Below, in pieces: positions 1 to 64,000 of a stretch of 64,000 bases of DNA (positions within the stretch are counted from its first letter, which is position 1; each line of letters begins with the position of its first letter). Both the position numbers and the translations under genes were made by a program. The notes under the pieces are model-generated. The model did not search any database and was not told the origin of the DNA. It worked only from the letters and a program-made list of their open reading frames with translations. Location: NCBI GenBank assembly GCA_963768655.1, contig CAVYIM010000003.1, positions 416,001 through 480,000 on the forward strand. Direction: 5' to 3'. The DNA comes from an uncultured Chloroflexia bacterium. GTDB taxonomy: Bacteria > Chloroflexota > Limnocylindria > Limnocylindrales > CSP1-4.

Positions 1-1
1 T

Positions 2-475
2 CCTGATCCGGGTGGCGACATCCAGATGGAATTCGATCTTGAGAACACGGGCGAGTTTCCGCTGACAATCACGGGGATGAACGAACCCATGAACGGGAGC
101 CCCACGTGGGAGGACGACGGATACTTCGACTCGGGCTCGCTGCTGGCCGCCGGTCAAACGAGCGACGGCACCTTCCATCGCTTCGAGATCGGGGCCCACG
201 CCAGCGTCCGAGTCGTGGCCCATCTCCACCTCAGGCAATGCGTCGCCTCGGCTCCGGGGCCGACGCTGGCGCCCGGGCAATCGCCGTCGGCATGGGCCGC
301 TGTGGCGGCGGAGGGGCTCGGGTTCGCGTCGTTCGACAGTCTGACGATCACTTACGAGATGCTCGGGCTGGCGCACACCTCGGCCGTAGCATTACCGGCG
401 AGTCTCGTCCTGGCGGACCCGAACTCGGCCATCTGCCCCCTCACCGGAGGATCTACGTCGACGCCCAACCCATAG
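2..475 (+). CDS. Hypothetical protein, C-terminal part (5' end outside window); beta-rich, possibly extracellular
   Basis: Frame is open from position 2 to TAG at 473-475; GC-rich codon usage; no recognisable motif. Confidence 0.6.
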   Translation, partial: PDPGGDIQMEFDLENTGEFPLTITGMNEPMNGSPTWEDDGYFDSGSLLAAGQTSDGTFHRFEIGAHASVRVVAHLHLRQCVASAPGPTLAPGQSPSAWAAVAAEGLGFASFDSLTITYEMLGLAHTSAVALPASLVLADPNSAICPLTGGSTSTPNP

Positions 476-480
476 GCCAG

Positions 481-506
481 GGAACCTGGCCGCCGGCCGA
501 GACGTC
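481..506 (+). promoter_or_regulatory. Candidate ECF sigma promoter GGAAC-N17-CGTC
   Basis: ggaac ctggccgccggccgaga cgtc, about 40 nt upstream of the lipoprotein gene; matches the general ECF GGAAC/CGT pattern. Confidence 0.4.
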
Positions 507-545
507 TGGAGAGCGTTCACACCCTACCGCCGATTTGGGAGTTCG

Positions 546-1487
546 ATGATGTTGCAGACCGACCGCCCCAGGCGATCGATGGCGCGCTGGTTTGGGGCCA
601 TGAGCGCGGCACTGTTTCTCGTAGCCGGCTGCGTCACGGCAGGAGCAGGAGGGGCGGGCGGCACGGCCACTCCCTCGGCTCCGGGGGGTTCGCCTTCGGT
701 GACGACGCCGGCGCCCAGCGTCACGCCACTGCCGAGCGCCCCCTCGTCGGCGACCGGCTTCTACCTGCGAGCCTGGCAGACCCAGGCGCTCGCGCCCCAG
801 TACACATTCACCTGGCTGCCGCTCGCGACTGTCTCTGGCGGGCAGTACATCGATGGGCTGGTCGCCGTGCCCGCCATCTACCCCGGCCCGCTGTGGGTCG
901 ATCCGACGGTCCAGTCGATCAGCGCCACGGGCATCGATGCGATCGTGGCCGAGGCGCGACAGCTGGGCTTGCTCGGTAGCACCTCGGACTTCATCGGCTC
1001 GCCGATGGCGGGCGCGATGACCGCCCATATCCAGCTGATCATCGACGGCACGACGTACAACCTGACCGGCTCGACGGACGCTGCGGCGCCGGCCGGCGCC
1101 ACGTCCGCCCCCGGCACCGCGGCGGCCTTCGCCACGTTCTGGCAGAAGCTCACCGAGCTGGCAATGTGGCTCCCCGACGATCTCGGCCAGTCCTCCGCCT
1201 ACGAGCCCTCTAGCCTGGCCGTCCTTGCTCTCCCGCCGACGGCCGCCAGCAGCGGCATCAAGCCGAACGTAGTGACGTGGCCGCTGGCGACCCCGTTCTC
1301 GAAGCTCGGGACAGCTATGGGCAACGTCGCCTACCGCTGCGCGGTCGTCACGGGCGCCGATCTGACCAGCCTCTTGCCGGTGGTCCAGCAGTCGAACCAG
1401 CTGACGCGCTTCGTGGACAGCGCCAAGGTCACGGACTCGCTGCTGGTCCGGGCCATGGTTCCGGGCGAGCCGAATCCCTGCGGTTAG
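546..1487 (+). CDS. Uncharacterised lipoprotein with Pro/Ser/Thr linker
   Basis: Signal peptide with lipobox LVAGC, then a P/S/T-rich linker and a globular domain with a Cys pair. Confidence 0.8.
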   Translation: MMLQTDRPRRSMARWFGAMSAALFLVAGCVTAGAGGAGGTATPSAPGGSPSVTTPAPSVTPLPSAPSSATGFYLRAWQTQALAPQYTFTWLPLATVSGGQYIDGLVAVPAIYPGPLWVDPTVQSISATGIDAIVAEARQLGLLGSTSDFIGSPMAGAMTAHIQLIIDGTTYNLTGSTDAAAPAGATSAPGTAAAFATFWQKLTELAMWLPDDLGQSSAYEPSSLAVLALPPTAASSGIKPNVVTWPLATPFSKLGTAMGNVAYRCAVVTGADLTSLLPVVQQSNQLTRFVDSAKVTDSLLVRAMVPGEPNPCG

Positions 1488-1513
1488 GCACACAACCGTC
1501 GAACCGCGGATGA

Positions 1514-1545
1514 GACGGGGGCCGGCGATCGAGCCGGCCCCCGTC
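1514..1545 (+). terminator. GC-rich hairpin, probable terminator
   Basis: 13-bp perfect stem GACGGGGGCCGGC/GCCGGCCCCCGTC with a 6-nt loop after the stop codon; no U tract. Confidence 0.5.
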
Positions 1546-1634
1546 CTGCGTCTACAAGGCCGGGGCTTCGAGGCCCATCCAGAAGGGCCGAAAGGGGGCT
1601 TGCGCAGCCCTCTCGCCCGGTCGATGCTGGCCGC

Positions 1635-3386
1635 ATGAGACAACTTCCGCGTTCTGTCAAGAGCCTCCGTCCAAGCGGTGTCGTGCCGGTGCCCCACGCC
1701 GGGGCCGAGCTCCTGGAGAAGCCTCTCCTGAACAAGGACACTGGCTTCGACGAAGCCGAGCGGGACATCTTCGGCCTGCGCGGTCTGTTGCCGCCTCGCG
1801 TGGCGACGATCGACGAGCAGGTGTGCCTGGAGCTGGAGCACATCCGCCGCAAGAGCGACGATCTCGAGCGCTATATCGGCCTGTCGTCACTGCAGGACCG
1901 CAACGAGACACTCTTCTATCGGGTGCTGCTGGAGAACCTCGAAGAGTTCATGCCGATCGTCTACACACCGACGGTCGGCCGCGCCTGCCAGACATTCAGC
2001 CATATCATGCGGCGGCCTCGTGGCCTGTGGATCACGCCCGCCGACAAGGACCGGATCTCCGACCTGCTGCGCAACGCCCGACCCGAGTCCTCCTCCAGCG
2101 GCGTGGGTGTCGACGACGTTCGCCTGATCGTTGCCACGGACAACGAGCGGATCCTCGGCCTGGGCGACCAGGGTGCGGGTGGCATGGGCATCCCCGTCGG
2201 CAAGCTGGCGCTGTACACCGCCGGCGCGGGCATCTATCCCGCCCATACCCTGCCCGTATCGCTGGACGTCGGCACGGACAACGAGGATCTCCTCGCCGAT
2301 CCGGCATACGTGGGCTATCGCCAGCGTCGCCTTAGAGGAGCCGAGTACGACGACTTCCTCGAGGCCTTCGTGGGCGCGATCCTGGACGTCTGCCCGCGCG
2401 CCGTACTGCAGTGGGAAGACTTCAAGCAGCACAACGCGATTCGGATCCTGGACCGCTACCGCCACCGAATCACCAGCTTCAACGACGACATCCAGGGTAC
2501 CGGCGCAGTCGTTCTGGCCGGAATCCTGGCCGCCGGGCGCGCGGTAGACCGCCCGCTGGTCGAGCAGCGTTTCGTCTTCCTGGGTGCCGGCGCAGCCGGG
2601 ATAGGCATCGCCCGGCTCGTCCGCGCCGCCATGATGGCCGAAGGGCTGGATGCCGCGAGCGCCAAACGCTCGATCGTCACCGTCGACACGAAAGGTCTGG
2701 TCTTCATCGATCGAGACCAGCTCGACGACGACAAGCGCGAGTTCGCCCTGACCGGCGCCGAGCTGAGCTCCTACGGCTTCAACGGCCTGTCGCCGACCGA
2801 CCGGCTGGATCTCTCAGCCGTGGTCGCGAAGGTCAAGCCGACTGTGCTGATCGGCACCAGCGGCGTGGCGGGCGCCTTCACCGAGTCGGCGATCCGAGAG
2901 ATGGCCGCGCATGTCGAGCGCCCGGTCGTCTTCCCGCTCTCGAATCCCACGGCCAAGACGGAAGCGATACCCGCCGACATCCTGGCCTGGACGGAAGGCC
3001 GAGCGCTCATTGCGACCGGCAGCCCGTTCGAGGCGGTCAGGGTCGACGGCGTCGACCATGTGATCGGCCAGGCCAACAACGTCTTCATCTTCCCGGGCCT
3101 GGGCCTCGGCGCGATAGTCGCGGAGGCCCGGGAGATCACCGACGAGATGTTCCTTCTCGCGGCCCGAACACTGGCCGAGATGGTCGCGCCCGAACGGCTC
3201 GTCGCTGGCGCGCTGTATCCGGCCGTCTCGGATCTGCGGCGAGTTTCTCGCGAAATCGCGGCCAAGGTGGTGTGCCAGAGCCGCGACTGCGGAGTGGGCC
3301 GCCTGTATCGCGACGAAGAGGTGTTCGACGCGGTGGACTCGGCGATGTGGTACCCGGACTATCTGCCGTATCGGCCGACGCCCTGA
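1635..3386 (+). CDS. maeA: NAD-dependent malic enzyme
   Basis: Motifs MPIVYTPTVG, ERILGLGDQG, QWEDF, FNDDIQGTG, GAGAAGIGIA, PLSNPT, QANNVFIFPG. Confidence 0.95.
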   Translation: MRQLPRSVKSLRPSGVVPVPHAGAELLEKPLLNKDTGFDEAERDIFGLRGLLPPRVATIDEQVCLELEHIRRKSDDLERYIGLSSLQDRNETLFYRVLLENLEEFMPIVYTPTVGRACQTFSHIMRRPRGLWITPADKDRISDLLRNARPESSSSGVGVDDVRLIVATDNERILGLGDQGAGGMGIPVGKLALYTAGAGIYPAHTLPVSLDVGTDNEDLLADPAYVGYRQRRLRGAEYDDFLEAFVGAILDVCPRAVLQWEDFKQHNAIRILDRYRHRITSFNDDIQGTGAVVLAGILAAGRAVDRPLVEQRFVFLGAGAAGIGIARLVRAAMMAEGLDAASAKRSIVTVDTKGLVFIDRDQLDDDKREFALTGAELSSYGFNGLSPTDRLDLSAVVAKVKPTVLIGTSGVAGAFTESAIREMAAHVERPVVFPLSNPTAKTEAIPADILAWTEGRALIATGSPFEAVRVDGVDHVIGQANNVFIFPGLGLGAIVAEAREITDEMFLLAARTLAEMVAPERLVAGALYPAVSDLRRVSREIAAKVVCQSRDCGVGRLYRDEEVFDAVDSAMWYPDYLPYRPTP

Positions 3387-3716
3387 GACCGGATCCGGAT
3401 CCGTGCCGGGGCGCCGTCCGGTCGGCGGCGCGCTCCGGCCTCACTCCTCCAGCGCGCCGCTGACCCACCCTCCCGAGACTTAGGGCAGGCCCTTCGGGCG
3501 CTCTGTTGAGCCGGGCCTCTGTGCCCGCGAAGGGACGTGGGTACGACGTCTGGCGCGGGTGCAGCCGGACCTGGTCTCGTCAAGTTGGCGCCGCTCGGCA
3601 CCGAAACCTCCACTGGATCTGCGTTGGGTAGATCTGGAATCGCCCGGCTCTGCCCGGACGCGCCGGTCCTGTAGCCGGTCGGCCGCGTCGTGAGTTTGCG
3701 GGCTCAAGGAGAAACC

Positions 3717-4274
3717 ATGGCCGTAGGCGCGTTCGATCCGGGGACGTGGGGGACCGGGATTGTCGTCAGCAGAAGGCGCCCGGGCCACATCGTCGCGCTC
3801 ACCGAGGATGGCCGGATCGACGCGATGCTCCAGGGCGGGGTCAAGATCGCCGACGCGCTGGAGAAACGCGCTGCGGTCGGCGTGAACAACGCCCAACGCG
3901 GTCCCAGCGACCTGTCGGCGCCCCTTGTGCCGGCGCCCGGCGTGAAGAGCGTGGACCCATACGACATTTCCGTCGTAATGCCGGCAGAGGACGGTGAACC
4001 GGTGGTGACCGACGCCGACCGGGATGCGTGGAGCAAGTTCCGGGTCGCCTACGACGTCACGCTCGAGGCCCCGCCGTTCAAGGTATCGGGCGTGCTGCTC
4101 TTGCTGCCTTCGCAGGATCCGCTTTCACTCACGGAGCGCGGCACGGAGCTGTTCCTTCCGGTTTTCGCGCCCGTGGTGCAGGTAGGTGCGACGACGATCA
4201 GGGACACGCCCCGCGACGCGGTCCTGGTGAACCGCTCTCACATGCGCCGGGTCAGCGCCACGAAGCGACGCTAG
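3717..4274 (+). CDS. Hypothetical protein with two similar beta-rich halves
   Basis: AAGGAG RBS before ATG 3717; good codon usage; C-terminal FLP...DAVLVNRSH motif. Confidence 0.7.
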   Translation: MAVGAFDPGTWGTGIVVSRRRPGHIVALTEDGRIDAMLQGGVKIADALEKRAAVGVNNAQRGPSDLSAPLVPAPGVKSVDPYDISVVMPAEDGEPVVTDADRDAWSKFRVAYDVTLEAPPFKVSGVLLLLPSQDPLSLTERGTELFLPVFAPVVQVGATTIRDTPRDAVLVNRSHMRRVSATKRR

Positions 4275-4330
4275 CTCCCGCGACTTCGGGTCGATCGCGC
4301 CGTCGTCTGACTCCACGGCCGACTGATCCC

Positions 4331-4369
4331 CTTGCCGTGACCTGCCGGGCTGGCAGGTTCGATGGCAAG
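4331..4369. terminator. Interrupted stem-loop between the hypothetical gene and ald
   Basis: CTTGCC..ACCTGCC/GGCAGGT..GGCAAG inverted repeat. Confidence 0.35.
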
Positions 4370-4537
4370 TGAGAGAATGCGGGAAACGGCTCCAGGTGAG
4401 CCAGCGCTTGCGTGCTATCCGCGATCGCGCGTACTCGACGGTTCTACGCTGATGAGAGCGCTGCTCGAACGACGCGCGCCAGACGCGCCCCCTGGAATCC
4501 CACATGGAGAGTGGCGGGATCGCCCGGAGAGGTCGAG

Positions 4538-5656
4538 ATGCTTGTCGGTGTGCCCCGCGAGATCAAGGATAACGAGTTCCGCGTCGGTCTGACGCCGAGT
4601 GCCGTTCGAGAGCTCGTCTCCCACGGCCACAAGGTCGTGGTCCAGGCTGGCGCCGGCGCGGTGATCGATCTCGACGATGACCGGTATCAGGCGTCCGGGG
4701 CTGAGATCGTGCCCGAGGCCGCCGAGGTGTTCGCTCGCGCCGATCTCGTGGTGAAAGTCAAGGAGCCGCAACCGCAAGAGATCGCGATGCTGCGTGAGGG
4801 CCAGATCCTGTTCACGTATCTGCACCTCGCCCCCGACGCGTCGCAGACGCAGGGCCTGCTCAAGGCGGGCTGCGTGGCGATTGCCTACGAGACGGTCACG
4901 GACGAGCGAGGCGGCTTGCCGCTGCTCGCCCCGATGAGCGAGGTCGCCGGCCGGATGTCGATCCAGGCCGGCGCCCACGCGCTCGAGAAGGAGGCGGGCG
5001 GGCGCGGCGTGCTGTTGGGCGGCGTGCCCGGCGTGCCGCCGGCCAAGGTCGTGATACTCGGCGGCGGCGTCGTCGGCATGAACGCGCTGCGCATGGCCCT
5101 GGGCCTCGAGGCGGACGTGACGGTCATCGACAAGTCGCTGCCCCGGCTCAAGGAGCTCGACCTGGCGTTCGCGCCCGCGCTCCGGACGCTCTACGCGACC
5201 GTGGACGTCATCGAGGAGAACGTGCTGGCCGCGGACCTGGTGATCGGCGCGGTGCTGCTGCCGGGTGGCACTGCGCCGCGGCTCGTGACGCGCGAGATGG
5301 TCCGGGCCATGAAGCGGGGCTCCGTAGTGGTAGACGTCTCGATCGACCAGGGCGGTTGCTTCGACACGTCCCGGCCGACGACGCATTCGCACCCGACGTA
5401 CGTCGTGGACGACGTTGTGCACTACTGCGTCACGAACATGCCCGGAGCCGTGGCCCGCACATCGACGTTCGCGCTGAACAACGCCACTCTGCCGTTCACG
5501 CTGGCCCTGGCGGACAAGGGCTGGCGCAAGGCGCTGGCGGACGACTGCCATCTGCGCGACGGCCTCAACGTCTGCTGCGGCAACGTGACCTACAGCGCCG
5601 TGGCCCAGGCGCACGGCCTCGAGTACGTCACGCCTGAGAAGGTGCTCGGGATCTAG
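4538..5656 (+). CDS. ald: Alanine dehydrogenase
   Basis: [55 protein letters not shown]; GGAGAGG RBS before ATG 4538. Confidence 0.96.
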
Positions 5657-5661
5657 CGCGC

Positions 5662-6357
5662 ATGCGGTTCGACCTGTATCTCGAATCCGGGCCTCAGCAC
5701 AAGCGGACCTGGGTTTACGTGCCGGGCCTGCCTGGCTGCGTGGCGTTCGGGCCGACGACCGAGCAGGCGATCGAGAACGCGGCGGGCGCGATTCGCGGGC
5801 GTCTCGACTTCCTGAGACGACACGGTGAGGATCCGCCTGACCCGGAGCCGATCGAACTGCACGTTGCCGAGCACGTCATCGAGCGGAAGTTCCTCGGGTT
5901 CGGGTGGCAGATTGCGGCCACAGATAGGGAGCCGCTCAGCGCCGATGATGCCGCCCGCCAGCTGCGTTGGGCGGGGTGGTCTCGCGAGGAGCTCGTGGCC
6001 GCGGCACGAGCCCAGCTCCTGCCGCTGGCCGAAGCCCCACCATCGGGCAGCCGGCCCGCAGCCGCGATCCTCTCCCACGTCGCCGGCTCGGAGTGGTCCT
6101 ACGTGAACACTGCTCTCGGAACGGTGCCCGGGTACTCGGCCGCGATCGCGGCGATCGAGGCGGCCGGCAACGAGCCCTGGGCCGCCCTCGCAGCCGAGCG
6201 TGCGACGCTGATGGCCCGCCTGCGCGCCATGACGCCCGAGGAGTTGACTCGCGTCGTCGAACGGGAAGGCAGGCCGCCAAACACCGCTCGGCGCATGCTG
6301 CGGCGACTGCTCGAACACGAATGGGAGCACGTCCTGGAGCTTCGGGCTCGCGTCTAG
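5662..6357 (+). CDS. HicB-like N-terminal domain fused to a DinB/YfiT-like metal-binding helical domain
   Basis: VPGLPGCVAFGPTTEQAIEN is HicB-like; ILSHVAGSE...RRLLEHEWEH is a DinB-type His triad. Confidence 0.75.
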   Translation: MRFDLYLESGPQHKRTWVYVPGLPGCVAFGPTTEQAIENAAGAIRGRLDFLRRHGEDPPDPEPIELHVAEHVIERKFLGFGWQIAATDREPLSADDAARQLRWAGWSREELVAAARAQLLPLAEAPPSGSRPAAAILSHVAGSEWSYVNTALGTVPGYSAAIAAIEAAGNEPWAALAAERATLMARLRAMTPEELTRVVEREGRPPNTARRMLRRLLEHEWEHVLELRARV

Positions 6358-6427
6358 CAGAGACGCACAACGCAAGACCGGCGCCGGCGCGCCGGTCCCA
6401 GTCTCCGTCGAAATCAGATCAGCCGGG

Positions 6428-6946
6428 TCAGAGGCCCAACACCATCAGCGCGACTTCCGGGTCGACTTCTTCCTTCAAGAGACCGGCCAGACGATCCGCC
6501 GCTCGCTGCGTCAAAGGCGTTCCCCAATTGAACCGAGCGTTTCCCGACTTCAGATCGTAGTCGTCGATCCTGGACTGGCTGAACCGGGCGCGATGGCGCT
6601 CGCAGCAGTTGACCGTGAGGTCGCTCTCGCTCTCGATGCCGTGGCCGGTGATGTAGTACCTGCCGATCTTGGCGACGACCTCGACAGGGCCGGTGCCGTT
6701 GGCGTAGAAGCCAACCGTCTGCACGGCCTCGCGCCCGAGCCAGGTCGCGACCGCCTCGACCAGCACGGCCGATGCCTTGGCCTCCAGCCAGCCGTCACCG
6801 CGGACTATCTGGGCGATAGCGCGGCCGATGCTGGCGGCCTCCTCATTGACGAGAACGGCCATGAACTCGCGATTCAGAGAAGCAACCGCCTGGCTCGCGC
6901 CTGTGGCGGCTGGTCCGTTCTGACGCTGACGATCTGGCTGATCCAC
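6428..6946 (-). CDS. Hypothetical protein
   Basis: 172-aa ORF with an upstream sigma70-like promoter; plausible composition. Confidence 0.65.
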   Translation of the reverse strand: MDQPDRQRQNGPAATGASQAVASLNREFMAVLVNEEAASIGRAIAQIVRGDGWLEAKASAVLVEAVATWLGREAVQTVGFYANGTGPVEVVAKIGRYYITGHGIESESDLTVNCCERHRARFSQSRIDDYDLKSGNARFNWGTPLTQRAADRLAGLLKEEVDPEVALMVLGL

Positions 6947-6979
6947 AGTTCACTCTTGAATAGGACCGTGTGCGGAATC

Positions 6980-7007
6980 ACCTTAGACGAGCCTTTCAGC
7001 GCGTCAA
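6980..7007 (-). promoter_or_regulatory. Sigma70-type promoter TTGACG-N16-TAAGGT
   Basis: Seen on the minus strand about 35 nt upstream of GTG 6946. Confidence 0.5.
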
Positions 7008-7176
7008 GGGCCGCCTTACGGGTTATCTCGCCGGTACTTTTGGCTGCAGTTAGTGGTTCTCCGGTGCGGACGCTGGGTGTTGCCCGGCTGCACCTCTCCA
7101 AGTGCGCCTGGGCCGATCTCGGCCGCTGCGCTGCCGTCGAGGCGGTGCCAGCTGGCAACGCCCAGGGATTCGAATC

Positions 7177-8832
7177 TTAGCTCGCCCCGGCCCGCTCGGC
7201 ACCCCCAAGTGCGTCGCCCACGACCAGCTGCGCCTGGCCAATGATCCGCTCGAGATGCCTCTCCCCGAGGAAGCTTTCGGCGTAGACCTTGTAGACGTCC
7301 TCCGTCCCTGAGGGGCGGGCGGCGAACCAGCCGTGCTCCGTCGACACTTTGACCCCGCCGATCGGCGCGTCGTTGCCGGGGGCACGTGTGAGCACCGACA
7401 GGATCGGCTCGCCGGCCAGCTCCGAGGCGGAGATCTGCTCCGGCGACAGCTTCGCGAGCACTGCTTTCTGCTCGCGAGTCGCCGGGGCATCGATGCGGCG
7501 ATAGGCAGGCGCCCCGTACCTGGCCGTCAGCCGGCCGTACGCGACGGCCGGGTTGTGCCCACTCCTGGCGGTCAGCTCCGCCGCGAGCAGGCAGGCGATC
7601 AGCCCGTCCTTGTCGGTCGTCCAGACGGTGCCGTCGCGGCGCAGGAAGGATGCGCCGGCGCTCTCCTCGCCGCCAAATCCGACGCACCCGTCCACGAGCC
7701 CATCCACGAACCACTTGAAGCCCACGGGAACCTCGAGCAGCTTGCGGCCCAGCTCCCCGGCGACGCGGTCGATCATGCTCGTCGACACGAGGGTCTTGCC
7801 GATGGCCACGTCCGGCCGCCAGTCGCGGTGGCGGTACAGGTACTCGATCGCGGCCGAGAGAAAGTGGTTCGGGTTCATGAGCCCCGCCGCTCCGGCCACG
7901 ATCCCGTGGCGGTCGGCGTCGGTGTCGTTGGCGAAGGCGACGTCGAAGCGGTCCTTCAGCGCGACCAGGCGGGCCATGGCGTACGGCGACGAGGGGTCCA
8001 TTCGAATCCGGCCGTCCCAGTCGACGGTCATGAACGCGAATTGCGGATCGACCACTTCGTTGGTGACGGTGAGGTCCAGGTGATACCGATCGCGGATCGC
8101 GGCCCAGTAGCCGACGCTTGCCCCGCCGAGCGGATCGACTCCGAGCTTCAGACCGGATGCCCGGATCGCCTCCATGTCGAGGACGCGGGCAAGGTCGGCG
8201 ACGTATACGCCGGTGAAGTCGTACCGGCCCACCTGGGCGATGGCCGTGTCGTAGGCAGTACGCCTCACGCCGGCCAGACCGGCGCGCAGAAGGTCGTTCG
8301 CCTCGCGCTGGATCGCGCCGGTCACCTCGGTGTCGGCCGGGCCGCCGTTGGGTGGGTTGTACTTGAAGCCGCCGTCCTCGGGCGGGTTGTGCGAGGGCGT
8401 CACGACGATGCCGTCGGCCAGACCGTCGTGCCGTCCGCGGTTGTAGGTCAGGATCGCATGCGATATCGATGGTGTGGGCGTGAGGCCGCCCGCGCTGTCG
8501 ACGAGGACGGATACGCCGTTGGCATTCAGCACTTCGATGGCTGAACGAGTGGCAGGCTCGGAGAGGGCGTGGCTGTCTTTGCCGATGAAGAGCGGCCCGT
8601 CGATGCCCTGGCTGCGCCGGTAGCGGCAGATCGCTTCGCAGGTGGCGAGGATGTGGTTCTCGTTGAAGGAGCCGTTGAGCGACGAGCCGCGGTGGCCCGA
8701 GGTCCCGAATGCGATCTGCTGCGCCGGCAGCCCGGGATCCGGCTTGATGTCGTAGTACGCGGCGATCAAGCGATCCACATTCACCAGCATCGACGGCTCG
8801 GCCGGTTTGCCTGCCCGCTCGCTCACTGCCAC
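7177..8832 (-). CDS. pgm: Phosphoglucomutase (alpha-D-glucose-1,6-bisphosphate dependent)
   Basis: [15 protein letters not shown] phosphoserine loop, [21 protein letters not shown]. Confidence 0.96.
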
Positions 8833-8964
8833 TTCTTGTCTACCTCGTCGCGCTTCTGAGTGTGGTCATGATGACGCGCCCGGCGCCCCCGAGCCAGCGG
8901 CCGTCGTACGCGGGCAAGCTTGCACGTCGGCGCCGCCTCGGGGCTGTCTCCGGCCGGCTCTCGT

Positions 8965-10002
8965 CTAGTACGGGAACGCCAGAGGCGCGGCGGTGGCGGC
9001 CTGGCCCAGGTACGGCATGCCCCAGGCGTCCTCGATGGTCCGCAAGATCGAGTAGTGGTCGGCAAAACCCGTGAATCGGGCGGCGGGGGTCATCCCCGGG
9101 CTGACGGCAATGGTGGCTATGTGCCCGCCACCGTGGGCGTCCGTGTCGCCCTCGTCCCATGTGATGAAGAGCACTGAGTCCGCGAAGGCCGGGCTGTTGA
9201 TGATCGAGGGCACGAACGACTTGAGGAACGCGTCGCCGGTGGCGACCTCGCTGCACGTCGAGCACGCCACCGAGTGCATGTCGTTGAACATGTTGGGAAT
9301 GATCAGCTCGAAGTTGGCGGCAGCCGGATCGAAGCCGGTCAGGCCCGTGATGTTGGCGCAGCGGGTCTTGTTCGACTCGATGTCCGAGTAGCTGATGGCC
9401 GGGTTGTGCTTGCGCGCGTACTGGCCCGGCAGGCCGGGTCCATCTTTGACGCCCGTGGGACCCGAGGTCGTGGCGCACTTGCCCGGATAGCCCTGGGCGT
9501 ATACGTGCCAGGTCAGTCCGGCCTCCTCGATCTGGTCGAAGAGGTTGGTTACCCTGAGGTTGTAGTAGCCGTCGCTGTTCGTGCCGTTCAGGCCGCCCGA
9601 CGTGAGGGCGATGTAGTTGGGCTCGGACGGGTGCGTCTCGGCGTAGAACTGGGTGGCCAACCCGTAGTGGGCGATCAGCGAGTTCTCGTAGGGGGCCGCC
9701 TTCGAGCCGACGATACTGCCGTACTCCTTGTTCTCCAGGATGATCACGTAGACGTGCTTGAAGTCAGGGATTCCTTCGGTCAGCGTGGGCGCGGGGGTCG
9801 GCGTCGGGGCCGGTGTCGCGGTCGGAGCTGGCGAAGGGCTGGGGGAGGCGGTGGGCGTCGGAAGGGCGGCCGTTGGGCTGGCCGTCGTCGGCGGCGTCGG
9901 AGTCGGCGTCAGGTTTGGGCTGCCGCAGGCGGCGGCCACGAACGCACCTGCAACGACGATGCCCGCAAGCCGCGATGTCCTGCCACGTGCCATCTCTGTC
10001 AC
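8965..10002 (-). CDS. Lipoprotein acid phosphatase / phosphoesterase (SapM-like)
   Basis: Lipobox AAAC, PT linker, HVYVIILENK, HPSEPNY, YARKHNP, NDMH, ITWDE, HYSILRTIE. Confidence 0.88.
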   Translation of the reverse strand: MTEMARGRTSRLAGIVVAGAFVAAACGSPNLTPTPTPPTTASPTAALPTPTASPSPSPAPTATPAPTPTPAPTLTEGIPDFKHVYVIILENKEYGSIVGSKAAPYENSLIAHYGLATQFYAETHPSEPNYIALTSGGLNGTNSDGYYNLRVTNLFDQIEEAGLTWHVYAQGYPGKCATTSGPTGVKDGPGLPGQYARKHNPAISYSDIESNKTRCANITGLTGFDPAAANFELIIPNMFNDMHSVACSTCSEVATGDAFLKSFVPSIINSPAFADSVLFITWDEGDTDAHGGGHIATIAVSPGMTPAARFTGFADHYSILRTIEDAWGMPYLGQAATAAPLAFPY

Positions 10003-10128
10003 CCCAATGGCGGCGCACCCGTGAGTCTCGAATCAGGGTACACCTGCCGGCCGAACAGCCGAAAAGGCTCGGGCGGGGTTAGTCTGACGGCGATTCGGAC
10101 CACCCAACTGCTCGCACGGGGTGTTCAA

Positions 10129-10686
10129 ATGGACGACCTCTCGACATTCGCGGCGGAGCGGCTCCGGCCGCTGATACGCGTCCGGCAGATCCGTGACTTC
10201 GCCGATCGGGCGGTCTCGCCGGCGGAGCTGGAGGCCATCGCCGACGTGGCGCGCTGGTCCGGCAGCAGCAGCAATGCGCAGCCGTGGCGATTCGTGCTGG
10301 TTCGACGGATGGACACGATCCGACGCCTGGCCGAGGCCGCCATGCCTCAGACGAGAGCCCTCCAGACAGCGACGGCGGCGATCGCCATCGTCGTCCCGGA
10401 TGAAGCCGGGCGTGCCGTCTCATATGCCTACGACGAAGGGCGCGCCTCGGAGCGCATCCTCATTGCCGCGTCCATCCTGGGCCTGGGAGCGGGCATCACG
10501 TGGATTCTCCCGGACGCACGCGAAAAGATCCATTCCGTCCTGGCCATCCCTGAGGGCCGGTTCGTGCGGACGATCGTGGCCATCGGACACCCGAGCGAGG
10601 CGGCGCGCGCACCGAAGTCGGCCCCGGGCACCGCCCGGTTGCCGCGCAGCGAAGTCGTGTTCGAGGAAAGTTGGCCGAAAGGCTGA
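10129..10686 (+). CDS. Nitroreductase family protein
   Basis: RQIRDF, ARWSGSSSNAQPWRF, LGLGAGI, IVAIGHP; ATG 10129 in frame with ORF 9274..10686. Confidence 0.88.
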   Translation: MDDLSTFAAERLRPLIRVRQIRDFADRAVSPAELEAIADVARWSGSSSNAQPWRFVLVRRMDTIRRLAEAAMPQTRALQTATAAIAIVVPDEAGRAVSYAYDEGRASERILIAASILGLGAGITWILPDAREKIHSVLAIPEGRFVRTIVAIGHPSEAARAPKSAPGTARLPRSEVVFEESWPKG

Positions 10687-10720
10687 TCCGCTCGGCTTCC
10701 CTACCTCGTCGCCTGTCGAT

Positions 10721-12400
10721 CTACTCGGCGCCCTCGGCCGCCGGCCCCCGCCCCGGCGCAGCGGGAACGGTGCGGATCCCCGCCCGAGCCGCTTGCTCAG
10801 CGTGGAAGTGGGCCCGCAACGGCTTCTCCTTGAGGCCGAGCACGGCCACGAAGGAGACTGCCGAGGCCACCACGCCCAGCCAGACTGAGTTGGCGATGGC
10901 GAGGGAGAAGGCGTTGTAGAAACCCGTGGCGAATGGCTCCCTGAGAGCCGCCGGCAGGGCCGCGAATGCGTCCGCCACCGAGCCTCCGACTGAGATGAGC
11001 TGGTTGGGATCGAACGCCGCGGGCGCCGTCGCGGGCACGTTCGAAGCGGGCACGCCGGCCGGCAGGGCGGCCACGATCGAGTTGTGGATCGAATCCCAGG
11101 TCAGGTTCTCGCGGAACAGCGTGAAGGCCATCGTCAGTCCAACCGACGTGCCGATCTGGCGGAACAGAGTCAGATCGCTGGTGGCGGTGCCGAGGCGCTC
11201 GAACGGGACGTCGTTCTGGACGATCAGCGTGAAGATGGCCATCGTCGGGCCAACGCCGAGTCCGGCGATCAGCATCCACGCCGACAGCGCGACAAAGCTC
11301 GTGTCCGCGCGGAGATTCCCGAACAGCCAGACGCCGACGCCCATGAAGACCAGGCCGACTGCCAGCAGAACCTTGTATCGGCCGGTCCGGCTGACGATCT
11401 GGCCGGCTGCGATCGAGCTGACGATGAGCCCGAACAGGAACGGGAAGAGCAGATAGCCGGATGCCGTAGTGCTCTCGCCCTTGACGATCTGGAACCAGAG
11501 CGGCAGGAAGATGATCAAGATCGAGAAGCCGAAGACCGCGAAGAAGGTTGCGGCCGAGGAGACGGCGAAGGTCCGGTTGCGGAACAGATCCAGCGGGATC
11601 ATCGGGTCCCTGGCCCGGGCCTCGGCGACGATGAAGGCAACCAGGAAGACCACGCCGACGACGAACCAGCCGACGACGGAAGGATCGAGCCAGCTGGTGG
11701 TTTCGGCCAGGGTGAGGGCGATCAGAACCGGAACTACGGCGCCCACGAAGGTGACGACGCCGACGACGTCGAGCGAGAGGTGGGCGTTCTTGGGGTGGAC
11801 CATCGGCAGCAGCCGGCCGATCAGGTACAGCGAGACGAGCCCGACCGGGACGTTGACGAAGAAGATCCAGTGCCAGGAGAGGTTGTCCGTGAGGACGCCG
11901 CCGAGGAACGGTCCGACCAGGAAGGCGACGCCGAAGACGCCACCGAACAGACCCTGGTACTTGCCTCGCTCGACCGGCGTGAACAGGTCGCCGATCACGG
12001 CCAGAGAAATCGGGAAGAGGGCACCCGCGCCGAGACCCTGGAGGCCGCGGAAGGCGATCAGCTCCCCCATGGTCTGGCTCAGGCCCGAGAGCACTGACCC
12101 GATCAAGAAGAGCACGATGCCGATGAGCAGCATCGGCTTTCGGCCGAAGAAGTCGGACAGCTTGCCGTAGACCGGGATCGCCGCGGTGCTCGTCACCAGG
12201 TACGAGGTGACGACCCACGTGTACAGGTCGGAGCCGTTGAGCTCCGTCGAGATCCTGGGCAGCACCGGGCCCACGATCGTCTGGTCCAGGGCACCGAGGA
12301 ATAGAGCCAGCATGATGGCGCCCATGATCTCGAACCGCGCTCGGGGGTTGACCTCGATCGCAGCGTGCGCGGGGGCGCTCATTGCGTTCTCCGCCGTCAT
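10721..12400 (-). CDS. DHA2 (EmrB/QacA) family MFS efflux transporter
   Basis: LGALDQTIV, YGKLSDFFGRK, WHWIFFVNVPVG; about 14 hydrophobic segments; AGGAG RBS. Confidence 0.92.
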   Translation of the reverse strand: MTAENAMSAPAHAAIEVNPRARFEIMGAIMLALFLGALDQTIVGPVLPRISTELNGSDLYTWVVTSYLVTSTAAIPVYGKLSDFFGRKPMLLIGIVLFLIGSVLSGLSQTMGELIAFRGLQGLGAGALFPISLAVIGDLFTPVERGKYQGLFGGVFGVAFLVGPFLGGVLTDNLSWHWIFFVNVPVGLVSLYLIGRLLPMVHPKNAHLSLDVVGVVTFVGAVVPVLIALTLAETTSWLDPSVVGWFVVGVVFLVAFIVAEARARDPMIPLDLFRNRTFAVSSAATFFAVFGFSILIIFLPLWFQIVKGESTTASGYLLFPFLFGLIVSSIAAGQIVSRTGRYKVLLAVGLVFMGVGVWLFGNLRADTSFVALSAWMLIAGLGVGPTMAIFTLIVQNDVPFERLGTATSDLTLFRQIGTSVGLTMAFTLFRENLTWDSIHNSIVAALPAGVPASNVPATAPAAFDPNQLISVGGSVADAFAALPAALREPFATGFYNAFSLAIANSVWLGVVASAVSFVAVLGLKEKPLRAHFHAEQAARAGIRTVPAAPGRGPAAEGAE

Positions 12401-12692
12401 TGGTTCTCCTTGCCTTGCGAGGCAGTTGGTTCTCAGCGGCTTCGCGGAAGCCGCCCAAAGTCAAGATTGGGCTCGGTCCGTGCGGACCTCGTGAACGTAC
12501 GTCGGAGGAGTGGTGCATTGAGCACGGCCCCGGCAAGATCGCGTGATCCCCGGCGACGAGCGGACCGAGATGATACGGTCGGAAATGGAATAGTGCCCGG
12601 AGCGGCGGCATCTTGCCCGACGAGGGGCCCGGTCGCCCACGGGGCGCAACCCACACCGCGGAGCGTGGCCGCGAGCAGCCAGCGGCGAGCAG

Positions 12693-13334
12693 CTAGCCGA
12701 TCCTGCGCGCGACGACCTCGATCAAGTGGAAATGATGCGGCTCACCGAGCGCCGTCTGCGAGTCCTCTTCTTTGACGTTCCAGTATTCGATGTCGAAACC
12801 GGCCAGGTCCTCCTCGATGCGTTCGGGCGGAAGGCAGGTCATCGTCTCCTCCGTTGCCGAGGCGTCGCGGTCGCCGAAGAGCATGGCCGCGAATCGCGAT
12901 CCCGGCGCCAGGGCCGACACGATTCGGCGCCAAGTCGCAGCGTACTGGTCGGGCGCGAGGAACGGCAGGCACAAGCTGGCGTTGACCAGGTCGCAGGGCG
13001 GGATTTCCACCGTGGCGAGATCCCCGATGCGAGTCTCGAGGCGGGCGCCGAGCATGGGGCCGGCGGCGGCCGCGAGCGTCTGGAGGGCCGCCGGTTCACG
13101 GTCTACTGCCAGGACGTGCCAGCCAGCTCGCAGCAACTCGCGGGCGTCGCGACCGGCGCCGCAGCCCAGATCCACGGCCAGTCGCTCGCGGCGCGGACGG
13201 CGCTCGGCGCCGGATCCGGCGGCCGCGTCATCCTCCGCCTTGAACCGCTCGATGGCGATCCGGACCGTATCCCAGGCCGGCCGCTCGACCGTGACGTGGT
13301 AGTAGCGTGTCCAGTACTCGGAATCCTCGGTCAT
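12693..13334 (-). CDS. Class I SAM-dependent methyltransferase (TehB-like)
   Basis: VDLGCGAGRD motif I, VLAVD motif II; start MTEDSEYW at 13334. Confidence 0.85.
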   Translation of the reverse strand: MTEDSEYWTRYYHVTVERPAWDTVRIAIERFKAEDDAAAGSGAERRPRRERLAVDLGCGAGRDARELLRAGWHVLAVDREPAALQTLAAAAGPMLGARLETRIGDLATVEIPPCDLVNASLCLPFLAPDQYAATWRRIVSALAPGSRFAAMLFGDRDASATEETMTCLPPERIEEDLAGFDIEYWNVKEEDSQTALGEPHHFHLIEVVARRIG

Positions 13335-13363
13335 GGCCGAGCAGCGTATCAGCAGGGCGCGGC

Positions 13364-13391
13364 CCCGGCAACGAAAGCCCGGCAACGAAAG
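13364..13391. repeat. 14-bp tandem duplication CCCGGCAACGAAAG x2
   Basis: Directly visible; duplicates the U-tract side of the adjacent terminator. Confidence 0.8.
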
Positions 13392-13416
13392 AGCGGGGCC
13401 CGGCGGGCCCCGCTCT
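13384..13416 (-). terminator. Intrinsic terminator of the ECF/anti-sigma operon
   Basis: 12-bp stem AGAGCGGGGCCC/GGGCCCCGCTCT followed on the minus strand by TTCGTT. Confidence 0.7.
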
Positions 13417-13448
13417 GTAGGCGATCTGCTCTTTCGTCGGCGCGTCGG

Positions 13449-14102
13449 TCAGGGCCAGATCTCGTGGACCCCCCCGGCGCCGGTGTCGTAGGTGAGCTGC
13501 CAGTAGGGAAGCAGCTCCGGTACCGGGGGGTTGGCCGCCGCCGAGTCGCTTGCCGGATCGGCCGGGAAGCCGTCGGCGCAGGCGACCGCGTCAGTCGGCC
13601 CGGAGCCGCAGCCGTCGTTCCCGTTCGGGAGGGCGGAAAGGCCCGCGAACACGTAGACGATGATTTGGGGAGCCTTGACCGTGCCAGGCTCCGGCGTCGG
13701 GAAAGTGGGCCCGGCGAAGAAAGCTCCCGCCGAGGTGTCCTGCGCGACCATGGCCGCGATCTGCCCGAGGCGGCCATGGGCCAGGCCGCTCTTGACCACT
13801 ACGTTCACGACCTCGACGCCGTCAGTCCGGTTCGCCCGCAGGCCGAAGGATCGGTAGTCCTGTCCACACAGGACGTCGTTCGAAGCGCAGCCTCCCTGCG
13901 CAAAGAGCTGATTCAGCAGCCCGGAATTCGCCGCCAGAACACCGCCGGCCAGGCACAGGGTCGCGGCCAGCGCGAGCGCGATCGCGGCCGGTCGCCCGAG
14001 CCACCGACGCCGCCGTTCCGGCCGCCAGACGGCCTCCATCGGAGGCGCTTTGAAGCGAAGCTGGCTGAGCAGCCCCTCGAGATCGTCGTTCTTGTCATCC
14101 AT
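13449..14102 (-). CDS. Putative single-pass anti-sigma factor with a Cys-containing extracytoplasmic domain
   Basis: Directly downstream of the ECF gene; short N-terminus, RRRRW then TM helix, two Cys pairs outside; AGGAG RBS before ATG 14102. Confidence 0.7.
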   Translation of the reverse strand: MDDKNDDLEGLLSQLRFKAPPMEAVWRPERRRRWLGRPAAIALALAATLCLAGGVLAANSGLLNQLFAQGGCASNDVLCGQDYRSFGLRANRTDGVEVVNVVVKSGLAHGRLGQIAAMVAQDTSAGAFFAGPTFPTPEPGTVKAPQIIVYVFAGLSALPNGNDGCGSGPTDAVACADGFPADPASDSAAANPPVPELLPYWQLTYDTGAGGVHEIWP

Positions 14103-14110
14103 GTCGGCTC

Positions 14111-14626
14111 CTATCGGTGCATCTCGCGCCGGAGTCGCTCCAGGGCCCGATGGATGGCCACGCCAACCGCGCCCGGGCTCATCCCCAGCAGTTCGGCAAT
14201 CGCGGGGTTCGTCAGGTCGGCGCCGTAGCGAAGGGCGATGAGGTCCGAGTCCCGCGCAGGCAGGGCGGCGATGGCGGCGTTGAGGGCCACCAGGTCGGCC
14301 AGCCGAGACGTCGGGTCGCCGCCGGAGAACTCCAGCTCTCCGAGGGACAGCTGCAGCGGGCGGCGGCGATGACGCCGGGCCTCGTCTCTGATCGCGTTCA
14401 CGCCCACGGTCAAGAGCCAGCTCTCGATCGAGCCATCGGCGCTGCGCCACTTTCGACGCTGTCGCCAGACTCGCTCGAGGGCGGCGCCGGTGGCGTCTTC
14501 GGCGTCTTCCCGAGGGAGGCGATAGCGGGCATAGGAGTAGAGACGCGGCAGGAGCGCCGGCAACTCGGCGAGAACGGCGTCATCGATAGCCCTCTCGTCG
14601 AACCGTTCCAGCGCCGCCGCCTGCAT
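14111..14626 (-). CDS. ECF-type RNA polymerase sigma factor
   Basis: LYSYARYR..DAEDATGAALERVW and SWLLTVGVN (region 2); LPARDSDLIALRYGADLTNPAIAELLGMSPGAVGVAIHRAL (region 4). Confidence 0.92.
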   Translation of the reverse strand: MQAAALERFDERAIDDAVLAELPALLPRLYSYARYRLPREDAEDATGAALERVWRQRRKWRSADGSIESWLLTVGVNAIRDEARRHRRRPLQLSLGELEFSGGDPTSRLADLVALNAAIAALPARDSDLIALRYGADLTNPAIAELLGMSPGAVGVAIHRALERLRREMHR

Positions 14627-14672
14627 GCTCGCCTCCAGCTCCTGCGTCCTCGACCTGCCTCTACCTTCAACA

Positions 14673-14698
14673 AACGTTCCCGGCTCGCAATCCATTAC
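14673..14698 (-). promoter_or_regulatory. Candidate autoregulatory ECF promoter GTAAT-N17-CGTT
   Basis: Minus strand gtaat ggattgcgagccgggaa cgtt, about 45 nt upstream of the sigma start. Confidence 0.4.
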
Positions 14699-14760
14699 GG
14701 GCACATCGGCAGAGGGCCGGCGCCGCTCGTGTGGCACCCGCCGTGACCCGGGTCGGGCGC

Positions 14761-15675
14761 TCAGACGAAAGCGGCGGCGGCGTAGCCCACCGTTCGGCGC
14801 GGATCGCCGCCGGCGTCCGCGGAAGTGGCCTTGCCCAGCAGGACTCCCTTTGTCGCGCCCATCTGGGAGACGGCGGCCAGTGTGAAGCGGACCGGGTCGA
14901 TGCCGCACAGCCCACACACGAGCCCGGGCATGCCGGCCCGCAGCACGGCCCCCTCGAGGTCATCCAGGGCGTCGGCGTCGAGCTCGAGGAGCGGTACGAG
15001 GAGCCGATCGTCCACTTCCTCGCAGATTCGGGCCGGCGGATAATGGGCGAGGTCGGAGCTGGCGATCAGGATGATTCGGTCGCCGGTGGAACGGAGCTCG
15101 GCCAGCAGGCGGCCGAGCCGCTCCCCTGCGTCGGTGTGAGCCTGCAGCCTCGGGCTGACGGCGAGTGGCACGATCCGCACCCCCGGACAGGCCCGCACCA
15201 GGAGCGGCAGCTGGACCTCGATGGAGTGCTCGGCAAGGTGCGCGCTGTCGTCGGGCGCGAATGGCGGCCCGAGGTCGGCGCATCGCAGCGCCACATCGCG
15301 GTCCACGGGCACCTCTCCGAGTGGCGTCTGCCACGGCCCGCCGGTCCAGACCCCGACGCCGGCAGCCGAGGCCTGATGATCCGTTCCGGCGACCACGACC
15401 GTCGTCGGCGCCATCTTGCCGACGAGATCCCACGTCAGGGCGGCGATGACGCCCGAGTAGACCAGCCCCGCGTGAGGTACGAGCCCGCCCACGACGGACT
15501 CCGGGTCCACCCCGGCGGGCCGTGCGGCGGCCGAGGCACCGACGAGAAGCATCTCGACCAGCCGGCCCAGGCGTTCCGGCTCGGACGGGTAGAAGCTGCC
15601 CGCCACCGCGGCCGGGCGTGGGCGCGGCGGACGGATGTCGGGCGGGCGAACGTGCGGTCGCTGCCGCTCGCTCAC
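14761..15675 (-). CDS. amrB: AmmeMemoRadiSam system protein B (MEMO family)
   Basis: AVAGSFYP, VPHAGLVYSG, EHSIEVQLP, ASSDLAHY, CGIDP, VGYAA; GTG overlaps the amrS stop (GTGA). Confidence 0.92.
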   Translation of the reverse strand: MSERQRPHVRPPDIRPPRPRPAAVAGSFYPSEPERLGRLVEMLLVGASAAARPAGVDPESVVGGLVPHAGLVYSGVIAALTWDLVGKMAPTTVVVAGTDHQASAAGVGVWTGGPWQTPLGEVPVDRDVALRCADLGPPFAPDDSAHLAEHSIEVQLPLLVRACPGVRIVPLAVSPRLQAHTDAGERLGRLLAELRSTGDRIILIASSDLAHYPPARICEEVDDRLLVPLLELDADALDDLEGAVLRAGMPGLVCGLCGIDPVRFTLAAVSQMGATKGVLLGKATSADAGGDPRRTVGYAAAAFV

Positions 15676-16721
15676 TGCCGGGCCTCCGGCCTGCCCCATT
15701 CGGCCAACCCGACCCCCGCCAGAGAGTGGCCGCAGCGCGCGCACCGACCCTCGACCAGGGCCGCTCGAACCGACGTGAATCCGCGGCGCCGGATTAGCGT
15801 CTCGCCGCATTCAGCGCAGCGTGTGTCCTCGTCGCCGTCGGCGAGATTGCCCGAGTAGACGTGGCGCAGGCCCGCCGCGCGGCCCACCTCGACCGCCCGC
15901 CGGATCGTGGCAGATGGTGTCGGGTCGAGGTCGGTGAGCCTGTACGTAGGGAAGAAGCGGCTCACGTGCCAGGGCGTCTCGGGCCCCAGCTCGCGCACAA
16001 TCCAGCCGGCCAGCGTGGCCAGCTCATCGGGGTCGTCGTTGAGCCCCGGGATCAAGAGTGTCGTCACTTCGACCCAGATGCCTCGCCGGCGCATCCCCAC
16101 GAGAGTTTCGAGGACCGGAGCCAGACGCGCGCCGACGATGCGCCGGTAGAAGCGATCGTTGAACGATTTCAGATCCACGTTGGCGGCCTGAATCAGCGGC
16201 ACCAGAACGTCCAGGGCCTCGGGCGTCTGATAGCCGTTGGTGACCAGGATGTTGGCCAGGCCGGCCGGAATGGCCAGTCGGGCAGTCTCGACCACGTACT
16301 CGATGAAGACCGTCGGCTCGGTGTAGGTGTACGCGACGCTGCGCGACCCGGCGGCCACGGCGGCAGCCACGACCGCCTCGGGAGGCAGATGGAACGCGCC
16401 GACGTTCCGGCCATCCCGTTCGGCCTGGGAGATCGTCCAGTTCTGGCAGTGCAGGCAGTGGAAGTTGCAGCCCCGTGTCGCGATCGAGTAAGCGACGCTG
16501 CCGGGGTAGACGTGGAAGAGCGGCTTCTTCTCGATGGGGTCGGCGTTGGCGGCCACGGCCTGCCCGAACACAGTCGTCACCAGGTGGCCATCGCGGTTCT
16601 CCCGCACGCGGCAGATCCCCGCCCGGCCGGGCCGGATGAGGCAGCGATGGGCGCAGGCTACGCAGCGGGTCGCGCCATCGGCCTCGGCGAGACCGAGGAG
16701 GGCGGGGCTGGCGGCGGTCAT
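15672..16721 (-). CDS. amrS: AmmeMemoRadiSam system radical SAM enzyme
   Basis: N-terminal CxxCxxxC, DPIEKKPLFH, GCNFHCLHCQNW (CxxxCxxC), YTYTEP, C-terminal CxxC pairs. Confidence 0.94.
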   Translation of the reverse strand: MTAASPALLGLAEADGATRCVACAHRCLIRPGRAGICRVRENRDGHLVTTVFGQAVAANADPIEKKPLFHVYPGSVAYSIATRGCNFHCLHCQNWTISQAERDGRNVGAFHLPPEAVVAAAVAAGSRSVAYTYTEPTVFIEYVVETARLAIPAGLANILVTNGYQTPEALDVLVPLIQAANVDLKSFNDRFYRRIVGARLAPVLETLVGMRRRGIWVEVTTLLIPGLNDDPDELATLAGWIVRELGPETPWHVSRFFPTYRLTDLDPTPSATIRRAVEVGRAAGLRHVYSGNLADGDEDTRCAECGETLIRRRGFTSVRAALVEGRCARCGHSLAGVGLAEWGRPEARQ

Positions 16722-16848
16722 CGCTCGAGCGGGCAGGAGTCCAGGGGCTCCTGGCCGGGAGCTTGCCGGTTGGGAGATGGTCGGTCGCACGGCGACTCCT
16801 CGATGCCATGCTGGATTCGGCACGGTCCCGGCGAAAGGGCCGAACGGC

Positions 16849-17742
16849 TCAGCTTCTGGTCTCGAACCGGCGGGCAGGCTGGACGATGGGCCGGACCTTC
16901 CACGAACAGCTCGTCGTCGCCGTCAGGCTCTCGCCGGCGAGGAGCGTGACCAGGCCCGTGTCATCCTGGCCGGCGCCCGCGAGTCGGATCGAGTCCGGCC
17001 ACGCGGTCGCCAGTTCAACTGCCACGGCCTGCGGGTGCGTACGCACCGCCACGACGCCGACCGGCCTGGCGAATGACACGGTGAGCTCAATGTCCGGCCA
17101 CGTGACCACGACCGGCGACCGAACCGCGGCGTAGACGTCGTCGAGGCGATGCCCGGCCAGGCTCGGACCGGCGCGAAGGTCGGTCCGGCGGTCGACCGGG
17201 ATCAACTCGCCGGTGGGGATGAGATCGGGCTTGAGCGCCAGCGACGTGTCGCTCTGGACGGCGACGCAGAGATGGCCGCCCGGATTGCGGAACCACGGGT
17301 GCCACCCGACCGCGGCGGGCATCGGCTCGTCGGCGGCGATCTCCGCCTCGAAGCGCATCAGACCTCTGGCGATCGCGATCCGCTGCGTCACCGTGCCGCG
17401 GAACGGCCACTTGTTCGGGTCCAGCGGGCAGGAGAGTGACACCGACGCGGCGGTCCGCGACGTAACCGTCCATTCGGAATCGAAGACGGCACCCTGGATC
17501 GAGTGGCGGCCGCCGTTGAGGCGCAGTCGGACCTTGCGACCGCCCCAGTCAACCAGGCCCCGCTGGACTCGGCCGACGAACGGCGCCATCACGTAGCAAC
17601 CCCAGCCCAGCGCCGGGGCGACGCCGACGGCAGGCTCGACGAGGAGCCGTTCGCGTCCCGCCATCACCCACGAGGCGAGCCGGCCCCCTGCCGAGGTGTC
17701 GATCGAGACCCCGTCGATCTCGTCCCCGATCTTGACGATCAT
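16849..17742 (-). CDS. Aldose 1-epimerase / galactose mutarotase-like protein
   Basis: MAPFVGRV, GWHPWF, LIPTG, LDDVY; the usual HG motif reads HSIQG. Confidence 0.8.
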   Translation of the reverse strand: MIVKIGDEIDGVSIDTSAGGRLASWVMAGRERLLVEPAVGVAPALGWGCYVMAPFVGRVQRGLVDWGGRKVRLRLNGGRHSIQGAVFDSEWTVTSRTAASVSLSCPLDPNKWPFRGTVTQRIAIARGLMRFEAEIAADEPMPAAVGWHPWFRNPGGHLCVAVQSDTSLALKPDLIPTGELIPVDRRTDLRAGPSLAGHRLDDVYAAVRSPVVVTWPDIELTVSFARPVGVVAVRTHPQAVAVELATAWPDSIRLAGAGQDDTGLVTLLAGESLTATTSCSWKVRPIVQPARRFETRS

Positions 17743-17929
17743 CGCCTGTCTCTTTGGCCCCTTGTCCTGCGAGCACCGGCGGCGAAGGCGCTCGGTTTGC
17801 ACCCATGGTAGCGATTGCCCGCGAGAACCCGCGCGGCCTTCTCGCCCCGCAGCGCCGGAAGATCGCGCCATTCGACTCTGGCGCGATCGGCTCCAGAGCC
17901 TAGCCTCGTCACGGGAGGCAGAGCAGCCG

Positions 17930-18490
17930 ATGCAAACACTGTCGCCGTCTGATCGTAAACAGTTGCTCGACCTGGCGCGGGCCACGGTCGAGTCAACCGC
18001 CAGGCGTGATCCGAGGCCTGCACTCGATCCGGCTGCCGTCACGCCAGGGCTGGCGGCCCCTTCAGCGGCGTTCGTGACCCTCCACGAGGGAGGGCAGCTG
18101 CGCGGCTGCATCGGGATGATGCGCTACGACGTGCCGCTCTGGATCAACGTGCGCGATTCGGCGGTCGCCGCGGCGCGAGACGATCCTCGCTTCGAGCCTG
18201 TCGCGCCGTCCGAGCTGCCCGGCATAGAGATCGAGATATCCGTGCTGGAGCCGCCGATTCCAATTCCGGACCCGGCCCTGTTCGAGGCAGGGCGCCACGG
18301 CATCGTCGTCGAACGGGGCGGTGCTCGCGCCCTGCTGCTGCCTCAGGTCGCGCCGGAGATGGGCTGGGGCGGCCCCGAGATGCTCGAGGCCGTCTGCCGC
18401 AAGGCCGGCCTCAGGCCCGACGCCTGGCGCGATCCTGGTACGCGACTGTCCGTCTTCGAGTCCGTCTGCTTCAGCGCGGAAGAGGGCTGA
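17930..18490 (+). CDS. amrA: AmmeMemoRadiSam system protein A (AMMECR1 domain)
   Basis: AFVTL..GQLRGCIG, DPRF, EISVL, LLPQVA, CRKAGL; GGAGG RBS. Confidence 0.94.
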   Translation: MQTLSPSDRKQLLDLARATVESTARRDPRPALDPAAVTPGLAAPSAAFVTLHEGGQLRGCIGMMRYDVPLWINVRDSAVAAARDDPRFEPVAPSELPGIEIEISVLEPPIPIPDPALFEAGRHGIVVERGGARALLLPQVAPEMGWGGPEMLEAVCRKAGLRPDAWRDPGTRLSVFESVCFSAEEG

Positions 18491-18513
18491 AGGCGCGATT
18501 CCGCGAGGCGAGG

Positions 18514-18547
18514 TCTTCAGGGGCTCTTCAGGGTTGGACCCAACTAT
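18514..18547 (+). promoter_or_regulatory. OmpR-type direct repeat TCTTCAGGG-N2-TCTTCAGGG with a -10-like AACTAT
   Basis: 9-bp direct repeat with 11-bp period upstream of htrA. Confidence 0.6.
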
Positions 18548-18599
18548 GAGGACCGATCGAGATGCCCGGAATGCGTGGCATCGACTGGAGGTCCGAATC

Positions 18600-19730
18600 G
18601 TGTTCGCTAGTGATCAGCGTTCCACGCGTCGCGTGGGCGCGCTCTCAGCTCTTCTGGTGTCACTGATCCTCGTTGTTGCTGCCTGCGCGTCGTCGGCAAC
18701 AGGCAAGTCGGACACGCTCGTGGGCAGCGCCGTCGGCGCCAATCCCAGCACTATTCCGGTTGCGCTGGCCGCCCCGACCGCGACACCCACGGCGACGCCC
18801 GTGGTCGGGTCTTCGACGGCGTCCAACTCCGCCGCCGTCGATGCCGGGTCTCTCCAGGCCGCAATGGTGTCGGTCATCAAGCAGGTCACGCCGTCCGTGG
18901 TCGTCATCGAAACCGACTCCGGACTCGGCTCCGGCGTCATCTACAACGCAGCCGGGGACATCGTCACCAACTACCACGTGGTCGGGACATCGACGACGTT
19001 CAAGGTCACTCTCTCCAACGGCAAGTCCTACGACGGCACGCTGGTCGGAAGCTACCCCCCGGATGACATAGCCGTGGTCAAGATCACCGCCCCGGGTCTG
19101 ACGCCGGCAGTCTTCGGCGACTCCAGCCAGCTGTCGGTGGGCGACGTCGTACTGGCGATGGGCAACCCGCTCGGCCTTCAGTCGAGCGTCACCGAAGGGA
19201 TCGTCAGCGCTCTCGGCCGGCAGGTGTCGGAGCCGAACGGCTACACCCTGCCCGACGTGATCCAGACCAGCGCCGCCATCAACCCCGGCAACAGCGGCGG
19301 CGCGCTCGTCGACCTCGAAGGTCAGGTCATCGGCATCCCGACACTGGCCGCGACGGATCCGCAGATCGGTGGTAGCGCTCCCGGAATCGGCTTCGCGATC
19401 TCCAGCAACCGCGCCCGGACCATTGCCGATCAGCTGATCGCCACTGGGTCCGTCACCAACTCCGGACGTGCCTACCTGGGCGTCGAGATCATGGATACCA
19501 CCAATGGCGTTGGCGTCTACTCCGTCACCGCCGGCGGGCCGGCCGCAACGGCCGGCATCAAGGCCGGCGACCTGATCCTGTCGATCAACGGGCAGGCCAC
19601 ACCGGATTCGTCCACGCTCTCCGGGATCCTGGCCACCCTCAAGCCGGGGACCGTGGCCAAGGTCGTCGTCCAGCATTCGGACGGAACCAAGGCGACTTAT
19701 TCCGTGACTCTTGGCCAGCTGCCTGGCTGA
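18600..19730 (+). CDS. htrA: HtrA/DegP-like lipoprotein serine protease with PDZ domain
   Basis: Lipobox VAAC; catalytic triad TNYHVV, DDIAV, NPGNSGG; C-terminal PDZ (YLGV..GPAATAGIKAGDLI). Confidence 0.9.
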   Translation: MFASDQRSTRRVGALSALLVSLILVVAACASSATGKSDTLVGSAVGANPSTIPVALAAPTATPTATPVVGSSTASNSAAVDAGSLQAAMVSVIKQVTPSVVVIETDSGLGSGVIYNAAGDIVTNYHVVGTSTTFKVTLSNGKSYDGTLVGSYPPDDIAVVKITAPGLTPAVFGDSSQLSVGDVVLAMGNPLGLQSSVTEGIVSALGRQVSEPNGYTLPDVIQTSAAINPGNSGGALVDLEGQVIGIPTLAATDPQIGGSAPGIGFAISSNRARTIADQLIATGSVTNSGRAYLGVEIMDTTNGVGVYSVTAGGPAATAGIKAGDLILSINGQATPDSSTLSGILATLKPGTVAKVVVQHSDGTKATYSVTLGQLPG

Positions 19731-19864
19731 TCCGGGTTTCAGACCCAGCTTCGTTCGGTGAGCGCGCCTTCGGGCGCGCTCACTGGCTTTCGGAGTGCCG
19801 GCGCCCGCCACGCGCCTCCCGCCGTCAGCCGGTCGCTGGCCGTTAGCCGCCCCGCCGCCCGCCG

Positions 19865-21142
19865 TCAGCCGGCCGAATGGATCGGCAGTTCGATGCGGAT
19901 GGCGGTGCCGCCCTCCGCCGGGCGTTCGGCGCGGATCGTGCCGCCGTGGGCCTCGACGAGGCGGCGTGCGATCGCCAGTCCGAGACCCGAGCCGCGCAAT
20001 TCGGCCGACTTGGCGAAGCGGTCGAACAGGTGTGGCAGCACCTCCGGCGCAATGCCGGGCCCGCGGTCCACGACCGAGAGCGTGACGCGATCGGCGCCAC
20101 CTTCCGCGGAGACGAGGACGTCGCTGCCGGCTGGGGCATACCGCAGCGCGTTGGCGACGACGTTGCCCAGTACCTGGCGGATGCGCAGCGGGTCGAGCTC
20201 CACGAGCGGCAGGTCGTCGGGCATCGCCACGCGCAGATGCGCCCCGGCCCCGGCCGCAATGGACTCGAACGAGGTGGCGACGTCCTGCACGAGGACCGAC
20301 AGGTCGGTCGTCTCGCGGTGAAGGGGGAGGGTGCCGGCCTCCGCGAGCGCCAGCGTCCGGAGATCCTCGACGAGTCCGGTCAGCATCCGGATCTCCTCCA
20401 CCGCGGCCGAAAGGTGCGCCTCGTCGGTCGGGTGGACACCATCGATCATCGCCTCGAGCTCGCCCTGCAGGACCGCCAGCGGCGTCCGCAGCTCGTGGCT
20501 CACGTCGGCGAGCAGGGTGCGGCGCTGGCGCTCGTCCTCCTCGAGTCGGGCGGCCATGGCGTTGAAAGCCTGAACCACCGCCCGGAGCTCGCGTGGGCCG
20601 TGGGCGTAGGCGGGGACCCGGGCCGAATAGTCGCCAGCCTCCAGGCGGCCGGCCGCCTCGATGAGATCGCCGAACGGAAGGGCGAAGCGTCGCGCGCTGC
20701 TGGCGGTTCCGGCGATGGCCACTATGAGGAAGATCAGGACCCCGGCGGCCAGCAGGCCCGTGCTCGCGCCCGGCAGGCCCAGGGCGGTCAGGATCAGGGT
20801 CAGGACGATCAGCGGGCCGACGATGATCAGAACGAACAGGAGGAAGACGAGGATCGCGAAGCGGATGAAGAAGCGCCGTCTTACGCGGTGCCAGGGGAAC
20901 TCGCCCTGCGGCGGCCACGGCTCGTCGGCGGGCCACCAGCCGGGCCGTGCGCGACGCTGGGCGCGCCACTGTCGGCGCGCCGCCCGCAGACGCTCTCGTT
21001 CCGTGAGGATTCGGTCGCCGCGGTGCGGGTCTCCGTGGCCGGGCCTGCGGCTCGGGCGGCCGTGGCCTCCACCGAGCGGCGGCTCGGCCCGCCATCGATC
21101 CTCGCTCGTGCTGTCCGGCCCGTCGCCGGCCGGACCGGTCAC
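19865..21142 (-). CDS. Sensor histidine kinase (HAMP-HisKA-HATPase, BaeS-like)
   Basis: Two adjacent TMs, HAMP, DVSHELRTPL, NVVANALRY, DRGPGI, GSGLGL. Confidence 0.94.
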   Translation of the reverse strand: MTGPAGDGPDSTSEDRWRAEPPLGGGHGRPSRRPGHGDPHRGDRILTERERLRAARRQWRAQRRARPGWWPADEPWPPQGEFPWHRVRRRFFIRFAILVFLLFVLIIVGPLIVLTLILTALGLPGASTGLLAAGVLIFLIVAIAGTASSARRFALPFGDLIEAAGRLEAGDYSARVPAYAHGPRELRAVVQAFNAMAARLEEDERQRRTLLADVSHELRTPLAVLQGELEAMIDGVHPTDEAHLSAAVEEIRMLTGLVEDLRTLALAEAGTLPLHRETTDLSVLVQDVATSFESIAAGAGAHLRVAMPDDLPLVELDPLRIRQVLGNVVANALRYAPAGSDVLVSAEGGADRVTLSVVDRGPGIAPEVLPHLFDRFAKSAELRGSGLGLAIARRLVEAHGGTIRAERPAEGGTAIRIELPIHSAG

Positions 21143-21825
21143 TCCGGCTCCTCGGCGAAGCGGTAGCCGACGCCGTAGACCGTCTGGACGTAGCGCGGCC
21201 GGCTCGGGTCCGGCTCGAGCTTGCGGCGCAGGTTCTTCACGTGGGCGTCGATCGCCCGCTCGTACGACTCGAAAGCGAGGCCGTGGATAGCGTCGAGCAG
21301 CTGCGAGCGGGTGAAGATGCGACCGGGCTGTCGAGCCAGGGCAACCAGCAGCTGAAACTCGGTCGGAGTTAGCTCGACGGTCCGCCCTTCGACCTCGACC
21401 CGCATTCGAGTGATGTCGATCGAGACGCCCGAGGCCACGATTCGATCGCCCGGTTCCGTTGCCCGGTCGATCCGTCGCAGGATCGCCCGAATCCTGGCCA
21501 CGAGCTCACGCGGGCTGAACGGCTTGGTCACGTAGTCGTCCGCGCCGATCTCCAGGCCGAGCACGCGATCCAGCTCGTCGTCGCGGGCGGTGAGCATCAC
21601 GATCGGCACCGAGGACTCGCGGCGCAGCGTACGAGCCACGTCCAGGCCGTCCATCCCGGGCAGGCCCAGGTCCAGGACCAGGACGTCGGGCTTCTGAGTG
21701 CGCGCGGCCCTCAACGCCGACGGTCCGTCGACCGCCGTCAGCACGGCGAAGCCGGCATGCTCGAGGTAGTCGCGAGCAAGCTCCACGATGCGCGGTTCGT
21801 CGTCGACGACCAGGACGGTTCTCAC
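21139..21825 (-). CDS. OmpR/PhoB family response regulator
   Basis: VLVVDDE, LDLGLPGMDG, GADDYVTKPFSPREL, winged helix LTPTEF..RAIDAHVKNLRRK..TVYGVGY. Confidence 0.96.
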   Translation of the reverse strand: MRTVLVVDDEPRIVELARDYLEHAGFAVLTAVDGPSALRAARTQKPDVLVLDLGLPGMDGLDVARTLRRESSVPIVMLTARDDELDRVLGLEIGADDYVTKPFSPRELVARIRAILRRIDRATEPGDRIVASGVSIDITRMRVEVEGRTVELTPTEFQLLVALARQPGRIFTRSQLLDAIHGLAFESYERAIDAHVKNLRRKLEPDPSRPRYVQTVYGVGYRFAEEPE

Positions 21826-21965
21826 GGCGGTCTCATCGTACGGCGCGGCGTAACGAGACGGTGGCCACGCCGATCAGGAGCCCGGCGCGGCAGAGGCGCG
21901 GGTCAGGAGCCCGGCACGCCGGACTCCTGACTTCCGGCCCTCGTTCGCCGCGGGTATGGACCCGC

Positions 21966-22442
21966 TCAGCGAGATTCCCCGCCGATGGGGGAGCCGGCGG
22001 TCGCGGTCGGTCCAGCGGGGGAGCCGCCAGGCGTCTGGCCCGACTGCTCTTCGTGCGCGCGGCGATGCCACTCGTCGAACGCGGCCCGGCGGGCCGCGTG
22101 CCAGGGTCCGCCGTGCCAGCGCTCTTCGCGCCAGCCCGGTCCAGCCGGGTCGCCGGGTCCACCCGGGCCGCCTCGGCCGCGGCGGTCCCAGCCGCGGTAG
22201 GCGTGGCCCCAGAACGCGAACCGCAGCACCCGGAAGATCACCATCAGGATGAGGACCGCGACGATCAGGCCGACGATGCCGGAGACGCCGAAGGCGCCGC
22301 CGGACACCCACGGCGAGACGTTCGTCGCGCTCGTCCCGGCGCCGGCCACAAAGCCGGCGCTGTAGGCGCCAGCCGTCAACCCGGCGATCACACCGATCAC
22401 CAGCAGAGTGCCAAGAAGGCGAAAGCCGCCTCCAATTCTCAT
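21966..22442 (-). CDS. Small membrane protein upstream of the two-component system
   Basis: AGGAG RBS before ATG 22442; two hydrophobic segments; C-terminal FDEWHRRAH motif. Confidence 0.75.
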   Translation of the reverse strand: MRIGGGFRLLGTLLVIGVIAGLTAGAYSAGFVAGAGTSATNVSPWVSGGAFGVSGIVGLIVAVLILMVIFRVLRFAFWGHAYRGWDRRGRGGPGGPGDPAGPGWREERWHGGPWHAARRAAFDEWHRRAHEEQSGQTPGGSPAGPTATAGSPIGGESR

Positions 22443-22518
22443 TTCATCTCCTATCGGTGCGCACCCGAGTCGGACGGTCTGCTTGCTGGCCGGGTGCGCC
22501 TGGCCAACATCGACTATC

Positions 22519-22550
22519 AGGCTGAGCGGCGGCTGTGAAGGAGTCGTGAA
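22519..22550 (-). promoter_or_regulatory. Direct repeat TTCAC-N6-TTCAC followed by N10-CAGCCT
   Basis: 11-bp period repeat; same spacing to a NANNNT hexamer as at htrA. Confidence 0.55.
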
Positions 22551-22736
22551 TGCCGGCCGGAGGAGTGGTGACAACGGCGGGCGGTGGTCGAAAGCGTGAT
22601 CCTGCCGCGCGCGGCAGGATGGGCGTCGGCCGCCGGGCCCAGTGAGGCGGAATGCGACGGTCGCCGCCCTGGCCCGGTCGATGCCTCTCGAGAAGTTGAG
22701 CGTCGAGGTCGCGGGCGCCGGGATCGCTCGCTCGGG

Positions 22737-24413
22737 TCAGGCCACGTCGCGCCGCGTCATGCCCCACGCGCCGAGCAAGACCCCGCCCACGGCGATGACG
22801 ACGCACGCTACGATCCCGGCAGGATCCCAGATGCCGATCATCGGCTTGCCCATGTGAGCCGTCAGAGCGAGCTGGTGGACCCAGTCCGGCAGCCGCAGCG
22901 CCGGCGCCAGCAGGTCGATCAGGAACGTGGCCGTGACCACGACCGATGTGATCTCCGCGGCGAGCGACGTCCGCCAGAGACCGCCAACGGCGATGCCCAC
23001 GCCCACCATCGCAGCGGCATACAGGCCCAGGACCAACGTGCCCGACACGGCGCCACCGGTCTGAATGCCGGCTGACGCGGCGCCGAGGCCGATCCCCAGC
23101 GCGAGTCCCGCGGTCAAGATGACTATCGCGGCGAAGGCCCCCAGGCCGCCGCCGATGACCCAGCGACTGCGGGCAAGAGGCGTGCCCAGGAGCATCTCCA
23201 GTCGGCCTTCAGTCTCGTCGGATGCCCACTTGGCCACCAGAGTCGCGCCAGCGTACCCGGCGATGATGAACAGCATTTGAGCGTAGAGCTGCAGGAAGTC
23301 GCCGGCCCTGGAGAGGTCGTAGCCGGGAAACATGGTGTTGATGATGTCTCTGAAGCTGGGCGTCGAGGCCATCTGGCTGGACAGCGAGCCGACCATGGCC
23401 GCCAGCACCGCTCCGAAGAGACCCAGGCCAACGCCCCAGGCCAGCGCTCGCGGCAACTGGTCGCCAAAGGCGCGGCGCGCAGGGCCGCCGACGCCGAGCG
23501 TCGCGGCGGGCAGCCCGGGGGCGGAGAGGCCGGCGGTCACCCCGAGGTCTCGTCGCGCGAATATCTCCACTCCGGCCACGAGAAGGATCGCCGCCACCAC
23601 GCCGACCAGCGCGAGCGCGGGCCAGTCGTACTGGCCGACCAGCGCGACGTGGTTTGCCGTCCAGTGGAAGGGGCTGAAGAAGGCGATGGGGGCGAGCGCG
23701 GAGTAGCCGTTCGACACCCACGAGACGACCAACGCCGCACCGGCGACCCCCGCTGATCCGGAGCGACCCAGGAGCGGGGCCAGCGCAAATGCCAGTCCGC
23801 CGAAGGCGAGGCCGATGAAGCCGACCCACAGCGCGAAGCCGACTGCGGAGAGGGGCGGGATCGCATCGCCCAGGGAGGCGTCGCCGTAGATAGTGGCGCC
23901 GACCCATGCGCAGACGGCGAGGATGGCCATGGCCAGCCCCACCATCGTCAGATGCGCAGTCAGCTTCTCGATTGCCAGTCGCCGCTTGCCGAACGGGGCC
24001 GAGGCGACGAAGTCCAGGCTTCCCCTGTTGGCTTCACCGGCCAGCGTCCCTGACAGGGCCAGGATGGACCAGAGCCCGGTCCCCAGGGCAAAGAACGGTC
24101 CGTACTTCCAGCTCATCACGCCGCCCAGGGTCCCCACCTTGACGGGGTTGCCGAAGAGGCCGGACATGGATGATGGGATGGTGGCGATGAGCTTGTCGAC
24201 TTCCAGGCGCGACTCGGGGGTCGGGAAGACGCTTCCCACCGCCGCCGCAGCCACGAGCATCATCCCGCCCAGAACCCCGGCGGCGATGATGAAGGCCAGG
24301 CGCGAGTCGCGAATGGTCTTGCCATAGATGCTGCCGAAGCCGTAGAGACGGCTCCACGCCGAAATGTGCGCGACCCGCCGAAGCGGCGGGCTGCCTGCCT
24401 GGACGGCCATCAC
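22737..24413 (-). CDS. ABC-2 type exporter permease (duplicated permease domain)
   Basis: About 12 TMs; two homologous halves with GEANRGSLDF and SDETEGRLEM motifs; overlaps the ATPase stop. Confidence 0.88.
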   Translation of the reverse strand: MMAVQAGSPPLRRVAHISAWSRLYGFGSIYGKTIRDSRLAFIIAAGVLGGMMLVAAAAVGSVFPTPESRLEVDKLIATIPSSMSGLFGNPVKVGTLGGVMSWKYGPFFALGTGLWSILALSGTLAGEANRGSLDFVASAPFGKRRLAIEKLTAHLTMVGLAMAILAVCAWVGATIYGDASLGDAIPPLSAVGFALWVGFIGLAFGGLAFALAPLLGRSGSAGVAGAALVVSWVSNGYSALAPIAFFSPFHWTANHVALVGQYDWPALALVGVVAAILLVAGVEIFARRDLGVTAGLSAPGLPAATLGVGGPARRAFGDQLPRALAWGVGLGLFGAVLAAMVGSLSSQMASTPSFRDIINTMFPGYDLSRAGDFLQLYAQMLFIIAGYAGATLVAKWASDETEGRLEMLLGTPLARSRWVIGGGLGAFAAIVILTAGLALGIGLGAASAGIQTGGAVSGTLVLGLYAAAMVGVGIAVGGLWRTSLAAEITSVVVTATFLIDLLAPALRLPDWVHQLALTAHMGKPMIGIWDPAGIVACVVIAVGGVLLGAWGMTRRDVA

Positions 24414-25312
24414 TTCACCTCGGCCGATTCGCGGCCGTACTGGGCCAGGAACGTCTCCTCCAGGCTGGGCTCGCGGCTCAGGAAGTCGGTCACGCCCAGG
24501 CGGGCTGCCGCCTCGACCACGGGCGTGATCGAACCGAAGACCCGCAGCCGGAGGACGTGGTCCTCGACCTGGATGTCGCTGACCCCGGCCAGCTTCGCGA
24601 AGTCGGCTGCCGGCGGATCTCCGACGAAACGCAGCTCGACCTGGTGATGAGCCAGGTCGCGCAGGGCGTCGACCCGGGCGACCTGGACGAGGCGACCTTC
24701 TCGGATGATGGCCACGCGGTCGCAGCTCCGTTCGACCTCGCTCAGGATGTGGCTGGAGAGGAAGACTGTGCTGCCGTCCGTGACGGCCTCGCGCATCACC
24801 GAGAAGAAGGTCTGCTGGACGAGCGGGTCCAGCCCGGCCGTGGGCTCGTCCAGGAGGAGCAACTCGGGCTTGTGCTGGAGTGCGGCCACCAGGCCGACCT
24901 TCTGCTTGTTGCCCTTGGAATACTCGCGGTACCGGCGGCTCGGGTCCAGGTCGAAGCGTTCGATCAGCGACGCCTGGTAGACGCGGTCCACGCCGCCGCG
25001 CAGGTTGCCGAAGTAGTCGAGGGTCTGGCCGCCGGTCAGTCGATCGTACAGAGCGAACTCTCCCGGCAGATAGCCGAGCCGCCTATGGATCGCCGCCGGG
25101 TCGGCCGAAGACTCGATGTCGAAGAGAAAGGCCTTGCCGCTGGTCGGCCGGATCAGGTCCAGCATGGTCCGGATCGTCGTCGTCTTGCCGGCGCCGTTGG
25201 GCCCGAGAAAGCCGAAGACCTCGCCCTTCTCGACGTCCAGGTCCACATCGACAATTCCGCGGTGCGAACCGTAGAACTTGGTGAGCTTCTCGGTCCGAAT
25301 TACGGCGGCCAT
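24410..25312 (-). CDS. ABC transporter ATP-binding protein
   Basis: GPNGAGKTT, YSKGNKQK, LLLDEPTAGLD, SSH. Confidence 0.95.
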   Translation of the reverse strand: MAAVIRTEKLTKFYGSHRGIVDVDLDVEKGEVFGFLGPNGAGKTTTIRTMLDLIRPTSGKAFLFDIESSADPAAIHRRLGYLPGEFALYDRLTGGQTLDYFGNLRGGVDRVYQASLIERFDLDPSRRYREYSKGNKQKVGLVAALQHKPELLLLDEPTAGLDPLVQQTFFSVMREAVTDGSTVFLSSHILSEVERSCDRVAIIREGRLVQVARVDALRDLAHHQVELRFVGDPPAADFAKLAGVSDIQVEDHVLRLRVFGSITPVVEAAARLGVTDFLSREPSLEETFLAQYGRESAEVK

Positions 25313-25681
25313 GTGCTCTCTCCGAACGAACAGTCGACATCCGAATTCTCGTCCTTTCCGAAATCCCGGTCCATGACGCAGGCGCGCCCGAACTGGGTGG
25401 CAGGAGCGATCTCCCTCGGGCCGAGCCCGGTCGAGCGCCCGGGGATGCGGGTCCCGAGGGCCGTCGAAAAGATGTGGCTATCGGATCGCCGGGCCTGACT
25501 CGCTCCGGTGCGCAAACGCGCCAGAGATTCGCCGCGCCCGCTCCAAGCCCGCGGTGTCACGGCCTCAGCTCGCCCCGCGCCGGCCTGCGGCCCTCTTGCG
25601 GTGAGAAAGCAACGGGGTAGGATGCAGCGGGATGCGTTGAGGTAGGCGCGTCCTGTTGTTGTCTCGGCGGAAGGAGCCGGT

Positions 25682-27655
25682 GTGATCACGGGGGATGGCA
25701 AGGCGGGCTGGCGAGCCAGGCTGGTAGTCGAGATCAGCACGATCGACACCAGGATTCTGTGGGCCGCGGGTGCGGCCCTGTTGGTCGTGGCCGCCATCGC
25801 GACCGCCGCCAATGCGCTCGATCTGGCCATAGCGGGTGCCGCCACGACGGTCGTGGCTGTAGCCGCGGCCGATCTGGGCCTCGCGCTTCTGGCCCTCGGG
25901 TGGCTGGCTCCGAGCGAACCCGCGACGGGAGCGGCCGCGGACGAGATCGCGGCGCCCGTGGCTGAACCGGCGCCGGCGACTTCGTCTTCGGACGTCGGTA
26001 CGGTCGAGCCCGAGCCCGTCGCCGCCCGCCGCAAAGCGGGCGGCCGAGCCCGTGTCCGGATGGAGCCCGCCGACGAGAAGCGGTACCGCGAGCTCGCCGT
26101 ATTTGCCGGGCGCGGCCCTGTGCCGCAATCGGCTCTCGAGGCGCTCTGGGGATCGCAGGGTCTATCGCCAGAGAGAATCATGCAGTTCATCGGCCGGCTG
26201 GTCGAGCGTTCGCTCGTGCGGCCCGGGAACGATGGCACCGTCATCGTCGACGAGCAGGCCGATGCGGCTGGCGCCGATTCGGCCGCCAGCCGGAAGACGG
26301 CTGCGACGACCCACGGGCGGCTCGTCGACGGCTACCAGTCCCGCTGCCCGGGTGGAGCATGGTGGCGGGGTCCGAACGACGGCTACTTCTTCGAGAACAT
26401 CGCCTACCACATGGCGGGGGCCAACAGAGCCCGCGAACTGAACGGCTTGCTCCTCGACTACGACTGGCTCCGCGCCAAGCTGGCCGTCAGCGGCATCATT
26501 CGCCTGCTCGCCGACTTCGCCTGTCAACCACTGCCACCCGACGCCGAAGCGGTGGACAAGGCGCTCGTGAGCTCGGCGGCATGTCTGGCCGCCCGTCCCG
26601 ATCGGCTGGCCTCGCTGCTGGCCGGCCGGCTCATCGGCCTTTCAAGCCCCGGGATCGATCGCCTGCTCGATCAGGTGCGCGAGCGGGCCCCGAGGCCCTG
26701 GATCTGCCCGCTCGCCTCAGCCGCCAAGGCATCGGCCAAGTCGCCGCGCGGCGCGATGCCCCGTCACGACGGCGCGGTGCGCGCGCTGGCGGTCACGCCC
26801 GATGGTCGCCGCCTCGTGACGGGCGGCGATGACCACGCCATCCGTATCTGGGATCTGGCAAGTGGCCGGCAGGAGCGCACGCTGCAGGGGCATATCGATT
26901 CGGTGCGGGCGGTGGCGGTCACTCCCGATGGCCGGCGTATCATCTCCGGCGGCACGTACGACGTCGTCAGAGTCTGGGATCTCAGGACCGGTCTGCTCGT
27001 GCACACACTTGCGGCCCAGGCCGGATGCCGCGCCATCTATGCGGTTGCCGTGACGAAGGATGGCCGGCGGGCCGTGTGGGCTGGCGCGGGCTCCTCGATC
27101 CAGGTCTGGGACCTCGCGGGCGGTCGGGCCGAGCACACGCTCATGAGCCGGGATGGCAACGTTCGAGCCCTGGCGATCACACCGGACGGCAAGTTCGCAC
27201 TCTCGGGCGGCGACGGCGGCATCGTCCAGGTTTGGGACCTCGGTACCGGCCTCCTGGCGCGGGCGTTGGACGGCCACGCCAGCCCCGTGCTGGCCATCGC
27301 TGTCACGCCCGATGGACGCCGGGTCGTCTCGGGCGGCCACGACAACACGGTTCAGGTTTGGGACCTGGCCAGCGGCCGGCTGGAACTGATGCTGTGGGGT
27401 CACACCGGCCCGGTCGACGCGGTGGCGGTGACTCCGGACGGCAAGCGGGTCCTCTCCGGCGGCCTCGACCGGACGGTGCGGATGTGGGACCTGTCCGACG
27501 GTCGCGAGATTGCCTCGTGGAGCCCCGAACCCGGGTCGGAAGATAAGCCCGATCCTGCCGTCACGACTTTCTGCTCGGTCCCCGGCGGCCCGCCGCAGGT
27601 CGCCTGCGGCGACTCGGCCGGCTACATCCGGATCCTTCGCCTGCTCGAGGCTTAG
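25682..27655 (+). CDS. Membrane-anchored winged-helix / APAF-1 helical / WD40 protein lacking an NTPase
   Basis: AAGGAG RBS; two N-terminal hydrophobic helices; YRELAVF..LEALW..LVERSLV; YFFENIAYH..LLLDYDWLRAKL; six clear WD40 repeats plus one degenerate. Confidence 0.82.
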   Translation: MITGDGKAGWRARLVVEISTIDTRILWAAGAALLVVAAIATAANALDLAIAGAATTVVAVAAADLGLALLALGWLAPSEPATGAAADEIAAPVAEPAPATSSSDVGTVEPEPVAARRKAGGRARVRMEPADEKRYRELAVFAGRGPVPQSALEALWGSQGLSPERIMQFIGRLVERSLVRPGNDGTVIVDEQADAAGADSAASRKTAATTHGRLVDGYQSRCPGGAWWRGPNDGYFFENIAYHMAGANRARELNGLLLDYDWLRAKLAVSGIIRLLADFACQPLPPDAEAVDKALVSSAACLAARPDRLASLLAGRLIGLSSPGIDRLLDQVRERAPRPWICPLASAAKASAKSPRGAMPRHDGAVRALAVTPDGRRLVTGGDDHAIRIWDLASGRQERTLQGHIDSVRAVAVTPDGRRIISGGTYDVVRVWDLRTGLLVHTLAAQAGCRAIYAVAVTKDGRRAVWAGAGSSIQVWDLAGGRAEHTLMSRDGNVRALAITPDGKFALSGGDGGIVQVWDLGTGLLARALDGHASPVLAIAVTPDGRRVVSGGHDNTVQVWDLASGRLELMLWGHTGPVDAVAVTPDGKRVLSGGLDRTVRMWDLSDGREIASWSPEPGSEDKPDPAVTTFCSVPGGPPQVACGDSAGYIRILRLLEA

Positions 27656-27808
27656 GCCGGGCGGCGCCGTACAGCAACGTCATCCCGGCCGGCCGGCCGA
27701 AGCCGCGGCCGCCGCGCAGTCCGTCGGCGGCCGGCGCCGACCCGCGGCACGCCGCGTGGAGCGTCACGGCTAACATGGACCCGTCGGAGCAGCCAGTGGG
27801 AGAGAGGC

Positions 27809-28243
27809 ATGATCGACGAGTCCACCGCTGTTGGAGCGCGTGTCCTGGAGCGGCTTCGCCGGGAGCGGGTCGTCTGGATGACCACCGTGGATCGAGGCGC
27901 GCCGCAGCCGGCGCCGGTCTGGTTCCTGTACGAGCGCGGCGTGGAGGGCGAGCGGATCATCGTCTACAGCAAGACCAACGCTCGCCGCATCGCAAACATC
28001 ATGGCGGACGCCAAGGTCGCGCTGAACTTCAACTGCACGCCGGGCGGTGGGGACGTCGCGGTGATTCGCGGGTCGGCGCGGATAGCGCTGGAGTTGCCGC
28101 AGGTGCCCGAGTTCGAGGCCTACCGGGCCCGCTACCGCGATTGGATCGAGGAGGACAAGGCCTGGGGCGGAACCTTCGAAGGCTTCGCCGCGCAGTACTC
28201 GGTGCCGATCGAGATCACGGAGCTTGCCGTCTGGGGCTGGTAG
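27809..28243 (+). CDS. PPOX-class (pyridoxamine 5'-phosphate oxidase-like) probable F420-dependent protein
   Basis: VWMTTV..PQPAPVWF..RIANI...KVALNF, C-terminal YSVPI. Confidence 0.82.
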   Translation: MIDESTAVGARVLERLRRERVVWMTTVDRGAPQPAPVWFLYERGVEGERIIVYSKTNARRIANIMADAKVALNFNCTPGGGDVAVIRGSARIALELPQVPEFEAYRARYRDWIEEDKAWGGTFEGFAAQYSVPIEITELAVWGW

Positions 28244-28450
28244 CAGAGTCCGCGCGCCGGCCAGACCGGGAGGCGCTGTCCCGCCAGACGGGAAGCCCGG
28301 CCGCGTAATCTCGCGTTCGTCTCACCGCGCAGCCCGATCTGGCGGCTTGAAACCTGCGGCAGCCTGACCGACCGACAATCTCCCGGCCGCCGATCCCGGG
28401 CGTCCCACCGGTACGGCCGAAACCTTGATCTGCGGCGGGGAGGATCATCC

Positions 28451-29197
28451 ATGCATCTGCTGCAAAGGTTGCGTTTCGGATCGCGCCGTGGCGTCGCCAG
28501 TCTTCTCGTAGCGGCCGCGATCGCCATGCTGGTTGCCGGTTGTTCGGCCGGATCGCCCACGCCTGCGCCCGCAACGACAGATACGGTGGCCGGGGCCACG
28601 GCCACCGCGGCGGCGACCTCCCCAGCCACGCCGCCGGCTACCGACACGCAGCCGGCTACCGATACGCCGCTGGCCACTGGCACGGCGATGTCGACGCCGA
28701 TGTCGACGCCAACGCCCGCCGCCACGGCCAAACCCAAGCCCGCACCAACAGCCACGCCCCTGCCGCCACTGGCCGTCGGCCTGTGCAAGGGCTCTCAGCT
28801 GACGATGGCGATCACTCTTTGGGAGGGCGGCTCGGGCGATTCCTACGCTCACGTCACGGCCACCAACAAGTCGTCCTCGAGCTGCAACATGCGGGGCACG
28901 TCCGAGGCCCAGATCGTGGACGGCCACGGGCACGTCATCGCCGACGCTGGGCACTCCGCGGCCAAGGTGTCTTCGGGCGACCCGATCTACACGCTCAGCC
29001 CCGGCGGGGCGATCAACACCATCGTCGACTGGGGTAACTGGTGCAAGTCGAGCCCGGCGCAGAAGATCGCCGTGGCGATGGTCCAGCCGTTCGGTCTTGG
29101 GCGGTTCGTCTCGAAGCCGCTCGGGGACGGGCCGATCCCGATGTGCTACTCGACGAGCATGGCCACTCAGTTGAGCTCGGAGGCATGGCTGCCGTAG
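28451..29197 (+). CDS. DUF4232-like lipoprotein
   Basis: Lipobox VAGC, long A/T/P linker, CKGSQL..GGSG..TNKSSSSCNMRG..LSPG..WGNWC. Confidence 0.75.
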   Translation: MHLLQRLRFGSRRGVASLLVAAAIAMLVAGCSAGSPTPAPATTDTVAGATATAAATSPATPPATDTQPATDTPLATGTAMSTPMSTPTPAATAKPKPAPTATPLPPLAVGLCKGSQLTMAITLWEGGSGDSYAHVTATNKSSSSCNMRGTSEAQIVDGHGHVIADAGHSAAKVSSGDPIYTLSPGGAINTIVDWGNWCKSSPAQKIAVAMVQPFGLGRFVSKPLGDGPIPMCYSTSMATQLSSEAWLP

Positions 29198-29960
29198 ACG
29201 GCGCCGCAGGCGCGGCGGGCACTCGCCTCTCGCGGCCCACGCGACTTTCCCGCTGGACGAGCGCCGCTCTCTCGGCCCTCCGGCCGGAGGATCTTGTCCT
29301 GGCGGGCTGGGTCGCGCTGGCCAATCCGGTGCTGGCTCAGGCGCAGGGCAGTGGAGATCCGTTCGCGTCCGGCCGGCCGATCGACGGCCTGATCCGACTG
29401 GCGGGCGTCGCAGGCGCCCTGATCTGCCTCGGAACTCGCACCGCGGGCCGGCCGGCCGGCGCCGACCAATCGATCCTGACCGGGGGCGCCGCCGGACCTG
29501 CCGTGGGCGGGCTGATGCTCGTTGGAGCGAGCGGGCTGGCGGCCCTGGGACTTGCGCCGGAGGCCGCGTTCGTCCGCTCTTCGGAGTCGTTCTCCTGCTG
29601 GTCCTGCTTCGAGACCACCTGCCGGCCCTTCCGACGGCGACGCGCAGGGTGCTCATCACGCCGTTCGTGCTGGCCGCGGGCGGCATCTTATGGAGCTTCG
29701 TCCGGGGCATCACCGGAAGCGCGAGCGGAGGCGCGGGCTCGCTCGGCGACATCGCCTCGCTGTTGGCCCAGGCGCCGGCCGTCGCGCCGGTGCTCGGCCT
29801 CCTGGTCCTTGGCGCGGCCGTCTATTACGCCATGCTCGTTTACGCCCCGCGCCAGATAGCGGAGCGTGAGGGCGGGCCGCTCGCCTGGGCCGCCCGGTAT
29901 GCGCTCTTCCTGGCCAGCATCGGGCTTGGGTTCGGCTGGCTGGGGCTGCTGGGGTCGTAG
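29185..29960 (+). pseudogene. Polytopic membrane protein split by a 1-nt frameshift near 29572 (real or assembly error)
   Basis: Hydrophobic coding frame switches at gcg ttc gt ccg ctc ttc; adding one G gives a continuous AFGPLFGVVLLLVLL... protein. Confidence 0.7.
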
Positions 29961-30070
29961 GGCCGAACCTGCGGCGCTCGAACCCGCGGACGATCCCGGC
30001 GCCCGGCGCCCGGCGCCCAGCGCTGCTCTAGACTCTCGCCGCGACCCCCGAGTACTCCGGGGACGAGATC

Positions 30071-30892
30071 ATGATCAGGGTTCATCAACACCCGCTCCTG
30101 TCGCGGCTCGGGACGATCGTGCTCCTCGCGCCGCTGGCGCTGCTGGCCCTTTCGGGTTGCAGCGGCGCCGCACCGACGTGCGCTCCGGGCGACGGCTCTT
30201 GTCTGAGGGTCCTCTTCATCGGGAACAGCTATACGTACGTGAACGACCTGCCAGGGACCCTCGCCAACCTTGCCCGGGCCGGCGGCCACACGATCCAGAC
30301 CGACTCTCTCGTCGCGGGCGGAGCGACGCTCGCCGATCACCTCGCCGACCCGGCCACGACGCCGAAGCTCGACTCGCTCATGTGGAACTTCGTCGTGCTG
30401 CAGGAGCAGAGCGAGACGCCGGCCGTCGAGTCCTGGCGCGAGTCCACGATGTATCCGGCGGTCAGAACCCTGGTCGCCATGGTTCGGCAGAGAGACGAGA
30501 CGCCGATCCTCTTCATGACCTGGGCCCACCGCGACGGACTGCCCGACAACGGCCTGCCCGACTACGAGTCCATGCAGCAGTCCATCGACCGCGGCTACGT
30601 GTCGATCGCGGCGGAGCTCCTGGCGCCGGTGGCGCCCGTCGGCGTCACGTGGTTCGTGGTGCGGCGACAGAACCCGGACATCGACCTGTGGCAGGACGAC
30701 GGCAGCCACCCATCGACCGCCGGCACGTACCTGGCGGCGTGCGTCTTCTACGCAGCCCTGTTCCGCCAGTCTCCCGAGGGACTGGGCTTCACCGATGGGC
30801 TTTCCACCGACGCGGCCTCGGTCCTGCAGAAGGCCGCTGCCGGGACCGTCCTGCCGAACCCGGCCCAGTGGTGGTTGCCCCAGACCGGGTAG
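30071..30892 (+). CDS. SGNH/GDSL-type hydrolase lipoprotein (DUF4886-like)
   Basis: Lipobox LSGC; VLFIGNSYT, VLQEQS, DGSHPS. Confidence 0.85.
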   Translation: MIRVHQHPLLSRLGTIVLLAPLALLALSGCSGAAPTCAPGDGSCLRVLFIGNSYTYVNDLPGTLANLARAGGHTIQTDSLVAGGATLADHLADPATTPKLDSLMWNFVVLQEQSETPAVESWRESTMYPAVRTLVAMVRQRDETPILFMTWAHRDGLPDNGLPDYESMQQSIDRGYVSIAAELLAPVAPVGVTWFVVRRQNPDIDLWQDDGSHPSTAGTYLAACVFYAALFRQSPEGLGFTDGLSTDAASVLQKAAAGTVLPNPAQWWLPQTG

Positions 30893-30905
30893 GAGCCGGC
30901 TCGGG

Positions 30906-32435
30906 TTACGACTGCGGCTCGAGCTGCCCGCCGCCGGCCAGGCTGTAAGTCTTGCCGCCGAGGCCGGAGTTCGCTGCCAGGCTCGCGTCGTACGTGACCG
31001 TGTGGCCGTTCCCGTGGACGTTCGCGATCGTAGTTCCAGAGATGCCGCTCGAGTCGGTCAGGCTCGTCAGCTTCGAATTGCCGGTGACGTTCCAGACGCT
31101 CGTCGCGTCCAGGGTCAGCGCCGCCGAGTCGATTTTGCCGGTGAGCGTGGTCCCGTCCTGCAGCGTCGCCGCGATCGAGCTGGCGCTGTCGCTCACCAGA
31201 TCACCCGTCATGATTTCGCCTTCGGCCGTGAAGACGACCGTGCCGCCGTTCGAGCCGCTGGTGCCCCAGCTGCCCGCGGCAGCCTTGATCAGAACGCCGC
31301 TCGCGGCCGTGACCGTCACACCCTTGAGCGTTATCACGCCGGTGGAGTTGGTGACGTAGAAGAGAGGCCCGGTGGCAGCCGTGTTGCTGAGCGAGCCGCC
31401 GGTCATCGTGAAGGTGCCTTTCGTCCCGGCGGCGTCGCCGGACATGCTCTGGTAGATCATGACGCCCCACTTGTCGGCCACGCTGGAGGTCAGCGTCGCG
31501 TCGGTCAGGGTGATCGAGTTGCCGCCCTCGATGACGGCCGACTCCGAGCCGGTCGAAGTGTAGGTGCCGCCGGTGGCGGTGATCGCGCCGGTCGAGTAGA
31601 TGGCGGGGGAGTTCTGCCCGGAGGTGGTCGCCGTGCCGCCGTTGACGGTGATGGTGCCGCCGCCACGGTCAGTGGCGATGGCGGCCGAGCTGGCGCCGGC
31701 CGTGGAGATGGTTACGTTGGTCAGGTTGACCGTGCCGCCGCCGCTGGCCATGGCGCCGTGGGCATACTGGCCGGTCGCCTTGATCGTGGCGCCGGAGACG
31801 ATCACCGAGGCGCTCGATCCATAGGCGAAGACACCGTTGGCGCCGTCGCCGGTCGTGGTCACGGAGCCGCCCGTCATCGTGATCTTGCCGCCGGACTGGG
31901 CCAGCACGCCGGCGTCCAGGCCGTAGAAGCTGCTCTCATCGCTCGACTTGCTGGCTCCCGAGGTCGAGACCGTGGCGTCGGTCAGGGTCAGCGATCCCGT
32001 CCCGTTCACGAGGATCCCGGACTGGTCTGATTCGGTGGCGTTGTAGGTGGTGCCAGACTCGCTGTCCGTGCCCGTGCTGAGGGTGTAGGCGCCGGTCGGC
32101 GTGTACTGGGCCGTTGACGAGCCGCCGCCGGGCGCGTTGCCGCCGGGTGCAGCGCCGCCGGCCCCGTTGCCCGGAGCGCCGGAAGGGGCTGCTCCGCCAG
32201 GACCGCCGGGCGCGCCGGAAGGCGGGGCGCCTCCGGGACCGCCGGGTGCCGAGCCGGACGCAGCGGCAGAGGTCGAGGGCGTGGCCGCTGCGGTGGTCGC
32301 GCCCTGGCTCGAGGTGGAGCAGGCCGCCAGGACGATCGCGAGGGCGCCGGTCAGCAGGACCAGACGGGTGACCGCACGCGCTCGCGGTCGCGTCCTGGGC
32401 GGGGCTGTGACGTTGGGATAAGCGTGCTCGGTCAT
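30906..32435 (-). CDS. Lipoprotein with Gly/Pro linker and a right-handed beta-helix (autotransporter passenger-like)
   Basis: Lipobox LAAC; GGPGGAPP repeats; T/S/G-rich beta-strand repeats; SFYG, AIATDRGGG, IYQSMSGDA. Confidence 0.8.
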   Translation of the reverse strand: MTEHAYPNVTAPPRTRPRARAVTRLVLLTGALAIVLAACSTSSQGATTAAATPSTSAAASGSAPGGPGGAPPSGAPGGPGGAAPSGAPGNGAGGAAPGGNAPGGGSSTAQYTPTGAYTLSTGTDSESGTTYNATESDQSGILVNGTGSLTLTDATVSTSGASKSSDESSFYGLDAGVLAQSGGKITMTGGSVTTTGDGANGVFAYGSSASVIVSGATIKATGQYAHGAMASGGGTVNLTNVTISTAGASSAAIATDRGGGTITVNGGTATTSGQNSPAIYSTGAITATGGTYTSTGSESAVIEGGNSITLTDATLTSSVADKWGVMIYQSMSGDAAGTKGTFTMTGGSLSNTAATGPLFYVTNSTGVITLKGVTVTAASGVLIKAAAGSWGTSGSNGGTVVFTAEGEIMTGDLVSDSASSIAATLQDGTTLTGKIDSAALTLDATSVWNVTGNSKLTSLTDSSGISGTTIANVHGNGHTVTYDASLAANSGLGGKTYSLAGGGQLEPQS

Positions 32436-32640
32436 GTCAGGGCGGTCCTTTCGCGAGTTGTGTCAGTCTGCCCAGTTCGGGCGTCGCGAAGGGCTGGGGA
32501 CGGGGCCCGGGATGTTTGGGCCTGCCCCGCGACGAGCTGATGGTTGCCGCTTCCCCCTTTCGAGAGGATTACGCTGCCCGGGCCCGGCGCGTGTCGCGCC
32601 TCCGGGCCATCGAACTGTGGCGCCGACCTCTCACCGGCGG

Positions 32641-32687
32641 TAGCATGCGCTCCTCGTCGATGAACCGACCGACCGGTCGGTCGGTTC
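32641..32687 (+). promoter_or_regulatory. -10 TAGCAT plus perfect 26-bp palindromic operator GAACCGACCGACCGGTCGGTCGGTTC (32662-32687)
   Basis: The 26-mer equals its own reverse complement; it lies between the -10 and the tetR RBS. Confidence 0.8.
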
Positions 32688-32720
32688 GGACGCGCGACTC
32701 CACCAGCCAGGAGACAGCCG

Positions 32721-33386
32721 ATGCGGCGCCAGCGCTCGCAACCTGCCGATCACGGTTGCGCCAGCCGCGAGACGATCCTCGACGGCGCCTTCGAGGCGTT
32801 CACGAAGGGCGGCTATCGAGACACGGCGATCGACGACATCGCGGCCGCGGCCGAGGTGTCGAAAGGCGGCATCTACCACCACTTCCCGACGAAGGAGGCG
32901 ATCTTCCGCGAGCTGATGCGGACGACTGCCGACAAGCTGGTCGGGAAGGTCGAGACAGCCGTGGCGGCCGAGTCGGATCCGATCCGCAAGGCCGAAGTCG
33001 CGCTGTCGACGGTGCTCGAGGTGTTCGCCGGCCACCGGACGATGGCTCGCCTGTTCTTCGAGGCCGGCGCGGGTGGACGGGGCTTCCAGGCCGAGACGAA
33101 CGCCCTGCACGACCGATTCGCCCGACTGATCCAGTCGTACCTGGACGATGCCATAGCGCAGGGAACGATTCCGCCGACCGATACGCGCGTCACCAGCGTC
33201 GTCTGGTTCGGAGCGCTGGACGAGGTCGTAGCGCGCTGGCTGCAGGCGGAGCGCCCGGTCCGGCTCGAAGACGCGTACCCGACACTGCGGGCGCTTCTGC
33301 TGCGGAGCGTCGGCGTGGCCGAGACTACGATCGCCGCCGGTCCGCAGGCGGTGCCCCTGGCCACGTTCCCGGAGCAGCCGAAGTGA
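32721..33386 (+). CDS. TetR/AcrR family transcriptional regulator heading the men operon
   Basis: ILDGAFEAFTKGGYRDTAIDDIAAAAEVSKGGIYHHFPTKE; stop overlaps the menF GTG. Confidence 0.95.
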   Translation: MRRQRSQPADHGCASRETILDGAFEAFTKGGYRDTAIDDIAAAAEVSKGGIYHHFPTKEAIFRELMRTTADKLVGKVETAVAAESDPIRKAEVALSTVLEVFAGHRTMARLFFEAGAGGRGFQAETNALHDRFARLIQSYLDDAIAQGTIPPTDTRVTSVVWFGALDEVVARWLQAERPVRLEDAYPTLRALLLRSVGVAETTIAAGPQAVPLATFPEQPK

Positions 33387-34783
33387 CGGTGCCGGCCGGA
33401 GCGACGGTGGGCGGATCGGGCGCCGGGCTGGTCGCGGCCAGCATCTTGATCGAGTCGTTCGATGCCGTCGCACTGTACGCCGCGGCGGTCGAAGTCGGCC
33501 TGGAGGCGACGCTGTGGGCTCGACCGAGCGAGAGCTTCTCTCTCGTCGGGGTCGGTCGAGCGTGGTCGATCGAACCGGCCGGACCGGAGCGGTTCCTCGA
33601 AGCGGACGCGGCCTGGCGGGAACTAGTGGACGGCGCCCGGATCTCCCGACCGGCCGACGTCCGCGGGCTCGGGCCGGTCCTGTTGGGCGGGATGGGATTC
33701 GTGGGTCGCGCGCCGGCGCCGGAGGCCGAGTGGTCGCCGTTCGGCGCGTGCTCGATGGTGGTGCCTTCGCTGGTGGCTCTCCGATCCGATACCGGGTCGT
33801 GGCTGACCACGTCGATCGCCGGCGACGGCGCGGCCGGCGGCCCGATTGCAGCCGAACTGGAGCGCACGTGGGCAAAGCTCGTCGCCCGCGCCGCCGAGCT
33901 TGCGCCGCCGGCCGCCGACCCGGCCCCGGCTCTGCCCGACGCCCCGCTCGCGATCGACGGGGAGTGGCCGACCGTCCGGCAGTGGCGCCACATCGTCGGC
34001 CTGGCCACGGGCGCCGTCGGTCGCGGCCGGATCGACAAGGTCGTGTTCGCCCGCCGGGTCGACCTGTCGTCGCCCGCCGCGCTCGACGTGCCGGGCGCCC
34101 TTCGCCGCCTCTCCGCCAGCGCGCCCGAGAGCACCGTCTTCGCCTTCCGGCGCGGGGAGGCGCAGTTCATCGGGGCCACGCCGGAGCGGCTCGTTCGCGC
34201 CGAGGGTCGGACCTATCGCACCGCCGCCGTCGCCGGCTCGATCCGGCGCGGTGCCGATGCAGCGGAGGATGCCGCCCTCGCCACCGAACTGCTGGCGTCG
34301 GAGAAGGAGCGCGAGGAGCACGCCGTAGTCGTCCGCGCGATCCGCCGCGGGCTCACGCCCATCTCCGAGCAGATCCAGATCGCCGCCGAGCCGAGCGTCC
34401 TGGTGCTTCGCCACGTCCAGCACCTCGTGACGGAGATCACGGGGACGCTGCGGGTCCAGGAAGGGCTGCTGTCTCTGGCCGGGCGGCTGCATCCCACGCC
34501 GGCCGTCGGCGGCGAGCCGCGCGACCTGGCTCTGGCGATGATCGACGAGCACGAAGGATTCGATCGGGGCTGGTACGCCGGCCCGGTCGGATGGCTGAGC
34601 GCCGACGGCGACGGCGAATTGATGGTGGCCCTCCGCTGCGGTCTGGTTCAGGATCGCTGCGTCACGCTCTACGCCGGGTGCGGCATCGTCGCCGACTCGG
34701 ACCCCGACCGCGAATGGGAGGAATCGAGGATCAAGATGCGAGCGGTGGCTGCGGCCCTGGGCCGGGCCGGGGACGAGCCGTGA
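33383..34783 (+). CDS. menF: Isochorismate synthase
   Basis: KVVFAR, FIGATPERL, AGSIRRG, KEREEH, LHPTPAVGG, RGWYAGPVG, YAGCGIVADSDP. Confidence 0.93.
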   Translation: MTVPAGATVGGSGAGLVAASILIESFDAVALYAAAVEVGLEATLWARPSESFSLVGVGRAWSIEPAGPERFLEADAAWRELVDGARISRPADVRGLGPVLLGGMGFVGRAPAPEAEWSPFGACSMVVPSLVALRSDTGSWLTTSIAGDGAAGGPIAAELERTWAKLVARAAELAPPAADPAPALPDAPLAIDGEWPTVRQWRHIVGLATGAVGRGRIDKVVFARRVDLSSPAALDVPGALRRLSASAPESTVFAFRRGEAQFIGATPERLVRAEGRTYRTAAVAGSIRRGADAAEDAALATELLASEKEREEHAVVVRAIRRGLTPISEQIQIAAEPSVLVLRHVQHLVTEITGTLRVQEGLLSLAGRLHPTPAVGGEPRDLALAMIDEHEGFDRGWYAGPVGWLSADGDGELMVALRCGLVQDRCVTLYAGCGIVADSDPDREWEESRIKMRAVAAALGRAGDEP

Positions 34784-36618
34784 GCGCGACCGGCGGCCGG
34801 CCGAGCCAGCTCCGCGCGTTCGTTGAAGAGCTTGCCAGGGCCGGGGTTCGCGACGCCGTCGTCTGTCCCGGCTCTCGTTCCACGCCGCTGGCGCTGGCGC
34901 TTCGCGCCCACGATCGCATCCGAGTCCGGGTCCTGATCGACGAACGCTCCGCAGGATTCTTCGCTCTCGGCATTGCCCGCACGACGGGGCGTGCCGTCGT
35001 TCTGCTCGGGACTTCGGGCACCGCCGCGGCCAACTTCGCGCCGGCGGTCGTGGAGGCGTCGTTGAGCCGCGTGCCACTCGTGATCCTGACCGCGGATCGG
35101 CCGGCGGAGCTGCAGGATCGCGGCGCGCCGCAGACGATCGACCAGGACCATCTTTACGGCCGCCGCGCGAAGTGGTTCGCGGGGGTCGATCTGACCGACG
35201 GGGCGCCGGACACGATGGCCCACGTCCGATCGGTGGCAGGGCGGGCGGTCGCGACGGCGGTCGAAGGGCCGGCCGGGCCGGTTCACCTGAACTTGCCGCT
35301 GCGCGAGCCGCTCATCCCGACCGAGGACCTGGGCGCGATCGAGGGCCCGATCGGGGAGCGCGACCCCGCGGCCGGCGGCGCGGCGCCTTTCGCTGCCGCG
35401 GTCTCCGGACGACGAACGCTCGAGCCCGACCAGGTCGATACGATCGCCCGGCGCCTGGCCGCCGCGAATCACGGGCTGATCGTCGCCGGCCCGCTCGACG
35501 ATCCGGCCACTCACGATCCGATCGCCCGCCTTGCCGCCGCGACCGGCTACCCGATCCTGGCCGACCCGCTCTCGGGCCTGCGCCGCGGCCCGCACGATCG
35601 CTCGCTCATCCTCTCCCACGCCGACCACATCGTCCGGCCGGGGCCTTGGATCGACGCCCATCGGCCCGAGCTCGTCGTTCGCTTCGGGGCGATGCCGACA
35701 TCCAAGCCGATCACGGAGCTGATGCGCGGCGTCGCCCCGGACCTGTTCGTCGTCGACGGCGGCGGCGGCTGGCGCGAGGCGGCGCTGGTTCCGGCCACGT
35801 TCGTTCACGCGGATGCCGCGTCGGCGGCCACGGCGCTGGCCGATGCGCTTGAGAGCGCGCGGTTGGCGGGCTCGGACCCCGGGCCGTCGCGCCGCCCCTG
35901 GACCGAGGCCTGGCTCGCGGCCGAAAGGGCCGCCGGCCGGGCCCTCGACGCCTGGCTCGATGGGCTGCGCGAGCCGTTCGAGGGGTCGCCGTTCAAGGCG
36001 CTCGGCGACGTCCTCCCGGCCGGAGCTCTGCTGTGGGCCGGCAACTCGATGCCGGTGCGCGACATGGACGCCTGGCTTCCCGCGGGCGAGCGGGCCATTC
36101 GCGTGCTCGGGAACCGCGGGGCCAACGGCATCGACGGCGTGACCTCGACCGCGCTTGGCTCGGCCGCCGTGGCCGGCGGTCCGGTCGTGCTGGTTGTCGG
36201 CGACGTCTCGTTCCTGCACGATCTCGGTGCGCTGGTCACGGCCCGACTGCACGAGGTCGATCTCATGGTCGTCCTGGTCAACAACGACGGCGGCGGCATC
36301 TTCTCGCTGCTGCCCCAGGCTCGAACGGCGGCGCCCGGAGCCGGCCTGCCGGCCCACTACGAGGAGCTATTCGGGACGCCGCACGGAATCGCGCTCGGGC
36401 CGATCGTCGAGGCGTTTGGGTTCCGGCACCGCGCCGTGGAGAGTGGCGGCTACGCGGACCTGCGCGCCGCCATCGAGGCGGAGATGGGCCGGCCGGGGCT
36501 GCGGGTGCTCGAGCTGCGGACGGCTCGGGCGCGCAACGCCGAGCTGCACGGAGCCGCGGCCGCCGCAGCGGCATCGGCCCTGGCGACGCTCGCCGGCGAA
36601 ACGGAGCGGACCCCATGA
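34780..36618 (+). CDS. menD: SEPHCHC synthase
   Basis: [61 protein letters not shown]. Confidence 0.96.
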
Positions 36619-37460
36619 CCCGCATCCACGTCGATGGTGCGAGCTACGAGCTGCGAACCGGCGGCGCCGGCCCGCCGCTGCTGTTGATTCACGGTTTCAC
36701 CGGCCGTGGCTCCGATTGGGCGCCGTTCCTGCCGGCGCTGAGCCAGAAGACCACGACGATCACGGTCGATCTCCTCGGCCACGGCGACTCCGACGCGCCG
36801 CCCGAACCGGCCCGTCACGCCGTCGAACGCCAGGCTGCGGACCTGGCCGCCATCCTCCGCCGGCTCGGGGCCGCGCCGGCGGCCGTGGTCGGCTACTCGC
36901 TCGGCGCTCGGGTCGCGCTCCGGATGGCAGTCGCCTCGTCCGGGGTGGTCGCCAGGCTGATGCTCGAGAGCCCGTCGGCTGGAATCGCCGATACGGCCGA
37001 GCGCGCCGCCCGCCGCGATGCCGACGAACAGCTGGCGCGGCTCCTCGATCGCGGGCGGATCGAAGCCTTCGTGGACCGCTGGGAGGAGCAGCCGCTCTTC
37101 GCGGCCGAGCAGGCGCTCGGAGACGAGATCCGGGGCCGCCTCCACGCGGCGCGCCTGCACAACCGCCCCGCTGGCCTGGCCGCATCGCTGCGCGGGGCCG
37201 GTCAGGGCGCGATGGAGCCGCTCCACGGCCGTCTCTCGGGTGTGAAGGCGCCGACCGTCGTGCTCGCCGGGGTGCTCGACGAGGCCGGCTCGGAGCGGGC
37301 TCGGGGGATCGCGGCGGGTATTCCAGGGGCGCGTCTGACCATCCTGGAAGGCGTCGGCCACGCCCCGCATCGCGAGGCTCCAGACCGCGTGGCCGAGATC
37401 CTCCTCGAGTTCATCGCTCGCCCGGCCCCGCTCCACGCCACCGAAAGGGAACCGACATGA
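36615..37460 (+). CDS. menH: SHCHC synthase (alpha/beta hydrolase)
   Basis: [32 protein letters not shown]; position between menD and menB. Confidence 0.92.
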
Positions 37461-38290
37461 CAGACGGCACCGAGATCACCTGGACGCCGGTCGTGGAGTA
37501 CCGGGACATCCGCTACGAGCATTCCGGCACCGGCATCGCGCTCGTGACCATCAACCGTCCGGAAGTGCGCAACGCCTTCCGGCCGGAGACCGTGGCCGAG
37601 CTGATCGACGCCTTCCGACGCATTCGAGACGACGGTTCGATCGGGTGCGTCCTGCTGACCGGAGCCGGCGACAAGGCCTTCTGCTCGGGCGGAGACCTGC
37701 GCGTCAAGGGTCGCGGCGGCTACGTCGGCGAGGATGGGCTGGCGCGACTCAACGTCCTCGACCTGCAGCGCCAGATCCGATCGCTGCCGGTGCCGGTCAT
37801 CGCCCTTGTGAACGGCTTCGCGATCGGCGGTGGACACGTCCTGCACATCGTCTGCGATCTTTCGATCGCGTCGGAGGATGCCATCTTCGGCCAGGTCGGG
37901 CCGCAGGTCGGCAGCTTCGACGCGGGCTTCGGGATCGGGCTTCTGGCCCGGCTCGTCGGCGACAAGAAGGCCAAGGAGATGTGGTTCCTGTGCCGCCGCT
38001 ACGACGCACGCCAGGCGCTCGAGATGGGCCTCGTCAACGCCGTGGTGCCGCCGGAGCGGCTGCTCGCCGAGGGCGTCGCCTGGGCCGACGAGATTCTGGC
38101 CATGAGCCCGACGGCGATCCGATTCCTCAAGTCGGCGTTCCTGGTCGCCACCGACGGCCTGGCCGGTCTGCAGGAGTTCGCGGGCAACGCGACCGGCCTG
38201 TACTACACGACCGACGAAGCTCACGAGGGTTCGACGGCATTCCTCGAGAAGCGCAAGCCCGACTTCAGGCGCTTCCCCCGGCGACCGTGA
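37457..38290 (+). CDS. menB: 1,4-dihydroxy-2-naphthoyl-CoA synthase
   Basis: [38 protein letters not shown]. Confidence 0.97.
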
Positions 38291-38300
38291 GGCCGCGCGG

Positions 38301-39272
38301 ATGAGCGCCGCTGCCCCCGGCGCCGCTGCCCCCGGCGCCGCTGCCCCCGGCGCCGCCGCGGCGATCGATCGGCCGCCTTCGAGCCTTCGGGTCTGGCTGC
38401 TGGCGGTTCGCCCGGCCACGCTGCCGGCTTCGATCGCGCCGGTGCTCGTCGGGCTGGGCGCCGCGATCGGCTCCGGCGTCGCGTTTCGACCGGGCGCCGC
38501 GGCGGCCTGTCTCGCCGTGGGACTGCTGCTCCAGATCGCGGCCAACCTGGCCAACGACCTGGCCGATTTCCGGCGCGGCGCCGACACGCCGGATCGGATG
38601 GGACCTGTCCGCGTGGCGGCTGCGGGGCTGCTGACCGAGGGCCGGCTCGAGGTCGGGATCGGGACCGTCATCGCCGCGTCGGCGGTCTTCGGCGTGTACC
38701 TGGCCGCGGTGGGCGGACCCGGCATGCTGGTCGTGGGCGCCCTCGCGGTGATCTCCGCCCTCGCCTACACCGGAGGCCCGTGGCCCTACGGCTACCGCGG
38801 CCTGGGCGAGGTCTTCGTTTTCGTCTTCTTCGGCCTCGTCGCGACCGGCGTGACGGCGTACCTGCAAGCCGGTCGAGTCGAATGGGTGTACGTGCTCGCC
38901 GCGGTGCCGATGGGGGCGCTCATCACGGGGGTCCTGATCGTGAACAACCTGCGCGACATCCCGACGGATCGGGCGGCGGGTAAGCGGACGCTGGCGGTCA
39001 GCTTCGGCGAGGGATTCGCGAAGGCCGAGTACTACGCGACGCTGGCCGTCGCGGCAGTCGTGCCGGTGGGCCTGCTCGCGGCGCGGCTTGCCGGCCCGGC
39101 GGTATTGCTGCCTTTGCTCTCGGGGCTCATGGTTCCGCCGCTGGTGCGAGAGGTGCGGGCGGTCGGGCCGGCGTCCGATCGGCGGCGGCTGAACCTCGTG
39201 CTGAAGGGCACGGCCCGGCTGTCGCTGGCCTACGGCGTGCTGTTCGCAATCGGGCTGGCTGGACCCCGATGA
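38301..39272 (+). CDS. menA: DHNA polyprenyltransferase
   Basis: RPATLPAS, NLANDLADFRRGAD, YTGGPWPYGYRGLGE, NNLRDIPTDRAAGKRTLAV. Confidence 0.95.
   Translation: MSAAAPGAAAPGAAAPGAAAAIDRPPSSLRVWLLAVRPATLPASIAPVLVGLGAAIGSGVAFRPGAAAACLAVGLLLQIAANLANDLADFRRGADTPDRMGPVRVAAAGLLTEGRLEVGIGTVIAASAVFGVYLAAVGGPGMLVVGALAVISALAYTGGPWPYGYRGLGEVFVFVFFGLVATGVTAYLQAGRVEWVYVLAAVPMGALITGVLIVNNLRDIPTDRAAGKRTLAVSFGEGFAKAEYYATLAVAAVVPVGLLAARLAGPAVLLPLLSGLMVPPLVREVRAVGPASDRRRLNLVLKGTARLSLAYGVLFAIGLAGPR
38307..38351 (+). repeat. 15-bp tandem repeat GCCGCTGCCCCCGGC x3 (AAAPG) in the menA 5' end
   Basis: Three exact copies visible. Confidence 0.9.
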
Positions 39273-40375
39273 GCAGCACCGTCGTCGCGGCCGAGGCGAT
39301 CCGGGTTCGGGTGCCGTTCTGGCGGCCCATCCGCACGGCGGCCGGAAACTGGACTCATCGCGAATCGTGGATCCTGCGGCTGTGGGACGCCGACGGCGCG
39401 GTCGGACTTGGCGAGGCGGCTCTGGACTTCGACGCGCGGAAGGCCGCGTCGGCCGAGCTGGCCCGGCTGGTCCGCGATGTTGTCGAACGTCTGCAGTCAG
39501 TCGGTCGGTTGCCGGGTGGCAAGGAATTGGGAGCGGCCGGCGTACCGGCTCGCGCGCTGCTATGCGCGGTCGTTTCGGCCTACCACGATTTTGGCCGCGC
39601 ATTCCGGAAAAGCGTTCCTGGCGGCTCGGTGGGCGTCAACGCCACGATCGGATACCTGGAAATGCCGCAGCTGGAAGCCGCGGCACGGGACGCCGTCGCC
39701 GCCGGCTTCGGCACGATCAAGATGAAGGTCGGCCCGGAACGCGACACCGCCGAGCTGGTCGAGCGCGTGGCCGCGGTCCGGGCGGCCGCCGGCTCAGGCG
39801 CACGGCTTCGGCTCGACGCGAACGGGGCCTGGGACGTCGCCACCGCTCGCGAGCGGATCGCGGCCGTCGCGCAATTCGACATCGAATACGTCGAGCAGCC
39901 GGTGGCCCCTGGCGACCCGCGCCATCTGGCGGCCGTCAGCGATGGGTCAGCGGTGCCGATCGCCGCGGACGAATCGGTGTGCTGCGTGAAAGCCGCCCGC
40001 GAACTGCTGGACGCTGAGGCGGCCGACGTCCTTGTCGTCAAGCTGGCGCGAGTCGGCGGACAGCAGAAGGCCATGTTGATCGCTGCGCCGGCCGCTGCGA
40101 AGGGCGTGCCCGTGGTCATCTCCACGCTCTTCGAGACGGGAGTAGGCATCTCGGCCGCGCTTGGGGCGGCAGTGGCGGTGGGGGTCCCAGACCGCGTGCC
40201 GCCCAATCTCGCGGGACTGGCCCACGGCCTCGCGACGGCGGACCTGCTCGAGTCCGATCTCCTCGGGAGCCCGCTGCGGGTCATGGGCGGTCGCATGGTC
40301 GTGCCGGCGGAGATTGCGCTCGACGAGGACGCGGTCGAGCGGTACGCGGTCGAGAAGATCGGCATGCGGCCGTGA
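39269..40375 (+). CDS. menC: o-succinylbenzoate synthase (enolase superfamily)
   Basis: KMKVG, LRLDANGAW, YVEQP, AADES; men operon context. Confidence 0.88.
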   Translation: MSSTVVAAEAIRVRVPFWRPIRTAAGNWTHRESWILRLWDADGAVGLGEAALDFDARKAASAELARLVRDVVERLQSVGRLPGGKELGAAGVPARALLCAVVSAYHDFGRAFRKSVPGGSVGVNATIGYLEMPQLEAAARDAVAAGFGTIKMKVGPERDTAELVERVAAVRAAAGSGARLRLDANGAWDVATARERIAAVAQFDIEYVEQPVAPGDPRHLAAVSDGSAVPIAADESVCCVKAARELLDAEAADVLVVKLARVGGQQKAMLIAAPAAAKGVPVVISTLFETGVGISAALGAAVAVGVPDRVPPNLAGLAHGLATADLLESDLLGSPLRVMGGRMVVPAEIALDEDAVERYAVEKIGMRP

Positions 40376-42651
40376 TCGCCACTCCGTCCTTCGTCGACGC
40401 GGCCCGCCTCCACGCCCGCCTTCGACCCGACGACACCGCGGTTCTCGACGGCGAGCTGCGCTGGTCGTGGGCCGAGCTGGACCGTCGGGCCGACGCCGTT
40501 GCCGCGGGGTTGGCTGCCGCCGGCATCGTGCCGGGCGACCGCGTCGGGGTGGTGGCCATCTCATCGGCCGGCGTCGTCGCCGCTCTCCATGGAATCGTCC
40601 GGGCCGGCATCGTCTCAGTGCCGATCGGGCCACGTCTGACACGGCCGGAGATCGCCGCCATCGAGACCGCTGCCGGCCTGCGGGCGATCGTCGGGGCTGA
40701 TGGCGGCATAACCTCGATCGGAGGGCCGCGCCCGCCCGCCGGCACTCCCGCGGTCATCGTCCCCACCTCTGGAACGACCGGCCGGCCGAAGCTGGTCAGG
40801 CTCGGAGTGGCCCAGCTCGATGCCAGCGCCGCCGCGTGGTCCGCCGTTCTGCCGCCCGCGACCGGGTGGCTGCTGTCGCTGAACCTCGCCCACGTCTCAG
40901 GCATCGGGATACTGGTGCGGGCGGCGAGGGCCGGTGTGCCGGTCGTCGTGCCCGTCACGACGGACCGCGAGCCCATCGGGCCCAGCCTCCGAGCCGCCCG
41001 ATCCGCCGGCGTCCGCGTCAGCCATGTTTCGCTCGTCGTGCCGCAGCTCGTCCGACTTCTCGATGCCGGCGCAGGCGTGGCCCCGGCGGACCTTCGCGCC
41101 ATTCTCCTGGGCGGCGGCCCGATCCCCGAGTGGCTGGTGTCCCGCGCCGTGGCCCACGGCTGGCCCGTCATCCCCAGCTTCGGCATGACCGAGACGGCCT
41201 CGGGCGTGGTTGCCATGCCGCTCGGCGCCGCGAGTCACCGTCCCTGGTCGGCCGGACGGCCGCTGCCCGGCGTCGAGCTCCGCATCGAGGCCGGCGCCGG
41301 CGCACCCGATGCGGACGGCGAAATCCTCGTCCGCGGCCCGATGGTCTTCGCCGGTTACGAGAACGATCCCGAAATGTCCGCGGCGGCCCTCGACGCGGCG
41401 GGCTGGCTGCACACCGGCGATCTCGGGCGGCTCGATTCGGAAGGCTGGCTTCGGGTCGTGGGCCGCCTGGACGAGATCATCATCTCGGGCGGCGAGAACG
41501 TCGCTCCCGCCGAGATCGAGGCGGTGGTCGTGAGCCATCCGGCCGTCGCCGACGCCGGCGTGGTCGGTGTAGCCGACGAGAGATGGGGAGCCGTTCCGGT
41601 CGCGGTCGTCGCCTTCCGTCCGGGCGCTCGGGAAGACCCGCAAGCCCTTCGGACATTCGTCCGCGAGCGTCTGGCTTCGTTCAAGGTGCCCGCCCGTATC
41701 GTCGAAGCTGCCGCCATCCCCCGGTCGCCCACCGGCAAGCTGCTCCGGCGCTCGCTGCCCGCGCTGGTCGGCCGCCGCGCTGACGCTGCCGCCGGCCGAG
41801 GGCCTTCCCTCGTCGGGGCGGCTGCCGGGACGACAGCCGGAACGACGAGGATCGAAGCCGACGACGGCCAGCCGCTCGCCTTCCGCGATCTGCCCGGGCC
41901 GCCGGACGGGCCGGCCGTCGTCCTTCTCCATGCGACCCTTTCGACCTCTCGGCAGCTGCTTCGGCTCGCCGGTCTGTTGAGGCCCGACGCTCGTGTGCTG
42001 CTGCCGGATAGGCGGGGGAGCGGCGCCAGCGCGATGGCGAGCCCGGCGCCGGTGTCGATCGCCCGCCACGTCGCCGACCTGCTGGCCGTTCTCGACGCCG
42101 CCGCCGTCTCGCGCCCCGTCATCTTCGGCCACAGCTTCGGCGCGCTTCTGGCTCTCGAATTCGCGGCTCGCCATCGCGAACGGGCGGCCGCGGTGGTGGC
42201 ATACGAGCCGCCCTACCTGGCGGTCGCATCCCCGGCGCTGCTGGCGCGGCTCGGCCGGCTGGCCGGCGCCGTGGCCACGGTGCACGCCACGAGTGGCCCG
42301 GCAGTCGCGGCTCAGCTGTTCGTCCGCGCAGTTGCCGGCGACGAAGCGTGGGAGAGCATGACGTCCGCCCAGCGCTCCTCGGTCGAGGCCGAGGGTTCGG
42401 GCGCCCTCGCCGACACGTCGATGGAGGACCTCGATCTGGCCGGGCTGCCGGGCATCGCCTGCCCCGTCGTCCTCGCAACCGGCGGGGCCTCGGACGGTTT
42501 CTATGCCCCGATCGCGGATGCGCTCGCCGCCGCGATCCCCGGGTCGCGCCGCGTCGTCATGCCGGGCCTGCGCCACGTCGCGCCGGTCACGGTCCCGGCG
42601 CCGTTTGCGGAGCTGATCCAGGCGTCGAGCTCGCGAGCCTCCCATACTTGA
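40372..42651 (+). CDS. menE: OSB-CoA ligase fused to a C-terminal alpha/beta hydrolase
   Basis: TSGTTGRPK, FGMTET, WLHTGD, SGGENV, TGKL; then LLHATL, DRRGSGAS, GHSFG, YEPP, LRHVAP, all in one frame. Confidence 0.88.
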   Translation: MIATPSFVDAARLHARLRPDDTAVLDGELRWSWAELDRRADAVAAGLAAAGIVPGDRVGVVAISSAGVVAALHGIVRAGIVSVPIGPRLTRPEIAAIETAAGLRAIVGADGGITSIGGPRPPAGTPAVIVPTSGTTGRPKLVRLGVAQLDASAAAWSAVLPPATGWLLSLNLAHVSGIGILVRAARAGVPVVVPVTTDREPIGPSLRAARSAGVRVSHVSLVVPQLVRLLDAGAGVAPADLRAILLGGGPIPEWLVSRAVAHGWPVIPSFGMTETASGVVAMPLGAASHRPWSAGRPLPGVELRIEAGAGAPDADGEILVRGPMVFAGYENDPEMSAAALDAAGWLHTGDLGRLDSEGWLRVVGRLDEIIISGGENVAPAEIEAVVVSHPAVADAGVVGVADERWGAVPVAVVAFRPGAREDPQALRTFVRERLASFKVPARIVEAAAIPRSPTGKLLRRSLPALVGRRADAAAGRGPSLVGAAAGTTAGTTRIEADDGQPLAFRDLPGPPDGPAVVLLHATLSTSRQLLRLAGLLRPDARVLLPDRRGSGASAMASPAPVSIARHVADLLAVLDAAAVSRPVIFGHSFGALLALEFAARHRERAAAVVAYEPPYLAVASPALLARLGRLAGAVATVHATSGPAVAAQLFVRAVAGDEAWESMTSAQRSSVEAEGSGALADTSMEDLDLAGLPGIACPVVLATGGASDGFYAPIADALAAAIPGSRRVVMPGLRHVAPVTVPAPFAELIQASSSRASHT

Positions 42652-42670
42652 GCCTCATGGGACGACCATC

Positions 42671-43990
42671 CTGAACGACAGCCTGGAGCGACCTCCGGCG
42701 AGCGGCACGGGCCGCGATCCGGACACGATCTCCGTCGAGACCGGCGGCCGGTCGGCGGGATCGACGCCCTGGACCCTGCGCGCCATCTACACGGCGATCG
42801 GCCTATCGACGGCCTCGATCGCGCCGTTCGTCCCGGTCATCCTCAAGGCTCGCGGCCTCGACCCGGCCGCGATCGGGCTCGCGGCGGCTCTCGGAGCGCT
42901 CGCGTCGACGGTGGTCGTGCCGGCCTGGGGCCACCTGGCCAATTCGCTCGTGGGCCGGGCGGGGGCATTCCGGATCGGCTTGATCGCCGCGGCCTGCATC
43001 GCCGCCGGCCTCCTGCTCGACCTCCCGCTCGTCGCGGTCGTCGTCATGTTCGCCAGCTTCACCGTGTTCGCGAGCCTGTACATCGGCCTCGCCGACGCCC
43101 TTGCGGTCGTGGACCTGCCTGCGCCGGAACGGCAGTACGGGGCCCTGCGCGCCCATGCGAGCCTGTCGTTCACCGTCGGCGTCATCGCCGTCGGGTTCCT
43201 CTACAGCTGGGCCGGATACGGCGCGGCGCCCGCGGTCTTCCTGATCTCGGCGGGCGCGCTGCTGCTGCTCGTGGGCCGGATCCCCAGTCGATCGACTGAT
43301 TCGAAGGCCCGGCCGAGCGCCGGCGCTCTCGCCGGCGGACGCGGGCCGCGCTTTGGGTCGGTGGGTCGGGCATTCGCCGTTCAGCCCAGGCTGTGGGTCC
43401 TGATGGCTGTCTTCGCCCTGACCTTCACGGGAGTCCAGGGCGCGCTGACGTTCGTCGGCGTCCGTATCGTCGATCTCGGCGGCCAGCCGTCGGACGTGGC
43501 TCTCTCGTTCGGCCTGGCCTCGGCGGCGGAGATCCCGGGCCTGGTTGCCGCCGGCTGGCTGGGCCGCCGGATAGGGCTCCGCTGGCTCTTCGTCGCCTCC
43601 CTCCTTCTGTACGGCCTGTGTATCGCTTCGTGGGGGATCCTGCCGTACGTGGTCGCGATCAACGCAACCCGCGTCGTCACCGGACTGTGTAACGGCTCGC
43701 TGATGGCGGCCCGGGTGTTGATGGTGCCGCGGCTGCTGCCGCAGTCGTTGCAGGCCACGGGGCAGGTGCTGTTCCAATCCGCGACGCTGGGCTTCGGAGC
43801 GGTGACGGGCAGCGTCGTCGGCGGCGTGGTATACGGCTCGTTCGGACCGACCGTATTCTTCGCGGCCGCGGGCGGTGTGGCGATCGCAGGCGCGGCCTGG
43901 GCCTGGTTCGTCCTGGCAGGTCCGGTCGGCGCACGACTGACCGGCCGTGCAGTCGATCCGTTCGAGCCGGCGGAGCCTCCGGCGGCTTGA
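42671..43990 (+). CDS. MFS transporter; likely non-canonical (CTG) start
   Basis: Hydrophobic frame extends well upstream of GTG 42911 (WTLRAIYTAIGLSTASIAPFVPVIL) with no ATG/GTG/TTG; about 12 TMs; YGALR and AEIP motifs as in HcaT/LacY-like MFS. Confidence 0.78.
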   Translation: MNDSLERPPASGTGRDPDTISVETGGRSAGSTPWTLRAIYTAIGLSTASIAPFVPVILKARGLDPAAIGLAAALGALASTVVVPAWGHLANSLVGRAGAFRIGLIAAACIAAGLLLDLPLVAVVVMFASFTVFASLYIGLADALAVVDLPAPERQYGALRAHASLSFTVGVIAVGFLYSWAGYGAAPAVFLISAGALLLLVGRIPSRSTDSKARPSAGALAGGRGPRFGSVGRAFAVQPRLWVLMAVFALTFTGVQGALTFVGVRIVDLGGQPSDVALSFGLASAAEIPGLVAAGWLGRRIGLRWLFVASLLLYGLCIASWGILPYVVAINATRVVTGLCNGSLMAARVLMVPRLLPQSLQATGQVLFQSATLGFGAVTGSVVGGVVYGSFGPTVFFAAAGGVAIAGAAWAWFVLAGPVGARLTGRAVDPFEPAEPPAA

Positions 43991-44092
43991 TCCGGCCACG
44001 CGGTACGCCGGTTGAGCCGGCGGGTCCTTGGACGCGGCCGCGACGCTGGCTCGGGAACTCCAGGTCCGGGCCAGATTGAGATCCCGAAATCT

Positions 44093-44593
44093 CTATTGGC
44101 CTCGTGGGCAAGCATCCCATTCGGGACCGGCGGCGAGCCCTGAGGCTACAGTCGTCGCGCTCTCGGAGTAGTTGATCGGCACCCAGAAGACGGCCTCTAT
44201 CACGACGAAGTTGTTGCCCGTGCCGGAGAAGAGATGAGTCGTCTGGTACGACCTGCCCAGGCTGTCCAGGCCACACACTTCTAGCAAACGGCCACCCTGC
44301 GAACGATCACCGTCCGGCACGTCACGCGACCCCACAACGAGCGGCGGCGTTGTGGGGGCGCTGGCTTTCGCACTGAAGTCCTCCAGGTTCTGTTCGCAGT
44401 TGAGGCTCCCGTGTGCGCAAAGCATGGCGAAGTCGCCAGCCTTCGCCCAATTGAAGAGAAGTGTCAGCTCGTCCCTTGCCTGCTGGTCAGTCGGGTGCGG
44501 CAGGAAACTTGGCGTCGCGGCCCCCGATGTGCAGCCTGCGACCACGGCGGTGACGGCCACGGCAAGCAGGAGTCTCCGAGCGACAAGCCTCAC
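44093..44593 (-). CDS. Small uncharacterised lipoprotein (candidate immunity protein)
   Basis: Lipobox VVAGC; GTGA overlap with the upstream gene; less GC-biased codons. Confidence 0.72.
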   Translation of the reverse strand: MRLVARRLLLAVAVTAVVAGCTSGAATPSFLPHPTDQQARDELTLLFNWAKAGDFAMLCAHGSLNCEQNLEDFSAKASAPTTPPLVVGSRDVPDGDRSQGGRLLEVCGLDSLGRSYQTTHLFSGTGNNFVVIEAVFWVPINYSESATTVASGLAAGPEWDACPRGQ

Positions 44594-45531
44594 GACACGC
44601 TCCAGTTGATGTACCAGAGCGGACTCGCGGTCGCGGCCGTGTAGGACCAGAGCTGCTCTCTAAGGCCGCGGGTTCCGTTCATCCCTTGGGAACAGAGGAT
44701 CTGGCAGTAGTCCCATGATTCATAGATGTTGACGGTTGAAGGAACGATCTCAACGTCGAGTTGTTCACAGGCTTGGAATGACGTGGAAATCGAGGCGCCT
44801 GGTCCACCTGACCCCCCTGTGCTGATGCCCAGCCCGAGCGGGATCGTGCGGCAACCGCCAGAAGTACTTGTGTCCGGAGCCGCGTCGACGAAGTGCTGAG
44901 CCGGACTTCGAGTTGCCTGCGTCTGCAGCGATGCGTCCTCAAGACCCGATCCCAAGGTGTTCCCACGGACGTTCCCGTATGTTTCGACCAGCCAATCGAC
45001 TCTCGATGACGACACCACCATTTTCCATATCTTGTAGCAAGTGTCCATGGAACCCCATCCGCTGCTGGCATACATCGTGCTGAAGCAGGAACTTGTCAGG
45101 AACTGCCACGTGCCGGAAGGGCTCGTGATGAGGGGTTGTCCCTGGGCAGCCGATCCGTCCGGGCTCATCGCCGCCGTCTGGGCTTGACGACTGACCGAGT
45201 TCGGAGAGAACCCGGTGGCGAAGTTGTCGGCGGCGGCAGTAGCCGAGACCACACCGGTGACATCGTCAATCGTGAACGGTGTCGTCTTCGACCCCACGAC
45301 AACCATGTCGCCCTGCTCAATTGCGACCAGTGCGTCCGATTTCGTGTCGAACCCGAGTGCGGAGTACTGGCCGACGGCCTCGTTCCTGAGCTTCTGGCCC
45401 TGAGCGGTCCCCGTAATGTCGACGCGAGAATGTGCCAAGACAGTTGGCGTCGCGGCCGCTGCCGACGCTGTCGGGAGTATGGTGAGGGCGAAGGCCAGCG
45501 CGACTCCTTGCCAGATATGCTTGCTCTTCAC
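44590..45531 (-). CDS. Secreted Cys-containing beta-rich protein (candidate toxin)
   Basis: AAGGAGG RBS, Sec signal ending AAA, six Cys in the C-terminal half, atypical codon usage. Confidence 0.75.
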   Translation of the reverse strand: MKSKHIWQGVALAFALTILPTASAAAATPTVLAHSRVDITGTAQGQKLRNEAVGQYSALGFDTKSDALVAIEQGDMVVVGSKTTPFTIDDVTGVVSATAAADNFATGFSPNSVSRQAQTAAMSPDGSAAQGQPLITSPSGTWQFLTSSCFSTMYASSGWGSMDTCYKIWKMVVSSSRVDWLVETYGNVRGNTLGSGLEDASLQTQATRSPAQHFVDAAPDTSTSGGCRTIPLGLGISTGGSGGPGASISTSFQACEQLDVEIVPSTVNIYESWDYCQILCSQGMNGTRGLREQLWSYTAATASPLWYINWSVS

Positions 45532-45889
45532 GAGATCCTCCTTCGAGTTGCCTTGCGGGCAGGAGCTACCTGCTCACGGCAGCGGCGATCGATCGACTGT
45601 CCCGCTCCAAGGCTCGGTGGGCGAGACGCGAGTCACCTGGGCGACCCGACGTTCCCACATCGCCGCGCCGCCAATCTGAGGGCGGCCACGCGTCCTGACG
45701 CTGGCCAGGGGACGTAGCCTCCCCGAGCGCCGTTCCTAGAGTCGAGTCCCATCGACGCGAGCGATGACCGCTACCGGGCAGCCAGACGCTGGGGCCAGAT
45801 CATCATCGGGTCGGCTTATTTCCCGCTTGTCTGTCACTTATCGGGCGACGTGGAGCGTAATCCGGCTCAGTCGTAGACTTAGGCCGACC

Positions 45890-46792
45890 ATGAGCCTCAC
45901 GAGACTCCAGGGCATCGATCCCGGCCGAATCGGCGTGTTCGCTGGCCCGCTCAACGGCCAGCCCGCGGCCGTGCAGCGCGAGTTCGCGCGCGAGATGGAG
46001 CGGCTCGGCTACGGAACCCTCTGGTATGGCGAAGCGCTCGCCAGAGAGGCATTCGCCCAGGGCGCGATCTACCTTGCATCGACGGAGCGGCTGATCGTCG
46101 CCAGCGGCATCGCCAACATCTGGGCCCGCGACGCGGCGGCCATGGCGAACGGCGGCCGGACCCTCGCCGAAGCGTGGCCGGGGCAATTCATCCTGGGCAT
46201 CGGCGTCAGCCACGCCCCGATGGTCAGGATGCGCGGCCACGACTACGAGCGGCCCTACTCCGCCATGCGCGACTACCTCGACGCGATCGGCGCGGCGCCC
46301 TGGCGCGGCCCGCAGGTCGACGTGCCGCCGATCGTGCTGGCCGCGCTGGGGCCGAAGATGGTCGGTCTCGCCGGCGAGCGCACGGCCGGGGCTTACCCCT
46401 ACTTCTCGACGGCCGACCACATCCGCGAGGTCAGGAGCATCCTTGGTCCCGAGCCGTTCCTGGCCGCAGATCTGCCCGTCGTACTCGCCGGCGACCTGGC
46501 CGCGGCGCGGGCCATCGGCAATCGCCATCTCGGCTTCTACCTGGGGTCGGCGAACTACCGCAACAACCTGCTCCGCATCGGCTGGTCGGAGGCCGATCTC
46601 GCCGCGCCGGGCTCGGACGTGCTGTTCGAGGCGATCGTGGCCTGGGGCGACCTCGATCGAATCGGCGAGGGTGTGCGCGAGCGGTTCGAGGCGGGCGCCG
46701 ACCAGGTCGTCCTCAACCTGGTGGCGGCCGATCCGTCCGGGCCGCCCTTGACGGAGCTGCGGACGCTGGCTCCGCTGACGCGCGGCTCGTAG
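45890..46792 (+). CDS. LLM-class probable F420-dependent oxidoreductase
   Basis: ERLGYGTLW, ASGIANIWAR, LGIGVSH, AALGPKM, AGADQV. Confidence 0.88.
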   Translation: MSLTRLQGIDPGRIGVFAGPLNGQPAAVQREFAREMERLGYGTLWYGEALAREAFAQGAIYLASTERLIVASGIANIWARDAAAMANGGRTLAEAWPGQFILGIGVSHAPMVRMRGHDYERPYSAMRDYLDAIGAAPWRGPQVDVPPIVLAALGPKMVGLAGERTAGAYPYFSTADHIREVRSILGPEPFLAADLPVVLAGDLAAARAIGNRHLGFYLGSANYRNNLLRIGWSEADLAAPGSDVLFEAIVAWGDLDRIGEGVRERFEAGADQVVLNLVAADPSGPPLTELRTLAPLTRGS

Positions 46793-46823
46793 CCCGAAGT
46801 CCGACCCTCGGGCCCGCCTGGCC

Positions 46824-47696
46824 CTATCTGGCGTGCGCCGCCAGGAAGTCCCAGCTCACCCGCGTCGCGTCGAACGTTCGGGTCGTCCGGCCGAAGAGCA
46901 GGGCGGGGAGAGTGACGCGGCTGCCCGGCCAGGTATGGCCGCCGCCTTCGATCCGGTAGAACGCGACGTCGGAGAGCGGGGTCGGGCCATGCCAGGTCCG
47001 GATCGCGGTGTCGGGCGGGAGCGCGCCGACGACCGGACCCTCGAGCGCGCCGTTGGCGGCGGTCCAGAACCGGGCCCACTCATCCACCCCGACGCTGGGG
47101 CCGGCGGCGTGTCGAATCATCAAGCGTCCCCGCAGACTGTGGCGGACGCCGCCGTCGTACGGCGCCACGCCATCCGCAGTGCCGTGGATGTTGAGGATCG
47201 GCACCGGACATGCCGGCCGTCGGGTCGCGGCGACGTCGACGGCAGCGGTGCCAGCCACCTGCGCGACGGCTCCTATCCGGTCGGCCAGTTCGCAGGCGAG
47301 CCGGCCCGCCATTGCGGCGCCGTTCGACATGCCGGCGACGTAGATCCGCCGTGGGTCGGCAGGCAGCCGGGCGATGGCGTCGTCGATGACCGCCGTCAGG
47401 TATCCGACGTCATCCGGCCTTCGTCCTTCGGGCGCAGCATCCCGACCGTCGGTCCAGATCTCGCCGATGGCGCTCGGCAGTGCGAGCGCGAAGCCCAGCT
47501 CTTCGGCAAGAGCGCCGAAGCCAGTCATCCGGTCGAATGCTTCCGGACTTATGCCGCGACCGTGCAGCTCGAGCACCAGCGGCAGGCGGCCACCGGGCGC
47601 GGCCGCGGCCGGCGGCACCTGGAGCAGGTATGGGCGGTCGATCCCGTCGTGAGTCAGCGGGACCATCCGGCGGCTGGCGAGTCGAGTCGGATCCAT
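46824..47696 (-). CDS. PHB-depolymerase / LpqC-family esterase
   Basis: LHGRG, DDVGY, GMSNGA nucleophile motif, HGTADGV, GGGHTWPG. Confidence 0.88.
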   Translation of the reverse strand: MDPTRLASRRMVPLTHDGIDRPYLLQVPPAAAAPGGRLPLVLELHGRGISPEAFDRMTGFGALAEELGFALALPSAIGEIWTDGRDAAPEGRRPDDVGYLTAVIDDAIARLPADPRRIYVAGMSNGAAMAGRLACELADRIGAVAQVAGTAAVDVAATRRPACPVPILNIHGTADGVAPYDGGVRHSLRGRLMIRHAAGPSVGVDEWARFWTAANGALEGPVVGALPPDTAIRTWHGPTPLSDVAFYRIEGGGHTWPGSRVTLPALLFGRTTRTFDATRVSWDFLAAHAR

Positions 47697-48026
47697 GGTC
47701 CTCCGTAGCCGGGCGAGCCGACGATCTCGTGGCCGATCTTCGGCCGGAAGGCTGCCGCGGGGACATTGTCGCGCCTCCGGAGCCGAGACGACTGCGACGA
47801 CCGCGCGACAACGGCGGCATCCCGGACATCGGGCGGGTTAGTCCCGAGCTCGGGCCGAGTCCTGGGCCCGCGACGGCCCGGGCCCGATTGCGCGGCCCGC
47901 GGCATGTTGGGCGGGGCCGCCATGGCCGCGACACGCGAACATCGCGTTTGAGATGCCGGTCTCGTTTGGGCGCGCGGTCTCGGTTAGACTCTTGTCTTCG
48001 GACCGTCGCAACTTCGAGGATGCCCA

Positions 48027-49007
48027 ATGACTCGTCGCTCTATGAGGATTCTGTCACTGCCCTTGCTCGCGGCCCTGATCGCCGCCTGCTCCGCTTCCGC
48101 CACGCCGACTCCGGTCCCGACGCCCCCGCCGACACCCACGCTGGCCCCGACTCAGGCCCCGACGGCGGCGCCCACGCCGGTTGTCACGATCGCCCCGACG
48201 CCCACGGTGAACCCGTGCGACAAGTCGATGCTGACCACGCTGGCCAGCGGCAAGCTCACAATCGGCACCGACAACCCGGCCTACCCGCCCTACTTCGAGC
48301 CGCCCGCCAGCGGAAATCCGACTGCTCCCTGGCAGCTCGGTGACCCGACCGACGGCCAGGGCTTCGAGAGTGCCGTCGCCTACGCGGTAGCCGGCCGCCT
48401 CGGCTTCGCGAACGCCGACGTCGTCTGGACCTACGTCCCGTTCGACGACTCCTACAAGCCCGGCGCCAAGCCCTTCGACTTCTACCTGGCCCAGGTCTCG
48501 TACACGCCCGACCGCGCCCAGCAGGTCGACATGTCCGACGGCTACTACTTCGTTGCGCAGTCGGTCGTCGCGCTGGCCTCCAACCCGATCGCGAAGGCCA
48601 CCACGATCGCCGATCTGAAGAACTACAAGTTCGGCGCGCAGCAGGGCACGACGGCGTACGACACGATCCAGAACGTGATCGCGCCGTCGACCACGACCTC
48701 CGTCTACGACAGCAACGACGCGGCCATCCAGGCTCTCAAGGCCAAGCAGATCGACGGCCTGGTGGTCGACCTTCCCACCGCCTTCTACATCACCTCGGCC
48801 CAGCTCGACAACAGCGTCATCGTCGGCCAGTTCCCGGTCGCGCAGGGCGCCAACGCCGAGCATTTCAGCCTGGTGCTGACCAAGGGCAGCTCCCTGACGA
48901 CGTGCGTCAACAGCGCCATCGCCTCGCTCAAGGCCGACGGCACGCTCGCCGCGATCACCACGGAGTGGCTCTCCGAGAAGGCCAGCGCGCCGGTCTTCGG
49001 TCAGTAG
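48027..49007 (+). CDS. Polar amino-acid ABC transporter substrate-binding lipoprotein
   Basis: Lipobox IAAC, PT linker, LTIGTDNPAYPP, GFESAVAY, DGTLAAI. Confidence 0.9.
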   Translation: MTRRSMRILSLPLLAALIAACSASATPTPVPTPPPTPTLAPTQAPTAAPTPVVTIAPTPTVNPCDKSMLTTLASGKLTIGTDNPAYPPYFEPPASGNPTAPWQLGDPTDGQGFESAVAYAVAGRLGFANADVVWTYVPFDDSYKPGAKPFDFYLAQVSYTPDRAQQVDMSDGYYFVAQSVVALASNPIAKATTIADLKNYKFGAQQGTTAYDTIQNVIAPSTTTSVYDSNDAAIQALKAKQIDGLVVDLPTAFYITSAQLDNSVIVGQFPVAQGANAEHFSLVLTKGSSLTTCVNSAIASLKADGTLAAITTEWLSEKASAPVFGQ

Positions 49008-49029
49008 CCGCCACTCGCGGCCTGTCCGC

Positions 49030-49923
49030 GTGAGCGGTTTCTTCGGCGGACCGGGCGGCCCGCTCGACACGGGGTTGCTACCGCAGTCCCGACCGACCGG
49101 GCCGCCTCGTGCCCGTCATCGTGTCGACCGGGCCGCCGTCAAGTCGACTTCGGTCGCGCTCGTCAGCAGTGTCATCTTCTTCGGCCTGCTGGCGATCGTC
49201 GTCGTCAACGCGCCCAACTGGCCGGCGGTTCAGAACTACTTCTTCAACTCGAAGGTCTTCAACTACTCGCTCCCCGAAGTCGTCAACGCCTTCGGCGTCA
49301 ACGTCAGGCTTTTCATGATCGCCGAGGTCCTGATCCTCGCCCTGGCGCTGCTGCTGGCGGTTCTGCGCAGCCTGCCCGGGCCCGTGTTCTTCCCGCTGAG
49401 ACTTCTGGCCACGATCTACGCCGATGTCTTTCGGGCGATCCCCGGACTTCTGATCATCGTCCTGCTCGGCTTCGGCATACCCGGCCTGGGCATCGCCGGC
49501 GTGCCGACCGACCCGTTTCTATACGCTGTCATCGCGCTGACGCTCGTGTACTCGGCGTACGTCTCCGAGGTCTACCGGGCCGGCATCGAATCGATCCACC
49601 CGAGCCAGGAGGCGGCGGCGCGCTCGCTCGGGCTGAGCCGCATCCAGGCTCTCCGGTACGTGATCCTGCCGCAGGCGGTCCGGCGGGTGATCCCGCCGCT
49701 ACTCAACGACTTCATCGGCCTTCAGAAGGACACGATCCTGGTCTCGTATATCGGCGTCGTCGAGGCCTTCCGAGAGTCCACCATCATCGAGGAGGCGAAG
49801 TTCAACTCCACGTCGCTGGTGGCGCTGGCGCTGATCTTCCTCGTCATCACCATCCCGCTGGCACGGTTCACAGACTGGCTCGTGGCTCGCGATCGGCGGC
49901 GCTTCCTGGCTACCGCCCGATGA
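49030..49923 (+). CDS. Polar amino-acid ABC transporter permease
   Basis: [33 protein letters not shown]. Confidence 0.93.
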
Positions 49924-50750
49924 GCGGGTTTGCGGCAGCCGACGCGGCGGCCGACCCGGCGGGCGCAGTGGGCGTGGCGGCGCGCCCGGAATCGTCCGCG
50001 GGAGCCCGGCCTGCCCTCGAGATCGCCGGGCTGTGGAAGTCGTTCGGCAGCCTGCAGGTCCTGCGCGGCATCGACCTGACCGTGGCCGAGCACGAAGTCG
50101 TCTGCCTCATCGGCTCGTCGGGCTGCGGCAAGTCGACGCTGCTGCGGTGCGTCAACCTGCTGGAGCCGATCGACGGCGGTCGCATCGTCGTCGAGGGCGA
50201 GGAGATCACGGCGCCGGGCGTGGACGTCAACCGGATGCGCCGCCGCATCGGGATCGTGTTCCAGTCGTTCAACCTGTTCCCGCACATGTCGGTCCTGCGC
50301 AACGTGACGCTCGCGCCGCAGAAAGCTGCCGGAAAGTCGAAAGCGCAGGCCGAGGCCGACGCGACCGAGCTGCTCGAGCGTTTCGGCCTCGCCGACAAGC
50401 GCAACGAGTATCCGGACCGGCTCTCGGGCGGCCAGCAGCAGCGCGTGGCGATCGTCCGCGCCCTGGCCATGGCGCCCGACCTGCTGCTCCTCGACGAGAT
50501 CACGAGCGCCCTCGACCCGGAGCTGGTGGCGGAGGTCCTCAACGTCATCCGCGAGCTGGCTCGAGGCGGTATGACGATGGTCATCGCCACTCACGAGATG
50601 GGGTTCGCGCGCGATGTCGCGGGCCGGGTCTGCTTCCTCGACGGGGGAGTGATCCTCGAGCAGGGGGTGCCAGCCGACATGTTCAGCCACCCGCGCGAGG
50701 CCAGGACGCGGCAGTTCCTGGAGCGGATCATCGCCGCCGGCAGGCTGTAG
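49920..50750 (+). CDS. Polar amino-acid ABC transporter ATP-binding protein (GlnQ-like)
   Basis: [37 protein letters not shown]. Confidence 0.95.
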
Positions 50751-50910
50751 CGGGGGGAGACGCGGCCGCCCGGGCCCCGGTCGGCCCGACCTGCAGGGCC
50801 GGGGTCTGTCGTGGCGTTCGTCCGGCCCGCGCCGTCCGGGCCGCGCATGTCGCGACCACGGCCCGCGGCGCGCCGTCCGGCCCGCGCCTGTCCGTCCAGA
50901 CTCGACTCGT

Positions 50911-52023
50911 TCAGGGCAGCGGGCGCCAGGCTTTGTTCAGCAGGATCGCCAGCGCCGCAGTGAACGCGCCTGCCCCGACGAACACGAAGCTGACCTCCGT
51001 CACCTCGTGCTTGGTGATCAGGTTCGTCGGCAGTTTCTCGAAGACGCTGTCGAGCTGGCTCGCCGACTCGGCGGGGTAGTACGCGCCGCCGGTCATGGCC
51101 GCGATCTGCTTCAGCGTCGCCTCGTCGATTCCTCGGGAGTTGGTGAAGGCGCCCCCGCCGCCACCGCCACCATAACCGCCGCCGTACGCTCCACCCCCGC
51201 CGCCGCCTCCAAACCCGCCGCCGGCTGCTCCGCCCGGTTCCCGGCCGACGAACTGGGGCGCGCAGGTCGGGCTCATGGCTCCGCCGTTCGCCGTCCCGAA
51301 ACCGATCGTGTAGACCCTCACGCCCCGGTCGGCCGCCTGCTGGGCGGCGGCGATCGGATCGGTGCCGGTGTTGTTCTCGCCGTCGGTCAGCAGGACGACG
51401 ATGTCGGGCGCGTAGTCGCCCTTGGGAACGGGCGCCGGCGCGACGCCGGTCGACGAATCGGTCTGGCTCTTGGCGACGCCCGGGTCGATCTCCGAGATGG
51501 CGTCGATGGAGGCCAGGATGCCGTCGCCGATGGCGGTCCTTCGTCCGGTTGCGAGGCCGTCGAGGGCTTGGGTCAGTGCCGCCCTGTCGCTGGTCGGCGC
51601 CTGGACGACTTCCGCGAAGCTGCTGAACGCGACAATTCCGAATCGAGTCGTCGATGACTGGCTGTTGATGAACGAGGCGGCAGCAGTTTCGGCGGCCTGC
51701 AGACGGCTGGGCGGGATGTCGGTCGAGCACATGCTGCCCGAGACGTCGATCGTGAGAATGATGGTCGTCTGGTTCGTGGGCACGGCGACGACCGCTACGG
51801 GTCGCGCCATGGCGAAGACCAGGGCGGCGAGAGCGGCGACGAACAGCGCGAACGGCAGATGGCGGCGCAGCCTCGACGACCCCGGCCCCGCTTCGCGGAC
51901 CAGGGCGAGGCTGGAGTAGCGGACGCCCGAGCGGCGCCGCCGGCGCAGGCTCCAGACGTAGACCACGACAGGCACAGGCAGGAGCAGGAGCAGGAACAGC
52001 AAGCTCGACCACTCGAAGTCCAT
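50911..52023 (-). CDS. VWA domain membrane protein (BatA-like)
   Basis: N-terminal TM, MIDAS DVSGSM, TAIGD, LTDGE, C-terminal TM. Confidence 0.92.
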   Translation of the reverse strand: MDFEWSSLLFLLLLLPVPVVVYVWSLRRRRRSGVRYSSLALVREAGPGSSRLRRHLPFALFVAALAALVFAMARPVAVVAVPTNQTTIILTIDVSGSMCSTDIPPSRLQAAETAAASFINSQSSTTRFGIVAFSSFAEVVQAPTSDRAALTQALDGLATGRRTAIGDGILASIDAISEIDPGVAKSQTDSSTGVAPAPVPKGDYAPDIVVLLTDGENNTGTDPIAAAQQAADRGVRVYTIGFGTANGGAMSPTCAPQFVGREPGGAAGGGFGGGGGGGAYGGGYGGGGGGGAFTNSRGIDEATLKQIAAMTGGAYYPAESASQLDSVFEKLPTNLITKHEVTEVSFVFVGAGAFTAALAILLNKAWRPLP

Positions 52024-52064
52024 CTAGAGCCGTCCTTCCCGGCACCCGGAGTGCTCAGGCCCTG

Positions 52065-53084
52065 TCATGGCAGTCGACCGAGCCATATGAGTGATGTCAG
52101 GCCGCCCGCGACCAGCAGCAGCAGCCCCACGCCGGCGACGAGCGAGGTTATCTCCGTCTCCTGCGGTTGGATGACCAGCTGTGTGTCGAGGTTGTCGTAG
52201 ATCGAGAGGAGCTGCGCCGCGTCGGTCGCACCGTAGTAGGTGCCGCCGGTCAGCTGGGAGATCTGCTGGAGCGTCGCCGCGTCGAGCTGGGTGAAGACCT
52301 GGAAGCCGTCCAGGTTCAGCGTCGCACCCGCCGCACTGCCGACGCCGACCGTGTAGATCCGCACGCCCATGTTGGCGGCCGTCTGGGCGGCAGCGAGCGG
52401 GTCGGGGTTCTCGTTGTTCTCGCCGTCGCTGAGCAGGATGATGACAGCCGGGGCGTGGGTTCCGGCCGGCACCGGCGTAGGCGTAGGCGTGGGGGTCGGG
52501 GCGGGGCTCTGGTTGCTGTAGTAGTCGTTGGCGAAGGGCCCGGCCTCCGCGACGGCGATGGCGTTGAGAGAGGCGGTGATGCCCTGGGCCACGGACGTAC
52601 CGCGTTCCGGAGTCAGCCGGTCGATCGCCGATAGCACCGTGGCCTGATCGTCGGTCGGCGTCTGGACGGAGACGCCCGAGTCGCTGAACGCAACGACGCC
52701 GATGGTGATGCCGTCCGGCTGTCGCTCCACGAAGTCCTTCGCCGCCGTCTTGGCCACGGCCATTCGCGTCGGCGCCATGTCGGTCGCGCCCATGCTGGCG
52801 GAAACGTCGAAGGCGAGGATGACCGTTCCTTCCTCCCGGGGCAGGTCGATGACGGCCTGCGGTCGCGCCATTGCGACCGTCATCAGGACCATCCCGGCCA
52901 GAATCAGCACCGAAGGAGCCCGGCTGCGCACGCCCGAAGGCCGGCGCGTGGTGCCCTCCCCGAGCCCCATCCCGCCGCGAGTCGCCAGGACGCGATGGCG
53001 GCGCCTGTCGAGCGCCCAGTACAGCAGCGCTCCGATGGGGACGAGTGCCACCGTGAGCAGCATCGGCGGCCAGATGAACGACAT
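52065..53084 (-). CDS. VWA domain membrane protein (BatA-like), paralogue
   Basis: MIDAS DVSASM, LSDGE, IYTVGVG, terminal TMs. Confidence 0.92.
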   Translation of the reverse strand: MSFIWPPMLLTVALVPIGALLYWALDRRRHRVLATRGGMGLGEGTTRRPSGVRSRAPSVLILAGMVLMTVAMARPQAVIDLPREEGTVILAFDVSASMGATDMAPTRMAVAKTAAKDFVERQPDGITIGVVAFSDSGVSVQTPTDDQATVLSAIDRLTPERGTSVAQGITASLNAIAVAEAGPFANDYYSNQSPAPTPTPTPTPVPAGTHAPAVIILLSDGENNENPDPLAAAQTAANMGVRIYTVGVGSAAGATLNLDGFQVFTQLDAATLQQISQLTGGTYYGATDAAQLLSIYDNLDTQLVIQPQETEITSLVAGVGLLLLVAGGLTSLIWLGRLP

Positions 53085-53087
53085 CGC

Positions 53088-53984
53088 CTACCTCCGTCGC
53101 CGGCGGCGAAGCGCCGCCATGCGCACGATGGCGCGGACGAGGTCCTCGTCCGTGGACAGTGAGAAGGCTTCGACGCCGGCCCGGCCGAAGGCGGCGTTCA
53201 CGTCGACCTCCCGCCGCTGAGCCGCGTCGTGGAAGCGCCGCCGGAATGCGGCGTCGTGAGTGTCGACATACAGCTGCTCGCCGGTTTCGGCGTCTTCCAT
53301 GATCAGCGGGCCGACGTCGGGCAGCTCGATCTCGCGCTGGTCGAACAGCCGGACGGCGACCACCTCATGCCGTCGATTGAGCAAGCTCAGGGGGCGCTCC
53401 CACCCGGGTGCGCTGATGAAGTCGGAGACGATGAAGACCAGCGAGCGGCGCTTGATCGTTCGCTGGCCGGCGTCGAGCAAAGGCGACAGATCGGTGAACG
53501 GGGCGCTGGAGAGGCGCGGCTGCGAAAGCAGATCACCGATCAGGCGGAGAACCTGGTCGCGCCCGCCTCGCGCCGGGACGATTCGCTCGACGGTGCTGCC
53601 GTAGAACATTGCTCCGACGCGGTTGCCGCGCCGGGTCAGCAACCGTGCGAGCGTCGTCACGAAGTCGATCAGGACCGTCCGCTTGACGCGCTCCGAGTCC
53701 ACCGTGCCGAAGTCGACCGAGGGGCTGAGGTCCAGCAGGAACCAGGCCGTGATCTCGCGGTCCTCGACGTACTCGCGGACGTACGGGGCGTCCATCCGCG
53801 CCGTGACGTTCCAGTCGATCGACCGCACGTCGTCCCCGGGCTGGTACTCACGCAGATCCACGAGGTCGATGCCGTTGCCGCGGAACAGGCTGCGGTAGTC
53901 GCCCTGGAGAACGCCGTCGAGCCGGCGGATGACCTGCCAGTCGAGGCGCTGGAGGATCTTCTCCGGGGCAGAGACGGCTCGCAC
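53088..53984 (-). CDS. DUF58 domain protein
   Basis: LREYQPGDDVRSIDWNVTAR, LDLSPS, VSDF. Confidence 0.93.
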   Translation of the reverse strand: MRAVSAPEKILQRLDWQVIRRLDGVLQGDYRSLFRGNGIDLVDLREYQPGDDVRSIDWNVTARMDAPYVREYVEDREITAWFLLDLSPSVDFGTVDSERVKRTVLIDFVTTLARLLTRRGNRVGAMFYGSTVERIVPARGGRDQVLRLIGDLLSQPRLSSAPFTDLSPLLDAGQRTIKRRSLVFIVSDFISAPGWERPLSLLNRRHEVVAVRLFDQREIELPDVGPLIMEDAETGEQLYVDTHDAAFRRRFHDAAQRREVDVNAAFGRAGVEAFSLSTDEDLVRAIVRMAALRRRRRR

Positions 53985-54063
53985 ACGGCGAAGATCCTCG
54001 TCGCGCCCGGAGATCGGGGGCGGCTCCTCGTCATGCCACCGCGAGGCGGTCCAGGGGAAGGCC

Positions 54064-55101
54064 TCAGGCGCCGGCGCGGACGTTGGAACGCTCCCGCAGC
54101 GGTACCACCGGCGCCGGAATGCGCTTGAGGATGGTCGTCAGCACGTCGTCCGCGGACACGTTGTCCGAGAGCGCCTCGAACGACAGGACCAGGCGATGAC
54201 GCATCACGTCGCGGGCCATGTCGAGCACGTCCTGCGGAAGGGCGTAGTCGCGTCCGCGCACGAACGCCAGGGCGCGGGCCGTGAGGATGAGGTTGATCGA
54301 GGCTCGCGGACTCGCCCCGTACGTGATGTAGCGCTCCAGCTCCGGCATGCCGTGCAGCTTCGGGGCGCGGGTGGACGTCGCCAGGCGTACGGCATATTCC
54401 ATGAGCGCCGGGTCGACGTAGACGCGGTCGGCCTCCTGCTGCAGTTCGATCAGGCTCCTGGTCGAGAGCACCGCCTGGACCGGCTCGAGCTGGCCGGTCA
54501 TCCGCTCGACGATGACGAACTCCTCAGTCGGGCTCGGATAGCCGACCAGCACCTTGAGCATGAAGCGGTCGACCTGCGCCTCCGGCAGGGCGTACGTGCC
54601 TTCGGTCTCGATCGGGTTCTGGGTCGCGAGAACCAGGAACGGGTCGGGCACCTTGTGAGTCTCGTGGCCGATCGTGACCTGCCGCTCCTGCATGACCTCG
54701 AGCAACGCGCTCTGGACCTTGGCGGGAGCCCGGTTGATCTCGTCGGCCAACAGAAGGTTTGTGAACACCGGACCCAGCGACGTGTTGAACTCGCCGGTCT
54801 TCTGGTTGTAGATCCGGGTGCCGATCAGATCCGCCGGAACGAGATCGGGCGTGAACTGGATGCGCCGGAAGTCACCGCCGATCGCCCCGGCGAGCGTCTT
54901 GATTGCCATCGTCTTGGCCAGTCCAGGCACGCCTTCGACCAGGACATGGCCTCGCGCAAGCAGCGCCACCGCCAGCCGCTCCAGCAAGTGATCCTGCCCG
55001 ACGATGACCTTCTTGACCTCGTACAGCAGGCGTTCCATCGGCACGGTCGGTGCGTCCGATGCGCCGGGCTCTGTGGCGGGTTGTTCGTGCATCGTCTTCA
55101 C
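54064..55101 (-). CDS. moxR: MoxR family AAA+ ATPase
   Basis: GVPGLAKT, RIQFTPDLVPAD, ADEINRAPAKVQSALLE, ATQNPIE, GASPRA. Confidence 0.96.
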   Translation of the reverse strand: MKTMHEQPATEPGASDAPTVPMERLLYEVKKVIVGQDHLLERLAVALLARGHVLVEGVPGLAKTMAIKTLAGAIGGDFRRIQFTPDLVPADLIGTRIYNQKTGEFNTSLGPVFTNLLLADEINRAPAKVQSALLEVMQERQVTIGHETHKVPDPFLVLATQNPIETEGTYALPEAQVDRFMLKVLVGYPSPTEEFVIVERMTGQLEPVQAVLSTRSLIELQQEADRVYVDPALMEYAVRLATSTRAPKLHGMPELERYITYGASPRASINLILTARALAFVRGRDYALPQDVLDMARDVMRHRLVLSFEALSDNVSADDVLTTILKRIPAPVVPLRERSNVRAGA

Positions 55102-55162
55102 TTGCTGGACCTCATAACGGTGGTTCGGGGCGGCCGTCCGCCGTGGGTGCGCCGGTCAGCGG

Positions 55163-56071
55163 TCAATCAGGTGGCAGGCCTGCGGCCCCGCCGGCCACGT
55201 CGATGGGCACTGCCAGGCCTATGCCGATGAAAACGCCCTCGTTCGTGGGATTGACCAGCGCGTCCACGATGCCGATCACCTGGCCGTCGCGGTTGACCAG
55301 CGGACCGCCCGAGTTACCGGGGTTCACTGCCGCGTCGACCTGGATCAGGCCCGTGAGTTGCGGACCGTTGTTGGGGAGCTGGTAGGACCGGTTCAGGCCG
55401 GAGACGACCCCTGCGCTGATGGAGTCGTACAGCCCGAAGGGATTGCCGATGACGAACGCCTCACTCCCGACCTGCACGCTCCGAGGATTGCCCAGCACCG
55501 CCGGCACGATGTCGGCGGGCGTCTGAGTCGCCTGCAGAACCGCGATGTCGTCCTGGGGCTGCGTGGATTGAATCGTCGCCGGCGATGTCGTCCCGTCGGC
55601 GAACGTCACCGAGATGGCGGTCGCATCCGCGACCACGTGCAGGCAGGTGAGGATGTCGCCGCTGGCGTCCACGACGACGCCACTGCCCAGCGTGCCGTCT
55701 GCAGCGGGGATTCCGCCGCTCGGGGCGGGGGTGCCGCTGGGCCCAGCGCCGCTGCCGGGGGCGGCCGTGCTGCCCGCATTCTGCGTTTGGACCAAGACGA
55801 GCGACGGCGCAACGGCCTCATACACACGCTGCGAATCGGCAGGACCGGGAGTCATCGAGGCCAGCGCCGACGCAATGCTCTGGCTGACGTCGTGCTGGCT
55901 GAGTGGCCGCGGCGCGGGCACCAGCGCGCCGTACAGCGCGACTGCGACGAGGGCCGCCGCCAGCCCTGAGGCGAAGGGAACGCTCCGACGGAGCTGCGCC
56001 CTGAGGTGAAACGATCGCAGGCGCCTGAAGCGGCTAGCGGACGGAGCAGGCGAATCCTGCAGATCTGTCAT
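55163..56071 (-). CDS. Membrane-anchored trypsin-like (HtrA-type) serine protease without PDZ
   Basis: TM LAAALVAVALYGALV; triad TCLHVV, DDIAV, NPGNSGGP; ends right after the protease domain; start placed at ATG 56071 because ATG 56167 lies inside the promoter. Confidence 0.85.
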   Translation of the reverse strand: MTDLQDSPAPSASRFRRLRSFHLRAQLRRSVPFASGLAAALVAVALYGALVPAPRPLSQHDVSQSIASALASMTPGPADSQRVYEAVAPSLVLVQTQNAGSTAAPGSGAGPSGTPAPSGGIPAADGTLGSGVVVDASGDILTCLHVVADATAISVTFADGTTSPATIQSTQPQDDIAVLQATQTPADIVPAVLGNPRSVQVGSEAFVIGNPFGLYDSISAGVVSGLNRSYQLPNNGPQLTGLIQVDAAVNPGNSGGPLVNRDGQVIGIVDALVNPTNEGVFIGIGLAVPIDVAGGAAGLPPD

Positions 56072-56152
56072 GAGGGAGACCGAACTCCAGTCCGTGTCGC
56101 CAGCCGAACGAGCCGCTTCCGTGACCACGCTGCGGAAGCGCACTCTCGTAAG

Positions 56153-56184
56153 AGTCTTGGGGCTCATGCTGTAAGCAGCCTGAA
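56153..56184 (-). promoter_or_regulatory. Direct repeat TTCAG-N6-TACAG followed by N10-AAGACT
   Basis: Same 11-bp period and 10-nt gap as the sites at 18514 and 22550. Confidence 0.55.
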
Positions 56185-56264
56185 AACAGACGGCAATCGG
56201 AAGCCCCGGTGCGCAGGCCGAGACGGCAATCAGATCCGCGCCGCTCCGCCTCGGCCGATGTGAC

Positions 56265-58031
56265 CTAACTCTTCAACCCTGCCGCCGCCTGCGCGGCGAT
56301 CTCCTCGACCGGCCGCTCGGCCGCCTCGGCCTCGGCGCCCACTTCGAAGTCGTGGATGTAGCGGCGCCCGCGCAGCCATGACGCCGCCGCGGCGCCGAGT
56401 GACAGCACCACGCAGACGGAGAAGGCTATCTGTAGCCCGTCGTGGAAGGGGCCGGCCATCAGGCTGGGGAAGAAGGAGTTCGCGAGAACCGTCGAGCGCG
56501 TGGCCGCCGGGAGCCCGGCGAGCACCGACGGCGGGATGAGGGTCGCCATCGGGTTGTAGCCCAGGAACGCCGCGAAGAGCGCGCCGATCGGCGGGATGCC
56601 GGAGATCTGCGTGGCCACGCCGGTTGGAATGCCCGCCGCGGTGAGCCGCCCGTACAGCGCGCTGGGCAGGCTCGCCGACAGCCCCGCGACGACGAGCGTG
56701 AAGATGAGCGTCAGGCTGAGGCTCGAGGCGACGTTCTGGAACGTCGCCCGCATGCCCGACGACGCGCCGCGGTGCTCGGGCGGGACGGCGTTCATGATCG
56801 AGGCCGTGTTGGGCGAGGCGAAGGCGCCCATGCCGATCCCAAGCGTCAGCAGCAGCAGGGCGAAGGGGAGGTAGTCGAAGTCGGCCGGAAGCGTGAGGAA
56901 GCCCACGAAGGCCGCCGCCGTGATCAGCATGCCGCCGGTCGAGAAGTAGCGAGCGCCGAACCGGTCGGACAGCGCGCCGCTCAACGGCCCGGCGATCAGG
57001 AACCCGGCCGTCATCGGCAGCATGTAGACGGCCGCCCACAACGGGGCGTCCTGGAAGGCGTAGCCGTGGAGCGGCAGCCAGATCCCCTGCAGCCAGACGA
57101 TCAGGAGCAGCTGGAGACCGCCGCGGGCGAGCGACGAGAGAAAGCCGGCGATGTTTCCGGCCGCGAACATCCGGATGCGGAAGAGCTCCAGGCGGAACAT
57201 CGGATCGGGCACGCGCCGCTCGACGGCGACGAACAAGGCGAGCAGGGCGAGCCCGCCCGCGAGCTCGCCGATCACCCATGGGTTGCCCCAACCCATGCTC
57301 GAGCTGCCGTACGGCTGGATGGCGTAGGTGAAGCCGATCAGGACCAGCGTGAGCCCCACGGCGAACAGCACGTTGCCCGGAATGTCGAGCCGCTGGTGGG
57401 CGCGGATCGTCGCCGTCTCGTGGAGCATCAGATACGCCCACACCGTTCCGAAGAGCCCGAAAGGCACGCTCATGAGGAAGACGGCGCGCCAGTCGAACGT
57501 CGCCAGCAGGCCGCCCAGCAGCAGCCCGCCGAACGTCCCGGCCAGCATCCCGATCTGGTTCATGCCCATGGCCAGGCCGCGCCGATCGGGCGGGAAGGCA
57601 TCGGTCAGGATGGCCGCCGAGTTCGCGAAGAGGAAGGCACCGCCAACGCCCTGCACGATCCGGAAGACGATGAGTTCCAGGACCGCCGTATTGCCCTGCC
57701 CCTGGACGAAGAAGCACAGGATCGACCCTACCGTGAACACGGCGAAGCCCGCGTTGTAGAGGCGGACCCGGCCGTACATGTCGGAGATGCGTCCCGCGCT
57801 GACGAGCAGGGTCGCGGTCACGAGCGTGTACCCGACGAGCATCCAGAGCAGGTAGTCCGACTCGCCGGGCGCGAGCGGATTCACGCCGATGCCCCGGAAG
57901 ATGGCCGGCAGCGCGATCATCACCACGCTTCCGTTGAGCCCGGCCATGAAGACGCCGAGCGTCGTGTTGGAGAGTGCGATCCAGCGGTAGTCGATGTGGG
58001 CCAGGCGGCGGGTACGGTGGGCAGTGGTCAT
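56265..58031 (-). CDS. DHA2-like MFS transporter
   Basis: [30 protein letters not shown]; about 14 TMs. Confidence 0.9.
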
Positions 58032-58227
58032 TGCCGGACGCTACCTGCAGGCATGTCATGCGCTCCCATCTCTCGGGGGATTCGACATGAACGAGTATCC
58101 CAGAGTGAGCCTCGTCGCGTTGAGCGTGCCCTTTTCGGCAGGCGGCCTGTATGGTGTGCTCGCCGCTGTTCTCGCCAGCTCGCGCGAACCGGGCCTGGTG
58201 GGGAGCGTGCTCAGGAGGAGATGCCAG

Positions 58228-58986
58228 GTGGACTTCTTGATGCGGAAGATGACCGGAATCGCGGGCCCCGTGAAGAACGGCGTACCCAGTGACGCGATGA
58301 TCGAGAGCATCGCCGACACCGGCACGACAATCTCGTCACCCTCCGTCGGGCCCGAGGCGCCCGTGTACCAGCTTGGTCTGCAGGTCACTCCGATCGGTGG
58401 CGCCGGCGCGCCGTATCAGGTCACTGTCAAGTCGGCGATTCCGCGGCTCTACATCCCGATGGTTCTGCCGGGTGCGCGCCTCGGCGTCATGGTCGACCCG
58501 CTGAACCCGATGAACGTCTCGCCCGACTTCACGCGCATGGGCGGCGCCGCGCCCGCAGCGCCGGTCGCGCCCGGTGGCTTCAGGATGGACTTCGACGCCA
58601 ACGGCCAGCCTGCGGCCGGCGAAGTCGCGGCGGTGGCGAGCGGCGTTCGAAGCGGCACGGTCAACACGATCAAGGGCAGTGCCGATCAACTCCTGGCCAC
58701 CGGCACACACGGCACCGCGGTGATTACCACGGCCATGCCCCTGGGCAAGACCGTCCGAGACATCAACCCGGCGGCCGATCCGTCGCGCCTGAACGACCCG
58801 GTGTGGATCTTCACCGTCGAGGTCACCCTCGCCGGGCAGGCACCGTTCCCGGCCGTCTTCGGCCATCGCGTGCCCGTGGCGAAGCTGGCTTCGGTGGCCC
58901 CCGGAGTGAAGCTCGCGGTCGCGGTCAACGAGGCCGACAAGAACCAGGAAGTCGCGATCGACTGGGACCAGTCGCCGCTTTCCTGA
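58228..58986 (+). CDS. Soluble protein with two tandem OB-fold-like (DUF3592-like) beta domains
   Basis: AGGAGGAG RBS then GTG 58228; A.I.SI.DTG..PVY.LGL.VTP..PG.RL.V.VDP unit followed by a second related unit; no TM. Confidence 0.75.
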   Translation: MDFLMRKMTGIAGPVKNGVPSDAMIESIADTGTTISSPSVGPEAPVYQLGLQVTPIGGAGAPYQVTVKSAIPRLYIPMVLPGARLGVMVDPLNPMNVSPDFTRMGGAAPAAPVAPGGFRMDFDANGQPAAGEVAAVASGVRSGTVNTIKGSADQLLATGTHGTAVITTAMPLGKTVRDINPAADPSRLNDPVWIFTVEVTLAGQAPFPAVFGHRVPVAKLASVAPGVKLAVAVNEADKNQEVAIDWDQSPLS

Positions 58987-59175
58987 GTCGGAGACGGAAC
59001 CACTGCGGTCGGACGCCGGCGACGCAAGGTCCGCGCCTTCGGCGTCCGACGCGCCCCGGAGATGAGGCGCGCCGCAGGTGGGATGCGATACCCTAGCTTG
59101 CGGAAATGGTAGGCGACCGGCTGCCGGCGGATTGGCCGTCCCGGAGCACCGGTCTGCCGAACGAGGAGGGTCCCG

Positions 59176-61069
59176 ATGAGGCTGGTAGGCTCGAAGCCGG
59201 GGCCGGCGTCGACACGTATGCGAGGGCGCAGGCCATTCATCGCTTCGCCGCTTCTGGCGGCGCTAGCGCTCGGCCTGGTCGGCGTCATGGCCGCCGGCCT
59301 CGCCGCGGCCGGCCCCACGCTGGCCGCCAAACCGACGCGCGACGCCAAACCGACGGCGACCGCCAAGGCCAAAGCGACCGCCAAACCGACCGCGACCGCC
59401 AAACCGACCCCCGTGCCCGAGCCGACGATGTCGCCGTTAGTCTCGGGGCGCCACGTCTACGACTACGGCAAGGTCCTCTCCACTGGCTCCGCAACCCTGG
59501 CCGAGACGCTGGCGGCCAAGATCGAGGCCGAGGGTGGCGGCCGGGTGGTGATCTACACGACCGCCCAGCCCGAGGACATGCCCGACAGCGGCGCGCTGAC
59601 CAAGGACTGGCATATCGACGGCCTGCTGCTGGCCGGCACGGACGGTGACGGCGAGCTGACCATGGGCGCGACCCTCACGGGCAAGCTCAGCAAGGATCAG
59701 GCAGGCGCTATCGACGAATCGTCGGGACCGCAAACGCTCGAGAGCTGGATCATGACCTCCCTGGCTCGCGTGGATGGGTTCCTGAGCGGAACGCATGTCT
59801 TCGACGGCACGGGCATCCTGGACGCGACCGGCAAGCAGAAGGCCGAGGCCGCGGCCACGGCGCTGTCCGGCAAGATCGGCGCGCCCGTCTACGTCGACAT
59901 CTCCATCGGCGGGAAGGACCCTTCGACCGGGGCCTTCTTCAACGTCGCAGACGTGTCCGACGCTTTCGAGAATTCACTTGTCGTCGCGCTGAGCGTCTAC
60001 GACACGGAAATCGCCGGCTACATCCAGACGAACGACTCGAATCTGTGGGATAGCTACCACGACGTCGCACCCTGGAAATCTGACACGCTGAACGACGAGG
60101 CGGCACCCGGCGGTGACGTCCAGGCGGCGCTGCTGGCGGCGATCGCTGCGGTCCAGGGCGGCTCGGCCGAATTCTGCTTCTGGGGTCGGTGGGATCGGGT
60201 GGGATACCTGGTTCTGGATCATCTTCACCGTGGTGGTCGTCGGCTTCGGAGTCAGCAGCATATTCTGGGGCGGCTGGCTGATCCGCAAGATCAGCGGCGT
60301 CTCGGGTCCCATCAAGGGCGGCCTGCCCGGTGACGCGGTCATCGAGAGCATCACCGACACGGGCACGACCGTGTCGATGTCGGGCGTAGGTGCCAACGCG
60401 CCGGAATACAAGTTCGGCCTGCAGGTCACCCCGGCGGCCGGCGGCGCCCCGTACGCGGTCGAGGCGAAAGCCCTCGTCCCGCGGCTGTACATCCCGATGG
60501 TCGTGCCCGGGGCCCACGTCGGGGTCCTGATCGACCCGAACGATCCGCAGAAGGTCTCGGTCGACTTCAGCCAGATGGGCGGCAGTTCGGCGGCAGACTG
60601 GGCGGGCGCGGCTGCCGGTGGGACCGGCGGCCCCGGTGGGACCGGCGGCCCCGGCGGCATGAACCTCCAGTTCGACGCCAACGGCCAGCCCGTGGCGGGC
60701 GACGTTGCGGCCATGATCGGAGCCGTCCGCAGTGGGACGCTGCCCACGATCAAGGGCAGCGCCGATCAACTTCTGGCCACCGGTACTCACGGCACCGCGG
60801 TCATCACCTCGGCCCAGCCGCTCGGCAAGACCGTCCGCGACATCAATCCGGCGGCCGACCCCTCGCGTCTGGACGACCCGATCTGGGTCTTCACCGTCGA
60901 GGTCACGGTCGCCGGCGAGAACCCGTTCCCCGCCGTGTTCGGTCATCGCGTTCCAGTGGCCAAGCTGGCCACGGTGGCTCCCGGCGTGAAGCTGGCCATC
61001 GCTGTCGACATGTCCGACCGCCACAACGAGGTCGCCATCGACTGGGACAAGTCGCCGATCAGCGCCTGA
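59176..61069 (+). CDS. Signal peptide + two TPM-like domains + TM + tandem beta domains; frameshift near 60166
   Basis: ORF 59176..60333 (HVYDYGKVLS and HVFDGTGILD TPM-like starts) joins ORF 60113..61069 (TM plus paralogue of 58228..58986) through a one-frame shift; the second part has no evident RBS/start. Confidence 0.7.
60615..60650 (+). repeat. 18-bp tandem duplication (GGTGGP x2) in the interdomain linker
   Basis: CCGGTGGGACCGGCGGCC x2. Confidence 0.85.
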
Positions 61070-61206
61070 GAGCAAGCGCCGTTCCGGGCTCCGTCGACGC
61101 CGGTGGGTTTGCCGTGCGGTTTCGGCTGGCTACCGGGCTGGCTGCTTGACGTGGGGCAGCGTCGGCGTGAACATCCCGCCCATGTCTGCCCCCGTCGCGA
61201 CCGCTG

Positions 61207-62406
61207 ATGTTTAGCTCCCTGCTCGTCATCATCCTGGCCGGACTCGCCGGGCCGTTCCTTGCCGCCGGGCGGCGGCCGCTGATCCCGGCCGTCGTGGGCG
61301 AGCTGATAGCCGGCATCGCCCTCGGCCGTTCCGGCCTCGGACTGGTCGACTCGACGACGCCCACCAACGCCCTCCTGTATGGCCTTGGCTTCGCGATGCT
61401 CATGCTCGTGGCGGGCTCTCGCGTGGATCTGGATTCTCCAGGCCTCCGTGCGGGCGTTCGGACGGGCGCGATCGCGGCCATCGTGGTTGCCGTTCTATCG
61501 TTGCCAGTCGGGCTGGTCATAGGTGCGACCCTCGAGCCCGGCGCGCCGGCCCTCCTGTTCCCGATCCTGCTCGCCGGAAGCTCGGCCGCCGTCGCCTTCC
61601 CAATCCTCGAAGAGCGCGGGCTGATCGGGCCCGGCGTGGGGTTGCTCCTTGTCTGGATTCCTCTGGCCGACGCGATCACCGTCCTGCTCATGCCCCTCAC
61701 ACTGATCGGCCCCGCGAAGATCCCGGCGGCGCTGGGTGGCGACGCCCTGATCGTCGCCTGCACGGTCGGCGCGCTGTGGTTCGGTGAGCGTATCAGCCGT
61801 TCCCCGCGCGCCATGACCCTGCGCGACCGGTCGCGGACGCGAGGCTGGGCGCTCCAGCTGCGCGTCACACTGCTGATCCTCGTGTTCCTGTCCCTCATCG
61901 CCTCCCAGACGGGCGGCTCGACTCTGCTCGCGGGCTTCGGGGCGGGCCTCGTCCTTGCCCGGCTCCGCGAGCCGACCCGTCTGGAAGTGCAGCTCTCAGG
62001 CATCGCTGAAGGGTTCTTCGTGCCGGCCTTCTTCGTGCTCATCGGCTCCGAGCTCGACCTCCGGGCGCTGGCGGGCGATCCGCAGGCCATCCTGCTTGCC
62101 CTCGCCATAGCCGCGTGCGGCCTGGCAATTCATCTCGTCGCGAGCCGGGTTGTGGCGCCGCCGCCGTGGAGCGGATTTGGCCTGGCTGCGGCGGCCCAGC
62201 TCGGTCTGCCGGCCGCGGCCGCTTCCCTCGGCCTTGGAACGGGCGCGCTCTCACCGGCCGTCGCCGCCGCGCTCGTGCTGGGTGGCTGCCTCACGATTCT
62301 CCCGGCCTCGATCGGAACACGCAGACTGGCCGATGCGCTCGCCGCCACGTCTCCCGGCGAGGCCGGGATCGGAACGATGGCGACCCAAAACGCGCCCGTT
62401 CCCTGA
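61207..62406 (+). CDS. Cation:proton antiporter (CPA2 / Na+/H+ exchanger family)
   Basis: P.VVGELIAGIALG, GFAMLMLVAG, SSAAVAFPIL, FFVPAFFVLIG; very hydrophobic. Confidence 0.85.
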   Translation: MFSSLLVIILAGLAGPFLAAGRRPLIPAVVGELIAGIALGRSGLGLVDSTTPTNALLYGLGFAMLMLVAGSRVDLDSPGLRAGVRTGAIAAIVVAVLSLPVGLVIGATLEPGAPALLFPILLAGSSAAVAFPILEERGLIGPGVGLLLVWIPLADAITVLLMPLTLIGPAKIPAALGGDALIVACTVGALWFGERISRSPRAMTLRDRSRTRGWALQLRVTLLILVFLSLIASQTGGSTLLAGFGAGLVLARLREPTRLEVQLSGIAEGFFVPAFFVLIGSELDLRALAGDPQAILLALAIAACGLAIHLVASRVVAPPPWSGFGLAAAAQLGLPAAAASLGLGTGALSPAVAAALVLGGCLTILPASIGTRRLADALAATSPGEAGIGTMATQNAPVP

Positions 62407-62559
62407 TGGCCGGGGTCCTGAAAGGCTCGCAGTCCTAGACTTGGGGCCGGCCTCCCGGAACCAGCCGGGTGGCCTGGCGGCGGGGCTGCCCACGGGCGCC
62501 GACACGGGAGCCAATCCCGGCCCGACGCCACGGCTTCGGCACATCGGAGGCACCGCGGA

Positions 62560-63303
62560 ATGGATCTCGAAGGCGCAGTCGTCATCGTCACCGGAGCCTC
62601 GTCGGGCATCGGCGCGGCGACCGCCCGGCTGGTGGCCTCACGCGGGGCCAGGGTGGTGCTCGCCGCGCGCCGCAGCGAGCGGATCGAAGCCCTGGCTCAC
62701 GAACTCCCGGACGCGCTCGCGGTTCTGACGGATCTGCGCGATCCGGCGCAGATCGTCCGGCTGGCGGACGCGACCCTGGATCGCTTCGGACGCGTCGACG
62801 TGCTCGTCAACAACGCCGGGCAGGGCCTCCACGTGCCGGTCGAGCAGGTTCGGCTCGACGACCTGACGGCTGTGACCCAGCTCAACTTCTATGCGCCCCT
62901 TCTGGCCATGCAGGCGGTCATCCCGGCGATGCGCCGCCAGGGCGGTGGGGCGATCGTGAACGTCAGCTCGATGACGTCCCGAATGGTTCTCCCCGGCGTC
63001 GGTGGCTACTCGGCCACGAAGGCCGCCCTCAACATGCTCTCGCAAGTGGCTCGTCGAGAGCTTGCGCCCGACCGCATCGTCGTGTCGTTGGTCTACCCGG
63101 CCGTGACTGCCACGGAGTTCCACCAGTCGCTGGCCGCCGGGGGTCGGGTCGGCGGCGGATCGTGGGCGGCGAAGCCTCATTCGGCCGAGCATGTGGCCGA
63201 GGCGATCGTCGGCGTCATCGGGTCCGGCGAGGAAGAAGTGCTGCTGACGCAGGGCTGGGATGGCGGCGCTGCCGATCGCCGTAGCCCTGGACAGACGCCG
63301 TAG
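62560..63303 (+). CDS. Short-chain dehydrogenase/reductase
   Basis: TGASSGIG, NNAG, NVSS, YSATK. Confidence 0.93.
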   Translation: MDLEGAVVIVTGASSGIGAATARLVASRGARVVLAARRSERIEALAHELPDALAVLTDLRDPAQIVRLADATLDRFGRVDVLVNNAGQGLHVPVEQVRLDDLTAVTQLNFYAPLLAMQAVIPAMRRQGGGAIVNVSSMTSRMVLPGVGGYSATKAALNMLSQVARRELAPDRIVVSLVYPAVTATEFHQSLAAGGRVGGGSWAAKPHSAEHVAEAIVGVIGSGEEEVLLTQGWDGGAADRRSPGQTP

Positions 63304-63496
63304 CGACGTTCGATCGGCCGCTGAGCCAGGCGCCCTCGCGCCATGGAACGCGCGGTTTCTCCTGACCCAGGGCTCTCGGATGCCCGAACATTCGCGTACG
63401 ATCACGGCACGCGACGTCGACGTTCCAGGAGCACCGTTCGCGCCACGATCCACTTTCGGCTTCGTCCGGCCGCCCATGTCAGCCAGGAGAGAATCG

Positions 63497-63955
63497 ATGA
63501 GCGTCAATTTCGTGCACGTCCCGCATCCGCGCATTGCCCAGCGCAAGAAGACGGGAGCGCCGAAGACCACCGACGAGCACGTCGGGTTCAACGGCAAGAT
63601 CGCTCTCGCTCTCACCACGATCGTTGGAACGATGTGGTGCGCCTATGCGTTTGCGGTCCTGGCGCTTGTGGCGCTGCCGTCGGCCATCAGCCAGGGCACA
63701 GTCCTCGCGCTCGTCTCGTGGCTGAGCCAGACGTTCATCCAGTTGGTCATGCTGTCGGTCATCATGGTCGGCCAGAACATCCTCTCCCGAGCATCGGACA
63801 AACGGGCCGAGATGACCTACCAGGACGCCGACGCCACCTTCCATGAGTCCGAACAGATCCAGTCACATCTGCTCGAGCAGGACCACGCCATCAACGAGCT
63901 GCTCGACAAGATCGCCCAGCTGGAAGCGGCTCTGATCAAGGCCAAGCTGGCCTGA
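63497..63955 (+). CDS. Small membrane protein (DUF1003-like) with C-terminal coiled coil
   Basis: AGGAG RBS before ATG 63497; VGTMWCAYAF, WLSQTFIQLVMLSVIMVGQN. Confidence 0.8.
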   Translation: MSVNFVHVPHPRIAQRKKTGAPKTTDEHVGFNGKIALALTTIVGTMWCAYAFAVLALVALPSAISQGTVLALVSWLSQTFIQLVMLSVIMVGQNILSRASDKRAEMTYQDADATFHESEQIQSHLLEQDHAINELLDKIAQLEAALIKAKLA

Positions 63956-64000
63956 GGCGCGGTGTGGGGCCGGACCGACGGGCCGCCGGCTCGGGCCGGC

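Follow-up and report, generated by a model that had tools for sequence, protein, structure and literature searches.

A TetR gene with a predicted operator of its own heads a menaquinone operon in Limnocylindria and has orthologues before genes of both menaquinone pathways in Chloroflexota

The window analysed here, a stretch of 64,000 nucleotides from an uncultured Chloroflexota bacterium, carries a tetR gene directly 5' of the genes for the classical menaquinone pathway. Between a -10-like hexamer and that gene there is a palindrome of 26 bp without a mismatch. The palindrome is probably the operator of the TetR protein encoded just downstream of it, a repressor of its own gene and of the men operon that belongs to a family common to the classical and futalosine pathways. 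The unit is a real and standard pairing of a TetR gene with an operator; what is new is its target. To our knowledge, the controls of menaquinone pool size that have been described in bacteria are the allosteric inhibition of MenD by DHNA and indirect global effects. Feedback inhibition of this kind was reported for Mycobacterium tuberculosis and Staphylococcus aureus (PMC9835592). It senses a late soluble intermediate, but it acts on the enzyme and not on transcription and serves the classical pathway only. A preliminary reading of the DNA from its letters (the sequence-only reading) had held that the men genes of model organisms lack a co-transcribed TetR repressor, and the literature searched contained no case of one. 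A full-text search for a pathway-specific transcription factor of menaquinone synthesis likewise found none, and passages of a Desulfovibrio transposon paper hold nothing on a menaquinone regulator (PMC4045070).

The elements of the control region are listed with their positions in the window, strand and basis:

32641..32646, + strand: TAGCAT, -10-like hexamer of a promoter predicted for tetR-men (from the sequence; TAnnnT is conserved in relatives)
32662..32687, no strand: predicted TetR operator, a 26-bp perfect palindrome with the arms GAACCGACCGACC and GGTCGGTCGGTTC (from the sequence and a palindrome search)
32668..32681, no strand: central 14 bp of the palindrome, ACCGACCGGTCGGT (same letters as the published PaaR operator of Burkholderia cenocepacia)
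32709..32714, + strand: tetR ribosome-binding site AGGAGA (from the sequence; CAGGAGA before the start codon is kept in closer orthologous loci)
32721..33386, + strand: tetR, ATG start, 221 aa, TetR-family regulator of a FadR/MbdR/PfmR-like subgroup (Pfam, PDB and Foldseek matches)

The two arms of the palindrome, each of 13 nt, are 100% complementary and have no spacer. It lies just downstream of the TAGCAT hexamer, as the sequence-only reading had described, at a distance of 15 nt, and its end is 34 nt from the tetR start codon. Its letters allow a reading as ACCGAC-N2-GTCGGT, -N6- and -N10- units that overlap. Such a site is more than a product of chance. With up to three mismatches its pattern has one match in the window and none in 100 shuffles, and the source genome (3.37 Mb) holds eight perfect zero-spacer palindromes with arms of at least 13 nt, against one summed over three mononucleotide shuffles. 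At up to five mismatches the 26-mer has a single match in the source genome, and the only other site, a weak one, needs six. A scan of the genome for further copies, such as one ahead of menG or of a gene for a prenyl synthase, gave no second well-matched operator at up to one mismatch per half-site, the three other matches being unlike the operator.

The palindrome is also conserved among relatives. The exact operator pattern occurs as one copy per genome in 16 of 51 genomes of the genus (reversed control, 0), all 16 sites adjoin tetR-menF, and the operator is kept in 12 of 12 genus loci. Phylogenetic footprinting, proposed by the sequence-only reading, extended this to the class: all 80 of the 80 class-level loci having upstream DNA show an exact ACCGAC-N6/N10-GTCGGT between flanks that cannot be aligned, although these loci of related genomes are not independent and the class-level records probably overlap the genus genomes. 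In the class Limnocylindria (Chloroflexota), no orthologous tetR among those examined is thus without the operator on its upstream side. At the level of the phylum, a regular expression found a related motif in 51 of 64 loci. The outer half-sites of orthologues are spaced by 2, 6 or 10 bp, a variation not accounted for by one fixed geometry of the dimer.

Ahead of the operator, at a distance of 1-17 nt, a TAnnnT hexamer is found in 79 of the 80 class-level loci (TAGGAT 20, TAGCAT 17, TACGAT 12, and others), and the distance from the -10 is down to 1-4 nt in several relatives. Scans of positions 32300-33700 for strict sigma-70 consensus promoters and for terminators returned 0 of each, both scans being uninformative for this phylum, and no -35 element was recognised at the tetR-men promoter. 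Since the strict scan gave no promoter, the promoter call comes solely from the conserved -10-like hexamer. Were transcription to start about 7 nt past TAGCAT, the operator would occupy about +9 to +35.

A start shortly past TAGCAT would also put the palindrome in the transcript, and in folding the leader forms a hairpin of 12 bp (minimum free energy -30.8 kcal/mol), so that the palindrome might act as RNA, a stable hairpin in the tetR leader for mRNA stability, processing or attenuation, instead of as protein-binding DNA. This explanation is very improbable, the least likely of those considered. The fold is no better than that of shuffled sequences (z = -1.6; 13 of 200 shuffles fold as well), and an Rfam scan of the leader gave chance-level rows only (best E 0.62). 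Furthermore, the letters ACCGAC and GTCGGT are themselves conserved in the 80 class-level loci, not merely their pairing, and the left arm would be partly untranscribed in the several relatives whose -10 stops 1-4 nt short of the site. Finally, the identical 14-mer is a validated repressor site elsewhere, that of B. cenocepacia PaaR.

The likeness to operators of the PaaR type, which the sequence-only reading had pointed out, is correct: the central 14 bp are identical to the operator ACCGACCGGTCGGT(T) of PaaR (BCAL0210) of B. cenocepacia. Mutation of this box abolishes control, and the PaaR operator is an inverted repeat of the dual, overlapping kind, like the operator of QacR, in the core promoter, as the original report describes (PMC2770484). 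In the window the repeat is longer, at 26 bp, and is placed after the -10. PaaR is freed from DNA by aryl-CoA, namely phenylacetyl-CoA (review PMC9493321). However, PaaR controls the catabolic paa genes and is not the first gene of the operon it regulates, whereas the tetR of the window heads a biosynthetic operon, with men genes and not paa genes downstream. PaaA (TIGR02156) has no match in the source genome, which is 88.6% complete. The PaaR of Thermus thermophilus was rejected as a model for the box, its own box CNAACGNNCGTTNG being different, and B. cenocepacia PaaR together with PfmR was preferred. A literature search for a paper giving the Corynebacterium glutamicum PaaR motif found none.

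The protein has the features of the TetR family, with an N-terminal helix-turn-helix domain and, at or close to the promoter of its own gene, a predicted palindromic operator. Pfam assigns PF00440 TetR_N to residues 19-65 (E 5e-17; 61.8 bits against a cut-off of 24) and TetR_C_24 with E 3e-7, together with a weak match to TetR_C_4 'YsiA-like'. In NCBIfam all matches are under cut-off, the best being that to the Bacillus-type FadR model NF053878 (69.3 bits against 200). Profile matches to solved structures include FadR of Bacillus halodurans (5gp9, 7e-18), MbdR (4e-16, full length), FadR of B. subtilis (3whb, 7e-16) and PfmR (7e-15). The AF2 model has 10 helices and a mean pLDDT of 85, and its best Foldseek matches are FadR, EthR2, Rv0078, PfmR and FasR. 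The TMq values are 0.71-0.76 to FadR, EthR2 and Rv0078, with 0.73-0.76 for FadR in its apo form and with stearoyl-CoA (3whb, 3whc, 5gpa). The model and these matches point to the all-helical C-terminal domain for ligand binding and dimerisation that TetR-family proteins have. The closest solved relatives are therefore acyl-CoA-sensing TetRs (FadR, MbdR, PfmR), and the protein is placed in this lipid- and acyl-CoA-sensing branch, with a box of the PaaR type.

Within this branch the known systems differ in what they control. The YsiA-type FadR of B. subtilis and B. halodurans, acyl-CoA-released repressors, gives the best profile and fold matches, but has many sites per genome at beta-oxidation genes, whereas the family of the window has one site per genome, before menaquinone genes. 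The protein of the window neither reaches the FadR equivalog cut-off nor has a multi-site regulon for fatty-acid degradation. MbdR of Azoarcus sp. CIB is a sensor of 3-methylbenzoyl-CoA that autoregulates and covers the -10 and the transcription start (PMC4424350). It differs in its operator, ATACN10GTAT, and in controlling a catabolic pathway. PfmR (TTHB023) of T. thermophilus HB8, whose structure is 3VPR (PMC10636190), matches over its full length with an E of 2e-13 for the single sequence, stands at rank 8 in Foldseek and is about 25% identical. Its predicted box TACCGACCGNTNGGTN (PMC7022988) has ACCGACCG in common with the operator of the window. PfmR is the autoregulated first gene of an operon for fatty-acid and phenylacetate metabolism (PMC7022988). 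Both regulators are thus the first gene of their operon, while the subjects of the operons differ.

The genes that follow tetR make up the classical pathway, and all seven are matched by NCBIfam or Pfam models:

33383..34783, + strand: menF, isochorismate synthase, GTG start (TIGR00543, 312 bits against a cut-off of 225)
34780..36618, + strand: menD, SEPHCHC synthase (TIGR00173, 437 bits against 244)
36615..37460, + strand: menH, SHCHC synthase (TIGR03695, 213 bits against 209)
37457..38290, + strand: menB, DHNA-CoA synthase (NF005637, 437 bits against 380)
38301..39272, + strand: menA, DHNA polyprenyltransferase (NF004751, 296 bits against 264)
39269..40375, + strand: menC, o-succinylbenzoate synthase of the enolase superfamily (MR_MLE_C, E 3e-45; NCBIfam OSBS models under their cut-offs)
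40372..42651, + strand: menE, OSB-CoA ligase with an alpha/beta hydrolase as a C-terminal fusion, 759 aa (AMP-binding and AMP-binding_C)

In the menE fusion, Abhydrolase_6 covers residues 516-747, and TIGR01923 reaches 302 bits where its cut-off is 330. Along tetR-menFDHBACE the genes overlap by 4 nt at six of the seven junctions, much as the sequence-only reading had it. The overlaps read GTGA at tetR/menF (position 33383, the coupling it had singled out), menF/menD and menC/menE, and ATGA at menD/menH, menH/menB and menA/menC; the 10-nt gap of menB/menA is the sole junction that does not overlap. Unlike in the window, tetR and menF are separated by an estimated 36-70 nt in most relatives, and because of this menF may have an internal promoter. 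A second operator between the two genes was considered for the relatives and rejected, as only loose GC-rich matches (up to two mismatches) appeared in 18 of 79 loci, none of them conserved.

From this arrangement we infer that a dimer of TetR binds the palindrome, or possibly two dimers, offset from each other along the repeats that overlap. As the operator sits just past the -10, bound TetR would block initiation or early elongation of one transcript carrying tetR and menF-D-H-B-A-C-E, with menF reached by translational coupling. In this manner TetR would repress its own gene and the whole classical menaquinone pathway of the source genome. Alternatively, TetR could bind the site and activate the men promoter, or regulate it in both directions, similar to FasR in fatty-acid synthesis. 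FasR is a structural neighbour and is called an activator by NCBIfam NF053731, and the promoter is devoid of a recognisable -35, an element typically missing at activator-dependent promoters. Activators usually bind 5' of the -35, however, whereas the site lies 3' of or abutting the -10 in all loci, which is the position of a repressor. In addition, PaaR and PfmR, readers of the same box, are repressors, as are most TetR proteins, which leaves activation very unlikely.

Conservation of the tetR-men linkage was another point raised by the sequence-only reading, and it holds throughout the genus and class. The gene is directly 5' of menF in 18 of 18 genus genomes in which one contig holds both the 5' end of menF and DNA upstream of it, and in 78 of 78 class loci with downstream DNA, two further loci being cut. 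The genomic context thus supports, at the level of sequence, that the men operon is headed by a TetR dedicated to it and provided with an operator of its own. A search of a plasmid collection gave three records at E up to 1e-8, of which only that of Thermomicrobium is informative, the two from Marinobacter being 29-30% identical. In the cultured Thermomicrobium roseum DSM 5159 a 44%-identical TetR overlaps isochorismate synthase-menD-menH by 4 nt, and ahead of its gene stand GTGCTACACT and a near-palindrome, 28 bp long, of the operator's type.

In the phylum, 113 of 401 Chloroflexota genomes carry one tetR orthologue. Among 64 loci examined, classical men genes adjoin the orthologue in 38 (menF first in 34, menB/menA in 4) and futalosine mqn genes in 17; the others have a weak MqnE-like gene (1), a transporter only (1), other contexts (5) or are cut (2). 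Counted over the 62 loci with downstream DNA, a menaquinone gene is absent beside the orthologue in five, and in one there is only the transporter. The protein of the window groups with the men-linked branch of the regulator family (SH-aLRT 98), and the regulator tree needs at least six switches between men and mqn. Within one family, TetRs that are 73-82% identical precede either menF or mqnA-rSAM-mqnC, and the alignment has no column that is conserved but different between the men-linked and mqn-linked regulators. Judged by its genomic neighbours, this is one orthologous, pathway-agnostic regulator family across the phylum that precedes men or mqn genes. The window carries the signature of the family, an orthologue that lies directly 5' of men or mqn genes and shares their strand, and an AAC(C/A)GAC...GTC(G/T)GTT palindrome after a -10-like hexamer.

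This distribution bears on the effector. The nearest characterised relatives sense CoA thioesters (acyl-CoA for FadR, 3-methylbenzoyl-CoA for MbdR, phenylacetyl-CoA for PaaR), the core of the operator equals the PaaR box, and the operon yields two aryl-CoA intermediates through menE and menB, so that OSB-CoA or DHNA-CoA might free the same repressor from the same operator as phenylacetyl-CoA does PaaR. The futalosine pathway, however, has no CoA-thioester intermediates, and orthologues precede its operons in the 17 loci. The closely similar TetRs that serve either pathway, with no residue column separating them, argue against such a ligand as well, and a mid-pathway intermediate that induces its own whole pathway makes poor regulatory logic. 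We consider a CoA thioester improbable for these reasons. The proposal of the sequence-only reading, OSB-CoA, DHNA-CoA or DHNA, thus keeps only its last member, as part of a broader dihydroxynaphthoate class.

Most likely, a compound shared by the classical and futalosine routes serves as the effector, an argument that assumes the ligand to be kept among orthologues. The foremost candidate, still a doubtful one when taken singly, is menaquinone, demethylmenaquinone or the quinol, followed by a dihydroxynaphthoate (DHNA or its 6-carboxy isomer), which is somewhat less likely. A polyprenyl diphosphate comes lower, level with some other effector or none, and chorismate is as improbable as the CoA esters. 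A thiol-based quinone sensor was also considered, but the family alignment shows no conserved cysteine.

Tentatively, the family could be a sensor of menaquinone supply throughout the phylum. A hydrophobic tunnel like that of FadR would hold a quinone or polyprenyl diphosphate, and its occupancy would set the repression of whichever pathway is present, be it the classical one, the futalosine one, or salvage of the headgroup with prenylation. By the usual logic of TetR proteins the ligand releases the repressor, and an end-product effector would then give positive feedback unless it acted as a co-repressor. DesT and FabR have such mechanisms, in which the ligand strengthens binding as a co-repressor. 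The quinone version would follow them and amount to true end-product feedback on transcription. If the supply-sensor reading is true, vitamin K2 synthesis would have in this protein its first transcription factor dedicated to the task. The regulator would also offer a quinone- or naphthoate-responsive switch for vitamin K2 engineering, and would be a case of a DNA-reading head of the PaaR type re-used for a biosynthetic pathway. The candidate is sharply defined, with one repressor and one operator per genome, conserved in the phylum and represented in a cultured organism, T. roseum. Near-identical regulators on two unrelated routes to the same product are natural experiments that narrow the effector to a handful of molecules. 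As a minor observation, the clusters nearest to the protein in the ESM Atlas carry generic TetR names only and come mostly from Chloroflexota, followed by Actinomycetota.

The menaquinone (men) operon of the window is headed by a TetR-family gene, tetR, and the layout proposed for it from the sequence alone (a TAGCAT hexamer, a palindrome, tetR and a GTGA coupling) was borne out by reading of the DNA.

Elements at the head of the tetR-men operon (window coordinates)
32641-32646: -10-like hexamer TAGCAT, upstream of the palindrome; read from sequence
32662-32687: perfect 26-bp palindrome with arms GAACCGACCGACC and GGTCGGTCGGTTC; read from sequence
32709-32714: AGGAGA, before the tetR ATG
32721-33386: tetR ORF from its ATG to its end, 221 aa; TetR family by Pfam and NCBIfam

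The TGA of tetR shares bases with the GTG at 33383 (GTGA overlap), and the genes that follow, assigned by Pfam and NCBIfam, are menF, menD, menH, menB, menA, menC and a menE-alpha/beta hydrolase fusion. At six of the seven junctions adjacent genes overlap by 4 nt; the exception is menB/menA, with a 10-nt gap.

The palindrome is rare in its own genome. With up to 3 mismatches allowed, no second copy was found in the window (0 in 100 shuffles), and with up to 5 the genome scan that the sequence-only reading had called for returned no other box in the 3.37 Mb of this genome (68.7% G+C). This genome has eight perfect palindromes with arms of at least 13 nt, the tetR site among them, while three mononucleotide genome shuffles gave a total of one. 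Four longer perfect palindromes (28-32 bp) lie elsewhere, at C4:383369, C4:235998, C2:14013 and C6:232201 (contig:position).

Within the genus, a closely related TetR orthologue (E <1e-70) turned up in 13 of the 37 genomes drawn for this search from a sample of 51, the window's own included, and in none of 24 sister-family genomes (about 1.1 Mb each). The DNA pattern AACCGACC-N4..8-GGTCGGTT occurred exactly once in each of 16 of the 51 genomes (reversed-pattern control, 0), every time adjoining tetR-menF. menF (E ≤1e-40) was found in 21 of the 51, and tetR is the gene immediately 5' of it in all 18 genomes with the menF 5' end and upstream DNA on one contig, G062 with a variant operator among them; the contigs of the other three stop inside menF. 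MqnA/MqnD family genes were found in none of the 51, and about 30, many of them assemblies 60-90% complete, had neither these nor menF with our queries and lacked the TetR orthologue too. Menaquinone synthesis thus seems patchy across the genus, though many assemblies are incomplete, and from these counts the tetR-men cassette is present or absent as one unit.

At class level, one genome was scanned for each species, giving 207 pattern matches, 193 of them encoding a relative. The best 80 of these 193 (62-94% identity) come from Chloroflexota or Candidatus Limnocylindrales/Limnocylindria MAGs; overlap with the genus genomes is probable, and related loci are not independent. In 78 of 80 loci menF lies 3' of tetR and is read in the same direction; the DNA of the two exceptions ends 36 and 170 nt downstream. 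The predicted tetR-menF linkage held at both levels, and its counts exclude a chance neighbourhood of tetR and men genes. Footprinting of the palindrome was favorable as well. Every locus with 120 nt or more of upstream DNA, 80 in all (79 named ones and the window; L092, without upstream DNA, is left out), has ACCGAC-N6-GTCGGT (14) or ACCGAC-N10-GTCGGT (66) in exact form, and in 12 genus upstream regions aligned by eye the -10-like TAG(C/G)AT and the palindrome persist between unrelated flanks. A TAnnnT hexamer stands 1-17 nt 5' of the site in 79 of 80 class loci. The consensus operator has the arms RACCGACCGACY and RGTCGGTCGGTY; the estimated tetR-menF gap in relatives is mostly 36-70 nt, and no conserved second operator lies between the two genes in the class loci.

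A unique, deeply conserved TetR-type site therefore sits directly 3' of a conserved -10-like hexamer and 5' of an orthologous TetR gene, which is physically coupled to menaquinone genes. The palindrome could energetically act as an RNA hairpin (-30.8 kcal/mol), but this fold is no more stable than shuffles (z -1.6), has no Rfam match, and leaves unexplained both the sequence-level conservation and the sites abutting the -10. As a DNA operator, the site would allow TetR to repress the promoter of its own gene, and thereby the operon, judging from the site's position and from how most TetR proteins, PaaR and PfmR included, behave; a role as activator is unlikely, given where the site lies. Because ACCGAC-N2-, -N6- and -N10-GTCGGT units overlap in it, the site may be bound by two offset dimers, an arrangement that Hamlin et al., by analogy with QacR, put forward for the PaaR box (PMC2770484, in excerpt).

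The likeness to PaaR-type operators that the sequence-only reading had pointed out is real: the 14 bp at the center of the palindrome, ACCGACCGGTCGGT, match the operator of Burkholderia cenocepacia PaaR, a TetR-type regulator, base for base, and mutation of that operator abolishes PpaaA control (PMC2770484, in excerpt). Later work cited in a review has PaaR released by phenylacetyl-CoA (PMC9493321, in excerpt). In contrast, the box of Thermus thermophilus PaaR is unlike the window site (PMC6651687, in excerpt); the predicted PfmR box is TACCGACCGNTNGGTN (PMC7022988, in excerpt). PaaA was not found in the window's genome, and since this genome also lacks another box, a phenylacetate regulator is ruled out. 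Single-sequence and profile searches of the PDB gave full-length matches to Bacillus halodurans FadR (7e-18), MbdR (4e-16), Bacillus subtilis FadR (7e-16) and 3VPR (7e-15), the last being T. thermophilus PfmR (PMC10636190, in excerpt). With an AF2 model (pLDDT 85), Foldseek placed FadR closest (apo and with stearoyl-CoA), followed by EthR2, Rv0078, PfmR, FasR and other acyl-CoA-binding TetRs; the ligand suggested by this fold group is lipid-like or carries CoA. All NCBIfam equivalog scores fall far under their cut-offs, and the protein is therefore outside every named family.

A profile of the regulator (alignment A1) has one match at E ≤1e-25 in 113 of 401 Chloroflexota genomes and 59 of 217 genera; the unpublished genomes G112 and G296 count only in these tallies. 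From 111 places outside the genus we examined 64 loci, namely 24 of the 26 best (two unpublished loci dropped) and 40 picked across families.

First same-strand genes downstream of the regulator (64 loci)
menF first, usually then menD: 34
menB-menA: 1
menA and an SsuA-like binding protein: 3
futalosine pathway (mqn) genes: 17
weak MqnE-like radical SAM protein, under cut-off: 1
binding protein/ABC transporter only: 1
no menaquinone gene (HemQ-like; MscL, two; unknown, two): 5
contig cut: 2

Of the 17 loci with futalosine genes, 6 begin with mqnA, 6 with mqnE, 4 with an SCO4490-type decarboxylase and MqnP, and 1 with MqnP and UbiX. By regex, a related palindrome, AAC(C/A)GAC-N2..10-GTC(G/T)GTT, stands 3' of a -10-like hexamer in 51 of the 64 loci, with looser forms in several more. 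Contexts of the men and mqn kinds interleave in a quick ML tree built from 66 regulators, requiring at least 6 changes. Within one taxonomic family, regulators 73-82% identical precede menF-menD or mqnA-radical SAM-mqnC, depending on the genome, and the two sets differ at only 5 separating alignment columns; in the phylum-wide alignment no column is conserved but different between men-linked and mqn-linked proteins. A cultured example is Thermomicrobium roseum DSM 5159: its 918-kb replicon, hit by tblastn against a plasmid collection, encodes a TetR with 44% identity (WP_012643125.1, annotated no further than TetR/AcrR family). The gene shares 4 nt with that for isochorismate synthase, menD and menH coming next, and is preceded by GTGCTACACT and then GAATCCGACTGACGCGTCGGTCGGATTC, a 28-bp palindrome with one mismatched pair and of the same CGAC/GTCG-repeat type as the window operator.

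OSB-CoA and DHNA-CoA, proposed as effectors in the sequence-only reading, are disfavored because one regulator serves two chemically unrelated routes; its use with prenylation/salvage modules points the same way. By judgement rather than measurement, the effector is more likely a molecule shared by every context: the quinone itself (as co-repressor), dihydroxynaphthoate headgroups or polyprenyl diphosphate, with chorismate fitting less well. The described regulation of menaquinone synthesis is allosteric inhibition of MenD by DHNA (PMC9835592, in excerpt), and the open-access full-text literature searched describes no dedicated transcription factor, TetR or other, of men or mqn genes. The predicted TetR-operator pair is mechanistically ordinary; its putative menaquinone target and pathway-agnostic distribution are new.

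Several loci deserve mention in their own right. At L168:1495-3582 (G142:C29), the TetR orthologue and isochorismate synthase (MenF) form one uninterrupted 712-aa open frame, a predicted natural TetR::MenF fusion. In L209, L211, L213 and L177 the TetR orthologue precedes genes for a substrate-binding protein (SsuA-like), an ABC ATPase and MenA, and early men genes are absent from the stretches examined; these loci could be naphthoate headgroup uptake-plus-prenylation modules. The mqn operon of L181, L182, L184 and L196, all of one family, consists of mqnA, a 'variant radical SAM' protein (NF045502) and mqnC, canonical MqnE missing from that position. In the window, MenE (40372-42651) ends in an alpha/beta hydrolase domain (Abhydrolase_6, residues 516-747 of 759), and no stand-alone gene for a DHNA-CoA thioesterase is present in the men operon. 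The divergent gene upstream (30906-32435, minus strand) encodes a 509-aa Gly/Ala/Ser/Thr-rich product with an N-terminal hydrophobic stretch and no family match in Pfam or NCBIfam, and the translation of an ORF at 25682-27655 has repeated '...VWDL...G' units resembling WD40 repeats in appearance.

Follow-up and report, generated by a model that had tools for sequence, protein, structure and literature searches.

In a group of Chloroflexota, the classical menaquinone pathway has a dedicated component that is specific to this lineage, an alpha/beta hydrolase (ABH) domain that is fused in frame to the o-succinylbenzoate (OSB)-CoA ligase MenE or is the product of the gene directly after it. In either form, ABH accompanies the CoA-dependent late half of the pathway. 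The fused form is described here from a stretch of 64,000 nucleotides (the window, to which all positions refer) of an uncultured member of this phylum. The most likely role of the ABH domain, which is proposed tentatively and with somewhat less than even confidence, would be that of a DHNA-CoA thioesterase non-homologous to the known hotdog-fold enzymes.

The MenE-ABH fusion and its operon

The open reading frame at 40372..42651 (+) stays open for 759 codons and encodes a 759-aa protein, which is composed of an intact MenE and a complete ABH domain with a disordered linker of 19 residues between them (Table 1). Residues 1 to about 460 matched the Pfam models AMP-binding (PF00501, 173.1 bits) and AMP-binding_C (PF13193, 69.7 bits), both above their cut-offs. 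The menE models TIGR01923 (302.4 bits, cut-off 330.15) and NF002966 (299.2 bits, cut-off 556) scored below their cut-offs and were the top two among the 124 matching NCBIfam families. The TSGTTGRPK nucleotide-binding loop, YGMTE, TGD and Lys456, which we take to be the defining core motifs of MenE and the catalytic lysine of its C-domain, were conserved across 35 aligned fusions, among which the linker differed in both length and sequence. AlphaFold2 modelled the full-length protein with confidence in both domains (mean pLDDT 90). The first-pass annotation, made from the letters and their translations, had described a MenE continuing in frame through an A/G/T-rich linker into a second hydrolase with a GHSFG nucleophile and a C-terminal histidine; the open frame, the Pfam domains and the AlphaFold2 model bear out this architecture, the low confidence of the model over residues 470-488 agrees with a linker there, and the two catalytic residues are Ser588 and His735.

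The fusion gene is the last of an operon with the order menF-D-H-B-A-C-E, as assigned by Pfam and NCBIfam, and the same order, with menE among the other men genes, recurs in 17 mapped loci and in many others. A tblastn search with menF located the opening gene of the operon in relatives, in which menD also keeps its place. The stop codon of menA and the start of menC overlap in ATGA, and the stop codon of menC and the GTG start of menE overlap in GTGA. As had been stated, a separate canonical menH is present; it lies between menD and menB, and its score exceeds the cut-off of the family model. Scans of the 64-kb window for tRNAs and Rfam families gave no matches.

Table 1. Positions of the men genes and of the domains and active-site codons of the fusion protein in the window.
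Feature	Position	Strand	Basis and remarks
menF, isochorismate synthase	33416..34783	+	Pfam Chorismate_bind 258.6 bits; start approximate, from domain onset
menD, SEPHCHC synthase, ThDP enzyme	34786..36618	+	Pfam TPP_enzyme_N, TPP_enzyme_M_2, TPP_enzyme_C; start approximate
menH, canonical SHCHC synthase, alpha/beta hydrolase	36645..37460	+	TIGR03695 210.6 bits, cut-off 208.55; start approximate
menB, DHNA-CoA synthase	37472..38290	+	NF005637 433.6 bits, TIGR01929 388.4 bits, both above cut-off; start approximate
menA, DHNA polyprenyltransferase	38301..39272	+	NF004751 295.7 bits, above cut-off; Pfam UbiA
menC, o-succinylbenzoate synthase	39269..40375	+	Pfam MR_MLE_C 155 bits; top NCBIfam match OSB synthase 144.9 bits, below cut-off
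MenE domain, OSB-CoA ligase	40372..41778	+	fusion residues 1-469; Pfam AMP-binding and AMP-binding_C
Flexible linker	41779..41835	+	residues 470-488, A/G/T/R-rich; pLDDT < 50 in full-length model
ABH domain	41836..42651	+	residues 489-759 and stop codon; Pfam Abhydrolase_6, Abhydrolase_1
Ser588 codon, nucleophile of GHSFG	42133..42135	+	invariant in 35 fusions and 36 ABH domains
Glu612 codon, putative catalytic acid	42205..42207	+	YEPPY, just past beta-6; invariant in 35 fusions and 36 ABH domains
His735 codon, catalytic base	42574..42576	+	invariant in 35 fusions and 36 ABH domains

Fold, active site and relatives of the ABH domain

Residues 514-747 matched Abhydrolase_6 (57.4 bits, cut-off 26.3) and Abhydrolase_1, and the AlphaFold2 model of the domain (pLDDT 95.8, pTM 0.93) contains the central beta-sheet, flanking helices and lid of the superfamily, in agreement with a Foldseek search against the PDB that returned at least 500 matches at E <= 0.001, all listed titles being of the alpha/beta-hydrolase type. 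G586, S588 and G590 of the nucleophile elbow G-x-S-x-G, together with H735, were invariant in both sequence sets; in the 36 ABH domains, whose mean column identity is 38%, Ser588, His735, Glu612 and 19 more columns were invariant. Asp708, at the canonical acid site after beta-7, varies (D/E/A/Q/G) in the aligned fusions. Judged from these conserved residues, the ABH domain looks active and is putatively a Ser-His-Glu hydrolase.

The family models exclude the ABH domain from membership of the MenH, MenI and PcaD families. The MenH model TIGR03695 gave 31.6 bits over residues 34-129 only (cut-off 208.55), and the model of PcaD, TIGR02427, reached 66.3 bits over the full length (cut-off 255.85) and was still the top NCBIfam match. 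The Pfam family Thioesterase (type II, PF00975) was matched at 22.5 bits over residues 518-608 only (cut-off 26.4); the hotdog and MenI models PF03061, TIGR00369 and NF007631 gave no match, and alpha/beta-hydrolase models were the only ones to do so. Foldseek against the PDB returned no neighbour that discriminates function, the top matches being hydrolases without assigned function, and the look-alikes in the ESM Atlas were generic alpha/beta-hydrolase clusters only.

The closest solved sequence relative is PDB 3r0v from Sphaerobacter thermophilus, also of the Chloroflexota, which matched over the full length (E 2.9e-13) and by fold (TM 0.79/0.84, rmsd 2.7 A, 27% identity). Both proteins carry the (F/Y)EPPY motif (FEPPY in 3r0v) and a DRRG(S/R)G loop, and 3r0v has a Pro at the beta-7 position; it differs from ABH in being a stand-alone alpha/beta hydrolase, without assigned function. 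PcaD, a 3-oxoadipate enol-lactonase (PDB 2xua, Foldseek rank 5), differs in its low score and in context, with no pca genes nearby and the ABH domain placed among menaquinone genes. A distant structural relative is the alpha/beta hydrolase Rv0554 (BpoC) of Mycobacterium tuberculosis (Foldseek rank 35, 17% identity), which is encoded among men genes and, unlike ABH, is not fused to MenE. For Rv0554, PMC3097144 reports no activity with SEPHCHC. MenH has the superfamily, the operon, a similar size and a helical lid in common with ABH (Staphylococcus aureus MenH is at Foldseek rank 50), and was once postulated to be a DHNA-CoA thioesterase itself (PMC3097144). It differs in that most operons encode a canonical MenH alongside ABH, and in the acid, which in ABH would be Glu612 after beta-6, compared with the triad Ser86-His232-Asp210 described for E. 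coli MenH (PMC3630204).

Distribution in relatives and the complement of hotdog thioesterases

The search across related genomes that the first-pass annotation had suggested revealed a conserved fusion: 107 of the 120 listed database relatives, from several independent sources, are full-length fusions of 711-869 aa with both domain types. In 41 of 42 Chloroflexota loci menE lies directly upstream of ABH, and the 42nd ends at a contig edge; in about 40% of the clean loci ABH is a separate but linked gene. Within a family sample of 121 genomes, ABH was detected in 42 and menB above cut-off in 43, so that ABH is present in 40/43 menB-positive versus 2/78 menB-negative genomes. One of the three apparent misses, G492, does contain ABH by tblastn; another genome, G446 (92% complete), has a full operon in which MenE ends in a stop codon and no ABH follows. 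In G229 (95% complete) the cluster is menB-menA-isochorismatase-menE-ABH-menG, and neither family models nor a protein search detected menD or menC in this genome. Directly after ABH, menG was found in 33 of the 41 regions examined (confirmed by Pfam in L054 and L047). Operons of one clade, in which menD runs straight into menB without menH, keep ABH (L046/L092, L049, L093, L097), and three genomes of this clade, each 92% complete, contain no MenH above cut-off anywhere, the best match being partial and of 52 bits.

Outside the Chloroflexota, homologues of 28-36% identity occur in Acidimicrobiia and others; all 38 of their loci are outside men operons, and they were therefore dropped as orthologues. 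Weak matches at the phylum level (18 loci, about 30-37% identity) have menE upstream only at one locus (L021, in G374). An apparent MenE-ABH-MenG triple fusion (P0115 / L061) was discounted because menE is fragmented there and the N-terminus aligns badly.

The absence of a hotdog-fold gene from the operon, noted earlier, extends to the whole window, in which nothing matches NF007631 or TIGR00369 as the positive control E. coli MenI does (312 and 159 bits, respectively). A clear menI elsewhere in the genome had been named as evidence against the proposal, and none was found: there is no TIGR00369 or 4HBT_2 match above cut-off and no match to MenI_Listeria. PF03061 has two matches only, on contig 4 and on contig 3 about 275 kb upstream. 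The genome encodes a YciA-like and a PaaI-like hotdog thioesterase. The family has no men-specific hotdog, with alike counts in menB-positive and menB-negative genomes (mean PF03061 matches per genome 2.07 vs 2.15; PaaI-like protein in 34/43 vs 64/78).

An anticorrelation of the hydrolase with menI, which had been suggested as a check, was partly upheld. In a phylum sample of 401 genomes, a TIGR00369-type hotdog was present in 0/13 ABH-bearing menB-positive versus 82/139 ABH-less menB-positive genomes, and the Fisher p value of 2e-5 overstates this anticorrelation, which is close to a single lineage observation, the 13 genomes belonging to three families only. The pattern is largely one lineage effect because the family is without TIGR00369 hotdogs irrespective of the pathway; in family f1, such a hotdog occurs in 2/23 genomes, both menB-negative. 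The TIGR00369 match is also absent from the remaining 57 of the 139 ABH-less genomes. In one ABH-less genome, G094, the order menF-D-B-E-H is followed by a hotdog protein that has 51% identity to E. coli MenI.

Proposed function, alternatives and meaning

DHNA-CoA hydrolysis is the sole step without a gene, and ABH is the sole extra conserved gene. In the proposed reaction, the ABH domain would hydrolyse DHNA-CoA, the product of MenB, to free CoA and DHNA, the substrate of MenA: Ser588 would attack the thioester carbonyl, assisted by His735 as the base and Glu612 as the acid, to form an acyl-enzyme that water would resolve. ABH would thereby stand in for hotdog-fold MenI, as known from E. coli (MenI/YdiI, b1686) and Listeria (NF007631, NF047425; TIGR00369), and would catalyse the reaction of that enzyme at an identical point of the pathway. 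The hotdog MenI of G094, at the 3' end of its operon and two genes after menE, is the positional counterpart of ABH, which lies at the 3' end directly after menE. The two differ in fold, hotdog as opposed to an alpha/beta hydrolase with a putative Ser-His-Glu triad, and have no sequence similarity. Hotdog-fold thioesterases act by a mechanism without a serine nucleophile. The tether would at most hold the released CoA near MenE, a CoA-consuming ligase, and it is unnecessary because many relatives encode two proteins; the earlier suggestion that one chain couples CoA loading and release is thus optional at best, given the two adjacent genes in about 40% of the clean loci.

Several points weigh against the thioesterase proposal. 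The YciA-like and PaaI-like hotdogs of the same genome could hydrolyse DHNA-CoA promiscuously, a thioesterase tethered to MenE would risk cleaving OSB-CoA, the product of MenE itself, and MenB or MenA would be a more expected fusion partner. G446 has a full operon without ABH, and the family and fold matches of the domain are generic. Its substrate cannot be read from the sequence. Of the initial claim that the fused domain replaces MenI, the anatomy, the pathway linkage, the distinction from MenH and the absence of a YdiI/TIGR00369 hotdog have stood, and the lineage effect, the other hotdogs and G446 weaken it. In the literature searched, supplements excluded, all characterised DHNA-CoA thioesterases are hotdog-fold, and none of the alpha/beta-hydrolase type is described. 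Fusion, co-location and complementary distribution have been used before to predict non-orthologous men replacements in gut bacteria (MenY-MenI fusion, MenJ; Ravcheev and Thiele, 2016, PMC4746308); the candidates described there include a HAD-family hydrolase proposed as MenH and, as MenI, a distant hotdog homologue, and unlike ABH none of those described is an alpha/beta hydrolase or fused to MenE.

A rather unlikely alternative, which fits the linkage to MenE at least as naturally as a DHNA-CoA thioesterase does, is a metabolite-repair esterase or lactonase that would reopen OSB spirodilactone to OSB, to be re-activated by the attached MenE. OSB-CoA, the product of MenE, is described in the discussion of one paper as unstable at physiological pH and decaying spontaneously to the spirodilactone. 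The partner would then be MenE, whose substrate the reaction regenerates, rather than MenB or MenA; lactonases are among the top matches (PcaD and 2xua, with zearalenone lactonases lower in the Foldseek list), the loss of ABH in G446 fits an accessory role, and ABH is kept in the late-only cluster of G229. However, the lactonase similarity lies far below any cut-off (66 vs 256 bits) and is no better than that to many other esterases, no enzyme of such activity is known, it is unproven that the spirodilactone matters in vivo, and the DHNA-CoA step would be left without a dedicated enzyme in genomes lacking YdiI-type hotdogs. Other pathway-linked hydrolytic roles seem quite improbable: a proofreading thioesterase acting on mis-formed acyl-CoAs or stalled OSB-CoA, a deacylase controlling MenE, or an esterase of a lineage-specific quinone intermediate. 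They would accommodate the strict menE linkage and conserved catalytic residues of a protein without an informative family match, as well as the weak Thioesterase (type II) match, and Bacillus subtilis MenE is reported to be regulated by lysine acetylation (PMC11619455). Positive evidence is lacking for any of them, and proofreading by OSB-CoA hydrolysis would set up a futile ATP-consuming cycle. To our knowledge, no alpha/beta hydrolase acts as a lysine deacetylase, which counts against the deacylase role.

That ABH backs up or replaces the canonical MenH as an additional, divergent SHCHC synthase of the MenH type is very unlikely. The retention of ABH in the menH-less clade, the absence of MenH above cut-off from its three genomes and the distant paralogy of the two proteins (29-38% identity in partial tblastn overlaps) speak for it; the low and partial TIGR03695 match, the canonical menH in most operons and the invariant ABH residues, which are unchanged in the menH-less clade, speak against it. 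G229 keeps ABH, and no menD or menC was found there and therefore no SEPHCHC would be available to it; furthermore, MenH is reported to be often absent from pathway-bearing bacteria, SEPHCHC being converted to SHCHC spontaneously. Finally, the two adjacent genes in about 40% of the clean relatives might suggest that the fusion is an assembly or frameshift artefact, which is extremely improbable: no stop interrupts the frame across the linker, independent assemblies from JGI, NCBI, ENA and Logan sources show the nearest relatives to be fused alike (84-87% identity of the ABH part, 759-796 aa), and the sequence of the window falls in the fused clade of the ABH tree. Even with two genes, the biology would be little changed.

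Of all steps of the classical menaquinone pathway, DHNA-CoA hydrolysis was the last for which a gene was identified, and it is still unassigned in many genomes: 57/139 of the ABH-less menB-positive Chloroflexota genomes sampled have no YdiI-type hotdog. Current labels of these proteins read only 'O-succinylbenzoic acid--CoA ligase', 'alpha/beta fold hydrolase' or 'pimeloyl-ACP methyl ester carboxylesterase', and their annotation would gain from the assignment to the pathway; the fused and split forms also provide a natural pair for studying the fusion of pathway enzymes. If the spirodilactone reading were true, ABH would be the first enzyme assigned to a reaction for which an esterase has long been postulated but never identified, and damage repair would be built into the vitamin K2 pathway. 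As a DHNA-CoA thioesterase, ABH, which is conserved and operon-embedded in a large, mostly uncultured lineage, is a candidate non-homologous replacement.

The MenE fusion and its operon

The fusion ORF carries AMP-binding and AMP-binding_C domains (Pfam) from residue 1 to about residue 460, and both Abhydrolase_6 and Abhydrolase_1 match residues 514-747, within the alpha/beta-hydrolase domain (ABH). The two NCBIfam models that match the whole fusion best describe o-succinylbenzoate-CoA ligase; TIGR01923 gives 302 bits, and neither score reaches the equivalog cut-off of its model. Six men genes lie upstream, with four-base overlaps at the menA/menC (ATGA) and menC/menE (GTGA) junctions. With the ORF, its domains and these genes found, everything that the first-pass annotation described at the locus was confirmed: a ligase joined through a linker to a hydrolase, in a men operon with a separate menH. 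The window is G+C-rich (about 0.72) and belongs to contig 3 of a 3.37-Mb, 88.6%-complete genome in 9 contigs.

Features of the window and of loci in related genomes
Feature	Position	Strand	Description
MenE-ABH fusion	40372..42651	+	759 codons, open throughout; ABH at residues 489-759
menF	upstream of fusion	+	chorismate-binding domain
menD	upstream of fusion	+	ThDP enzyme
menH	upstream of fusion	+	TIGR03695, 210.6 bits (cut-off 208.55)
menB	upstream of fusion	+	model score above cut-off
menA	upstream of fusion	+	model score above cut-off
menC	upstream of fusion	+	
Gene after fusion	42911-43990	+	MFS_1_like transporter; profile match from position 52 only
G+C dip	about 44000-44900		0.59-0.65, against about 0.72 in the surroundings
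ORF	44590-45531	-	no match in Pfam search
657-aa ORF	25682-27655	+	strong WD40 beta-propeller in C-terminal half (PF00400, 162.6 bits, at least 5 repeats)
Four long ORFs upstream of menF	28445-32435	both	no Pfam match (E <= 0.001)
L047, genome G229	G229:C16:1-16000, about 5000-11500	-	menB-menA-isochorismatase-menE-ABH-menG-SDR-DAHP synthase/chorismate mutase
L044, genome G446	G446:C81, 7941-9455		full men operon; no hydrolase domain or gene after MenE
L061, protein P0115	contig of 50,346 bases, about 6763-10000		apparent MenE-ABH-MenG(UbiE) triple fusion, 869 aa
L142, genome G094	G094:C1:1518000-1537500, 8856-15384	-	menF-menD-menB-menE-menH-menI

The place of the MFS_1_like gene is occupied in most relatives by menG, which in the window's own genome lies away from the operon, on contig 4. 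The MFS_1_like frame is open upstream to 42616 with no common start codon there, and the gene may be truncated at its N-terminus or have an unusual start. Some of the four ORFs upstream of menF are probably shadow frames, given the G+C content.

Conservation of the fused and split forms

The MenE-ABH fusion is genuine, and it is conserved. When the ABH part was searched against proteins of 417-1329 aa, 123 matches were obtained; all of the 120 listed combine AMP-binding-type and alpha/beta-hydrolase Pfam domains, 107 of them are 711-869 aa long, and identity in the ABH part ranges from 100% down to 43%. The 13 shorter relatives among the matches listed are mostly on short contigs. In an alignment of 35 full-length fusions the ligase motifs are intact and the linker varies in length and composition. 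The linker is predicted to be a flexible tether, because residues 470-488 fall below a pLDDT of 50 in the full-length AlphaFold2 model built from this alignment (mean pLDDT 90).

The men proteins of the window were mapped by tblastn onto 20 regions of related genomes and 80 loci of named species genomes, and the gene order menF-D-H-B-A-C-E-ABH recurred across them. At 41 of the 42 Chloroflexota orthologue loci menE lies directly upstream of ABH, and the 42nd begins at ABH because the contig ends there. The other 38 of the 80 loci (Acidimicrobiia, other Actinomycetota, Pseudomonadota, archaea and others; 28-36% identity) have no men operon and were therefore left out of the orthologue count. 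Where the other men genes are unfragmented, 14 loci have an in-frame fusion and 10 have two genes; in the split form a stop ends menE, and ABH begins at a start codon of its own, which in many cases overlaps the stop (one natural stand-alone orthologue is the G453-type gene of L040). The ABH-domain tree requires at least four changes between the fused and split forms, and well-supported branches force two of these. The first-pass annotation had counted relatives with two unlinked genes as evidence against its proposal that ABH is a non-homologous MenI replacement or a proofreading thioesterase. Two genes were indeed found at these 10 loci, but tightly linked, which supports a functional tie and means that covalent joining is optional. 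The gene following ABH encodes a UbiE/MenG methyltransferase in 33 of 41 regions examined (Pfam-confirmed for two, L054 and L047). The apparent triple fusion at L061 may be an indel artefact of assembly, since its menE part is fragmented and its N-terminus aligns poorly.

ABH also tracks the classical menaquinone pathway. Among 121 genomes of the window's family, ABH (E <= 1e-25) was found in 42, menB (over its cut-off) in 43 and both in 40. The three menB-positive genomes with no ABH match are G492 (54% complete), in which tblastn detects an ABH of 34% identity joined to the end of menE, G414 (66% complete), and G446 (92% complete), a real exception and the only clear loss of ABH among all menB-positive genomes of the sample: a stop ends its MenE and unrelated ORFs follow. 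The next ORFs code for a protein of 330 aa and for another AMP-binding enzyme. In the two ABH-bearing genomes that lack a full menB, a partial menB adjoins ABH. Across 401 Chloroflexota genomes, clear ABH orthologues were found in 11 of 23 genomes of the window's family (plus the window) and G229, of a second family. In G374, of a third family, a 33%-identical ABH with the motifs GHSYG and EPPY closes a complete menF-D-H-B-A-C-E operon.

The cluster of G229 (95% complete) spans only OSB to menaquinone yet keeps ABH, which argues that ABH belongs to the late, CoA-dependent module and against an early, MenH-like role. An isochorismatase (PF00857, 130 bits) stands there in place of menC, and neither menD (family model and protein search) nor menC (protein search) was found in this draft genome, which is short of proof of absence; G229 may obtain OSB by salvage or through some early route of another kind.

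Active site and family identity of ABH

The ABH domain alone was modelled by AlphaFold2 with a pLDDT of 95.8. In the aligned fusions and ABH domains, Ser588 (GHSFG), His735 and Glu612 (YEPPY, immediately following strand beta-6) never vary, and neither do Asp546, Arg547, Asp681 and Tyr711, whereas Asp708, at the usual position of the acid after beta-7, does. In 3r0v from Sphaerobacter thermophilus, the closest relative with a solved structure, the motif is present as FEPPY and the beta-7 position holds a proline. From these residues we infer a Ser-His-Glu triad.

ABH lies outside the MenH, MenI and PcaD families. No family model names it: it scores 66 bits on the PcaD enol-lactonase model (cut-off 256), 31.6 on the MenH model (cut-off 208.55), 24 on the BioH model and 22.5 on the Pfam type II thioesterase model (cut-off 26.4). 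Its Foldseek neighbours are generic, comprising hydrolases of unknown function, esterases and an enol-lactonase (rank 5), with curacin thioesterase at rank 8, Rv0554 at rank 35 and Staphylococcus aureus MenH at rank 50; a search of the ESM Atlas added nothing on identity.

Hotdog thioesterases and the predicted reaction

The window's genome encodes two PF03061 hotdog proteins, one YciA-like (61 bits, cut-off 162) and one PaaI-like, the latter adjoining a gene that we take, from its translation, to be gyrB. Both fall below the TIGR00369 cut-off of 36.6 bits, at 31.9 and 25.9 bits; the Listeria MenI model had no match, and nothing exceeded the 4HBT_2 cut-off. By comparison, E. coli MenI reaches 312 bits on NF007631 and 159 bits on TIGR00369. 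A clear menI elsewhere in the genome, which the first-pass annotation, in combination with a lack of DHNA-CoA hydrolysis, had set against its own proposal, was not found in these searches. In the family sample the PaaI-like protein occurs in 34 of 43 menB-positive and 64 of 78 menB-negative genomes, the mean number of PF03061 matches per genome is 2.07 in the former and 2.15 in the latter, and none of the 150 PF03061 matches listed, out of 257, is located in a men operon; therefore no hotdog gene in the family is tied to the pathway.

In the phylum sample, TIGR00369-type hotdogs were found in 0 of 13 ABH-bearing menB-positive genomes, 82 of 139 ABH-less menB-positive genomes and 103 of 249 menB-negative genomes. 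The anticorrelation with menI that the first-pass annotation wanted tested thus appears in the counts but is subject to strong caveats: the 13 genomes represent three families only, the window's family rarely has such hotdogs whatever the pathway (2 of 23, both menB-negative), and 57 ABH-less menB-positive genomes lack them too. Genomes flagged as unpublished occur among the 98 PaaI-like and 120 PF03061 positives (G463), the 152 menB-positive genomes (G227, G038, G272) and the 185 TIGR00369 positives (G272, G344, G173); without them each count shifts by at most 3 and the conclusions are the same. In G094, of another Chloroflexota family, a hotdog protein 51% identical to E. coli MenI is encoded at the 3' end of the men operon, the place held by ABH in the window. 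Genuine MenI is thus present in the phylum, and its gene can form part of the operon.

In the literature accessible to us, the DHNA-CoA thioesterases are hotdog-fold enzymes (Synechocystis, plants, E. coli YdiI, Listeria MenI), and MenH was formerly mistaken for one. Comparative genomics based on fusions and co-location has predicted other non-orthologous men enzymes (PMC4746308), none of which, in the accessible part of that paper, is an alpha/beta hydrolase on MenE. Neither this fusion nor an alpha/beta-fold DHNA-CoA thioesterase is described in the literature searched, mostly open-access main texts. We tentatively favour DHNA-CoA hydrolysis as the reaction of ABH, at a little under an even chance, because a single missing step meets a single extra gene, no hotdog is linked to the pathway and the G094 operon offers a counterpart.

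A possible role of ABH as a substitute for MenH comes from one clade of the ABH tree (L046/L092 of G448, L049 of G492, L093 and L097), in which menD runs straight into menB without menH and ABH is kept; in three genomes of the clade, each 92% complete, no MenH exceeded the cut-off genome-wide (best 52 bits, partial). This role is nevertheless very improbable, as the invariant ABH residues are unchanged in the clade, MenH is frequently missing from bacteria with the pathway (PMC6189191), and SEPHCHC decomposes slowly and spontaneously to SHCHC (PMC3097144). The late-only cluster of G229 points the same way. Repair of spirodilactone or another by-product is unlikely, though less so than a MenH-like role. 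OSB-CoA is unstable and yields spirodilactone, and an esterase recycling it was postulated and not found, according to PMC6210188. Some other hydrolytic role takes up the remaining probability. Rather than a settled discovery, the finding offers experimenters a good target at low cost.
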